DNA of 64,000 nt from Phoronis australis (GCA_002633005.1 NMRA01000163.1:156071-220070), one strand, 5' to 3'. Shown: positions 1-64,000, counted from the stretch's first letter. Numbers and translations are program-made. The notes: a model not told the origin generated them from the sequence alone.

Positions 1-2910
1 ACGGCCGATGATACTTGTGGATACGTCTGATGTTAAGTACGCGCAAATTGAACGTTCAGCATCAGTTCAGCTAGTCTGACGGGTGAGTTAATAATGCGAC
101 AATTTACCACTATGGCCGTTTTACTTTCAACTTCGGTTCCTGTCTGCGCTGGATATTTGGAATATTGCATTTAGTCTTTAATGCTTGGTCGTCTCGACAC
201 GACGTTTTCACGGGACATGAGATACAACTGGACCGACAACATTAAGTTTATCTTAGACGAAGTTCTGAACGCAAAGTCCATTTGCAAAACGAATATTTAA
301 TTAAAATAGAACAACGAACACCTAATCAATATGTTCGATTTTCATATCGCTGTTCAATGGCAGAAGACTGGACGGTCCGTTACGTTTTTTGTTACTTTAC
401 TGTACACGCAAACACGGTCTCTGAAAACGTGGTTTCGCTATGTCATGTTGAACAGATACGCCTTCCGTAGCACTGTGAAATGTTGTTTATCATGGCTTCT
501 CATTGGTTAAAGTAATGAAACCGACGTCACAACATTCAGTCATTCCCATTGGCTGAAATCTGGGAAACCTCTTTCAGTTAACTGTTACGTGGTATGGCGA
601 TTACCTTCAACTTCAATAGTTGCAATTTGTTCTAACGAACAGTGATCGGAGTAAACAAAACCAAGGGAACCCCGATCCCGTGCCTAATCCCAAACAGTTC
701 ACAAAAGGCGTGTGGAAGTAGTGGCGATGTGATCGATAAACTTCCGACCAATCATGCGCAATGGTGCCCACACACCGAATTCCGTACATGTATGTCGTTC
801 CTTATGTTTCCACAGGGCCACTTTTCAGTACAGGTGGCGATGTGTCAGAGGGTAGTTGAACATGGTGATCATTTTTTACAAAAAACGATTCGAACAAAAT
901 CTGATCAGGTTGTTATTCAATGCGAACCAATGCACACAAATGTTTTCGGTGACTGCCGACGATAAACTTCTTACGCTGTGACTGAACATTCGAAAGAAAA
1001 AATCGAAGCGAAAATTTTCAAGTACTGTATCTGACCGCCATTTTTTCAATCCGCTCTGGAAGTTTACTAATGGTTACATCCGTTCAAAAGTCATGTTTTA
1101 ATTTTGTGACAAACTGCGACAAAACGGTCGATGCATTGCTTTGAGACCTTCTACAGGCCTACTGGCACAAGGGATTATTCATTTTCACCGCCCCTGCTCG
1201 GGTAGGTTACCTCCTTGCTTGAAAAAATTTGGAAGTATAATCATGCAGTTTTTGTTAACTATGCAACTGTAATGGCGGCTTCCAGTGCTTTCCGCCAATT
1301 TTGATAGTGGCATCAAGATTTTTCGTCTAAAGCGAAGTGGTCAGGTGATCTTTGGATGTTATTTCACATACAGCGGATAGGCGGTGCTCCCACTGGTCGC
1401 CCGCTTTAAGGTTCAATAAATACCATTTCCCTTCATTTACACCGTACAACCCAAAAAGTACACAAACTGCACGATCCTCCTCAATACACATGTACACGTG
1501 AAACAGTTTAAAATTGTTGGTTAAGTTTTTATTAAAATAACAGTAAACAAGCAAATACAAACATGCAATTGGTCACACTAGCCTACAAACAGGGGAGTCG
1601 GCAAGAACTTACTAATTACAATCTTACGTAAATAGATTAGACAAATACGAAGAACACAGTACATGAAGATACAATAACATACACAAGGAGTCAACAAGAA
1701 CTTATAAATTACATTTTCCATATTCAACAGAAAAAAGGGAACAACCTATACGCGACAAAAAACACAAAGACTTCACATTAAACCCGGGGTGCGTTCCGTA
1801 GATCAAAGAAACTCGCAACTTAGTAAAGTGATCACTTACTTCGCTTGTAATGTACGGTGATATCTGACTAAAACTTGCGTGATCTCGCTTTTCTTTAAGA
1901 CAATTACTGCACGGAACTGATAACCGTTCTCAGAATGCAGGGCTTGGCATCACCAATAACAAAGAGGAGGAAACTTTTCCAGGTGATGTATCGTTCCACA
2001 AACAAATGGGCTTATGTGATAGAAATATTTCTTGTGTTGTTAAACTTAACTGAAATAATCGTTTTTGCATAATTAAAGTCAAAATAATGACAAAAAGAGA
2101 CGAAGAAATAGGAAACTGTAAATCAAATACAAAGAAATCGAAACCAAAAAGAAGAAATTCTCTTAAAAGAGAAAAATTCAAGGCCCTGAATTAATGTCCA
2201 AGCCTGGCCTAAAATCTTATAAAGATCATTACTTTTGAATAAAAAGAGTCATGCTGTTTTGACTACTGACAAAGAAAGTGCATTTCTGGTCCGGGCTGCT
2301 CAGCAATATCTGAAAGGGAGCTTCTACTTTATTTTCTTACACGTCACACATATTTTTTATTTTTCCATTGGCCCAGCATCGCATAATTTTAGTCACTTCG
2401 GAATGCAACGACTTTTTTGATCAATTTGTGTCGAATTTGGTATTAGCAAAATCATCTACAGAACTTTGAGGATTGTAATAGTGTACAACGATACGGGTCC
2501 GTTTCGTGAAAGCTAATTAAATACTTAAGATAGAAGTTTGGTATTACGTTCCAGAAGATGAAAATTAATCAAATGCCACTTGAGCGCAAATGCAATTGCC
2601 TACGATACTGCAGAGGGAACAAAGCCATTAAGCGAAAGGTCCATGTGCAAAACTACTATACAAGAGGCCAGAGAAGCTGTAAACTTTACATGCAGTTAAC
2701 AAAACTTATGACTTCACAGTCTTTGGGAAATGGCAACGACAGGGTTTTGCAAGCAAAAACGGTGTCGTCATTAATGTTTCAGTCAACAACAAGAAGTCCA
2801 GCGTTGTGGATACAAATATTTTAAGCAATTTGTAATGTCTACTCCATACACAAAAGAAGCAAAACTGCTGAAGCGTTCCAACTGTGGACGGAAAACCATG
2901 TCTGCAAAAG

Positions 2911-4888
2911 AAACCATGGCAAAAGTGCCGGAGCGATGGAACCAGCTGGTGCTGTTGATAGATTTATACGGTTATTGTCCCATAATGTGCAATAGACAGG
3001 TTATCTCGGCGACGCTGACCCTCCAGTCTAACCAGAAACTTCCAAATACCAAAATTACAGTGCCATGGACACATACAGAAGCGAAATATGGGAAATTAAA
3101 TAAGATTATTGGACAAAGTTTCAAAAAAATACAACACCATCATCACTTGCCGAATGGAAAACAGGCACGGAAGATATTGGTGTCACAAACCAGTTGCCAA
3201 AAAGCCATAAAAAATTCAAGGCCAATTACTCACAAAAAGTTTGTAAACGTATCTGGAGAAAAGTTTGTATCGTCTGCTTGTAAGCAAGATGCAGACAGTC
3301 TATACCTGTGGCGAAGACTAGGCACATTTTCATCGAGAAAAGAAATAAGGCAGATGCGCTGAACAAATGCGCTGGCTGGCGTGGATAAACTCGGTGTCAC
3401 GCCTGCCGTGACTTTGCGAGACTTCGTTACGGCGTGTGTGAAGAGTTGGCGAAGAGTTGTTTTCTGTTGCTCTATCAAAGCAAAGAAATGCCAGGAAGGT
3501 GCTGTGTGCCGCTTTACCACAACGAAAAGGGCGGCCACGAGTTACAAAGGTACGAATCTACCAAAAAGTTAGGGTTTTGGCGATCAAAAGAATGGACCAC
3601 AGAAAAAATCCAGGCTCTGGTCTCCGGGGCCCCGCGATGCGGTTTGCCGAGACCAATTCAAGCTGGAGAATAATCGCGAACAGGGGGCTTATGGTATGTC
3701 GATCACCTTAGGCTAAATACGTACAATATTGTGACATTCTACCATAGACTATAGTACATAGACTATAGTACATGGACCGCCAACTCCGTTTACTTTCAAT
3801 GGACCAAATCTGTGGTCTTACGCACAAGCCTTTACGTCATTATTCACTGGCGACACCTGGCTCAATTATCCGGTGTAATTTCCGGCTAGTACGTCGTCTG
3901 CTAATCATGGTCGGTTGCTGTGTGGCCGGTTGTTCGGCTACGCAGGCGAAATGCAGAGGCGTTAGCTTCCATAGTGTACGAAGACCACAAAATCCGCTTT
4001 GGGAGAAAAAGTTATGTTCTTGCGTCGACGTGAATGGAAGTTTTTCTTCCAAAAAAAANAAACCATGGCAAAAGTGCCGGAGCGATGGAACCAGCTGGTG
4101 CTGTTGATAGATTTATACGGTTATTGTCCCATAATGTGCAATAGACAGGTTATCTCGGCGACGCTGACCCTCCAGTCTAACCAGAAACTTTCAAATACCA
4201 AAATTACAGTGCTATGGACACATACAGAAGCGAAATATGGGAAATTAAATAAAATTATTGGACAAAGTTTCAAAAAAATACAACACCATCATCACTTGCC
4301 GAATGGAAAACAGGCACGGAAGATATTGGTGTCACAAACCAGTTGTCAAAAAGCCATAAAAAATTCAAGGCCAATTATTCACAAAAAGTTTGTAAACGTA
4401 TTTGGAGAAAAGTTTGTATCCTCTGCTTGTAAGCAAGATGCAGACAGTGTATACCTGTGGCGAAGACTAGACACATTTTCATCGAGTAAAGAAATAAGGC
4501 AGATGCGCTGAACTAATGCGCTGGCTGGCGTGGATAAACTCGGTGTCACGCTTGTCGTGACTTTGCGAGACTTCGTTACGGCGTGTGTGAAGAGTTGGCG
4601 AAGAGTTGTTTTCTCTTGCTCTATCAAAGCAGAGAAATGCCAGGAAGGTGCTGAGTGCCGTTTTACGACAACGAAAAGGGCGGCCACGAGTTACCAAGGT
4701 ACGAATCTACCAAAAAGGGTTTTGGCGATCAACAGAATGGACCCACAGAAAAAATCCAGGCTCTGGTCTCCAGGGCCCCGCGATGTGGTTTGCCGAGACC
4801 AATTCAAGCTGGAGAATAATCGCGAACAGGGGGCTTATGGTATGTCGATCACCTTAGGCTAAATACGTACAATATTGCGACATTCTAC
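2911..4888. repeat. Near-identical direct duplication (2911-3742 vs 4060-4888) across the N at 4059; probable allelic overlap at a contig join
   Basis: Sequence after the N restarts at AAACCATGGCAAAAGTGCCG, which also occurs at 2911. Both copies end at GACATTCTAC and differ by scattered SNPs and small indels. Confidence 0.9.
3743..4058 (+). mobile_element. 5' end of a THAP-encoding DNA transposon (P-element-like CATAG terminus), truncated by the gap
   Basis: Starts CATAGACTATAGTA (14-mer, twice) exactly where the two duplicate copies diverge. THAP-like start MVGCCVAGCS...GVSFHSV at about 3907. Confidence 0.6.
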
Positions 4889-6273
4889 AGAACCAAATCT
4901 CCGGATATTATTTTTAAGTTGTCGCCGTACGTGCACTTGACTTTTCAAAGTGACCCTAGCCAGTCGTTGCCTGGTTGCCAAGCGACCGCCTGTGACTGTG
5001 GTCTATACCGTACGTCGGTTGTCACAGTGATTCTGATTTCAATGTACAGTCGGTATTTCAGCCGGGTGTGTTTAACGCATATGAAATTTATTTTACGCTG
5101 AGACCAATAAAGCTTTCAGCTTTTGACTCACTATGTTTTTATTATTATGCAGTGCCCGGGATGCAGTGTTAAAAAACAACTGTGAAAATAGGCCATCTAC
5201 TTGTTTTCAGCCCATTTTACACATTCTATCACCTTTTACTTATCTCGAAACACAACTCCATATGCCAAAATATCAAAAACCAATTCGGGTTATTGGTGAT
5301 CTTATGAAAACGTTAACAACCAGTGTTTTGTTGCTGTTTACTAAACATTCTCCGACAACTTTGCTGACCTTGTGCACGCGCGGCATCGTACCATATTAGC
5401 GACCTCGGCGATAAGGTCACTGCAATCTCAGTTGTAAGTACCTCACAGGGTTTGAAAGTTTCGAACACTTTAATATGTTTTTAGCATGCTGGGTCCTGCA
5501 GTTAGTAAGCTTGATTATTCATCAAAGTCTCTCGACCCTCGGAAGGAAATATTTCTCAGCCAGATAAAGCTTCGCCAAACAAAAGATGACTATGGGTTGG
5601 CTCTCGATTTCAAACTTAGGCAAAAATAGTAGGCAATGTGTTAAGAACGCGGTTGAGATTTCTGTTTTATGAACTAAAGGACTTGGGAGTTGTGGCCAGG
5701 CAGGGAGTTCGTAGATCACCATTGTCCTAAGCACTTCAAGAAGATGTTCCATCCACTAGAGTTGGACGCGACTGAGGTGCCCATTGAACAACGTTCAAAT
5801 TGAAATGTCCAACGAGCGACATAGTCCTCGTATAAGAACACAGATCCTTGAGACATGCTGTTTGGTGAATGCAATCCACACATGTTTAACTTGTATATAA
5901 ACCTTTCACTTGTCTGATAAAAAAAGTTCTCACTTTGTTACTGCTACTTGATGCTAGGATTCGGTCTGTTTTGTAGTCAATAAGAAAAACTCAGGTGCAG
6001 TTTCAACAATTCTAGACAATCATTGATTCTTACTGGCTTTCAAAATTGTTGTGAATGTCCGAAATTTTTAATTTTTTATTTGAAGCTGGCATGGCCTAGC
6101 TCAATTTTGTTAACTATGGATCTTATATAAAAATACGAAAAGAATATCACTTGTCAGGCAAATTGTTTCCTAAATTGTGACAATTTACCATAGTTAATGT
6201 ATGTGCAAAACTGTGACTGCAGTCATGAAATGAACTTACAAATTTAAATGCTTTATATTTTCAGTGAAAAAGA

Positions 6274-7373
6274 ATGTCTTCTTCATCAGAGAAACCGTTT
6301 GTAGTTGTGGAGTGTACAGAAACCAGTGAAGTGGAACAGATACCCTACAACTGGATCAAGTCCAAGAATAAAGCTGTGTAGCCACTCTTCATGCCACGGG
6401 ACACACTAACTAAGGCTAATAAAGATGGTGTGCCACCAGAAAGCGCATGGGATGAATACAACAACAGGATATTGTATTCTTGTGGTAAGATCTAAAAAGG
6501 AAGGTTTAAATTAGGCAAATGTATATTTAAAATAACATTGTAGGTGGCAACTTATTGGTTGCATTGGAACTTTAAACAGTGTAAAACAGAAGCAATATGT
6601 TGTATCTTGAAGAAGTGGTTTGTTTCTGTAAGCATTTGATGATAATACATGTACTTTGCGCAGTTTTTATTGTAGGATGCTTTTACAAAAGTATGATGTT
6701 TGTCTGTGTAACATACATCTCATCTTACTGGGTAGTTTGAAGTTAACATTTTTTCACAGCAAGCTACGAGGACAGACGAAAGAAACTCCCTGCCGCTGAG
6801 GTGACGTCTGATTTGCAGACCAACGCAGAGACAAATAAAAGAAAAGGAAGTATGTTTCTTGTTTTTCCAAAGGATACTTTTGAAAGGTTTCTGGTCATTC
6901 TGGAAAATTTTGAGTCATGTTCCTCAGAAGTTAAACGAATGTTGAGCTTTTTCTGAAGTAACCCATAACTTTGTAACTCTGTTACATTAACACAAGATTG
7001 ATCAAATTCCAAAGGCACGCTGAAGAGTTTGACCCTGAATTGAATCTGAATCCTGTATACTTTTTTCCAGAAAAAAAATTCATTCTTGCATCCTGGGAAT
7101 TGATGAAATGAAATACATTATGTAATTTTAGGCGCAAGGCACCATCCAGCTACAGTTCCAGTGACTCTGAGGATGAGGAGTCCACTTCTCAGCCATGGAA
7201 ATCGCAAAATGTGAGGTAACAGCATCCAGCAAGTCCTCCATCCTTCCCGCCACTTCCATCGCCTCCATCAGAAATGTTTGTGCCCCTAAACTATTACTCA
7301 ATACCTACTACACCATGTTCAGATGTAAATATAGTTGAGCTGCAAAGCAGTTCAAGTGGCAAAGCTATTTCTG
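6274..7373 (+). pseudogene. Degraded 3-exon gene resembling the accessory (DUF4806/BEN-type) ORFs of CMC/EnSpm-like transposons
   Basis: Exons at about 6274-6484, 6760-6849 and 7132-7373, bounded by GT-AG. Peptides VVVECTETSEVEQIPYNW...W...RIL and SYEDRRKKLPAAEVTSDLQT. In-frame TAG at 6379 and a phase mismatch at exon 3. Confidence 0.5.
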
Positions 7374-7991
7374 GTGAGTTTTCTTTCATTCGATGTTTGT
7401 AAGATCTTAAATTTGTGCACTGCAACGTATGACTAGGAAACGAATGAAAATGTGAGTGATTAAAGTCGTTCCAAGACCACATCTCCGATATATCCAGAAA
7501 GTGATCTCTGTATGCGAGAAATAGACATATCTTGAATATATTGAACTTCTTCAAGCACGTTTATTCCCTGGTAAAACCGATCCCACTCAGTGGCAACATC
7601 ACGGGATATTAAAAACACTGTGCTGTATGCTAGTTAGCTGAATGGAAAGCTGAAGCGGAAAAATCCAGAACACACATTTTCTATTCAGGAATTGAAATCT
7701 CGGTAGAAGCAAAAACAATAGGCAACCAGGATTTATAGAGTCAGAAAACAGGAGAGAATTGTTTTCATGCCGGAGACTACATGACCACCCATTATGCAAC
7801 GATGACGATCCAGTGTGTACCTATACATTGGCATCTATTGTAAAACGTAGATTAGACGAAAGAAATACAGCCGCATTTCCAAGGTAATGTTTTTTTCGTA
7901 GTAGGTCTTCACAGTATTGGGCTGTAACAAAAAATTTCTCAGATATATGTGTTTGGTATCTTAAATCTATACAGGTAATGTTAGATTACAG

Positions 7992-8770
7992 ATGTCTTGC
8001 ACTGGTCAGGTCTTCTTGACAGCCCAGAGCTCTTTGTGGTCCAACGAGAAGATCTAGTAGCTGGCCACATTGGCCAGACAATAATGAAGACAAAAACTAT
8101 GGTAACAGATATCACGGAAGCAACCCTGTTTGTTGATGAAGCATACCAGCTTGTCAGAGGTGGAAAGACCAGGGGGAGACAATCATGGCAGCCATGGAGG
8201 GTGATGGAAGAACATTGGCCAGATGGCAATCAAGACAGAAACTATGCTAACAGAAGTCATGGGAGCAACCCTGTTCAATGATGAAGCATACTCTGGTTTG
8301 TCAGAAGTGGGTATACCAGAAATTATGTCCAAGAGGCCTTGGAGACAATCATGGCGGCCATGGAAGGTGATGGAAGAACAAACAATCCAAGGCCCTGAAT
8401 AATCCTAGCAGGAAAACCGAAGGAAATGGCAAAACAGTTGAACTCCAACCCAACTCTTAAGAGATTAGTCAAACTTTAACATTCAATGATTATTCCATGT
8501 CTGAACTAACTGACATTCTGTTACAAATGTTGCAGACATACGAGTATACAGTGCTTTCATCAAAAGGAAGTTCAGACTTATTTAGAAACCTGTGTGGAGT
8601 GAAGCACCCAACAGAAGTACCACAGTGGCTTCTGCGTTAGAGTCGCATGTATAGTCAAAAAAGTTATAAATGAAAGACAGTTTATTCAAATAATTAAGGG
8701 AAATGCTGCAAGCGATGAGGACTTGGTGACTGTGACCTTGGACGATTTTCACAGTGCTGTCCCAACAGTT
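7992..8770 (+). pseudogene. CbbX/SpoVK-like AAA+ ATPase fragment, copy 1
   Basis: VVQREDLVAGHIGQT..KTK..LFVDEAYQL (Walker B) and IILAG.PKEM...NSNP.L; contains frameshifts and stops. Confidence 0.7.
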
Positions 8771-9102
8771 GTCCAATCCCTGTATGTTGTATTTGCTTGG
8801 TCAGTGAAGATGTACAAATACGTAATATACTCTTGCTCATTCGAGACAAGCTATGGTGTAGGTTGTTTTTATGCAAGCAGTGCTGAACATTTTTTATAGT
8901 TTTTCCTCGTGTGGAATGCTTTTGAGGGTGAATATGTTATATGTGCATGGAGAGGAAGTTGGTAGAAGTACTGCATGTTCTTGGTTTGTGGTGATGTAAG
9001 CATACTCTTGCTCTTTGAAGACTAGCAATCCTACAGGTTGTTTTTATGAAACATTGCTGTCCTGTTGATGTGTTTATTCTATAAATTTCAACCTGAAAGT
9101 GT

Positions 9103-9199
9103 GATTTTATTTATTTATTTATTTAATACTATTTATTAATGTAATATTTACAATGAGGGTAGCCCCATCAGTTCACACTGCTTTCCATGGGTGCCGTCA
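9103..9199 (-). mobile_element. Short insertion with a (TAAA)n-like tail on the minus strand; probable 3' end of a non-LTR element or SINE
   Basis: Present in repeat copy 1 but absent at the matching position of copy 2 (CCTGAAAGTGTAATT at about 12632). Has a TTTATTTATT run at its left end. Confidence 0.5.
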
Positions 9200-10339
9200 G
9201 TAAATTACTATATATGCATTGAATTGCATACTTTTGAGCATAATTAATCTTAGCCACTAAAGAAATTACATCGTAAGTGCGTACATAGAAGTAGTGTATA
9301 ACCTTGATTCGTGAAAAAGAACAAATAACTGTAGTCTTGCTCAGTGAAGACAGGGCGTGCTACACCTTGTTTTTTGTAACAAAGTGGTTCCTGTCCACCC
9401 CTGTACAAATAGTGGGCGTTGATGACTCTTTCACACAATTATATTTAATTATGCAGTGCCAAGATGTTCTCTTCGGCTACTTAGGCAGTAGATGGTGTAC
9501 CACATTTGGCACAAAAGGCAAGCGGAAGGTGGCAGAATGTTACATTACGGACCCGACATTGGTCATTACTGAAGATTTTCCACATCGTGTCAAATAAACA
9601 AGAATGACATTATACAAGTACTGAAGAAGAGAAGAAAATGATCAACGCAAAGATAAGCAATGACAAGTTGATGTGCACAGAGAAGGTGTGTATGGATGAT
9701 GAAAACTGCACTAAAGCCAAAGAAAAGATTCAAGTGCGGAGACAAGTAAATAGGGGTCAAGTCGAGACCCACACGATTAAGCAATGAAACAACGCCAAGT
9801 GTTACGTTTAAGCTGGAATGCTGAAGTGTTATCTGCAATACGGTAAATAATTTAGGGTTGAGAAATTCTTCTAGACCAGCTCTTTTAGCTTTTGAAAAGT
9901 TTTGCAAACTTTATATCAATATTGAAATGTGGTTGCAGGCCCGAGGCCTTATAGATCACAAAAAATTATATTCTATTCTATTATATTCTAATCTATAATA
10001 CACTCCGCAAAAGCTTTACTTGGAAAATTTTCTTAGATTTTTAAAAATACCTTGCAGCTCGTGTAGTGGTTGGGTATATGTCAGAAATGTAGTGTGGATG
10101 TATGGTCCTGGGACATATTAACCAAGATTTGCTCAGGCGATCAGAAAAAAACATCTTCAATTTAAGTAAGTAATCTAAAAACCCTAGAAAAGTAAACAGT
10201 TAAAAAGGGTATGTTAACTGCATCCACTGTAAAATATCAACCTCATCCTATTTTGTTCCTGTTCTAGCGGAATTTCCAAACCTACAATTCGAAGTCACCG
10301 CTTAGGAATAAACAAAAACACTAAAGTAGCTAAGAAAAT

Positions 10340-10637
10340 TGGAAGAACCCAGGTGCTGTCACTAGAAATTGAATACGAAATATGTGACCATGCCAAATGT
10401 CTTAATGTAGTGTTCTTCGGAATAACTAGAAAGAACCTCATGAAACTTGCCTACAACCAAGAAAAGAAATCACCAAGAAAACAGTGGTTCAACCTTTTTA
10501 TGAAACGTCATCCTGAGCTCAGTCGCAAAACACCAGAGCCAACATCTCTAGCAAAGACCTAAGTTTTCAACAAAAATTGTATATTAACTCCTGACCGAAT
10601 ATTCAACATCGATAAAACAAGTAATTCAACGATACAA
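10340..10637 (+). pseudogene. pogo/Tigger (CENP-B HTH) transposase fragment
   Basis: GRTQVLS.EIEYEI...FFGIT..L.KLAY...WFNLFMKRHPELSRKTPEPTSLA*..FNK...PDRIFNID. The 5' part recurs at about 46350-46490. Confidence 0.75.
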
Positions 10638-10689
10638 GTGCTGTCAACAGCAGGAGAGAGCGATTACAAAGTGTCATGCGGTGGCAGAC

Positions 10690-10889
10690 GTTTCAATTTA
10701 CACGGGGTAGCTGGAGAACAAAGACTAGTTAAAGAGAAATTTACAAAGGCTGTAGCCGATACACCTGCTGCCACCTTTCTGTGTGGATTCAAGGAGGGTG
10801 TTGGTTTCAGCACCAAACCTTGGTATATTTGTAAAGTAGTTTCTGATCAGCTTCGTGCGGAAAACAGCGTAAGCTTTCTTTCACTTTGA
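10690..10889 (+). pseudogene. CMC/EnSpm-like transposase fragment
   Basis: Motif VADTPAATFLCGFKEGVGFS resembles the DxxA...GGFKE motif of animal EnSpm-like transposases. Confidence 0.55.
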
Positions 10890-10913
10890 TCATAGCAGAA
10901 ACACGATTGTAAA

Positions 10914-13765
10914 GCACATCAAACTTATGTGCGGGCACAAAACTTATCTGCGTAAAGAGTTGCGTTTTCAAAACTTTCAGAGCATGAGCTTAAGGACTAC
11001 ATGGGAAAGAAAAGAAAACCAAATACAAAACAGGAACTTGTCCAAGGAATATGTAGCTCTTGGAAAACTGTTACCCCGAAGAAATGTGCATAATACGTAC
11101 GGCATTTACGGAAGGTTGTACCATAAGTGATTCATTGCGGTGGAGCCACCACAGGATATTACAAACACTGTGCTGTACACTTGTTAGCTGAATTGCAAGC
11201 TGAAGCAGAAAACAATCCAGTACACACATTTTCGATTCAGGAATTGAAATCTCGGTAGAATCAAAAACAATAGGCAAAAAGGATTTATAGTGTCAAAAAC
11301 AGGAGAGAATTGTTTTCACGCTGGAGACAACATGACCACCCATTATGCAACGATGACAATCCAGTGTGTACCTATACATTGGCATCTATTGTAAAACGTA
11401 GATTAGACGAAAGAAATTCAGCCGCATATCAAAGGTAATGTTTTTTTTCGTAGTACGTCTTCACAGTATTGGGCTGTAACAGAATATTTTCTGATATATG
11501 TGCTTGGTATCTTAAATTTATACAGGTAATGTTAGATTTCAGAAGTCTTGCACTGGTCAGGTCTTGTTGACAGCCCAGAGCTCTTTGTGGTCCAACGGGA
11601 AGATCTAGTAGCTGGCCACATTGGCCAGACAATAATGAAAAAAAAATATGCTAACAGATATCATGGAAGCAACCGTGCTTGTTGATGAAGCATACCAGCT
11701 TGTCAGAGGTGGAAAGACCAGGGGGAGACAATCATGGCAACCATGGAGGGTGATGGAAGAACATAGGCCAGATGGCAATCAAGACAGAAACTATGCTAAC
11801 AGAAGTCATGGGAGCAACCCTGTTCAATGATGAAGCATACTGGCTTGCCAGAAGTGGGTATACCAGAAATTATGTCCAAGAGACCTTGGAGACAATCATG
11901 GCAGCCATGGAAGATGATGCAAGAACAAACAATCCAAGGCCCAGCATAATCCTAGCGGGAAATCCAAAAGAAATGGCAAAACAGTTAAACTCCAACCCAA
12001 GTCTTAAGAGATTAGTCAAACTTTCACATTCAACGATTATTCCACGTCTGAACTAACCAACATTCTGTTACAAATGTTGGAGACAGACGAGTTTACAGTG
12101 CTTCCATCAAAAGGAAGTTCAGTCTTATTTAGAAACCTGTGTGGAGTGAAGTACATAAGTACAGCAGTGGCTTCTGCGTTAGAGTCGCATGTATAGTCAA
12201 AAGATATAAACGAAAGCCGGTTTATACAAATAAACAAGGGCAATGCTGCAAGCGATGAGGACTTGGTGACTGTGGCCTTGGACGATTTTCACAGTGCTGT
12301 GCCAACAGTTGTTCAATCCTTGTATGTTATATTTGCTTGGTCAGTGAAGATGTACAAATAGGTAATATACTCTTGCTCAGTCGAGACAAGCTATTGTGTA
12401 GGTTGTTTTATGCAAGGCAGTGCTGAACATTTTTTATAGTTTTTCCTCGCGTCAAATGCTTTTGAGTGTGAATGTGTTAAATGTCCATGCTGAGGGAGGT
12501 GGTATAAGTATTGCATGTTCTTGGTTTGTGGTGATGTGTGCACACTCTTGCTCAGTGAAGACTAGCAATCCTGCAGGTTGTGTTTTAAGGGAGACATTGC
12601 TGTCCTCTTGATATGTATTCTATAAAGTTCAACCTGAAAGTGTAATTATTATACATGCATAGAGTTTCATACATATGAACTTAATTAATTTTAGCCAATA
12701 AAGAAATTAATGCCGTAAGTTCGCAGAAAGAAGTAGTTTATACCCTTGGTGAGTGAAAATGAACAAATAACTGTACTCTTGCTCAGTGAAGACAGGGCGT
12801 GTTACACATTGTTTTTGTGAGAAAGTGGTGGCCTGTCCATGCCTGCACACAGGGTGCGTTCATGATTTTTCACACAATTATTTAATTATGCAGTGCCAAG
12901 ACGTTCTCTACGGCTATTTTGGCAGTAGATGGTGTACCACATTTGGCTCAAAAGGCAATGGTCGTTATAACTTAGGATTTTCCACAGCGTGTCAAACAAG
13001 CAAGAAACACGTTAAACAAGTACAACTGAAGAGAGAAGAATATTATCTTCAAGGTAAAGATAAGCAATGACAAGTTGATGTATGCAGGGAAAGTGTATAT
13101 ACATGATGAAAACTGCGGCTAAGTCAAAGAAAAATTCAGGCGTGGAGACAAGGTGAATAGTGTTAGTGAATAGGGGTCAAGTCGAGACCTACACGATCAG
13201 GCACTGAAACAATGCCAGGCGTTACGTTTATGCTGGAGTGTTGATTCAGAAGTGTTATCTGTAACGAACGTATATAAATAATTCAGGGTTGAGAAATTAT
13301 TCTAGACCAGCTCTTTCAGCTTTTGGAAACGTTTGCACACTTTTTATCAAAAGTTATGTTAGTGAGAGGTGAAACAATGAGTGTCTAAATTCAGTATGTA
13401 CCTGTTGATTTTATACATGAAATGCAGTTGTGGGCCAGAGGCCTCATAAATCACGACGTCAGAATTCTATTGTATTCTAATCTATAATAAAGTATGCGAA
13501 AGCTATGCTAGGTCAATTTTCTACGATTTTCGATAATACGTTTTGCAGCTCGTATAGTGGTTGGGTGTAGGCAAGAAATTCTGTGTGGATGTACGGTGCT
13601 GGGACATATTAACCAAGATTTGTTCAGCCAATCAGAAAAAACGTCTTCAAGTTAGTATAAACATTCAATAAACCTTAAAAGAATAAAGTAAACATTTTAA
13701 AAAAGTGTCTGTTAATTGCATCTTCTGTAAAATATGAACTTGATCCTATTTTGTTCCTGTTCTGG
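10914..13765 (+). repeat. Chimeric ~3-kb repeat, copy 2 (tandem to copy 1, period about 3.55 kb; 3'-truncated)
   Basis: Matches copies 1 and 3. Includes the Tc1 tail (about 10982-11165) and the CbbX-like fragment (about 11543-12310). Similarity stops at about 13765. Confidence 0.9.
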
Positions 13766-13925
13766 CGTTGAAATTGAACAAGAGTTCATTAATCATCAAA
13801 AACAGTTCCCCTGGATAACCTTGACAAAACTTGTGCTCAAACTGCTTTTTGCGACAGCTATACGTGCTAGCTCACAGATTTTACTTGTTCATGATGGAGG
13901 CGATTATTTAAGGGGAGTTGAAAGT

Positions 13926-14110
13926 CACATGCTATGAACATTCCCACTAAATAAAATTGGTTCTAACCCCGGTGTTTAAGGTAATTGGCGGGGTATGGAA
14001 AATTGAACTAGACCGTATTTATCCACCTTGGCTGAGACGCGCTCGGCTCATGCTCAAAGGGATGCCGCCAAGCTGCTCTATTCATCGAGTCACGAGCGAG
14101 GATAATTGAC
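13926..14110 (+). repeat. Left arm of an imperfect bipartite inverted repeat bracketing the RAG1-like locus
   Basis: ACCGTATTTATCCACCTT (14012-14029) is the exact reverse complement of 31803-31820. 13928-13952 matches the reverse complement of 31838-31862 at 19/25 positions. Weaker similarity extends to about 14110. Confidence 0.55.
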
Positions 14111-14800
14111 TTCGCTCATGCGGATATGATCAGCTGATTACAGTCTAGCCTAACAACTGTACTTTTTATGGAGAGAATTTTACGTAGTTTTTACTGTAAT
14201 ATTTGAAAAGAGGAGCGAAAACAAATACGAATACAACTTTGAATTTTTCAAATCGGCCCAGGATAAGAGATTTTGCAACACAGAAACACTCACGATTACT
14301 TTCATTCGGCGCGCACGAATACAAAAATATAGGACCCAAGTTAGGATTGTATAAATGTTGAACTACTCCGTGTGTTACTTAGGTTTTGGAAAAAATGCAT
14401 TTTAATACTCAAAATACGTTTTTTATAGCTATTACAAGCTCTAAAACGACTTTGTGTAATTTCATTGAGATCGTTCTTTGTCATCCGTCAAACCGGAAAC
14501 TTCCGAGATGTGACTCTGCGAGCGCGCGTATGAATACAAACCTCAGGGGAATCCGCGGGAAATTTTGCAGATAGATTTCTGGCTTACAATGATCATCAAT
14601 AAACTTTATTATGTATTTTTTATTGAAAGGAACATTTTTTAACAAATTTGCGTTTCGGAGGTACTTATTTGAGTTATATAATGTTTTTTTTCGCTCATTC
14701 AAGTACCGCGGAGAAACATTGCTGTCAAGGGTCTCCAACCAACAACACATGTTCGCCATTCAATCGTAGCCTCATGTATCAGTAGACAGTTTTTAAAATC

Positions 14801-17800
14801 ATGGCATTTGAAGTCGGCAGAAAAGTGCAAGCAGTTGATGAACTGGGTGTGTGGTGCGCTGCAGTTGTCAGAGAGTCTAGCCAGAGTGGTTTTATTGTAA
14901 GTTTTCCGGGCTGGAGCAGAGAGTGCGACCGGGAGGTGCAAATAGATGAAGTCAGAGTGCCTGTGCTTCAGTTACAGGAACGGCTGAGGCGTAAGTATTA
15001 CTTACTCACATTCTATTTGGTTATTTTATTCTAATTGTTAGTGATTTTTGTAAGGTGTCACTGCATTTTACCAGTGCCGTAAATGCGAAGTACATCCGTC
15101 GCGCGATCCCCGTTGTCCACTCGTATTTACGGCTCTAGTCTGATAATGAGATATAGCCCCCGATTTAGAGAACCACAGGCGTCCCTAGGCAATGACCATC
15201 ACCCATCTGTACGCATAGAGGAACACCATAGGAGGTTGTCGATGTGTTTAGTTCCTTCCAATTCGAACAAATACTCCTGTTATCAAACTTTTTTCTCGAG
15301 CAGTCCCTATGTCAGTTCCCAAAATCGTGAACTCAACATTTTCACTTGGCACATGCGAAGAGATTCTTTTAACCAGGCCGAAGGTCAGAAGTTGCGGTCC
15401 TACCGGCGAACTTTGAAAGCTGAAGTTCCAGCCCTTTGCGTACGTGCTTCCTGGAACCAGCCGTGCGTTTGCCGTGTTGTTAAACATTAAAATGTCAAAT
15501 ATGTGCACAAAGACTAATAAATGTCATATCAACAGCATTTATTTTTATCAAATACAAACAATAATTCATTGAAATACAATAAGTTTCAATTAAAGACAGG
15601 TAGTGGTGGCATTTTGGAAACTAACATTTGACTGACAAGATCGCAATGGCTCACCTTTGGCCTATTTGAAGATNCCCAGAACAATATGAATATGTGCTGC
15701 TAGCCTACCCGTCATCGGTGAGTTTCCAAAAAGAAACACTTAGTTCCACACAACAAACCTGTTATTCAGTGGGGTAACTGGTGGGGATAACATCACCGAA
15801 CGATGTTGATAGAAACTGATTGCTAAAAACTTACCAAGTAATGTTGTGTAGTCTCCGAATGCCGGGAACTGCATAGTCATAGAGCACACACGGGGCTTCA
15901 TCATCCACACACTTTTTGTCAGTTAGTTGACCCTGTTGACCGCAATTGTCCACGAATATAGTAACCTTAGGTCTTTTGGGAATTTGTGGCCACCTGTCGA
16001 AGACTTGTACCAAGGAAATTATCAGTAATATGGCTTAGCGCGACGACGTATTTTGATAAAAATCCCATCTTTTACCAGTTGTTTACATGCAGACAGCCAC
16101 GCATGCGCAATTCAATCACCACTAGTACAGCAGCGACACCGCGAGGAGAATTCTCCGAATAGCCCCATTGGGTTGCATCATGTTAGTCATCACCATTCTC
16201 TTTTTATTGGTTCTCCGTCACAGACACCATGCAGTGTCTGGTTATTGATATCATCTTGTTAGCCCAACCCGTCAATGCCAATATCAATTTTTTGTCACAT
16301 ACTTCAATTTTCCAATCTTACCGGTACTGTCAACTCCTCACATGGGATATGCATCATGCTGGTAAAAAGACACCTCATAAACAGATTAACCAACTCTCTT
16401 AAATGAAAAAAGCAGTGACCAGCTTCAAAGCATTTTTGTGTTTTTTTGGTTCGGTATCAGACTACAGAAATATCAGTCTTGCTCCATACTTTTAGAGGTG
16501 TATCTTTGTATCAATGTCAAAGTATTTCAAAAGCATGTGGTCAAATGGTAACCAGTATCTAACACAGATCTTCGTTTAGTGTCCTTTGAAAATGTGACGT
16601 AGTGTGTTGACTTTTCAGAAAATGGTGTCATACCTGGAAACAAAAGGCGTTCTAAGAAAAGGCAGAGCCCACTACAAAAACTAGTGAGTGGTGATATCGT
16701 TGTTGTGGAGGGTAAAGATAGTGTGGTGAAGAGGGTGGACCCATTCAACGAGGAAGTCACTCTTGAATGTGGTTCTATAATCTCATACAGAGATATAGAG
16801 GTTAAAGGTATGGTTTATGTTTATTATTACATGGACATGTCAACATGTGTAGGAGGTTGAACCAGGCCTTTAACTGTGTATGTCCAGAACGTCCAAATGG
16901 ACGCCCTAGCTCTAATCTGGACGCCCTAGCTCTAATCTGGACGCCCTAGCTCTAACCTGGACGCCTTAGCACTAATCTTGTCGCCCTGGCAAGGACGCCC
17001 AATGTCAATCAGTACCTTTCAAGTTAGGACACATTGTAATTAATGATAGCTAGGAATCCTAGGCACATACCTGAAGGGACAAGTGAGCTCACAATGCTGG
17101 AAGAAATATACAAAGTATATACAATGTAACAATATATTGGTTGATAGCATTGAGTATCAACACATTTCAAGCCTTAGCAGGTTTGGTTGTCAAGTTTCTT
17201 CTACTGCTGGCTATGCACCCAGTGATATATGCTCCATATCTTATTACTATATGTATATATAGGGTGCATACCTTAGTGCAACTCCAAACTGGTGTTTCAG
17301 AGCTGTAACTTCACGACTTTCATCTTTTTTTAAAAGCATCAAAAGTTCTATAAATGTCAATTTAATGCAATGTTGTGTCCACAAGGATATGACTATTCAA
17401 ATTTTTTTTTGAGTTTGCGGCCGTTTAATCCTTATCAATGTGCGTTTTAAGGTTGTTGTGTGGAACAGCACCTTTTGCCAAAATATAAATCACACACCAT
17501 ATGTGCATTTTTCTTGTTTTGAATCTGCGGCTCTGACTACTCATTTTACAGAATATTAAAGGTAATTAAAATGATATGACAAACTTTACACCGTTAATTT
17601 GACTAGAGATCACCAAAAACAATGCACTCATTGTTTAACCAAGATCTCTAATATTTGGTAAGCTACTTGGCTGTTTTCGTGAATTTAGATGTAAAAGTCC
17701 TGGTCTACAAAGTTTGTTTAGTATAAAAGCTCACTTCAGAGGGCTGTTTTGTAAACTTGGATGTAAAAACCTTGGTCTACGCATTTTTTTTAAAACAAAA

Positions 17801-20430
17801 ACTGTCTGGTGGGGGTTGCATTTGAGCGGTCTTGGGGGTGGGGGTTAGGTGTCGGAATCATGGATGCTCTGGAAACCCCATTGTGCACATCCTATTTTCG
17901 AAATCCTGGATAAATGTTTGGGCTGGCCCATAACTTGTTACAGAGAAGGAAGTTGGCCATTTTTCTAACTTAAGGGGTAAGCTGTGTAAGTGAGTCCTGG
18001 GTGGTTGCAGTTGTTCAGATTGCATTCATGCTTCTTTTGTTTGTTAACTTGAATGCTGCCTTTGTGGTCAAGATTCTACTTTTCACATTTTGTTATTGAT
18101 ATCAAATCTATTCTTGCAGTGATATCTGAAGAACTCAACGCTCCAAAAAAACAGCGACGCACTAAGGTAGTGAACCCTGCCGCGCTCGAGAGTGTTATTT
18201 CAGAAATTGTTGAAGAGGTGAGTCTTGGTATCTTATAGGCATTTTGAAGAATTTTGCTGTATCCATAAAAACAATTGATATCATATGTATCATTCTAATT
18301 GTATTATAAAATAATGAGTGTTTTGAAAATTTCACGTTTTGTGCGCTCACAAAGTGTTAGGACTATACATACGTTTGTCCATGTTGTCTTGAGGAGTCAT
18401 TATGTATTGTAAAGGAATTCTTTAACATGGGGAAAATAAGAGACCATTTGTCCTTTCTGAATGTAAAGGACCATTCATCAGAACTTGGATGCCGTGTACT
18501 GAAAAACAGTGTTTTTTTTAACTTTTTGGTTTGTGTGACTAGTTATGTTGTACACAACATAAAAGGAATGGCCAAGAGGCCCAGTTTGTGTTATCTTGAT
18601 GTTTTAGTCTAAAATTGCTAGTATTTGCAGGTAACAACAGCTCCCCTTATTCAGGCAATTGATGACACTTCTTGTGTGTACGCATTGGGTGAAGTGCATT
18701 GCGGTTCTTGTTGCAAGGTAAGTCCATTTTCTCTAAAGCCATGATGGACACAGGCTGAAAGCTGTGGTCGTTAATACACCTGCCACGAAAATTCATTCAT
18801 ATTTCTTAACTTTCTTGCATAATTACAAGTGCCCCAAAATTTTCAGTCATATTTACGAATTTGTGCTGGTACAAAAACTTATCGAGTCGAGCCAATTCAT
18901 CGAGTTATATTCCTATGTGTTTCATTTGAACTTGAAAGGTAATTATTTGTTTACTATTTAGGTGGATAGCTCTGATACGGTGGTTGCTGTCGGCCATTTG
19001 GACTTATTCAAGAAAGTGGCAAGCTGTGTACTCGTAAACGATGGGCAGCTGGACTTGGATTTCAAAGTTCAGTTGCCTGTCAAGAGACTATGCAGTTATG
19101 GTGGAGCTGTCAATAGGGACACCGCGGCACATTTAGAGATGGTAAAGAAGAAGGCCCATGATTTAACCGCGTCCAACATGTGTCAGAAAGATTACAGGTA
19201 ATTTTTCCATTTATCAAAGAAATGATGATTCCAAAGCTTTTGACATTGTTGACATAGGGTGCGATCTTTGAGTAATGGCAAAGACAACCTTCTTTCATGA
19301 CAATTTTAGCAAAAATAAGGTTCGTTGGTTATCTCAGACATATTTTTCACTTAATTATAGCTTTTCATAATTTAATTAATTATTCATTCTCTACTCCAGA
19401 AGTGATGTTTTGGGAGGCAAGAATTCCCTGTATACAGCAACAGTGTGGCATGTTGATTGACTCGTAAACTAATGCAAACGACGACTGAACTTATCACAGC
19501 CGAGATAGAACAATGACTGACTCGACAGCTCTCACAGTGAGACTATATGAAAATAAATTGGCGCGAAATTTTTGCCTCCTAAAAGGTCACTTCCGGAGGA
19601 GATTACGATTAATTGTTTAAATTGCCTGTAATTACCTGAAAACTATTTCTGGGATAATCAACGAACCTTATTTTTGGTCAAAATGACATGAAAAAAGGTT
19701 GCCTTTGCCTTCAAATGATTTGAGCATGTGTGCTTATATTTTTTTTAACTTGTTAATAGGATACAGAGATGGGTATTTCTTTTACTTAGGTTGGTGAATA
19801 AAAAAGCATTTAATGAGAGTAAGCTCAAAAAATTGATCTTCTAATTCGCCCCGTTCAATTGATAGAACTGCCAGTCATCCCTTGTGGGCTCAGAATTTTC
19901 CCACAGTATATTGTAACATACAAAAGTCAAGCTTAAAACTAATATTATACTGAACTTCCATTCTGCTAGGTGGGTTTTGATTCACCATTGTACAAATGTT
20001 TACGGCTACTTTATGCCCTGATTGCATTTTTAGGATTGCCTTCAGAAAGGCACAGGTGGGGTGTGCCATTCGAAGTGAGGTTGATGCCTTTCTATTGAGG
20101 AACATCACGTCAGCCACCTTTTCTATTGGTTTGTCAAATCCAGAGACGGATTGCCATGTGCTATTGGGGCTCTCGCCATATAAGCCAACTGTAAAAGTTA
20201 GTTACAGACGTGGCGATGAGCCTCTGTTGCTCTTAGACGACCTTCTGGGAGAAAGATGGGATGTACAGACAGGGGCGGCCACAAAATTTGTAACTTCGTT
20301 GAAGTTGAAGTTAAAGGGCAACAATATTAGTGTGTCGGTGAAATCTGCGCAAGTCTTCGATGTTTTGGCTGGGAATTATCGCAGAGCCATAGTGCAGCAC
20401 TTGCGGTTTATTGAAGAAGAGAATGCGTAA
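14801..20430 (+). CDS. Six-exon gene, 398 aa, with an N-terminal Tudor/chromo-barrel (Royal family)-like domain; may continue by splicing into 22313-27654
   Basis: Exons 14801-14990, 16619-16807, 18120-18217, 18631-18717, 18962-19197 and 20034-20430. All introns are GT-AG and phase-consistent (1197 nt, no internal stop). N-terminus GRKVQAVDELGVWCAAVV...FIVSFPGWSRECDREV. Confidence 0.8.
16898..16999. repeat. 20-bp minisatellite (TGGACGCCCTAGCTCTAATC, about 4-5 copies) in intron 2
   Basis: Directly visible tandem units that degenerate toward the 3' end. Confidence 0.9.
19276..19710 (-). mobile_element. Non-autonomous Kolobok-type MITE, same family as 57167-58830
   Basis: Long TIRs GGCAAAGACAACCTTCTTTCATG / CATGAAAAAAGGTTGCCTTTGCCT with degenerate TTAA flanks (GTAA/TCAA). 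Internal 19510-19570 is the reverse complement of about 57285-57345. Confidence 0.8.
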
Positions 20431-22292
20431 GTTTTTCATCCAATGTGTGTGTGATGATCTTTGGCAACTGGTCTGAAATAATTTGCTCTAGGTTTATAAA
20501 ATAGTTACATGATGCATGATGCGTTTTGGTCGAGGTATGATCAGAGTTGTGTATTTTCATGGGAGCGAAGGTACACTGGTAAATCAAAATCAAGGTCCAT
20601 GTTTGGTGGCCACACGTCAGGTTTATAACTAAATTCTTAGAATCTACTGCACTGAGAGTTAGTTCATTTACCAAATGTACTCTAAGAGAACAAATTTTAG
20701 CTTGTAACTCAGCCAACTCTCGTAATATGGACCTTGATTGTTATTTACCGGAGAGTCAAAATGTATATCCATTTATACTGCGCATTTTGTCATTTTTCAT
20801 TGTGTTTAACAATATCTGCTTCTCGTACACGCTATTTGTGGATAGTTATTTCATTTCTTGCACGTGCTATTGTGCAGCGTACAGTCAAATGTTTTTACTA
20901 TGAATCTCAAGACCTGTGACAAACGTTCGCCATTTCCCATAGAATTTCTATGTAGTGAAGTTGCCTTGGGACAGTAAGCGAGTAAACACTGTAAACTTGG
21001 TTCGTTGTAACGAGATTTGCCTGTATGTGCATGTGTGGTATAAGTGAAAGTATGCATTTCAGACTTTGCTGTTTCCGAATGTTCTATCTCAAAATTTGAT
21101 AAAATTTAATGAGATGTTTAACGGAATACACAAGTTAAGAAATTAGTTTTTTGTTGACTACCTGCTTCGTCACTAAAATGCACAATTTCAGAAATGGTGG
21201 AGTGTTTTTCGTGTATGGTATCAAAGTGGCGACAAATGCACTATATAATTGCTTTATGTACCTGATCTGTTGCGCACTGTATACATTGCCAATGACCAGC
21301 ATCTGAGATCTACATTGGGAAAAAATTGCACAATGCTTCGATGTTATATGTCATTCCAATTGTGGTGCTACTTCCAACTTAATTGGACATAATGCCATAC
21401 TTTTATTCTAGATCATCTTTTCAGACCAGTTTGATACTTAGCATCATATTCATGAGGTTTGGTTATTATACTTTTGTTCAGGACTAAATAGCATGAACAA
21501 GTCATGGTTTCTCATGCATTGTTGTTTAATATGTGGCTTATACTGACACCAGTTTAGTTAGTTTCAAAAATGGAAAATAATGCTTTAATGTGCCAAACAG
21601 TGCAGTTTTGCTGTTATTTTCATTAAGTTGACTTATTTGTTTGTGTAAACGGTAAGCCTTGTCTCACGAATGTTATATGCCACACTGTGTAGAAACGGTC
21701 TCTTCTTGACCTATTTAACATTTGACGACCAAAACATGGCATTCCCTTGGGTTTCATACTATGGAATGCATTTTAGAGGTTATCCAATAGGGCAAGTTCA
21801 GATTAAAACTTTAAACAGTTGTTCTTGGGATGAAAAGAAGATTGTTTCTTCGATCAGGTTCTACCAGGGAAGTTGTTTTTTATGTCACTTTGAATTTCAC
21901 CTCCGAAACTGCGCTGTATGTGACTTTAAAGTGGTTTTCTCTTAAATTGTTTGCCATAAGTTTATATTTAGGGTATTTGAACTAGCATGCTGTAGAACAA
22001 AGCAAGTGACAAATGCGGGCCATTGATCTCTATTGATGCTTTGATGCATATATGCAGGTATTTAGAGCCACATGTCAGCATCAAAAATAAGTAATATCCC
22101 ATTGTTTTAGTAATGTGACATGTGCAGGGGTGTATGTGTTTTACATCCTCTTGTACAATAGTTCAATAATAGGTTTAGTGGTCCCTAAGTGCAATTTGTA
22201 GTTCGTTCTTTTTTGTCTGGTACTGTACCTTTGTTTTGTAATTGCTTGATCTTTACTGTCGACCTTATGTGCCATGATTTCTAATTGCCATT

Positions 22293-22907
22293 ATGCTCCA
22301 CTTTCATAATAGTATTCGCTGTGCACAACATAATCATGGTTATTCATGTGCAGTTGATGTCTTGATAGAAATATTTCGTCTGGGAATCTTTCCCAATTTG
22401 AGTATTCCACATGACGTGTTTTCTATTCACCCACTCTTAGCACGGTTGGGTTATGTGTTTGAGGTGTGCAAAACTATGCCACCGTCTTGTGAACTTAGAG
22501 AGGGAGTTTGGAACTGGCTTACTGAAAACTGTTCATCAGGTTATGTTCCTAAAGGACGAGGCAATGCTGAGTTTCTAGAAGCTCTTTATGCTTTGAAGCG
22601 TGGGAGTGCAGTAGAGCACTTCTGCTTCACTGGCACAGCGGAAGTTAAATGTAGTTCTTGTATGTTCAAGGCTCGCCATACTGTTACTTCAGACTCGGTC
22701 ACTAGGATCAGCCATGTAAGGAACACTGGTAATTTGCGTCGTGATGTTGAATCATCTATAAAGTATTTTGTTGAAGCTCAAACTCGTTCTGCGTTTCGTT
22801 CATGTGCCATATGTTGCCAGGATGTTTTTGGACACAATATCGGTGAGAGTTCCGGATGTGCTGTTTTTGTACATTGCTCAAAGTCGGGACCACAAGAACC
22901 GTTGTGA
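22293..22907 (+). CDS. USP/peptidase C19-like N-terminal half (Cys box, CxxC pairs), frameshifted into the large ORF
   Basis: QHNHGYSCAVDVLIE (Cys-box-like) plus CSSC and CAIC. The His box continues in the +1 frame (VPDVLFLYI...PGHFYCAV...VVDDLN). Frameshift at about 22830-22845. Confidence 0.6.
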   Translation: MLHFHNSIRCAQHNHGYSCAVDVLIEIFRLGIFPNLSIPHDVFSIHPLLARLGYVFEVCKTMPPSCELREGVWNWLTENCSSGYVPKGRGNAEFLEALYALKRGSAVEHFCFTGTAEVKCSSCMFKARHTVTSDSVTRISHVRNTGNLRRDVESSIKYFVEAQTRSAFRSCAICCQDVFGHNIGESSGCAVFVHCSKSGPQEPL

Positions 22908-25900
22908 ACCCAATGTTACAGTTCCTGAAGATGTTGATATGTTCTCTTCTGGTTATAAGCTCACTGGGGCAGTGTTTAGTGTCCCAGGACACTTTTATTG
23001 TGCTGTAAAATCTGAGGTTGGCTTCTCTGTCGTTGATGACTTAAATCACAAAGTGGTACAGTTCAAATCTTTTGATGGGGCAGTACACAGTGACCCATCT
23101 AGTATAGGGAAGTGTTGTACTTTGTCTGAGTTGACTAGTGTTCACGTTTTGGTCTATGTGAAGTCATCTCTACTAAAAGCTAGTTGTGCAAATAGGGTTC
23201 CATTATCAGAAGTAACAAATCGAAAATTGCTTTACTCTGAGGTGGTGTCGTCTTTTCCTAAACGTGAGGAACGTGGTGCGTCTTGGTCTTCGCCAGCAGG
23301 TCGATGTGATAATTCAAAGACTATCCCAGTAGAGGTGTCCTCACCTATTGGTCAAAATGATATTTCACAGTCACCTGCTGTTACTCGAGAAGTTACAAAG
23401 TCAACCTCAGTTGCCCAAGGTAGTATTAGAAAGACCAACCGCGTTGCTCAATGTGAGGGCTCAAAGTGTGTTGTTGACCAAGATGGTGATGTTTTGTCAG
23501 GTGCCAGTTCTGATTACTTGTCCTCAACGTCTGCTCTCCGACATGAATCGAGGTCCGTTCCAGTGTCAAAATCAGCTCCTGCTTCCTTGTCCACTCCAGT
23601 TTCGTGCATTGGTAGTTCGGAAATCCCCACCTCCTCTACAACTGAGAAGTCGAGTGTTGGCCAGAATGATGATTTGATATCCAACGATGTGGCACTAGAC
23701 AAGTCTTCTCTTAAGAGACATGACTCAGGTATTGGGATAAATCGTGGCTGTACAGATACAGAACCAAAGAAAAAGTTCAAGAGAATTAGTTCTGAAATTT
23801 CGTCCTATCCTGAGAAAGACAAAGAGAATGTAAGTTCTCAAGACGGAAGTGTCCCAGTTGTGGAGTCTAAACTGGTTGTTATATGTGGACACAAAGTCAT
23901 GTCATCAGTAGTCAACGGCATGGTGTATTTTTTGTGTAAAGATGTTTTTCTGTGTGCGGGCTTGTCAAAAGAAATTGAGCATCGTGGGTATGGTAGGATT
24001 GATGCCATTCTGAGGGACTCCAAACGCCTTAAGTCGAGTAGTAATTTTATTCTGAATAATAAAGGACGTCGTCTATGGGTCAGCAGAAGTGCACTCATTG
24101 AAATAATGAAGAAAAGTAGAACACCGTTTTCGTCTTCATTTGCGAGTACCCTGAAAAAGTTCAGATTTTATCGTCGCAAATCCCATGACTCTCAGTTACC
24201 AGTGAATAAGTCTCCAAAGGCTAGAGGTTTTAATGTGTCATGTTGCAACTCTGAGAGTGTGTCTGCAGACAAAGCTTGTGATAAAGCACCTGATATTCCC
24301 TCAGGATTCTATGCCATATTTCCTGGAAATGCACCTTCTGGTTCCTCTTGCTCCAATACTGTTCATGAAGTCTCATCCAAAAATTCAACTTCGGATTCAT
24401 TGTTGTCCAAATTTCAGGAAGACACATCAAGGATTTCAACTTCTTCAAATTCACTAGTGGGCAACAACTCCTCTGACTGTGAATCTTCAAGTTGCACTAC
24501 ATCTGGTGTGATTCCTGTTACTACTACTACTAGCTCCTCAGTGTCCAAGATACCTTATGCAGTTTTGACATCAAGTGTATCTGTTGAAGGAAATTTAGTT
24601 AGTTACAGTATATCTGAGAGGAGTATACATTTGTCTACCTGTAGTGTTCTGAATGTGCTTGGAATTGGAAATTATGTTAAAAAGAGAGGCTATAAAGTAA
24701 TTGATAAATGTCTGACAGAGAACGGGTTTCTTGCTATGGATGTTTTTATCTTCGAAGGTAAAAATAGGCCAAAATTGAAATTGGAAGGCCTTTCTGTTCT
24801 CATTATGGCTTTAAACGATAAGTTATTGAATAAGCAACGAAAATTCATTCTGTTGCATGCATTCAGTATAGCTGCAAGTGAAATTGTCACAACACATGTT
24901 GTGAAGTCCGCTAATTCTCCTGGTTCAGTGGAACATAGGTCTCACAAAAAAAAGTCTGGTGGGAAGTTAATCGAAAAGTTTGTGTCTTCATCATTCGGTG
25001 GTGACAAGAAGCAATTTCTTAACTCTTTTTCACAATTAATTTCCTCAAAGAAGTCTTGGGACTTGAACAGTTTAAAAGTAATTTTGCAGACCATAACGGA
25101 AACGAAAAAGGGTGCCAAAGATGTAGAAAACTTCGTCATTCAATTGTATTCTGAGCGCCACAGACTCAAACCACATGATGTGATTTATCTTCAGGAGAAC
25201 TTCAGCGGGGTCAGGCTCATGGATGAGCTCAGAAAAAAGTTACCTGGAGTTGTTGCCACTCGGCGGAGCGAAATGTTGGTCAAGGCCAAACTTACAAGAC
25301 AATTTAAGTCTGTTTTACTTCCTCGGCAAATTTCAACTGGTTGGAGCATTGATGTTGGCCGCCTTCTTCAAGTACTTCAATTTAAATACCCTTTTTTGTC
25401 TGGCCATCTCCATGTGAAACTCCAAGGTGATGGGAGGTGTATTGGTGGGCGTCACAGCACCTACATTGGTTTGAGCTTATTAAATCACGAAATAATGCTT
25501 AACGGTCTGTCTTATCAAAGTCCAGATGACATATATCCTGTGTCTCTTTTCTATGAGAGTGATTCAAGAGATAATCTTGAGGAAAATATTGAAAACTCTC
25601 TCAATGGTATGCTGAATGAAGTTGATAGAACCACATTTTATTTAGGCGGCGATGAGATGTTTATCCAAAAAATTTTGGATGGCAGCAGTGTTTTGTCACC
25701 TAGTAGCTATAGTGGATGGAATATCTATCACGAAAGTTCAACCGATTCGAAGAAAGATGTCGCCGACACTGGTCTTCGCACTGACCTTAGTGTGTTAATT
25801 GACCGCAATCACCCCGAGTCTTTGTTGTCCTCCATTGCCTTACAGAAGATAGTATTTTGTATTCTTCATGGTTTAGCCAGAATTGTTGAGAAGTTACTGG

Positions 25901-27654
25901 TGCTTGAGATAGAAATTATTCTTGGCTATAAGAACAAAGTCGAAGTAACAACATCTATTCAGGCAAATGAAAGACTTACTAATTTGGAAAGCAATATTAA
26001 CTTGCGTGGTGTCCGTCAAGGTAATTTCAAAATTTCATTCGATAAGTGTGGAAAGACTGAGCCAATTTCTCTGAATAAAGACCATGCCCTGACAATAATT
26101 AGTCCAGCACCTATTGGTTGTGAATCCTCATATCCACATGTGCTGCACAACGTGTGTAGCAATGCGCCAATGAAGAACACTTTAATTTCCAATGTAAAGG
26201 ACTATCTAAACTTACATAATGATATTACAGAGCTGCAGTGTGTGCAGATGATTTGGCACAGTCTGTACTGCATGTTTGAAGTTCTGCACAAGGAGCCTAG
26301 GCATATTTTAAAAGAGCAATCTCCTGTTGGGTCTCTTAAAGCATCTGATTATACATTTTCGTATTCCAAACAGCAGCTGCAATCGTACAAATTCCATGCG
26401 GAACGGTTTTATCAGCTTTTTTGCCTACGGTATTCAGCCAAAAGACTCACGCCTTACATGCTGAAATTTGTAGATTACGCGCCATACTTCTTGACAAATC
26501 TTGAATTCCCGATTTGTAGGTTTTCTACCGAAGGTGGAGAACACTCAAATTATCGCCATAACATGTTTTATTACAACCACACAACACGAAATGGTGGAAA
26601 TTCATCAGATGATCCACATTTTTCTATACTATTGTCTCAGTGGAGGAAGTTGTACTGTGACATTGCCAATGGAGACCCAAAGGCATACAAAGCATTTAAA
26701 GTTTACATTGACAATCACTGTAAAACAAAGGCCACCCAAATAATTGCTCGCAAGTTTTTGTTCTGGAGCAAAGTACGCAAAAGTGGAATGTTGCTCACTC
26801 CAACTAATAATTCTGAGCGATCGGCCAACAATGCCAAATTGCAAGCCATTTCATCATTCACATCACAACAAATGTCTTTTTCTCAGGAAAGGAAGCTTCT
26901 TCATGGCATGTCTTTCATTTTGTCTGGTAATATTCCAAAGTTCAACAACCAAAAGTATTCGCATGAACAGTTGAAAGAACTGATTGTTTCTAATGGTGGC
27001 AAGGTCAGGAAAGGCTTACCTGGACTAAAAGGGAAGTCTAAGAAAAGTTACATCGTTTTAGTTAACCTAACAAAGTCACCAAAGCCTCCTGCTGTTGTTT
27101 GCGAAGCTGTTCATCGTGGACACACTGTTCTAAATTTTCAGTTTCTCTATGATACCATCATCAAATCTGAGGTACAGGATACACAAGCATATGTACCTGA
27201 AGTAGTTGACAAGTTAAAGAAAAAGTTCACAGTTGCTCCCTCCCATTATAGACTCAATTCAAGCAAAAGGGCCAGAATGATTTCCTTGCTGAAAACAAGG
27301 AAACGAAGGAAGAGATGTTTAAAAACAAAGAAGACGCCCAGGAATGTACAATTGTTCTATGCCAAAGTCAAAATTCAAGAATTGTTAAAGACAAGGCGAA
27401 ACTTCCGTGATGTTCCACAATTAACATCAAAGTTTTCCAAACAGTTTTCAGTTTTACCTCCGGATATCAAAGCTAAATACAAAGAGATGTGGTTAAAAGC
27501 CAAGGAAGAGGAGACTTGTCGTTTGAAAGAGAATGCAGACCTTCGTCAATACAACACTTGCCAGCAACCCAATTATATGTCTATTTTGTCATCTCATCAC
27601 AGTGTGCAAAAGTCCAGCAAGTACGTTGTGCCTACACCAGAATTGTCTGTGTAG
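22768..27654 (+). CDS. 1628-aa ORF: RAG1/Transib-like DDE transposase core fused to a USP His box, two Bro-N-like repeats, BRCT and HMG box
   Basis: Ordered motifs KLQGDG (D888), YESDSRDNL, LGGDEMF (D962), CILHGLARI, TPYMLKFVDY and FSTEGGEHSN (E1258) parallel RAG1 KESCDG, DESDHETL, GYDEKL, DALHCDI, TNYFHKTLAH and WASEGNESGN. BRCT-like region at about 26896-27170. HMG-box-like region at about 27328-27520. The 4.9-kb frame is uninterrupted. Confidence 0.75.
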   Translation: MLKLKLVLRFVHVPYVARMFLDTISVRVPDVLFLYIAQSRDHKNRCEPNVTVPEDVDMFSSGYKLTGAVFSVPGHFYCAVKSEVGFSVVDDLNHKVVQFKSFDGAVHSDPSSIGKCCTLSELTSVHVLVYVKSSLLKASCANRVPLSEVTNRKLLYSEVVSSFPKREERGASWSSPAGRCDNSKTIPVEVSSPIGQNDISQSPAVTREVTKSTSVAQGSIRKTNRVAQCEGSKCVVDQDGDVLSGASSDYLSSTSALRHESRSVPVSKSAPASLSTPVSCIGSSEIPTSSTTEKSSVGQNDDLISNDVALDKSSLKRHDSGIGINRGCTDTEPKKKFKRISSEISSYPEKDKENVSSQDGSVPVVESKLVVICGHKVMSSVVNGMVYFLCKDVFLCAGLSKEIEHRGYGRIDAILRDSKRLKSSSNFILNNKGRRLWVSRSALIEIMKKSRTPFSSSFASTLKKFRFYRRKSHDSQLPVNKSPKARGFNVSCCNSESVSADKACDKAPDIPSGFYAIFPGNAPSGSSCSNTVHEVSSKNSTSDSLLSKFQEDTSRISTSSNSLVGNNSSDCESSSCTTSGVIPVTTTTSSSVSKIPYAVLTSSVSVEGNLVSYSISERSIHLSTCSVLNVLGIGNYVKKRGYKVIDKCLTENGFLAMDVFIFEGKNRPKLKLEGLSVLIMALNDKLLNKQRKFILLHAFSIAASEIVTTHVVKSANSPGSVEHRSHKKKSGGKLIEKFVSSSFGGDKKQFLNSFSQLISSKKSWDLNSLKVILQTITETKKGAKDVENFVIQLYSERHRLKPHDVIYLQENFSGVRLMDELRKKLPGVVATRRSEMLVKAKLTRQFKSVLLPRQISTGWSIDVGRLLQVLQFKYPFLSGHLHVKLQGDGRCIGGRHSTYIGLSLLNHEIMLNGLSYQSPDDIYPVSLFYESDSRDNLEENIENSLNGMLNEVDRTTFYLGGDEMFIQKILDGSSVLSPSSYSGWNIYHESSTDSKKDVADTGLRTDLSVLIDRNHPESLLSSIALQKIVFCILHGLARIVEKLLVLEIEIILGYKNKVEVTTSIQANERLTNLESNINLRGVRQGNFKISFDKCGKTEPISLNKDHALTIISPAPIGCESSYPHVLHNVCSNAPMKNTLISNVKDYLNLHNDITELQCVQMIWHSLYCMFEVLHKEPRHILKEQSPVGSLKASDYTFSYSKQQLQSYKFHAERFYQLFCLRYSAKRLTPYMLKFVDYAPYFLTNLEFPICRFSTEGGEHSNYRHNMFYYNHTTRNGGNSSDDPHFSILLSQWRKLYCDIANGDPKAYKAFKVYIDNHCKTKATQIIARKFLFWSKVRKSGMLLTPTNNSERSANNAKLQAISSFTSQQMSFSQERKLLHGMSFILSGNIPKFNNQKYSHEQLKELIVSNGGKVRKGLPGLKGKSKKSYIVLVNLTKSPKPPAVVCEAVHRGHTVLNFQFLYDTIIKSEVQDTQAYVPEVVDKLKKKFTVAPSHYRLNSSKRARMISLLKTRKRRKRCLKTKKTPRNVQLFYAKVKIQELLKTRRNFRDVPQLTSKFSKQFSVLPPDIKAKYKEMWLKAKEEETCRLKENADLRQYNTCQQPNYMSILSSHHSVQKSSKYVVPTPELSV

Positions 27655-27889
27655 TGCTTTTATGCAAGTCTGGTAGACTTTTTTCCATATTTTGTTGGTG
27701 AGTCTGGGTTGTACTTTTATACATGTTTCTGTTCGTTGGGTTCTTGTCATGGGGGTGTGCAAAATGATTTTTATTTGCTCAATGTGCATGTTGCAGTGCT
27801 GTTTTCTTCACTGTTAGTTGCAGAATTTCTGTAGAAAGTTTTCAGTTCTTGTGCTGTCTGTCAGGACTGAATTTGGTTTACGGTTGTCG

Positions 27890-29340
27890 GACTTCCGCAT
27901 GTCAAAAGGGTCACTCACATATTAGTGTCATGGCCTGGTGAGGGACGAAATCTTTTACAGTGTCTGATATTATTCACATTACATAATCAGTATTATTGTC
28001 TGTTTTCCGACTGTACTTTATCATTCCCCATTGTAGAATTCACATTTTTGTTGGTGTCATTGTCTAATTGGTTTACATATGTTACTGGTCTTACAGATCT
28101 AGGAAATGGTGTCATAAGCGTGTTGAAAAGTGTTTGATTTGCCAACAGTGTTTGAATCTCTACTGTACATTATATTATTTTTCATATATGGTGCCATGAT
28201 CTGTTCGAGCTGAGTTGTAATTACAGATTTTGACTCTATGATTCACATTTAACATGTTATTGACTCTTGGCAGATCATATTTTCGTCATTCTCCACATTA
28301 AAACTCCTGCTTTTGGATGTTCTTGCTTTGTTGGGCTTACAGATTTGACATGGTTTGTTGATGTGGGAAATGGTAGTTAAAGGTTGTTTAAATGAGATTT
28401 GTTCCAGTATTGGTGTTACTACCTTCACCTTACTTAATGGCGTTTTTCATGGATGATGCTGTGATATGTCATAATTGAATTGGGTTGACACGAGTTGGGG
28501 CTAGGCATGTCAAAAGCCTAATTCACATTCAGAATTACTGACTCATGGCGGATATGTTTTAGTTCCCCTTTCTGTATTCTACTTGTTTGGGTGTTATTTC
28601 CTTTTTGGGGTTACAGATGTGACTAGGCTTGCAGATGTGGCTGGAAATGCTACTGGTCTGTGCAATGCGATTTGCTTTAGCGTTCCTTTGTGTTTTTTCA
28701 TATTGGGTTATGTGGTCTGTCATAACTGACTCATGCCGGAGCTACGTATGTTGAAAGCTTTATGCAGGTGTACAGCTTGCCATATTTTGTATTTGCTGTT
28801 AGTTGCATTGGGTCCTGTGTTTGGATTTTTCTGATTTAATGTTGTGTAGTGGGTCATAACTGAATCAGGCCTAGTGATGTTGGAGCGAGGCTTGCCGAAA
28901 GGGTAATATCCATTGTTGCTGTCACCCTTCGTATGGCATTTCATCATTTTTCTTTGGCAAAGTAGAATCCATTATTAGTATTAGAAGCTCTGCTTTGGTG
29001 TTTTTTTCAGACATGGAGCTATCAGCTATGGTCTGTTGTAACACTGAGTCAGGCCCTCGCATGTCGGAGTTACGCTTGCGGGCAGCCTGATTTACATTCA
29101 CTATTGTTGTCACCCCACATATTGTATCTTTGTAATTCTCCACAGGTGCAGTAGAATCCATTATTAGCATCAAAATCTCTTATGTTATTTTCCACATATG
29201 GTGCTCTGATCTGTTATAACTGGGTAAGGTCTTCCCATGTCGGAGCTACGCATGCGGAAAGCCTGATTCACATTCAGTCTGTAACAGATCACATTCTTGT
29301 TATTCATTCCATACTTTTGTTTATAGTTGTAGATTTGTTA
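27890..29340. repeat. Degenerate tandem array (about 190-300-bp units) downstream of the large ORF
   Basis: Recurrent blocks GTAGAATCCATTATTAG (28961, 29151), GCATGTCGGAGYTACGC, GCCTGATTCACATTCA and GATCTGTTATAACTG. Confidence 0.6.
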
Positions 29341-30469
29341 ATACCAACATATGTGGGTAGGTGCCCCCCCCCCCCCGANATTCTGTCACTTGCTTTTCCA
29401 TGTTTTAAGACTTTGGTCTGACGTGATGATTTTAAGACATATTCAGAGGGGAAGTGTTTGTACATAATTATGTATATTTATTATTTTTAGGTTAGTTTTC
29501 ATTTTCTAGTCTGTTCTGTTATTAGCGTAGAAAAGATTTAAAGACTTATTTTGAAGCTATAGTTTATTTTATTAATGTTATTTTTTCTGTCTGGTTAGGC
29601 CAAAGAAAAAGCTAAAATGGTTCTGATATGTATTTTTTGAAATTGAAGTGAAGCTTTTTTGTTTGGAATTTTTTGAAAGGTGACTTAGATTGACTCTGCT
29701 TTTTTGCATTACCTGATTATAACAAGATTAAAGATGATGGAATGCCAACCAGCTTTTCTAGTGTACTTCAAGTTGGAAGAGTGGTGCAACTGTGTTATCA
29801 TTTCAGGGCTTCTTAATCATTTAGCTTAATTTTTGGAGCTGAGATTAAGCCAATTGATTAAAAACAGACGAGGATGCATATGTATAGCTAAATTTAAAAA
29901 TTGAGCAGCTTTGCTAAAAGAGCAATGCGATGTTTCAGGTGACTTTTCTTCTATGAGCAGTGATGAGTGAAGTTTAAAATGATGCTGGCGCATACCACTA
30001 CCATTTTGCTTTTTTCTGTGGCCTTTCACTAGTCATTTGTTGTTTCTTCTGGGTCTAATCTCTGTGATTTGATTTGGTGGCACTTGTTCAAAAGGAGTGC
30101 TTGCACTTATGTATATTTATTATTTTGGTTCAGTGTTTATATTCACTATTGCTCTGTTAACATACAAATGGTTGTGTTTTTAAACTATATTGTATTATAT
30201 GATTTATATACTTCACTTAAAATGTTTTTTCTAGTCATATTACCATTTAATAACCATCTTAGTTATGTCGATTCGATTTGATGGAAATTAGAAACTTGCC
30301 TTGCAAGAGATTTGACCTTTGGTCTCAAAGCTTACAAGCGCATACCTTACCCTTACTGCTAAGCCATGCCCACTACAAGCAGAGTTGAAAATTGTATTAT
30401 CAACAAGTTGTGGTCAAGGATACTCAGTGTCTGAGATTTATTACTTGAGTGTGATAATCACGGGTGAAA

Positions 30470-30606
30470 AACAACATGACCGCCGGTCCTCTTAAATCGG
30501 ACCGCCTCTCCCAAAACAGGATCTCCGGGGATCAAATGGGACCGTCGCACCAGAAAATGGGACTGACGCACCTAAAAACATGACCGCCCCACCAGAAAAC
30601 AGGACC
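30470..30606. repeat. Degenerate ~22-bp tandem motif (ACCAGAAAACAGGACCGC-like) running into the gap
   Basis: About six units; ends at the N at 30607. Confidence 0.6.
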
Positions 30607-30737
30607 NAACAAATATCTCTTTGACATTAGTGTTTACTTGATGACCAAATGTTGTAGTTCGCAAAGCTTCAACATAAGGAACTGAAAATATATACCAGAG
30701 GGCGAGTGTTATTTATATCATAGATAAGTCAGGGATA

Positions 30738-30862
30738 AATAGGTTATTGAATGGTTCCTGAGTTATTAAACTATTATGAGAAACTCGATGATTTGTAGAA
30801 AACATTACTTCGTCCTGGAGTGAATTTTTTTAATAATGCTAGAGCCATTCAATAATCCATAT
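30738..30862. mobile_element. Small palindromic MITE-like element
   Basis: ATAGGTTATTGAATGG ... CCATTCAATAATCCATAT inverted ends. Confidence 0.4.
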
Positions 30863-31749
30863 TGTTGTTATTTAGATTACACTTTGATTTTGGTTCTTCT
30901 GAGATGAGCTTTACTTTGTGGCCTGGTTTGGCGGTGCTTGAGTTGTTCAGAAGAGAAGTGTTTGAACATGTGTTGGTGTATTGTTTATTGAGAGTCATCC
31001 TATTTTTAAACTATAGTTTACTTAATTGTTATTAGTTTTGCAGTCTGTACTTTAAATTATTTACTCCTGAGACTGAGTTTGACTTAGTTATCTGATTTGG
31101 TGGTGCCTACTGGAGATGTTCAGAAAAGAATTGTTCAGTTATTTTGTCCATTACATGTTTAGTCTGTGATTTGCCGGCTCTGTTGCTGGGCATGTTTGGA
31201 AAATTAGAGTACAGTGTTTTCGTTCTTTTTAAATATTCTCTTTTGTATCCCATGTTTTTTGTGTTATCTCACTAGTCTGTTCAGATTTCATATTGTACAT
31301 AAATAAAGTTTATGCTTATTATTATATCAATTTCATGGTTTTATTTTCTTTGGCGACTTCATTATTGTTCTCATAAGACAACAAAAGAAAAGTTGATGAA
31401 TACACTTTAAGCCAGTATTTTTAATTGATTTGTCAAATTACGATCCTTATTATTCTCGTGTGCCACCTAAGAGATGCTGTGAGATTTTTTTGCTTCCAGA
31501 AACTGTATGTCGGATATAAAAAATTTTGCAATTGTAACTATAATCGTTTGCTTAACCAAAAAAATCAGAGCTCTCTAAGTCAAGTTTTTTAACCCGCTTT
31601 AGAGCAAAGACTAGCAGAAGATGCCCACTTTCTCAAAATTGCCCTGGAGATATTGCCTATTCTATGCCAGCATTGTTTAACTGGTCTTGGCTAATCATCA
31701 TTTTATGGCCTGGTCATCTATTCAGCTAAAAGTAGTTCCAGAGGTGGCT

Positions 31750-31864
31750 TATCAGCCAATTATTCACGCATGCTGACTCACAATAGAAGCCTGATAAGAG
31801 TGAAGGTGGATAAATACGGTGTTCCTACAGATTGTTGATTTAGTGGAGTTGTTCACGACATGCA
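31750..31864 (-). repeat. Right arm of the inverted repeat bracketing the RAG1-like locus; re-duplicated at 35594-35733 after NN
   Basis: AAGGTGGATAAATACGGT and ATTTAGTGGAGTTGTTCACGACATG. 31726-31865 is nearly identical to 35594-35733. Confidence 0.55.
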
Positions 31865-33231
31865 GAATATACTAAAAAAACAGGACTGAAGTTTTGTATG
31901 ATTTAGCATCTGATTCCTTCAATTTGTTTTTAGACTTCCCATAACTACGATAAACCCCTCTTACGTCCCAAAAACTAAATTTTTATTGAGAGCACTCATC
32001 GTTATGGAATTGGTCACAATGTATTTCTTAGACACAATAGGTGTAATGACATGAGTTGAAAAGAACTGATATTTCATTATTGTTTGAGGGAAGGCTACAC
32101 AACATGACTTATCAGGGCGTGTCATTTTGTTTGTCGAGCATGTATGGTCTCGAGCAGTAACGAACACCTAGTTTTTTGCAAGACCAAAAGTCACATTGGT
32201 CGTCTCAGTAATTAACAAGTTTTGACCTATTTCACAGCGGTAAGTGGCCTTAACCGAACGTTAGATTCTACATACGATACAATAGATTTTGGCTTCATTT
32301 AGTATTCTATGCCAAGGTTTGATACGAAATGGTGAACCAAACTTGCTATACACTGTACATTCATGGGCTAAAATGTCTATTATTCAAATTTCGATATGAA
32401 ACTTCGATAGTTTCAGCTTAAACTATAGCATACAATTATCACTTGTGATTCCAGTAAGAGTAAGTCCCCTTGTTTACTTTCCGCGTGAGGTAATCCGAGA
32501 CTGCTTCATTTGTACTTAGTGTGATTTTGTTCAATAATTTTTGCAACACAGTCGAAGACTGTGACACACGTAATTACCATCGTAGTACATGTAAGTGTTT
32601 CGTTTGGAAACAGATGTAGAATTCAACCAGTTCAATTGGCAATTATGTGTCAATGAAAATTCCATTCATATAAGCAACGTCTCAATAGTTAGCGTCCGAA
32701 TTCAGTTTTATTGAAAAATAAACAAAATAAAATAATATTACTGTACCGAGAAATGCATTTATTCTAGGAATAAGCATCACGGCAAGCACTAGGGAGTTTT
32801 AGCACATTAGTTCAACTCGAGACAGATAAAAAACGGTGCTTTGGAAGGGCAAATACTCCTCTGAAGATCTTAACATCGGAAGTGGGGTTTTCATGGATGA
32901 ATATGATTCAAAATTATTGGTAAACGGCTGCATCCTATCGAAAACTGATGAATCTCTTGAACTGAACTTACATGAGATATAGTTTGGCAGGCATAATGTG
33001 GAACATGTTAATTGTATGATACCGGTCATTTTCATTGCATGTTAGCACACTCTTTCCTTGTCTTTTATGCTCAAAGGACGACTCATCCAAGGGAATTTTC
33101 GAATGTCTTCTTATCATATCAGTAATTTTCGTTTGGCCATTTGGAATCTTAATTGACCTTTACTATATAAAATTGCCTGATGTGAGATTCATGTGCCTGT
33201 TATGAAATTGGTATGCACTCTGTAATGGTAG

Positions 33232-35434
33232 GTGTTGCTACATTTTGTAGAAATCAAGTAACCCCATTCAAGGCGGAAGATGGGTTGACAGGTTTGAAAG
33301 TTGACAGTGACTCAATTGATTGCTATGGTGACCTTTCACACTTCACAGAAAAAGAGCTAAAGGCTCTCTACAACGAAGGACGATGGGCAATAACTTTAAA
33401 ACCGTAGAGCCTTCATTTGGTGCTAACAAAAGAATGAAAAACTGGAATTTCACTTGTGTGCCACATTGCGCCCTAAACTGGTCATAGTTTACTCTACTCT
33501 TGATCTTTGCTAACAACTCTCAATGAATGTTCGGCTCTGCCAGTTAAGAACATCTTTACAAGACATCAACTCATATCCATAACAGTGCTAGCCCGGGGTT
33601 CATGACGTAAAAGTCTTAAATCAACAATCTATAAATAGTTCATAGAAATTACTTCAGTAAATAACAATAATGTGACCTTCTCAGAGATTTTTTGCTTAAG
33701 TGACATTTAGTTAGTTTGCCAAATAGTTGTGAGGAGCGTAACACCAAATTTCTGACTCAAGTGTTGAGTCACCTTTACCTAAACAGGATCCAGTCCAAAC
33801 TGTGCATGTAAGACTTCTCTTAATGCTCGACCCTCACACAACAAGCTCTTAATGTCTCATCTAATACAACCAGGCATTTGAGAAATGCATGAATAAGCCA
33901 TGTAAAGTCTGTATGCAATCAGGGATTAATCATTAATGCTTCTCATCGCTGTACATACAAAATCTGATTCAGGTCAGTCCCTGTTGAAATGGTTTATCAA
34001 GAGGTGTCTTAGACTTCTTCTCTTTGAAGTTGCCTATGCACAATGCAGAATATAAACTTTCAAAGAAATTTTCGTTAAAGAGAGATAATTAAAATAAACT
34101 TGATGTTTTAGTTACTCAATTTGAATTACGTGTGTCCAACATGTATTGCTTACTTGTTTGTAGCCACGGTAACAGTGACCAGGTACTGACGATCATTAAT
34201 GTATACTGTCCACGCGCTGACCCTAACAAACTTGACAGGCTCACTTTCAAACTGCCGTTCTATGAGCTGCTTCAACGCCGTGCAGAAGAGCTCCTTAAGA
34301 ATGGCAGGTAAACATGGTATATCTGTAGCTCACCTGTGGGATTCTACTAGTAGACTTTCAAATAACACATGGGTTGTGTTAAGCTCAAATTTATTTGCGA
34401 TTTTACTATTCCAATGCGTTATTTGTCGATGGGTGCAAAGATTGTAGTACACCCTTGCCCATTGAGCATGTTAAAATTGGATAGATTTTTCATTGTTTGT
34501 GACAGTGTTGAGCTGCTGACATTCCTTACAATGAACTTTTGTTGTGGAGGATTTGAACGTTCCTACCCTCAGCGAAGGCTTTCTTCAATGAATGGACTTA
34601 GCACTTCTCATTCTCATTTGCACACTCATGATGCAAAATAAAGTACAAAGTTATCTTATATTTTTAAAAGCAGACTTGATTGCGGGTTGTAAATGTTCTC
34701 TTACTTTATTTCGAGCTTTCTATTTTTCGTATTTTTTCATTATTTTGACTTTCTTGCTTGATGTAAATAATAAAAAGTACCCAATGATGTTCTGAGACAG
34801 TTACACAATAAAACCGGGAAGGAAGTGGATGGACCAGTACTTGTACGACAGTAGTAAGCCCACCGCTGATAATGATACAGGATCGGAAGAGGCAAAGGGG
34901 AGGGGCACTTTATTGACACATTTCGCCTCTTTCACTCGCACCAAATAGAGGCCTTCACCTGTTGGACGACTTTGACATCCACACGTTAAACTAACTACGA
35001 TACTCGCATTGACTATGTATTCGCCTACATAGATTTAGCACAGATTATATTTAAAGATTGTCATTCGGCGTGATGTAGTCGGTTCAAATCACTGTCCTGT
35101 TGTTGCTACTTTAAATTGTGAAAAAATCGCAGCCACCAGGTGTCCTCATGGTTGTGTGAAATATATGCCAGAGTTGGGAGGTAAGCAGAAGAATTTATCA
35201 GCATTCTTCGAAAAAGGTGACAAAAATAGATTCCATTCTGCATTTGACAAACTGCCTGGGAGTGAGGTATCAGAGGTCACTTCAAAAAGTGATGTAAAAC
35301 GGAGTTTGAGTCGAGACGATAGTGCAACTAAACGAGTGAAAACAAATGGAAAGAGTCAAACTAGTGTAATGAATTTCTTTACCAAGAAGCCCAACTCTCT
35401 CCAACCAAAGGTAGCAATAGAAGGAAACGGTTGA
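33232..35434 (+). pseudogene. APEX2: APEX2 (AP endonuclease 2) partial, intron-containing pseudogene
   Basis: Exon at about 33232-33400: GVATFCRNQVTPFKAEDGLTG...ELKALYNEGR. Exon 34164-34307: LTIINVYCPRADP...FYELLQRRAE. Exon at about 34795-35434: PGRKWMD...AFTCW...TNYDTRIDYVF...GSNHCPV...PELGGKQ. TAA at 34987, a frameshift at about 35060, and catalytic SDH changed to SNH. Confidence 0.88.
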
Positions 35435-36237
35435 GAGAGGTCATGTCAGGTATCACTTTTGTGAAAACTGTCTCGTCAGCATCCAAGGTATCAGTGAAGT
35501 CTCCTCTCAAATGAGATCACGTGACCTGTTTCCCGCCAGATGTGCGTTTGAAATTGTGCTGAAGATTTCTCAATTAACTTTCTGTATTTAANNCTAAAAG
35601 TAGTTCCAGAGGTGGCTTATCAGCCAATTATTCACGCATGCTGACTCACAATAGAAGCCTGATAAGAGTAAAGGTGGATAAATACAGTGTTCCTACAGAT
35701 TGTTGATTTAGTGGAGTTGTTCAGGACATGCAGGTAGATGTTGCTTGTTGAGAAGGTCCACGAATTAGGGTGACAACCATATGCTCATACATGAAAATAT
35801 ACCGATAAAATTTCTGACATTCATAATCTGCTTGAACGTGGCTAGAACAACAACCCTTCTGCAAAACCCTTCCAGTGAATAATTTGAAAGATAATGTCAC
35901 ATTGTGATGATCTGCAGGCATATATTTTTGTCAACGCATGTTGAAATCATTGAAAAATAAATGATTAATTTATTAGTTTTGAAATTAATATTTGCCCACA
36001 ACTAACTTCTTGGCACCTTTTGTCAACAACTTTTATCGTGTGAAAACCGAAAATTACAGCTTCGGCAAGCTACATGCTGAAAATATGGATTCAAAAGGAC
36101 TGTGTGGTTTTTCGAATTAAATGTGTTGTATGCCTTAAAATGCTGTATTAGTTCCCGTTTTCAATGTCACATGGGTGATAATTTCCAGTAATAATATTCA
36201 TTCCAAATTGTAACCTGTGCAATACTTGATATTTCCA

Positions 36238-36520
36238 GGTGTCATCAGTGGGTAACTGCCGTGTCAGAGGTGATACAGAACTGATGCAGCAGGCAGTATC
36301 AACAAACAAGCCACCAACCAGATGAGTTCTCGAATGAGGGTTGCAGCTTTTCAACAAGCTTAGATCCACAGGATGGAAAACACAGTAGTCTATGTTGCTG
36401 GAAGGGTAGCGAGAAAATTACTCAACTTTCTTGTACGTTGTACATGCAGAAAGTCTTTTGTAAGCAGTGTGTCATCACTAACAAATAAACGAGTATGTGA
36501 CATTTCTCCACTATCAAATG
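36238..36520 (+). pseudogene. P-element/THAP9-like transposase C-terminal fragment
   Basis: SVGNC followed by ENTVVYVAGRVARKL...C.C, resembling the conserved ENxxxYIAGxVxRKL motif. Confidence 0.55.
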
Positions 36521-36836
36521 TATTAAATACAATGTGTCGTTTGCGACATTCGGCGACTAAGTCACAGATATTAACCGGCAGCCCGTATGAAATCGATTGG
36601 AAATAGCTGGTGCGTGACGAAATAAACTTGGCAAAAAGACGAAGAAAGTTCAGGAAAAGCCGAAAGCCAGGTAGAGAAAACGCCACCAAGATGTCAGTTA
36701 GTCGGATAACTAAGCTGACTATACGTTTTGGACAAAACAAGCAAATCTGGCTAGGAGTGGGTCAAATCTGTTTGTTGTGGATGGGCCCACACGCAATGCA
36801 CTGAGGACCAGCGAAGGCATTGTTTTATGTTTGTCA

Positions 36837-37030
36837 TACAGCACACACAATCACGAATTTTTGTCCGACCGGTCGGCTAAAAATTAGCTGACCGGGTGCC
36901 GACCGCAGTGCCGACTCATAAGGCGACTCCCCAGCCTACCCTTCAGCCGACCGGCCATCAGCCGACTAGCTGGTCAGCTGCTATTTTTAGGCTAGAGTAG
37001 CAGCTGCGTAATAGGTTGTCAGGCTGATTC
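36837..37030 (-). mobile_element. MITE end homologous to 55925-56135 (inverted)
   Basis: Shared blocks ATTTTTGTCCGACCGGTCGGCT, GACTCATAAGGCGACTCCC and GCGTAATAGGTTGTCAGG. Confidence 0.65.
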
Positions 37031-37973
37031 CGCTTTGCTTGTCGATGCATATTAGACTTAGCACAGGGTTAAATAAATTAACCTAGTTTTACTGTCTCCG
37101 TTACATGAGTTCACATCAGTTGTGTAACACCACTAATTCGAAGGTTGAAGGCAAGCGGTAATAGTAAACACTGGATTAGGGACAATACAACAAGTTTGGG
37201 ATAAAAACGTGAAGGTGTTTTTATATTTAATTTGACTCGTGACGTTAAAAAGTTGCATTAGATTGGCTCTTTCCTAGTCAATACAACGCCGTAGTCATTT
37301 TGTAAACGCAGCTATTTTTGACAGTCTTCGCCCACAATTGATTTTTGTTCGTGAAACGCCAAACTGCATCTTTTTGTGTTTTTTAAGTTATTCATGGGTG
37401 TTCTATCACGCGCCCATAATGATGGGATAGTGAGTGAGTTCTTACACCGCCAAGAGCTCTCACTACAGGGATTTTATTTTCATAGTATTAACCCTTGAAA
37501 TACAGACGCGAAATTCACGGACCAGTATGCCCTAAACCCACAGACTTCGATGGCTCTAATTTCGAAATCATATGGTTATGATTTCCACGAATTAGACGGT
37601 GACACCAAACACGGAATGACTACTGTTGAGGCTACAGCCAACTCTACCGGCTTTGCGCATTCCGTTTTCATGCATCAGTGACGATAAAATGTGAGCTAGT
37701 TACATGTACATGTAGGCCCCTATCAGTTGGTCGTTCACGCTGTTCCAAAAATAAATATTTTCTGTCAACATGTTGACAAATTATGTAAACAAAACAATTT
37801 CGAAAGGGAACATGTGAATACGAGGTGAAGAGGTATTTGTCTCTACGCGGCATATGTGCGTGAATCTTTGGTAAAGCGATTGTGATGTCAAAAAATGATA
37901 GAAAATGCATCAAGGTGCACTTTATGAGAAGCAAAGCGTCTGGTGATATTTCTAGCGTATGATCTGGCCACCT

Positions 37974-38118
37974 TGTTGTATTATCTATGTTCACTACTAG
38001 GTGATGCTCCCGGCATTCCCGTTTCTTATCGCCTGGAAGTAGAATAAACGATCACTGTTCTCACAATCGCCTTGTGTTTAGTTGATTATAGTCGAACTAC
38101 CCACGAAGTAACCCGACA
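37974..38118 (+). repeat. 5' LTR (145 bp)
   Basis: TGTTGTATT...ACCCGACA, followed by the PBS. Confidence 0.95.
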
Positions 38119-38249
38119 TGGTGGCAGCGGTGGGATTATAGAACACTCAAGTAACTATTGAAAGTGATTTTTTTAAAAACATTTGACTGTCTAAATTATC
38201 GTGAATTTGTGCCGACCTCACCCGTGACCTCACCTCGCCGTCACCGCCT

Positions 38250-39718
38250 GTGCACAAAACGACAATGACAACCAAAATGCCCGTCATGAATTGGCAGTAT
38301 GAGCCACTGTGCGATTCTTTTCGTGCCTTCCGAGCACGAATGGACCTCTTTTTAGTAGACAATGACGTCACCGACACTACTAAGAAAGTGACCAAGATAA
38401 AAATAGCGCTTGGAGTTGAGGGCATGCGCCGGATTCTCAACTCGGGAATGAGCACCACCGACCAAAACAAACCTGAGAAACTGTACAACCTGATTGAACA
38501 ACAAGTAGATGCAACAACCAAAGTAAACTTTCGTGTACATCGTTTGGAACTGTCAACCATGCGACAGAAGCCTGACGAAACAATCACTGACTACATGTCT
38601 CGCCTGCGAGAAAAGGCAAACAAATGCGAACTGCCTGACGGTGAACTGGCTGAACGGCTAATTGAGATGATAATACTTTCGACACCTTTCGAGGATTTCC
38701 GAAAAGTTACTAACAAAAGAAAAAGGCCATCCTATCGCATCAATAATCGAGAAAGGGCGCGAGTATGAAGCTATAAAACCTTCTGAACAGTCAATCACAG
38801 AAATGAGTGAAGTCAGTGGATGCCATCACACCTGCACGTAACATAGACTGCAGCAACTGTGGAACAAAACACCCACCCAAAAGATGCCCTGCATTCCATG
38901 ATGAGTGTTCTCAATGCCACAACATGGGTCATTGGGAGAAATGCTGCAAAATTAAACGTCGACAAACCCAGGGCACCCATGACAAACAAAAACCCCAAAA
39001 ACATGGACAACGTCAAAAACGCCAGCGTCCACACCAAAAACAACACCAGAGCACTGGACGATCACACCAGAAGAAGACACACCACATTGAGCTGAACTCC
39101 AGCGACGATGATGACAGCTCTGCGTTTACATTCCACTCCATAACCCCATCAGACCCAGATGAATTCCCAGACGTACACCCAATTATCAAGCCCCGTCCTC
39201 GCGAGGAAGTTTTTTGCACACTGGATATCAAATGTCCAGATATTCGAGGCAAACATCACCTATATGCTAAGGTCGAACCCAGACCAGGTTGCAACACCCT
39301 ACCACTACGTACTGTGAAAATCATGTACCCCGACAATTGGCAAGCCGAGCTACACCCAACTAGCAGAACTCTCTCTGCATATAACAACACGTCGATACCC
39401 TGCCTTGGTTACATCGACTTACAGTGCCGCTTCAAATCGCCCGACTGGCTTCAGCAGAGATTCTATGTTGTTAACGTGGAAAACCCGTCCATCATTGGTC
39501 TACCCGCGTGTGAAGCCGTGAAGCTTATAATTATCAACGTCGACGCGACATCGCCTAACCCATCTATCTCATCAACCCCAGATGCACCGATCAACACCAC
39601 TGATGACCTCATTCAGATGTTCCCTGATCATTTTGAAAAAGTTGGAAACATGCCAGGCCCAGTGCGCCTACATTTTAAGGATGACGCGATTCCTTCCATC
39701 GACCCACCAAGAAAGTGA
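38250..39718 (+). pseudogene. Gypsy gag-protease (frameshifted)
   Basis: QKPDETITDYMSRLR; CSNCGTKHPPKRCPA...CSQCHNMGHWEKCC; degenerate protease site AKVEPRPGCNTL. Confidence 0.9.
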
Positions 39719-42675
39719 AGCGTACATCTTAAACCCAAAATCAAGGACCAGCTTGACGGCATGGAGAAGCAAGGCATCATTCGCAAAGTTACTGACCATA
39801 CGGACTGATGCAACTCAATAGTCGTAACCACGAAGAAGGACTCCTCGATCCGAATATGTCTTGACCCCAGAAGACTTAACAATGCCCTGAAGCGGTGTCC
39901 TCACAAGATACCCACACTCGAGGAACTCAACCCTGAATTTGCTAACGCCAAATACTTCTCGAAGCTTGATGCCAAAACTGGTTACTGGTCCTGGCGCCTT
40001 GATGAAACCTCGCAGCTTCTCACCACCTTCCGTACACCATTTGGGCGATGTTGCTACCTTCCACTGCCTTTTAGCCTGCCTGTATCACATGACCTGTTCC
40101 AACAGAAAATGGACAACACCTGCCAAGTCCCAGGCTGTGTCGGAATTGCTGACGACATTGCGGTCTTTGGAGTGACCGAGGCAGAGCATGACGAGCGTCT
40201 ACGCCACCTTCTACGTGTTGCAGAGAAATTTGGATTGGTCTTCAACAGCACCAAGTGTGACATGAAGGTGGATCACATTAATTTCTTTGGATCACTCTTC
40301 ACGAAAGACAGTATCAAGCTGATCCTCAGAAAGTGGAAGACATTCGTGTATTGCCGACACCCCAGAACAAAGAAGATCTTCACAGAGCCTTGGGTATCTT
40401 CAACTACATGTCTGCCCACATACCATCATATGCAGACAAATCTGCCATACTCCGTGAGGTGTTGAAGAAGACTGTCCCGTTCGACTGGCATGAAGACCAT
40501 GAACAGGCATTCGAAAATCTCAAGTCTTACATCTCANAAGTCCCAGGCTGTGTCGGAATTGCTGACGACATTGCGGTCTTTGGAGCGACCGAGGCAGAGC
40601 ATGACGAGCGTCTACGCCACCTTCTACGTGTTGCAGAGAAATTTGGATTGGTCTTCAACAGCACCAAGTGTGACATGAAGGTGGATCACATTAATTTCTT
40701 TGGATCACTCTACACGAAAGACGGTATCAGGCCTGATCCTCAGAAAGTGGAAGACATTCGTGCATTGCCGACACCCCAGAACAAAGAATATCTCCACAGA
40801 GCCTTGGGTATCTTCAACTACATCTCTGCCCACATACCATCATATACAGACAAATCTGCCATACTCCGTGAGCTGTTGAAGAAGACTGTCCCGTTCGACT
40901 GGCATGAAGACCATGAACAGGCATTCGAAAATCTCAAGTCCTACATCTCACCTGAATCCTGTCTAGCATATCATGACAAGAACCTACCCTTAACCCTGGA
41001 AGTCGATGCATCCCAGAAAGGGCTGGGAGCCTGCCTATCTCAGAGTGGCAAACCTGTGTCATTCGCATCTAAAGCACTGTCACCAACACAATCAAACTAT
41101 TCTAACATAGAACGAGAAACCCTTGGTCTTGTTTTCGGCATAACAAGATTCCATACATATCTCTTTGGACGCAGTTTTGAAGTCGTCACAGACCACCGCC
41201 CTCTAGTGATGATCTGGAACAAGCCACTTACTAGTGCTTCGCCGAGACTCCAGCGACTGCTTGTCAAGATCCAAGACTACGATTTCAACATCGTCAACCA
41301 GCTAGGTAGTAAGATGATCCTGTCACATGCGCTTAGTCGCCTACCAAACCCGACTAAGACTGAAGACGTCCCTCTTGACATCTCGGTAGATGGTGTCAGC
41401 ATTGACCTCATCAACTTCGGCACACACGCGCGGAATGCCTTACGAGACGAAGTCGGCAAAGATCCTACTCTCCAGGCTCTCTACCAAACCATCATCACCG
41501 GATGGCCAGACACAATAGCAGAGCTGCCTACCGATCTCCGATCATATTGGAGCTTTCGCGACGAGTTGGGTGTGTCCGATGGTATAATCTTCAAAGGTCG
41601 CCAAGTGTTGATCCCAAAACCACTGCGAGAAGATATACTAAAGCAGCTCCACACAGGACATCAAGGCATAAATCGCACTCGACGACTGGCTAGACAGAGT
41701 GTGTACTGGCCACGTATCAACGACGATATCGAGAAGATGGTTAAATCATGCAGAACATGCGACGAGCTTCGGGACCAAAACCGACCACAACCCTTGCACC
41801 TACACTTTGTACCGTCCACGCCATGGACGAAATTAGAATCCGATATTTTCGAACACCAAGGCACTAGCTATCTTGTGATTGCAGACTACCATTCGAAATA
41901 TCCAATAGTGCACAAGTTGGAGAGATTATACTGTGACTATGTCACAGAGGTGACCAAACGCACCATCTGTTTTTTCGGTACACTGAGAGAGATTGTGACT
42001 GACATTGGGCCACAATACATTGGCAGAGCGCACGCAACGATGTGTCGAGAACTTGGGATCAACCACATAACATCATCCCCAAGATACCCACGATCCAACG
42101 GCTTCGCGGAACGTATGGTGAAAACAGTAAAGAGCATACTGAAGAAGTCCATCAAATCAGGTCAAGACTTCTCAATGGCATTAATGCTTTTTCGCACCAC
42201 TCCAATCGACGCACATCTTCCATCACCTGCAGAAATGTTATTCGGCAGACCTGTTCGCTCATTGCTTCCTAGCTACCACTCACCGGATGTCCGTTCCCCA
42301 GACTACTCAACTCATTACCATCGCCTGCTAACCAAACGTCAAAACATGGCTGAATACCATGATCAGAAGTACTCTGCTTAACATTTACCACCCCTGCATG
42401 TCGGACAACCTGTAACTATTCGTGACGTACAGACCGGAATATGGAAGCCCGCTGAGATAACACATGTTCGCCCAGAACATAGGTCCTACGAAGTGTCAAC
42501 TGATGGTCGACCACCTGTGCGCCGCAACCGAAGTCACATTCGTGAAGTTGTCTCTGATGAGACCACCAGCACTGCAGAACCCGCCAGCAACCGCACGTCT
42601 AGCGATGCACCATATTTGACCAGATCAGGACGAGTCAGTGTACCCCCATCCCGTATAGTGGACTACTCTGGATGA
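39719..42675 (+). pseudogene. Gypsy pol (RT-RNase H-integrase), disrupted
   Basis: IRICLDPRRLN, FSKLDAK, IADDI, LEVDASQKGLGA, YSNIERE, LHTGHQGI...CRTC, SPRYPRSNGFAERMV. Confidence 0.95.
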
Positions 42676-42924
42676 ACATTACGAGCACTAATTTGATATA
42701 TCTGTGTAGTTAAGAGACTGCAGTTTAGGCCACGCGAGCTTTTTTATACCTTTGCATTAGAAGGAAGGAGATGATGTATTATCTATGNTCAGTGTCCCCC
42801 ATCCCGTATAGTGGACTACTCTGGATGAACATTACGAGCACTAATTTGATATATCTGTGTAGTTAAGAGACTGCAGTTTAGGCCACGCGAGCTTTTTAAT
42901 ACCTTTGCATTAGAAGGAAGGAGA

Positions 42925-43068
42925 TGATGTATTATCTATGTTCACTACTAGGTGACGCTCCCGGCATTCCCGTTTCTTATCGCCGGAAGTAGAATTAACG
43001 ATCACTGTTCTCATCCTTGCCTTGTGTGTACTTGATTATAGTCAAACTACCCACGAAGTAACCCGACA
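42925..43068 (+). repeat. 3' LTR (144 bp)
   Basis: Follows the PPT. About 10 substitutions and 1 indel relative to the 5' LTR. Followed by TSD CACCT. Confidence 0.95.
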
Positions 43069-43595
43069 CACCTTAGGAAGTAAGTAACGCTGAATGACAC
43101 CTGACAACTACATGTGAGGCGCAAAAATAAAAAATATCATGCTTGTATCGCCCCCCTCCCCTCTCCCCGAGTTTTACACTTTCCAATGAGTCACCACGCG
43201 AGATTTGGTTCTGTTTCAGTCCTAAAATCGCAGAAGAATTCTTCTGTGCTCAGCTGTAAGAAGACCTACAATTTTTTGAAACGGTGCTCAATCTTAAAAA
43301 AAATTTCCTACATGACAGTGCTTTATCAGAAATGCCAAGCACACGCAGCATTGTAAGACAGAGACATTGGCGTTTCCATATGTCCACAAAAGTGCTTTAA
43401 TGAGTGTGTTCTAATTTGTTCATTTGGCTTTTCTACACTGGCGAATACGGCCAACATGGTGTTTTTAAAGAAGTCCAATTTTAAGGGCATTTTCAAAAAT
43501 TAGTGTTTGGTTCATGCATTCAGTGAGTCGCATTTCAAATTTACGCGTGGGCAGAAAACGTATCTGCGTAAAGAAACGTTTTCAAAACTTTCAGA

Positions 43596-43776
43596 GCATG
43601 AGCTCAAGGACTACATGGGAAAGAAAAGAAAACCAAATACAAAACAGGAACTTGTCCAAGGAATATGTAGCTCTTGGAAAACTGTTACCCTGAAGAAATG
43701 TGCAAAATACGCACGGCATTTACGGAAGATTGTACCAGAAGTGATTCATTGCGGTGGAGCCGCCACAGGATATTAA
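43596..43776 (+). pseudogene. Tc1-like DDE transposase C-terminal fragment
   Basis: HELKDYM...KPNTKQELVQGI..SWKTVT..KC.KY.RHLRKIVPEVI..GGAATGY*, a typical invertebrate Tc1-like tail. Confidence 0.7.
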
Positions 43777-44157
43777 AAACACTGTGCTATACACAGTTAG
43801 CTGAATGGAAAGCTGAAGCGGAAAAATCCAGAACGCATATTTTCTATTCAGGAATTGAAATCTCTGTAGAATCAAAAACAATAGGCAACCAGGATTTATA
43901 GCCTCAGAAAACAGGAGAGAATTGTTTTCGTTCCAGGAAACTACATGACCACCCATTATGCAATGATGACAATACAGTGTGTACCTATACATTGGCATCT
44001 ATTGTAAAACGTGGATTAGACGAAAGAAATTCAACTGCATTTCAAAGGTAATGTTTTTTTCCTCGTAGCAGGTCTTCACAGTATTGGGCTGTAACAGAAA
44101 ATTTGTTGATATATGTGTTTGGTATCTTCAATTTATACAGGTAATGTTTGATTTCAG

Positions 44158-44960
44158 ATGTCTTGCAATGGTCAGGTCTCGTTGACAGCCCAGAGCTCTT
44201 TGTGGTCAAACAAGAAGATCTAGTAGCCGGCCACATTGACCAGACGGTAATGAAGACAAAAATTATGCTAACAGATATCACGGAAGCAATCTTATTTGTT
44301 GATGAATCATGCCAGCTTGTCAGAGGTGGAAAGACTAGGGACTATTTCCAAGAGTACTTGGAGACAATCATGGCAGCCATGGAGGGTGATGGAAGAACAT
44401 TGGCCAGATGGCAATCAAAACAGAAACTATGCTAACAGAAGTCATGGGAGCAACCCTGTTCAATGATGAAGCATACTGGCTTGTCAGAAGTGGGTATACC
44501 AGAAATTATGTCCAAGAGGCCTTGGAGACAATCATGGCGGCCATGGAAGGTGATGGAAGAACAAACAATCCAAGGCCCAGCATAATCCTAGCGGGATATC
44601 CGAAAGAAATGGCAAAACAGTTGAACTCTAACCCAAGTCTTAAGAGATTAGTCAAACTTTCACATTCAATGCTTATTCCATGTCTGAACTAACCGACATT
44701 CTGTTACAAATGTTGCAGACAGACGAGTATACAGTGCTTTCATCAAAAGGAAGTTCAGTCTTATTTAGAAACTTGTGTGGAGTGAAGCATCCTACAGAAG
44801 TACCACAGTGGCTTCTGCGTTAGTCGCATGTATAGTCAAAAAAGTTATAAACGAAAGCCGGTTTATACAAATAAACAAGGGCAATGCTGCGAGGGATGAG
44901 GACTTGGTGACTGTGACCTTGGATTATTTTCACAGTGCTGTGCCAACAGTTGTCCAATCC
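44158..44960 (+). pseudogene. CbbX/SpoVK-like AAA+ ATPase fragment, copy 3, with an internal duplication of the Walker B segment
   Basis: EDLVAGHIDQT..KTK..ILFVDE..QL..RDYFQE.LETIM, then again KTE..LFNDEAYWL..RNYVQEALETIM..IILAGYPKEM..NSNPSLKR. Preceded by an AG acceptor. Confidence 0.75.
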
Positions 44961-47445
44961 TTGTATATTGTATTTGCTTGGTCAGTGAAAATGTCATATA
45001 GGTAATATACTCTTGCTCAGTGGAGACTGGCTATTGTGTGGCTTGTTTTATGCAAGGCAGTGCTGAACATTTTTTATAGTTTTTCCTCGTGTCAAATGCT
45101 TTTGAGTGTGAATGTGTTACATGTCCATGCTGAGGGAGGTGGTATAAGTATTGCATGTTCTTGGTTTGTGGTGATGAAAGCATACGATTACTCTGTGACG
45201 CCTAGCAATCCTACATTGCTGTCCTGCTGATATGTTTATTCTACAAATTTCAATCTTAGTGTAATTACTATGTATGCATGGAATTGCATACTTTTGAGCA
45301 TAATTAATCTTAGCCACTAAAAAAATTATATTGTAAGTGCACACATAGAAGTGAATTCATGAAAATGAACAAAATAACTGTAGTCTTGCTCAGTGAAGAC
45401 AGGGCATGCTACACCTTGTTTTTTGTGAGAAAGTTGTGCCTGTCCACCCCTGTACACATAGTGGGCGTTGATGACTCTTTCACACAATTATTTAATTATG
45501 CAGTGCCAAGATGTTCTCTTCGGCTACTATAGGCAGTAGATGGTGTACCACATTTGGCACAAAAGGCAAGCGGAAGGTGGCAGAATGTTATATTACAGAG
45601 GATTTATACAATTACTGAAGAAGAGAAGATTATGACCAAGGCAAAGATAACGAATGACAAGTTGATGTGTGCAGAGAAGGTGTATATGCATGATGAAAAC
45701 TGCACTAAAGCCAAAAAAGATGCAAGTGCAGAGACATGGTGAATACAGTGTCAGTAAATAGGGGTCAAGTCGAGACCCATACGATTAAGCAATGAAACAA
45801 CACCAAGTGTTACGCTTATGCTGAAATGTTGAAGTGTTATCTCCAATGAACTTATATAAATAATTCAGGGTTGAGAAATTCTTGTAGACCAGCTCTTTTG
45901 AAAAGTTTTGCAAACTTGATATCAATATTGAAATGTGGTTGTGGGCCCCCGAGGCCTTATAGATCATAATAAATTCCATTCCATTATATTATAATCTATA
46001 ATACACTCTGCAAAAGCTTTGCTTGGAAAATTTTCTTAGATTTTTAAAAATACGTAACAGCTCGTGTAGTGGTTGGGCATATGTCAAAAATACTACTGTG
46101 AATGTACGGTGCTGGGATATGTTAACCAAGATTTGTTCAGGCGATCAGAAAAAAACGTCTTCAATTTATTATAAGTAAGTAATATAAAAACCCTAGAAAA
46201 GTAAACAGTTAAAAAGGGGTATGTTAACTGCATCCTCTGTAAAATATCAACCTGATCCTGTTTTGTTCCTGTTCTAGTGGAATTTCCAAACCTACAATTC
46301 GAAGTCATCGCTTAGGAATAAACAAAAACACTTAAGTAGCCAAGAAAATTGGAGGACCCCAGGTGCTGTCATGAGAAATTTAATACGAAATATGTGACCA
46401 TGCCAAATGTCTGGATGCAGTGTTCTTTGGAATAACTATAAAGGACCTCATGAAACTTGCCTACAACCAAGAAAAGAAATCAGCAAGAAAACAAGGCTAC
46501 ATTTGCCTTATGCTGAAAATTCATGCAACTGTTCACCTTAAGAATGGAAGATGTGGATACTGTTTTATTCGCCAAACAACCTGAAATCCTGCTTGGAGGC
46601 TGAGTTTTATAAGCACTATGTTTTCCTGGCTCAAACTGTATGACTTCTGCTTCAGAATGATTTGACGAAACATCACATGGGGAAGGCAAAGGGTCAGCTA
46701 TCCTATTCCATCCTATTCCGTATACAGATACGAACAACTCTCAGGCAATATTTTCCATTCGTCCATCATTAGCCCTGTTTTCTTCCAGAATGTACAGTGT
46801 ATCCACACTCGCACACATTTTTGTTCATTCATGCCTATATATGATAAAGTTTGTGAATGGTTCGTTTAAACTTGTATAAGCCATGATATTGTTATTTGAT
46901 TGCCTGGGTTATCGTGTATTTTAATTTTGAATCAATTTGCTGAGCATGCTAAAGTGACAACTTGCAAACATTTGTCATTGGCTGTAAAGATGTTTTATGT
47001 TGAAAACTCGCCTTTACAGGTGATCACAAAATGAGAAGAGACATCCAACTTGGAGTTACTACACTTCAAAGCTACAACTCAGCATCATCAGTCAACAGCT
47101 TCACAGAAAGATGCCAAATCTCATTAAGTTCCAGCAATGAAGATATAGCAGTGGACGCCGGACAGAGAAAACAAAAATATGCACCCACATATATGAATAT
47201 GTGTGGCATAAAAAGACAGACAACCAGGGGAAAAGTAACATTAACTCAGCTCAATGACTTGCGATGAGAAGGGAATTTTGTGATTTTTTATAACTATATA
47301 ATATACATGATTAACGAAGAAAGGAAATGTGACTACTGGAACAACAAAGACTTCCGCATCAGCTCCTTTAGTGATACCATAGAACATAATAAATTCAGAT
47401 GTTTAAAACAGCACCTCAGTCTTCCAGTCACTTGCGTAACAGCCA

Positions 47446-50400
47446 TCAGCTTTCACCTTGCGATGTTTTGTCTTTCTGCGCTGCCAAAAATCGCCTGAAG
47501 GACTCAAGCTCCAATTGCTCACTTGGATCTGTAAACACCAAGATTGAGATAGAAAAAACTAAGGGAAGCACATGATCCATGATGCCATCAAATTTTAATG
47601 GTTAATTGACGCATACTTCACTTGGTAATAAATTAGTTTCGTTAACCTCTCTGTAAAAATGCACAAATTTCCATTATGTTAAAATGATAGCTGTCTTTAG
47701 AGGCAAGCTGAGTTGGAGAACTGGGTCTCACTGATGAAATTACTGAAGGTCAGGACGGTACACTGTCTAATCAGTAGGACATTTAAACAAAATACACAGC
47801 AGGGCTCGGTTCCATAAAAGCTAAAAACTGGACAAATACAATAAACTACCACGTGCCACGCAGCCACTGTTGACCAATGTTTTTCCTGACACACTTATCT
47901 ACCGGACAACTTTTGAAGTTTTATACAACCCCACCTGGAACTGCATGAGTTATTGAATACATCACCTTCGTCTTCTTGCATCATCCTATCACTACCGTCT
48001 TCATCACTGTCATCGTGTGCACCAGGACGGATGATCATTGCAGTGCCACGGGTCCCAGTTGTTACTTGCTCTCTCAGACTTGATACTGAAACAACAACAT
48101 GTTGTGGTAAGTACAAATAACAGTCACATTGAATCAACAAGGACATGTAACAAAAACTTATTAAGTTTATCCACAAGTCTGTACATTTACTAAATATCTA
48201 CAAAACTATAGAATTTACCTCAGTAAAAGTATACTTTTTCTGAAAGTAGAAATTCTGTATAATTTGATTTTTGACTTCATACCAATCTGTCACTCATAAG
48301 GTCACGTGACCTTACACTTTATGGAAAATTTAGCAAAACAAAAGGGTTTCATTAATAGCAAAATAACAGGATCGATCACATGACCAAATTTAATTTGTAT
48401 GATAAAGAACTTCAAGATTAAATCTCAAAAAAATGCCATTACAATTTGTTTTTTATCTACGCAACTTTAAATGTTTTCGTAAAAATCATACAAGTCCTAT
48501 TTTGTGTATAACTGAAACATTTTAAAAACAATTCAAAAGAGTTTTGGAGAACAACATATAAAGCAAAGTATAGGAAAGTCCCATGTGAATCTCAACAGCC
48601 ATTTCCCAGATACAGTGTTCCTAAGTCGTAAAAATTGGACATTTTTCTAGGGACCTAAATAACCTAAATAGCAACATTCAATCACACTGCGCATGTCATT
48701 GAATAGAATGTAATGATGATGGATTTGCACTACATATCCATTCAGAAATTCAATTACCAAGATATGGTTCAGTTAACAGTTGTCCTTGTCGGCTAGAGAT
48801 GAAAAAACATCATTTAGCTTTTAAGAGCATGGCATTGAATTATAACCAATTAAAAAACCCAAGCATCTCAAGCCAGTTTTGTTTACGTCCGATTTGGGAT
48901 AATTTCTGACATAGGGAAGAACTGACCAGGTTCAATAATTGGTCTTGTCAAGACATGACTTTATATGCACTAATAATGTCCTCATTCCACAATGAAATAT
49001 CAATTTAGTTCAAGCCCTTTTCTCATCAAAGCTAGGAACTACTTTGAGACCAATTTTCAAAGTTGCCTAAATCAAAAGCTACTTTCTTTGACTGAAGTTG
49101 ACACCAGCTTTTAAATAACAGAAATATAGCTTACAGCCAGTAGTTATTTCTGTATTTTCAGAGCGTATGTCCTTCCGTAACTTTTCCAGATCTTTTTCCT
49201 GTTCCCGCCTCATCTCTTCAGCTTTCTCCCTTTTCAAGCGTTCATATTCAGGTTTATAGTCCCTGAAAGCAAAGGAAACCTCATCAACACCATTCAATGA
49301 AGAAGTACTTGCTATCAGTCTAACTGTATGCCTTTAACTTCACAATTTATTGAAGTGATAACTTTATTAAGTTTATGTGGGAGAAACTTGCTAAAATACA
49401 AGTGAAACACACTCCTGACCATTGCAAATTGTCCAAACGTGTTCAAGCATAATCCCTATCACAATTCAGAACTACACCAAGAAATTTTCTCTGTTATTAA
49501 GGTGATGCAGGACCTTATCGACATGTTATTGTATTTAGCCAAGTATCTACAAAACTATTAATTTCAACTCACCAAAAGCATACATTTTCTGAAAGAAGTT
49601 ATGCTAAGGATGTACTGTTAGTTCTTTAATTCTAAATTTTACTAAAACGACATAGTCACATGACCCAATTGGATAGACTGCATTCTACAACACTTTTTTG
49701 TAAAGCTGTGTAGTCTTTGTCTTGGGAAGTGTTTAAAAAGAGTTACAAGGTATTGAACTCGATTCAATTCAATTTGTTGATGTCAACTTTTAATACTTGG
49801 CCAATCCAAAACGAACTGGATTCCAATTCCCTAGTTTCTTTCACATCAGCTCAAATAATTGCAAAGTAGACTAAAAATATGTTATTACTCAATGTGCCAT
49901 CTATTTCCTGATGGAGAACACATTCTAGTAGAATCATATACCAGCCATCAAATTGTAAACTACTGTACATTGTGTATACTGAACCCTTTAAATTGTTGTT
50001 AGCACCCAATATTTGAAAGTTTAAATATTACTAGAAAATTGTTCAGTAAGTCTTGTTTAATGAAAATGATAATTGCTCAAGACGATAAGTGTAACTTTTG
50101 CCGGGAGACTGAAACATTTATCGGTTTGCTTTTTAATGTTACTTTACCGAAAATGGTGGTCCAATGAACAAACAATGTTAACAAAAGTATTACGGAATGA
50201 AATGTGCTTATCTGAAGATTCAACATTAACAGCTTACTTTGGTCCTAACCGTTGTGAGACTAATAACGTATTAATTATAACACAATATTTTATACATGTA
50301 TATAGCAAGGATCAGACTATTCCCAACTTTAATAATTTTCTACGACTATGATGTACTACGAAAAAAATTCTTACTAAGATTTTGCGCCCCTACAAATTTC

Positions 50401-53400
50401 ATTCTGACGAACCCCCCTCCCAAAACATTTAAGAACTTCAAGACTATTATTGGTACTTCTCATCATGGTTAGGGCTTACATGTCGTGCAAGTGTGCATGC
50501 TAGTGTGATGTCATTAAAATGAAATGTACTTGTTTGTCTTATACAATAAATTTGGTGAAAAAATCATTGGTAAAAAGTCAAAAATCTATTAGCTTTCTAC
50601 TGTCAGAAGATATCTACTTTCACAGAGAGTTAAAATCTACAATTTTTGTTAAATGCACACAGTTGTCGATAAGGTCCTCCATAACGTTATGGTCTGACCA
50701 TTTCATTATCATGACTAACCACACATCATAGAAACATAGTTTGAAAGAAACCAATTTTAATGTTAGTTAGGTAGAACCTTATTGAAAAGTGTGTGTATTT
50801 AGGTAAATAGCTACATAACTACAGCATTTAAATGAGAGAAACTTTGTAGAATTTGATTTCTGACTTCATGCCAAAATACAACTACTTGGGTCTCCTGAAA
50901 ATGTTTACTTATTTAAACTTAACAAAATGAATGGTACATTCATACTAGGCAAACGTCATAAATAACAACCAAGTTTTTGATTGATACAAATGTCCAAGAT
51001 AAAGTCGTCCGCATCTCACAGACTTCAGCTTGGCTTGTTTTGAAAAACAGTGCATAAAACATTATAGTATTCAAAACCTTCCTAGAAATCAAATCAGCCA
51101 TTTCTGAGAAATGATGTTCTGAAGGTAGCCAAATTTGGTCATTTTTTCTAAGGTCCTAACTTTTTTCATCCTTATTCATGTTGTAGGATCCCCATGCTTA
51201 TGAGCAAAAAATATTATTTTACAAATTGAATTCAAGGAGATGCTATACACACTTACACAATCCAAGTTGCCAGACAAAACCTGAAATGTTATCAATTACA
51301 CCAAAGGGTCAGAATGTACCTTTCGTATTCTGCAGCAGCATCCTCAACTGCACAGAAAAATTCTGTAACACCGGCTCCAGAAACAGCAGATACACCAACT
51401 GCCTGAAAAGAAAACCAAACTATCACTACACAATCACTAACAGAAGGTAACCTACAGTACACATCACAAATTTTTGTCCGGTCAGAAATCGATTGACGAC
51501 CAGTCGTCTAGCCGACCAACAGCCAACCACCAACGTTCTGTGGTTAACACTCGGGTCCGCAAGGTGGTGGCCAACCAATTCGGATTATGCATAACATTGG
51601 TCGGCAATTACCGTTCTATGACTTAGCAAGTGAGCTTTGGCCAAACAAACATTTACCTGTTAGCTGCTCGTTCTCTAATGGCCACTCCAGTCGTGACACT
51701 AGTTTATCAACTTTAATTCGTTCAACTAATGAAAGGTGGCAAAATGGAATGAACCGACGAATTGCGTGAAATAAAAGCAAAGTAAATGTTACAACTTGAT
51801 GTTGAGTTGCTGATGGTATGATAAAATTAAATGTTAAATGACTTTCAAACTATAGATAAGAGAATTTTTATACATGATGTACAAACAAGTCACAACAACC
51901 ATGAAAACTTGAAATGTTACAGTAAAATTGCATAAAAATCACAAAACAACGCTGGATGTTTTACGACCGCAAGTGTTTTCCTGCCTGGGAATGTTCAATA
52001 ACTACAGCTGTAGCACGTATTTGCACCCATTCGTTACTGCTCTTGATCACCACTTCATCACGTTGTACATTATGCTTTCCCCACAGAGAATTATTGTTCA
52101 TTTTTGTATAATTTCATAATATGTTGGAACAGCAACATCTACAATGGTTTGAACATAGCGCAGATTTTAAGATCATGGATGCATGAAAACGGAGGGAAGT
52201 GAGCCGTTATACTGTCAGCCATTATCCATCATTATTCCGAATTTGTTGTCACTTTCGGAGTAAAAATCGTAACTAAGTTAGACCCATCCTAGCCAGCAAC
52301 CGAGCTGTATGAAGGCTTTTGTCAGAATACAGCTAGATATATGTGCGCTGAGCTGACAGACCTCGAAATTGCACACAGCCTGGGTAGTTATGCTCGCCAT
52401 CTCATCGTGAAACTTTGATATACAAGTACAGATACAAACCGGCCGGGGTGCCTGCAAAATCTGGGAGTCAACTGACACTCATCTTACCCGTTACAGCTGT
52501 TTAAGTGAAAAAGAATCTAATAAACGTCATTTTCCTGCGTAATTTTCTGGCTTTTGTAACAAAGAAAAGCATGATATGTGGACAAAGTGTGGAAATAAAG
52601 TGGGCGGATTTGTGGAAAATGTCTCCTCTGAAAGCAAAGCTCCTCATCAGATCTGTTTATGATGTACTGCCTACTCCCAACAACATTGCTATTTGGAGCC
52701 TCACTGACAACTCGAGCTGTATTCGGTGTGGACGCAGATGTACTTTAGAACACATCCCGTCAACTTACAGCACGTCTTTGGCATCAGGAAGGTGCACCTA
52801 CCGACACAACCAGGAACTGAAAGTCTTCGCAAGGATGTTAGTTGATGAAATCAAAAGCAAACCAAAGTCGAGAAGCCACTGGATTGAATTCATCAGTTTC
52901 TGAAGAAGTGGCGATGTTGCAAGTAAGGGGAAGACCTCCAGCGTGGAAGGAATCCTTCACACAGCCAACGACTGGAAAGTGTGGGTTGAACTTGCCGGTC
53001 ACCAGTCATCCTTCCCCCAGCACAATGTCCAGACCACCCAGCGGCCTGATTTGGTCCTTTATTTGGACAGTTCCCACCAGGTCATCCTGATCGAACTCAC
53101 CATCCCATGGGAGAGTAGAGTTGAAGAGGCACATGAGTGGAAGAACCTGAGGTATGCAGACCTGAAGAATGACTGCCACGTAAACAGCTGGGGATGTTGG
53201 AGTTTTTCTGTGGAGGGTGGCTGCCACGGTTTTCCGGCCAGTTCAGTCACTATCGTGACGAGGACTTCAGGCGTCTTTGTGACTGGAAATAAGGCTCTAG
53301 TACGCAATGTGGCCATAGAAGCTGAACAGGCATCTTGTTGGATTTGGATGAAGCACCAACAGCAATACCATCAACAACAGTCAGGCAGAGCCTTATCAAC

Positions 53401-56400
53401 TCTCTTGTTTCGCCTACTAGAGATGGTCTTGGATTACTGAAGAAACCATTTAGGACAGTAGGATACCAACTGAAGATGTTGGTTGAGCACAGTTACATTA
53501 AGTAATTTCTTGAAAACTACATTCGTGACACACACCACATCTAAAACTTTTTCCACATATCTCAACAAATGATGACGGCTTCACAGCAGAAAAATTTGTT
53601 CTATTATTCTGTTTGCTGTTATCTAAAAACTTCAAATGAGAAATGAAACCAGTTCCAATAATTTGTTGTGACATTTACCTTGTGAGAAAACGTTTGATTG
53701 AAGAATTGGGGAAAAAAAGAAAATGGCTATTAGGTGACGTAATATTTCATGGCACCGAAAGCTGACACAAAGGATCACACCACATTTTTCGCAGCAGAAT
53801 AACAGTAGAAAGCCAATTTTAGCTACACCGGTAAATAATTTAGTTTACTCAAGGAAGAGTCCAGTTTTTAATGACACAAATTTTAAATCAGATTTCATCT
53901 GGTCATTTTTTGTCCACATCGGTGCAAAGCTGTATAATTATTTAAATTAGTACACAGCTTTGCAACAAGGCTAGAGCCTTCTGAGCCCTTTGGAGTAAGA
54001 ACACAATACTTCCCGTTTCCCGTCTACTCCAAGGGGTAAAACTCTGGAAATAAAATCTTAGGAGTAACAGTCTTAGGTGTCAAAATTTTCCAGGTAGTCT
54101 GCGTTTCCTCTAGCAAACAGTAATGCATACAATTTTCAGTTCTAGGACACAGGTTAAAATCAACTTAAAGGAGAATGCCACCCAAAAAACAACCCATTTT
54201 GTATCAAATTTAGATCGAGTAATTGTACTCGATAACGGCATGTTCGGTTGCGTTACCTGACACCTGACGTCATTGGATTCACACGCAGTTTGTTCAGCAG
54301 TTCACAACACGGGTTACTGGTGCCAGCTTATCGCTTGAATTCATCGTTTAACAATAATATATCATCAAACTTCGATGTAAAACTCTTAAAAATACACCAA
54401 GTTCTTATAAAAACGTGTTCTTTTATTTCACAGTTACGGATTTATTGGTATTTGGACACATCGTAGCCTACAAAGATCGGCAGGCCAATTTACCAAGGTC
54501 CGTAGCAGGAGTGTGGGGTCTGTTTGGAGATGAATTCGAAGTATTCTTCCATGAAATGCAGACAGGAGAACCTAGATCTGTGTGATTCTTTGCGTTCTAA
54601 GCACACAAAACGCTTGTTATCCCGGCCAGAGTCTCAAAACGCGATCAGGCCTGTCGCAGTGGGACTAACTCGTTATCCCAGCCAGTGGCTCGGAACCCGA
54701 TCCGACCCCGTTACGGCCGCCAGGACTGGCACGAACATAAACCAACTTGAGTTGGAAACTAAGTCTCCAGTCATGAAAAAGATCATAATAGCGAGCCAAA
54801 GAAATAATGTGCACATACTTATCTATATGAACTAGCCATGAAACTGAAAATCTACTTGCTTGTTGGGGGCCGCGAAGTCGGGTTCCCCTTCCACAGACCG
54901 TCAGGGCAAAGGTTGTACAGTAACAATGATTTGAATAATGTGTTTGTATTTCTAAATAAAGGTTCCCCTAACATGTGATCATATATAAAATAGAGTAATT
55001 GTTTCACAAGTTAGAGCTTTCTGTCAGCAAACACTGAATTAGCATGCACTCACACGGCCTTGGTGCCTGGTCAATTACCTTTATTGCCGGCATCAAAAGC
55101 TGGTAACGCAGTGGTTTATTCATTGCTGGCTTCTCAACATTTGCACTCACGAATACTGCAAAGGCATTACAAATTGTACCTAATGAGACAGACTTTGGTT
55201 TCAGTTTTATATAAGCATTGGTTAGGATGAGAATAATTCATTTTGAAACAGAACGCAGAATCATAAACGTCTACATGGCAACTCACCCGGCGCCAATCCC
55301 GACTTAGTCAAGAGCTCATCTGACGAAGACTTCGCGGGTTGGATCGTTAGGTTTCACAGGCTATAAGTTCGAACCGGAATACACTGATCAAGAAACAGTA
55401 GAGAGGTGCCGTGAGCATGCACATGCAAGGGAATGTATGGATAATTCTTTGGTAAGCCGGAATTCGTCAGAGAAATCAGTGTCGACAAAATGCCGGCCAC
55501 AGACACGGAGATGTTTCACGGCCTCATACTTGCTATTAACAGTGTACCTTTCAGTCTTCACTACTGCGAGACACTTTCTAAGCATTTCGGGCTCTCGAGG
55601 AAGTCGAAAAAATGAGATACCCGCTTCCTTCGCAGCTTCATAGTTCGGACAAGCGGGAACGATGCACTGCAATATAGCGGCATGCACTCTGCAGATGAAC
55701 CACTGACGTCGCTGCGTCGTTTCTCACCTTTCTCACAGGTTAACGCGACACCTCTCGGCAAGCTGAGGTCGACCGTATAAGAGGCAGTGTGGATATAGAC
55801 TGATTAAGACGTTAAAAAAGTTAGACTAATTAAATCGGGTGGCATTCTCCTTAAAAGTTTATTGTGTCGATTCTAGTAGTCACCAGGGCTAGAGACAAAT
55901 ATGCATCGGCACGTATCGTGGCATTAACCTGACAACCTATTACGCAACTGCCACTCCTAAAAATAGCATCCAACCACCGCGTCGGCAAATAAGTTCGGCA
56001 GTAGTCAGCTTGGGAGTCGCCTTATGAGTCAGCATTGTGGCCAGCTGGCCCTCGGCTAAAAATTAGCCGACCAGGCCTACCCGTCGTCGATTGGAAGCCG
56101 ACCGGTCGGACAAAAATTTGTGATGTGTACTGTAGTACACAGAATGGATTCATGTTTAATGACAAGTCTCTATTTGTCTCTAGGAAGTCTTAGTTGTCAC
56201 AACTTTCTGGTAGTTTTCGCATGAAAAAGTCACACCAACTTTGCTTTTGTCACGCATGCACAATACAAATTTTGTCAGTGATAATCCAATATTTTGCAAT
56301 TTGTGAAAAAAGAACCACCACTTGATGCAGCATAAAATAGCTGTAACCTAACAAATAGCCTACTTGGGTCCATTTTTGTCACATAATTCTCAAAAAGTCA

Positions 56401-59400
56401 CAGAACTTTAGGCAACCATTAAGTTTCGTCACAGAAATCCCTTGTGACGTATCCATTCTTCACATGCTACTGAATATATTCATTTGGAATCTGAATGCAT
56501 TGTAAATTCATGATATGTCAAAGAACAGTTACAAGGAACATTATTTCAATTCCGTCTCTAATAATGTTCAAAATGGATAATAAGCGCCGCAATATTAGCA
56601 TATTTTAAGAAAAAGATCCTCATACTGGAGCAGTATGCACCTACGGTAAATTAACAAAAGTTTTCACTCCAGACCTTCTTATTGTAGACTTTCTAATCCC
56701 CCCGATAGTGAAAGTGACACTGTCAAATGTTGCAACTGATCATAAGTTGACGAATTTTTAATGTCAGAATTAACGACTGCCTTCACGAAGCACATTTATA
56801 CAGAGCTGTCTTAGTAAAGGCCAGACTTGCAACCTTTGAATAAAATAGGCCACTAGAATCACACACCTTGATGTTCTCATAAAACTCGTCCAATACAAGA
56901 CTCATGGACCTGGTCAAATTCGACACATAGGACGTCTCGTGCTGCAGAGCATCCTGGAATACTTCAAAGTCCTTCATCCACTCCATTGCAAAAGTACAGT
57001 CAACTATGTCAGTCTACAGAGATAGAGAGAACAATGACAAGGATACCTGTTTGAAAGATTTCAGAAAAGTGATCCAAGCGCGCATGTGCCCAAATACAGA
57101 TAACTCATCTAAAGATTGACGTATCCAATGCGAAGAAAAGCAGTGCACAAATTTTAATTCTTTTAATAGCGAAGGCAACCTTTTTCCATGTCATTTTGAG
57201 CTAAAATAAGGTTGGTTGGTTATCCTAGACATATTTTCCAATTACTCGTCCGCTACTCCGGAAGTGACGTTTTAGGAGGCAAGCATTTCGCGCCAATTTC
57301 TTTTCATATAGTCTGACTGTGAGAGCTGCCGAGTCAGTCATTGTTCTACCTCGGTTGTGTTAAGTTCCGTCGTCGTTTGCTTTCATTTACAAGTGAGTCA
57401 ACATGCCACACTGTTGCTGCGTACCAGGATGTACTAATTATCGGCTCACGCGCGCTTTGGGAGTACCTTTGCATCGCTTTCCGATGGATGACACACTTCG
57501 CCGTACTTGGCTCGTTCGTGTGAAGAATGCAGCGTTACCCGTCCACGCAATGTACAGAGCAGTGGAGAATTACCGTGTGTGTGGAAAGCACTTTCTGCCG
57601 TCTGATTACGATAGGGATTTGTACGCTGCACAGATGAAGGTCCCTGCGAAACAACGTCTGAAGAAGGATGCCATTCCGTCTGTGTTGATTCCCGGCAGTG
57701 CCCCGTCGCCACCCCCGAGAAGTGCGTGATTGAAGCGAGAAGCCTCGCGAGCTGTGGCCAGTACAGTGACTGGAGCCAGTGGAGGCACTTCACCTACTGT
57801 CACCCGTGCCTCCGAACGTACCCCAGAGCGTGGAATTCCTGGAACCAGTAGTGATTCGCCCTGTGCTATTTTCTCCAGCCCAGAGCCTCTAAGCAGCCCT
57901 GCAGCGATATTGAGTAGTGGGAGTGATTACAGGCTCAGTTCGACACCCAGTGAAGAGGGCAGTTCGTCGTCCAGTGAACAGATCGGTGAGCCAAACTTTG
58001 ATAAGTTTATTGTGGACTTGTCTAAAGTGTTGGAGCTATTTAGAAGGTGCCAGGTGTGTGGCGAGGGAGTCACACGACACGATGTAAGCAGTTTGGGTGC
58101 TCAGGTCACCATCCAGTGGGAGTGTGTCGCGGGACACTCTGGCAAGTGGGACAGTTGTTCCTCTGTCCGTGGTATGCCGGAGGTCCACTTAACCATGTCC
58201 AGTAGTGGCTTGGCCTCGTCGAACTCTGAACAGCACAAGCATTCCATTGAGATAGGCATAACAACGCACACAGTGCATTTGCACCAAGATGTGTCACCAC
58301 GTCTGTCCTCAGTCGCCGCCTCGTTTCTCTCAACAGCTGCCTGTACCTGTGCGTACTCTGCCTCGTTATACTCGGGCTCAAACATGTACCCACCCACTGA
58401 ATGTCCGTAAAAAATTCCTCGTCACCACTGCTGTGAACAAGGTCTCCGTTACTCACACTACTGTCACTGTGATACGGGTCACCGACTCCAGCCATTTTCA
58501 GCTTACAACACACTAAACAATCCCTAAATCCAACGTAGTTGAGTTCTCTACTAACCTATCTTGCCGCAGAATACTCGCTGATGGAAAGTGGTGGCGTCAA
58601 TTGTTGAAAAACAGCACAAAACAAAAGTAGAATAGAACAGATTCGCACGGTAAAGTCAACGCAAAAACCAAGTGGCGGGAAACGCTTGCCTCCTAAAACG
58701 TCACTTCCGGAGTAGCGGACGAGTAATTTATAAAATTACGAAAAGCAGTAATTAAGTGGAAAATATGTCTAGGATAACCAACCAACCTTATTTTAGCTCA
58801 AAATGACATGGAAAAAGGTTGCCTTCGCCTTTAAACATAATGTCTTGTGAATAGTTCAGCAAGTTGTCCAAGTTGACTTGTCATGGCGCACAACTTTATA
58901 CGTCGAGCATAGTCTCCAGAAAAAATAAACTATTTTTCACGCCCAGAAACATTTTCTCAAATCATTTAGCAAAAGTGAGTTTAATCTATGGAACGCACAG
59001 CTTTACACGTTCACTGATAATAGATACAGTAAGAAATTTTGAGGAATGGTTTCAGCGTGTGTTACCTTGTTCATGGCAATAATAAATGGCAACTTTGTCT
59101 TGTAGAGAATACTGCAAGCATAGAGCATGTTGGACATGAACGTAACTGGGTTGACACTGCGTGATGTGTCCATGACATAGACCACCACCGTTGGAAAGCT
59201 GGAAGCCTGCAAACAGAGCACCATTGCATTACTACACGATTTAGCAATGACAATAATGGGCAGAAATTCCATAATAACAACACACCTAACATAGACGCTG
59301 TGTTAACATCTGACAACTTTATCAGCAGTTGACAAAAATAATACGCAACTTCTCGTCGTGACCACTGATTTCAAGTAGGATTCTTGTCATGATAGCTGAA

Positions 59401-62400
59401 TGCACGCAGAATTCAATGTCCAAGTAGCGTACTAATTTTAAAACTAGAAAGATTATTGTCAAAAAATGGCAATAATGACTCTGCACGAGTGAGACCGTGT
59501 GGAAAGTTTACAACCTTTCCAGTGGCTCGTGCACCATAGCAGAACTATACAAGAATATAAAAATATGGATCGTGCTGAACCACAGATGATTAACTGTAGG
59601 CACAGTAAAATAGAAATTGTGTAAGAAGAATAGATGTCGAATGAAATTAGGTAACCTATGGTAATAACTCATTATGAGCCCCAGTGCTGAAATAAATGTG
59701 ACGTCCATAAAAGCATTGTTAATGCTGAGAATCACAGCAGTCTAAGTTAACGTGTTGAATGAAAAGATCAATTTTCAGAAGGGGAATACACCTAATGATC
59801 GCCTGGTTGCATCAAATGACCTGAAACTTTGTAGTTGCAGGTCAATTACATGTACCAAATGAATCAGATGCGTGAATTTGACGAGTCTAGTTCAAAATTT
59901 ATGTTTGCACTCAATGACCTTTGACTTATTCTATCTCATTGGATGGCCTGATTGCTTACAAAATATATTTGATTGCCATGTATGCTTACACCTGTATGCT
60001 GAAATTGAAGCGAATTCCCCAAAAATGTTGGAGAAATAACATTTTGAAAATTATATGTCTTGACCTTTGCACTACTTGGCCCTTTCAGGTGCATAATATT
60101 GGATTTTAGTAGAATTATTGCAAAGTATGGGAAAAGTGTGTTTAATGCAGGAAATCACAGCTGTCCTAATTGATGACACATCAGAAACGTGATAAATGAG
60201 TAGGTAAAATTTTCAGAAGAAAAATGCATAAATGACCTCATGGTTGCATCAAATGACCTCATGGTTACACCAAATGACATGAAACTTTTGAACTGGAACT
60301 CAATTACCTGTACCAACCAGATTTGGGAATTTGAAGTGTCTAGCTCAAAATTTAAGTTTGCATTCAACGACCTTTGACATACTTTAACTGATCGGATGGC
60401 CCGATTGCTTAAAAAAGTAATGCACTTAATTGTCATGTAAACTGTCTTATACTTGTGCACTGAAATTGAAAGGAATTCCTTAAAAAATGTAGGAGAAAAC
60501 ATTTTGAAAATTAGATGGCCTTTGCACCTTTTGACCACTTCCAGTGCATTATGAGTCGAAATTATGCTATTTTATAAAATTTGTTGATGGCTGAAACCTA
60601 CCAGGAAAGTTTCAAAGTTGAAAGTGAAGTTGTTTGAGTATTATTAATAGGCTGTAAAAAAGGTCGGAAAGACTAATAACAAGAAGAATAAGATAAAAAC
60701 CAAATAGCAAGACTGTGCTTGTACGCGCTCAGTAATAAATAAGACTCACTTCAAACAGAATTCTGGCAACTATTTTGAGGCAAAACTGGAGGTACTCAGT
60801 TCTAAAACAACAAATCCTTGACTTTTGAGCTTGCAAATTGGTGTCAAAGCATCAGTAGGCTCTTAATCAAAAATCATATGACAACCGTACACGGCATTCA
60901 TAGATGAAAACCATAGAATATATATAGAATTGTAGAGAGACAGAGAGATGACGAATCTCTCTCCTCTGACAAACAAAAAACTCACCAAAGTTTCTGTGAT
61001 GATACTTCCTGACGCTGACCAGGTAAACACTTCAATCTGTCCAGGAGTATCGATGAGCACATATCTAATGGACAGAGAGTTACATTATGCACTACAACAA
61101 CAATATAGCTGAAGTCATTGTAACCAGCCTAACAAACCTGAACATTACTATTCGGAAATACAGTGTGGAAACTTTATGTTGATACTCTTAATACAATGTA
61201 ACTACATCAGTTAATCAGGCTCAACAACGGGGCTGTGCATGATCATTATGTAATGAAAATCTAGTTCACAAGTATGTTGATCAATTTCACTGTATATCAT
61301 GTCATAACTAGGTAACTATAGGTAGTCTCAAAAATAATTTGGATTTGTAGAACATTTTGACTTTAGTCTAGCTTAAATCAGGGCTTGGAATGACCAATGA
61401 CAAAAAGCGGAAATTTTTACGGCCCAAAGATTCGCACACCCAGCCTTGAAATAGTCAATGTGGACCCCTTTTGCCGACAAAAATCGGGAGGACTAAAAGA
61501 AAAAAAAACACAAAAAACGGTGCCACCTCCAGTAGCCTGCGTCTGCGTCTTTTAAGCTTGTCCGTCCACTCCCACCTCACATTTTGGCTGCAGAGTCGTA
61601 GTATTTGTCACCGCGGTTTACAATCACACGAGACACCATTGAAGAAATCCACCACACTATCCCAGATGCTCCGGCAATGTTGACAATTTACGTTCCTCCG
61701 AAACATAAAGAGCAACTTCCGCTTTTCAAGGTGAAAGTCTTCGGCAACGTCACGGTAACAAAGAAATTTGCCGCGGAAATTTTATATCAAATCCAATTTT
61801 TTTACGCAGAAATATAATAAAATATGCGGACAGAACATCTGAAAAAAGCGGAAATCCGCGTTTCCGCGGAAAATTCCAAGCCTTGTTAAATACTTTAAAG
61901 ATCTACTTACTGGCAATCTTTTTGTCTTTTTTCCACAAAATGCATAACCTAAAAAGATTGTGACACACCAGCATTACAATTAGTCCAGACAAACTAACTT
62001 AAACAGGAAGAAGACATTGGGCTGTTTACATGTATCAGCAGACTGAACCAGTATTTAACGAGATCGCGAGACATAGCAACTCGCTTCATGCTTTACACCC
62101 TCATGTAGCGCTATTTTTGAAAATCATCGTTTTAGTTCAGATCTTGGGTGAAACATGCTTTCATTGTTTAATACAGCAACATAGCATCCCTAAATACACA
62201 GTCATGTTTACACCATGGACTTAATGTCATACACTTATCACTTCATGGGAAAATAATCACAGACACTTACTTGACAAATTCGAGTTTGAAGATTGTGACT
62301 GAGACTTGACAGAATTATTGAAGCCATGTTGGGGCTGGCTCTGAGTTATACTTAATGTTTTACCACACTGCATGGCATCTGCAGTGTACTTGTACTTATT

Positions 62401-63824
62401 TAGAGTCATACAGACTTGTGTGAAGATACCTCAACACAACACATCTTTACAAACTTACCTCATGGAATTTTGTTGCAAACAAGTTAAGGGATGTAACAAT
62501 GCCACCATTTGGACCTAACGAATACCTGAAAATTCATTAAGGTAAATAACAAGCACAATAATGACCAAAGTAAAGGGGTTTTCACAAGGGCCCAATTGTC
62601 GAGACCCTTTGTTATGAACTTTGTTAACTTGTCTTGGGCCTCTCACGAAGTGCTCCTGATTTTGCACCCAGAGACCAGTAAGGCATACGGGCAATCATGT
62701 TATTGAGATTGCCATTTTTTATCAAACATAAAAAACTAAAATTGTCAAAAATGCACAGTAACAGATGGATCCGTGTGAAAGGAGCTGTCAAGTGTTGTCA
62801 CATTCATAGGAAAAGAGTTACTGAAATTCACAAAGATCCTGCATGGGTTTTAGGAGATACAGTTGTGGATGCAAGGCCACATGACAGTACTCGGAAAATC
62901 AACATCAGTCATGCTGTTTCCATAAGGAAAACGTCTACCAATTTTCTTAATGAACCTATGAGCCATTTGACCATTGTATACATGTAAGCAGGACAGTGGT
63001 AGTCACATCTCTTTGAAACTCATTTTCATCAGGTGTCGCATTCATAGACAAATACTTGACAATTTCCACAAAGATGCTCCAAGAGGTTAAAGAGATACAG
63101 ATGCAGAGGTAAAAATCAAAACTAGCACCAGGGAATGCAACTGCAGATTTACTCCTCTGAAAATTATCACAACACATGGTCTTCCAGGCTGAAACACATC
63201 TGTCAATTCTCGTGATCCTTTGAGCAGTTCAGCAGATATCGTAAATAATAAAAATGGCCACAGGTGGACCACAATACAGTTGCCAATTTTCATAAAAATC
63301 TGTCAAGCAACCCTGAAGATAATGTACAGACTGAGGCAAATGTAAAATGGCACTAAAATTGCCACTAAACGGGGCAAGGCAAACCACTTATCAGGTCCAT
63401 CCAAAAGTTGCTGTCACATCTGCCAATTTTCACAAAGATTCTCCAATAGGTTCAGACATACAACAGTGGATGCTGGATGCCCAGACGGAGAAGACAGCAA
63501 TATGCACCCACATGCATATGTGCGTGCATAAAAATCAGATTAACACTTTCCAAAATTCCAAGTAAGTATGGAGTGGTTTGTGACTACTTTGTCAAATGTG
63601 TGACGTCCCAATGTAAAGGCTACGGCTGATAGATCGTTCAGAATCACCCGTCATTCTTCAGATGTCCCATGTTGCCTCGTTGTTGCCCAACCCACTGAGA
63701 ATAAAAGGTAGCTTGCCAGAGGAACATCTAATCGAAATAGTGTTGTATGCACCACAGAAATGCAAACTGGTGTGGAAAGGATACTGTTTCATGACTTCTT
63801 TGAAGTTGACTGTATCTCGTATAT
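47446..63824 (-). CDS. GPN1: GPN-loop GTPase 1 (5' exons lie beyond the window end)
   Basis: Exons 63785-63824, 62459-62525, 61911-61948, 60986-61064, 59066-59206, 56867-57013, 51320-51402, 49135-49262, 47966-48085 and 47446-47528, all GT-AG and phase-consistent. Peptide [34 protein letters not shown]...[15 protein letters not shown]...[20 protein letters not shown]. The last two exons are less conserved. Confidence 0.96.
52590..53500 (+). mobile_element. 5'-truncated RLE-type non-LTR retrotransposon (HERO/R4-NeSL-like), antisense within a GPN1 intron
   Basis: [12 protein letters not shown], CxxC...TLEHI zinc knuckle, YRHNQ, RPDLV...[10 protein letters not shown]...K..RY endonuclease motifs; stop at 52903. 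Confidence 0.9.
54169..55851 (-). mobile_element. Kolobok-like non-autonomous element with a THAP ORF
   Basis: TIR AGGAGAATGCCACCC / GGGTGGCATTCTCCT, TTAA on the left and TTAA overlapping the right end. THAP ORF 55388-55687 (CIVPAC...SFFRLP...[11 protein letters not shown]). Confidence 0.8.
57403..58190 (+). pseudogene. Kolobok transposase N-terminus: THAP domain, linker and zinc-finger region; premature stop; DDE core deleted
   Basis: [10 protein letters not shown]...LHRFP...W...VCGKHF...[12 protein letters not shown] at 57727-57729 with the same frame continuing to CQVC...[11 protein letters not shown]. Confidence 0.85.
58190..58397 (-). pseudogene. KolX (P2X7 ballast-domain-like Cys-rich protein) N-terminal part
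   Basis: YMFEPEY...[27 protein letters not shown]; convergent with the THAP ORF. Confidence 0.8.
59790..60560. repeat. Two diverged tandem copies of a ~320-bp intronic repeat
   Basis: GGTTGCATCAAATGACCT...CAATTAC...TGACCTTTGAC...GGATGGCC...CTGAAATTGAA...ACATTTTGAAAATT occurs at about 59805 and about 60242. Confidence 0.65.
61379..61885. mobile_element. hAT-like MITE
   Basis: TIR CAGGGCTTGGAAT / ATTCCAAGCCTTG; TTAAAT on both flanks (partial TSD); subterminal GCGGAAA repeats. Confidence 0.65.
62526..63784 (-). other. U12-type (minor spliceosome) GT-AG intron of GPN1
   Basis: 5' splice site GTATCCTTTCC. Branch point TTTACCTTAAT lies 12-13 nt upstream of the 3' AG, with only a very short pyrimidine tract. 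Confidence 0.9.
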
Positions 63825-64000
63825 CTGAAACAAGATCAACCCGTAGTTTTGACATACGTGTGTCCATCACAAACAGCAAGGTTCTCATTACTACGAACTT
63901 AGGTTTCTGCAACTTGTCTCGCCACATCAAAACTGGCTAAGTTTAAAGTAAAATAATATAAAACAATGAAGCGAATTATTGAGCCAAAAATGCCACCCAA

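Follow-up and report, generated by a model that had tools for sequence, protein, structure and literature searches.

A frameshifted copy of a likely two-gene transposon in Phoronis australis, with a transposase of predicted RAG1/Transib fold and a separate Tudor-domain partner gene

Introduction

RAG1, the enzyme that shuffles antibody genes, descends from transposases of the group considered here, and other proteins must help it to bend DNA, read chromatin and repair ends. The 64,000-nucleotide stretch of the Phoronis australis genome analysed here (GCA_002633005.1 NMRA01000163.1:156071-220070, hereafter the window) raises the question of whether such functions can be encoded next to a RAG1-like enzyme. 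A first-pass annotation had proposed that positions 14,801 to 27,654 encode one protein of about 2180 residues, combining a RAG1/Transib-like core with Tudor, USP-like, Bro-N, BRCT and HMG-box domains, and belonging either to a new transposon family or to a domesticated recombinase. The results below make it quite probable that the window holds a frameshifted copy of a two-gene cut-and-paste transposon, in which a transposase predicted to have the RAG1/Transib fold without its zinc site is accompanied by a separate partner predicted to read chromatin.

Results

A transposase gene broken by a frameshift

The 4.9-kb open frame on which the first-pass annotation was built was found again (Table 1). 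It is overlapped by a 209-codon frame (22278-22907, + strand) lying partly upstream of it, and in the relatives of the window protein the two frames form a single continuous one. The transposase gene of the window thus begins with the ATG at 22293, and a frameshift at about 22815-22835 interrupts it; with this frameshift read through, it would encode about 1785 residues. A contig from DNA run X1, which may be related to the source of the window, covers 20353-24859 and shows 20 differences from the window in 4505 nt. Its sole gap is 2 nt at 21874, so that the frameshift is common to both sequences. A second contig or haplotype carries a 17-nt deletion at 25526-25545, inside the DDE core. Read depth is about 47 across most of the transposase gene and 70-103 across 25782-28451, and one piece within the latter interval has 23 differences in 433 nt; the two observations together indicate at least one further related copy. 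Sense-strand RNA coverage is present over the transposase gene at a low level; three RNA runs, made from other samples, are too sparse to show an exon junction at any of the 15 joints listed out of 45. Other repeats occupy the introns of the partner gene. The window locus looks like a decaying copy of an element.

Table 1. Coordinates of the transposase gene, the partner gene and the inverted repeat in the window
Feature	Position	Strand	Evidence
Inverted-repeat arm A, covering the partner start codon	14796..14836	+	Inverted-repeat search; duplex z -7.7
Partner exon 1: start codon and Tudor/chromo-barrel	14801..14990	+	GT donor; MSL3_chromo-like, E 0.036
Partner exon 2: second Tudor/KOW-like barrel	16619..16807	+	AG/GT in frame; tblastn to L012/L013 partner, E 8e-8
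Partner exon 3 (predicted linker)	18120..18217	+	AG/GT in frame
Partner exon 4 (predicted)	18631..18717	+	AG/GT in frame; similar exon MGNIQCGNLYK in L001
Partner exon 5: part of third, BAH-like barrel	18962..19197	+	AG/GT in frame; tblastn to L001, E 2e-4
Partner exon 6: C-terminal alpha/beta domain and stop	20034..20430	+	Partner profile, E 1.4e-5
Inverted-repeat arm A', ending 12 nt before the transposase ATG	22240..22280	+	Inverted-repeat search; duplex scoring
Transposase start and USP-like cysteine-protease domain	22293..23196	+	Cys codon 22347, His codon 22990; frame-split
1630-codon open frame	22762..27654 (stop 27652-27654)	+	Frame scan
Repeat domain 1 (Bro-N-like, lead only)	23866..24129 (residues 369-456)	+	Family profile, E 7e-22
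Repeat domain 2, same family as repeat 1	24568..24864 (residues 603-701)	+	Family profile, E 5.9e-21
RAG1/Transib-fold DDE core	25156..26682	+	AlphaFold2 model, Foldseek, VIA-align, family alignment
D890 codon	25429	+	
D964 codon	25651	+	
CxxH His1036 codon	25867	+	
E1260 codon	26539	+	
BRCT domain	26893..27192	+	Pfam PF16589, E 3.4e-7, above cut-off
HMG box	27331..27510	+	Family profile vs PDB: NHP6A E 2.4e-4, HMGB1 E 1.3e-3

The core is predicted to adopt the RAG1/Transib fold without its zinc site

Residues 725-1630 of the open frame were modelled with AlphaFold2 from a 79-sequence alignment (pLDDT 88.5, pTM 0.84). The best Foldseek matches listed for this model were RAG1 (E 4.3e-10), HzTransib (1.6e-7), BbRAG1L (1.2e-5) and the P element (1.1e-4). 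Structural superposition of the core with VIA-align gave the same order: Z 19.7 to RAG1 (rmsd 3.7 over 421 residues, spanning RAG1 459-1007), 18.6 to HzTransib (rmsd 4.2 over 405 residues) and 17.5 to BbRAG1L. The RAG1/Transib-type core put forward from motifs is thus borne out by the predicted fold. The acidic triad is also present, although it had been numbered two residues low as D888/D962/E1258; counted stop to stop it is D890/D964/E1260. In the model D890 lies on the first strand, D964 just past a later strand and E1260 on a helix, a placement resembling that of the RNase H fold. All 50 aligned family sequences that span the three sites keep the triad intact, and the histidine of the C/DxxH motif is 98% conserved across the family.

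Six RAG1/Transib motifs had been described in the open frame. The acidic triad is among those that stand, but the two zinc motifs are absent: C(2)C (CxxC) in the stretch separating the second D from the E occurs in none of 62 family sequences and H(3-4)H in only 2 of 72, their positions being taken by GWNxY and TPYMxKxxD. At the sequence level, of the 55 PDB matches that family profiles retrieved at E<=10 none is a RAG1 or Transib chain, a PDB search with the window protein P0001 gave nothing meaningful, and neither P0001 nor any of the 44 relatives scanned matched a RAG1/Transib-type Pfam family. The kinship therefore rests on the predicted fold, at 9-13% sequence identity, and the transposase core is predicted from the model to have the RAG1/Transib fold without a zinc site.

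Further domains are encoded in cis with the core

A BRCT domain had been annotated downstream of the core, and this holds both by its Pfam match (Table 1) and by its fold, which superposes on a Rad4 BRCT domain with Z 12.7 and rmsd 2.0 over 88 residues; in one Pfam scan 26 of the 31 relatives had it at E<=0.1. The HMG box that follows is recognised through the family, whose profile has HMG boxes as its best-ranked PDB matches, and it is modelled as three helices, but the window sequence alone reaches only E 0.32 in Pfam, below the cut-off.

At the other end of the protein, the USP-like domain is a single frame in relatives and is divided over two frames in the window by the frameshift. For the relative P0013, ESM Atlas scores it 0.95 to UCH, with 186 shared features and 10 of the 10 best matches in one family/clan. 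The family keeps the expected Cys box and His box and the Asp after it; by pattern, 24 of 24 sequences have the Cys motif and 21 of 24 have the His motif. The protease assignment is carried by these features, while sequence searches were negative: Pfam gave no UCH match above the cut-off for the window protein, and the PDB gave no match for the domain. In relatives, Pfam matches are weak, UCH_1 at E 0.0035 in P0050 and Peptidase_C98 at E 0.01-0.017 in two others. P0050 also carries a ubiquitin-like domain (E 7.5e-9) that ends in GG directly before the USP-like domain. Eighteen long relatives lack the USP-like domain.

Between the protease and the core, the two domains that had been called Bro-N are indeed two copies of one repeated domain, present in 1-4 copies in 43 of 52 long family proteins. 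The Bro-N label itself is a lead only, with an ESM Atlas score of 0.88 and no Bro-N match in Pfam. In sum, there is support for a core that carries a BRCT domain, an HMG box and a USP-like domain in cis.

The Tudor gene is a separate partner

The spliced Tudor-like gene seen upstream exists, with six exons, GT-AG introns and a product of 398 residues ending at a stop codon at 20428-20430, but its being part of one protein with the recombinase is not supported. The fold of its product was examined on a homologue, P0175 (model pLDDT 73). Residues 1-59 match Tudor folds (Z 10.3) and residues 160-262 are BAH-like at a middling Z of 7.0-7.8, with a second barrel between them; long helices occupy 246-298, and the C-terminal alpha/beta domain had no match among the folds listed for this model. 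The aromatic cage of PHF20L1 is formed by Y24/Y29/F47/W50/Y54 (10.1101/2020.04.29.069500). Compared by eye with these residues, the window Tudor domain has equivalents for two of the five (F47, W50) and P0175 for four. The partner is predicted, from these models, to read chromatin marks.

A search with P0175 over the range of 221-706 residues retrieved 41 proteins of 221-481 residues, the full-length ones measuring 401-438; the stand-alone homologues include one from the coral Desmophyllum pertusum. Longer, fused forms were absent among 3345 candidates, which is weak evidence. A partner is linked to the transposase in 5 of 22 relative loci, in three arrangements. Intronless partners with their own start and stop codons lie on the opposite strand, convergent with the transposase, in L012 and L013, which are one element, and downstream of it in L006; spliced partners lie upstream in L001 and L004. 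The other 17 loci show no partner, most of them being short or lacking the relevant side, and L003 has 4 kb downstream with none there.

We weighed against this a single fused protein, in which splicing would join the last exon of the Tudor gene to that of the protease. Position 20426 is followed by a perfect GTAAGT donor, overlapping the partner stop codon; an AG ending at 22311, with a CTAAT upstream, would be an acceptor in frame; and an NCBI gene model of Holothuria leucospilota, P0035, joins both genes. P0035, however, is without the catalytic Cys region of the protease, as expected of a stitched model. The splice would remove the conserved (H/Y/F)FxN motif, and 20 out of 21 homologues containing it have a Met at most 16 residues ahead of it (counted by eye). 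Moreover, L001 has not kept the donor, L012 and L013 have the partner on the strand opposite to the transposase, and in the window the partner ends 14 residues past the NYR motif, as in stand-alone forms. Nor is the lack of AG just upstream of the transposase start remarkable, the window containing nine AG-free stretches of at least 100 nt. The proposed protein of about 2180 residues needs not only this splice from a donor overlapping the stop codon but also read-through of the frameshift that divides the USP-like domain between two frames. We consider it very unlikely. Judged by its sequence, the Tudor gene stands apart as a partner gene and is not part of the transposase protein.

Relatives are probably mobile elements with CATTAC ends

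The family comprises 330 representatives at E<=0.001, and the single genome of the sea cucumber Holothuria leucospilota has five family gene models. A tree of 63 cores, restricted to family members and to cores of at least 380 residues, has deep branches. L012/L013 and L016 have GT-AG introns that are missing from L015 and L005.

The ends are best seen in L012, where a 41-bp terminal inverted repeat starting with CATTAC encloses both genes (791-10069). L013 has a right end identical to that of L012 followed by a different flank, and L016 has a similar left end, so that the terminal inverted repeats of the relatives read 5'-CATTAC…GTAATG-3' (L012, L013, L016 and L001). No target-site duplication was found at the flanks of L012, the only locus with both flanks, on a contig that may be chimeric. 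Around the window copy, a scan for CA..TG ends, CATTAC patterns and blastn-short gave neither terminal repeats nor a target-site duplication. A perfect 18-bp inverted match (14012-14029 with 31803-31820) was rejected as a pair of element ends, both arms lying in other repeats.

L001 presents another configuration. Its order is transposase 3' half, partner, transposase 5' half, with a 69-nt terminal overlap inside a coding repeat, so that it must be either circular or two copies in tandem. In the interval from the transposase stop to the partner start there is a perfect 20+1+20 palindrome with GTAATG|ATTAC at its centre, the only perfect one with arms of at least 13 nt in the window and the 22 loci. 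Read from its sequence, this palindrome is the right end fused to the left end with one base lost, a signal-joint-like junction. Signal joints are the end-to-end products of RAG.

L003 has a suggestive facing GTAATG/CATTAC pair at 5770/5821, which may be a small hairpin and is followed by no partner. Counting L001, two such facing pairs were seen, for 0.075 expected in shuffles. One relative contig belongs to a bacterial MAG and is likely host DNA; no relatives were found in viral contigs.

The alternative offered earlier, a recombinase or nuclease domesticated under host selection, was considered on the same data. Selection is purifying, since the comparison of copies that had been suggested gives dN 0.11, dS 1.25 and dN/dS of about 0.09 between L002 and L003 (dS to the window copy being saturated). 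The introns of some lineages and the lack of detected ends in the window also fit a host gene. Yet the window gene carries a frameshift that recurs in a contig differing at 20/4505 nt, another contig has lost 17 nt of the core, and other repeats sit within the partner introns. Elsewhere, the terminal repeats of relatives have different flanks and several divergent copies coexist in one genome. Domestication at the window locus is very unlikely. The proposal of a transposon family is in turn upheld by relatives with terminal repeats, different flanks and multiple copies.

A long-range inverted repeat links the starts of the two genes

Two arms of about 40-41 nt, A and A', link the start codon of the partner with the stretch just upstream of the transposase ATG (Table 1), a feature that the first-pass annotation had not included. 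L001, about 38% identical to the window in protein, has counterpart arms at 6997-7036 and 11928-11967, ending 17 nt before its transposase ATG. Both RNA duplexes are outliers, with z -7.7 over 1977 windows in the window and z -7.8 over 1310 windows in L001, while neither A nor A' alone has notable local structure. In both elements pairing is stronger on the sense strand than on the opposite one (-54.5 vs -39.3 kcal/mol in the window, -64.5 vs -55.7 kcal/mol in L001). When arms are swapped between the two elements, the cross pairs reach only -26.7 and -33.2 kcal/mol. The 25 aligned pairs divide into 10 without change, 5 with changes on both sides, 5 with a change on one side and 5 that are broken; an extra codon in L001 is matched by three extra paired bases, and the tally of G-U against A-C is 7 to 2, a small count. 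In L012, where the genes converge, no arm duplex was found (best z -3.8). Position, strand bias and covariation of the arms agree, on duplex evidence from the window and L001, two elements only and hence few cases.

The inverted repeat might instead act in trans, by antisense pairing of the two mRNAs or as a source of small RNAs, or as a DNA inversion site, beside a partner that would be an anti-silencing or self-regulating factor and never touch the transposase. In the window the reverse complement of A' also begins with ATG GCA, and the orientation of the partner varies among relatives. An anti-silencing role has a parallel in fungal DNA transposons carrying TET/JBP genes thought to counter silencing, according to a 2025 survey (PMC12730594). 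However, the stronger sense-strand duplex in both elements favours action as RNA over action as DNA, and the arms, whose ends lie 12 nt (window) and 17 nt (L001) from the transposase ATG on its upstream side and which are absent in the convergent L012, favour action in cis. We give this alternative some weight and think it on balance improbable.

Discussion

Comparison with known systems

Transib elements are recognised by 5'-CAC terminal repeats and a 5-bp target-site duplication. With Transib (HzTransib) the family shares the core fold, the DDE triad, the conserved C/DxxH histidine and terminal inverted repeats starting with CA. Unlike Transib, it is without the zinc motifs, and its relatives end in CATTAC instead of CAC. 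Its proteins of about 1800 residues carry USP-like, repeat, BRCT and HMG domains and are accompanied by a second gene, whereas a canonical Transib consists of the core only (PMC4411706).

Among RAG1-RAG2, ProtoRAG, RAGL and TransibSU, the family finds its best fold match, RAG1. Like RAGL and ProtoRAG, it places two genes within one pair of ends (in L012, and in L001 by the fused junction). Convergent genes and tandem genes with the partner upstream both occur in it, as in RAGL and AanRAGL, according to PMC9435367 and PMC7204232. It also resembles RAG1-RAG2 in a partner with a chromatin-reader fold and in the signal-joint-like end-to-end junction of L001. In contrast, its partner is Tudor/BAH-like where those of RAGL and ProtoRAG are RAG2-like, with kelch and with or without PHD; no RING/ZDD or Chapa domain of the RAG1/RAGL kind was detected in it; and it has HMG box, BRCT and protease in cis, at 9-13% identity. 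The ZnC2/ZnH2 ligands, which PMC7204232 describes as conserved, are missing here in contrast to RAGL and ProtoRAG. Because these zinc ligands are missing and neither CAC ends nor a RAG2-like partner was found, the family, which would work in the manner of Transib and RAGL, is not placed within either.

EnSpm elements, like this family, have a second gene. With the CMCT clade (EnSpm/CACTA, Mirage, Chapaev, Plavaka, ESTA, Lanisha) the family shares, in its relatives, CA..TG termini, and a DDE core of the RAG1 type. The C(2)C and H(3-4)H motifs that all CMCT lineages and RAG1 have in common, according to the 2025 survey (PMC12730594), are replaced in it by GWNxY and TPYMxKxxD. Termini and fold would suit an already catalogued, ordinary family of Transib, Chapaev or EnSpm type with captured domains, given the description of the clade in that survey (PMC12730594). 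The missing RAG1/Transib-type Pfam match in P0001 and its 44 scanned relatives argues against this, as do empty literature searches on such transposases with BRCT, with or without HMG, and on this evidence, which comes from outside Repbase and Dfam, we hold it to be unlikely.

Zisupton elements carry a Ulp1 protease. A ubiquitin-family protease inside a transposon protein is also known from the VTD/OTU deubiquitinases of Helitrons (PMC9741609). The protease of the present family differs from these in being USP/UCH-like and in sitting on a RAG1-fold DDE transposase.

A possible mechanism

The PHD finger of RAG2 reads chromatin for RAG. A cut-and-paste cycle can be proposed for the two-gene transposon along similar lines. 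A transposase dimer would bind the CATTAC ends, aided by the 1-4 repeat domains, and its own HMG box would bend the end DNA, as HMGB1 does for RAG; the PDB entries matched by the HMG-box profile include RAG using HMGB1. Chemistry of the RAG type would then cut and reinsert the element, with the BRCT domain likely contacting repair factors at the break, and excised ends would sometimes be joined, giving circles or tandem copies. The USP-like protease would likely remove ubiquitin and thereby stabilise the enzyme or undo silencing; for the deubiquitinases of Helitrons, a guard against ubiquitin-driven loss or silencing has been proposed (PMC9741609). The partner, with its Tudor, Tudor/KOW, BAH-like and C-terminal domains, would likely steer or shield the element on chromatin, in the way of the RAG2 PHD finger. 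In the tandem arrangement with the partner upstream, pairing of A with A' in the RNA would hide the partner AUG and put the transposase AUG at the base of the stem, which would let one protein be made in alternation with the other. By analogy, the extra domains could be stand-ins for HMGB1, RAG2 or NHEJ factors.

Novelty and significance

Literature searches, with Repbase and Dfam outside their scope, found no Transib or other transposase with BRCT and HMG, none with BRCT and terminal inverted repeats and, judged by titles and the opening of abstracts, no paper on this family. A term search of a broad DDE survey (10.1101/2021.09.26.461848) found BRCT, HMG and protease unmentioned, and the Transib of a 2026 preprint is a 648-aa fly element (10.64898/2026.08.26.747230). 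The architecture had been presented as undescribed, and nothing in this literature describes it, but its Tudor part belongs to a separate gene. The family is likely a widespread two-gene DDE lineage of marine animals, related to RAG1/Transib and not found described; an earlier listing in Repbase or Dfam is possible. More tentatively, as a possibility that we put somewhat short of even, it would be an undescribed sister of RAG1/Transib at superfamily level that independently reached the RAG design, with a zinc-free transposase bearing HMG, BRCT and deubiquitinase domains, a Tudor/BAH partner taking the part of RAG2, signal-joint-like circles and a long-range RNA switch for making the two proteins in alternation.

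A zinc-free lineage with partner-type domains in cis and a different reader offers a direct comparison for RAG. It can reveal which features of RAG are needed for chemistry, and whether reader partners were gained more than once. A co-varying RNA duplex linking the start regions of two transposon genes would, if true, be an unusual way for an element to control itself. Relatives whose reading frames are open and whose terminal repeats are short suit tests of these ideas in cells.

Sequence surrounding the element

Besides the element, the window contains exon-like pieces at 33252–35433, the last of which is interrupted by stops and changes of frame. These pieces appear AP endonuclease 2-like; a Pfam scan of them gave no confirmation of this identity. 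About 130 nt near 31725 are repeated near 35596, and a broken LTR retrotransposon with reverse transcriptase, RNase H and integrase, which carries an internal duplication of 414 nt, occupies 38205–42381. A repeat unit of about 3.5 kb is present three times in the regions 7632–13641 and 43577–46493, with two copies in tandem; the copies are 84–96% alike in most segments.

High-copy repeats are also found within and upstream of the six-exon Tudor-like partner gene, as listed in the table. A single E2F-like motif was observed 5′ of the partner start both in the window (14555) and in L001 (6939), a relative contig on which the partner likewise precedes the transposase. The whole window contains seven such motifs. 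In L001, the interval between partner and transposase comprises a unit of about 150 nt repeated four times in tandem (11283–11815).

High-copy repeats in and near the partner gene
Window position	Location	Remarks
~13928–14525	upstream of partner	
~15212–16169	partner intron	
19277–19711	partner intron	terminal inverted repeats; relatives at 57156–58835

Regions flanking the DDE core

Ahead of the core, a helical stretch (24958–25158) aligned with RAG1 from residue 393 in a single row (rmsd 8.6). This stretch is possibly a counterpart of the nonamer-binding domain. Between the core and the BRCT domain lies an IQ-like helix (~26730–26790), which is also present in relatives: Pfam matched IQ in 17 of the 31 relatives scanned (best E 1.5e-5), with no match in the transposase copy of the window.

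Variant transposases among relatives

L022, a 3.8-kb contig carrying a transposase of the family, is assigned to a bacterial MAG and is likely host DNA swept into that bin. L015 and L005 correspond to the transposase genes of L012/L013 (one element) and L016 without their introns, with GT-AG skips at most junctions; reading frames are broken in both. They would be spliced transcripts or retrocopies.

Two relatives carry additions just ahead of the USP-like domain. In L007, a DVESNPGP motif, presumably the 2A ribosome-skipping consensus, immediately precedes this domain (~1700–1745) within a 2100-codon frame. In the transposase protein P0050, a ubiquitin-like domain ending in LTGG (residues 164–240, Pfam E 7.5e-9) immediately precedes it, as if the protease might remove its own N-terminus.
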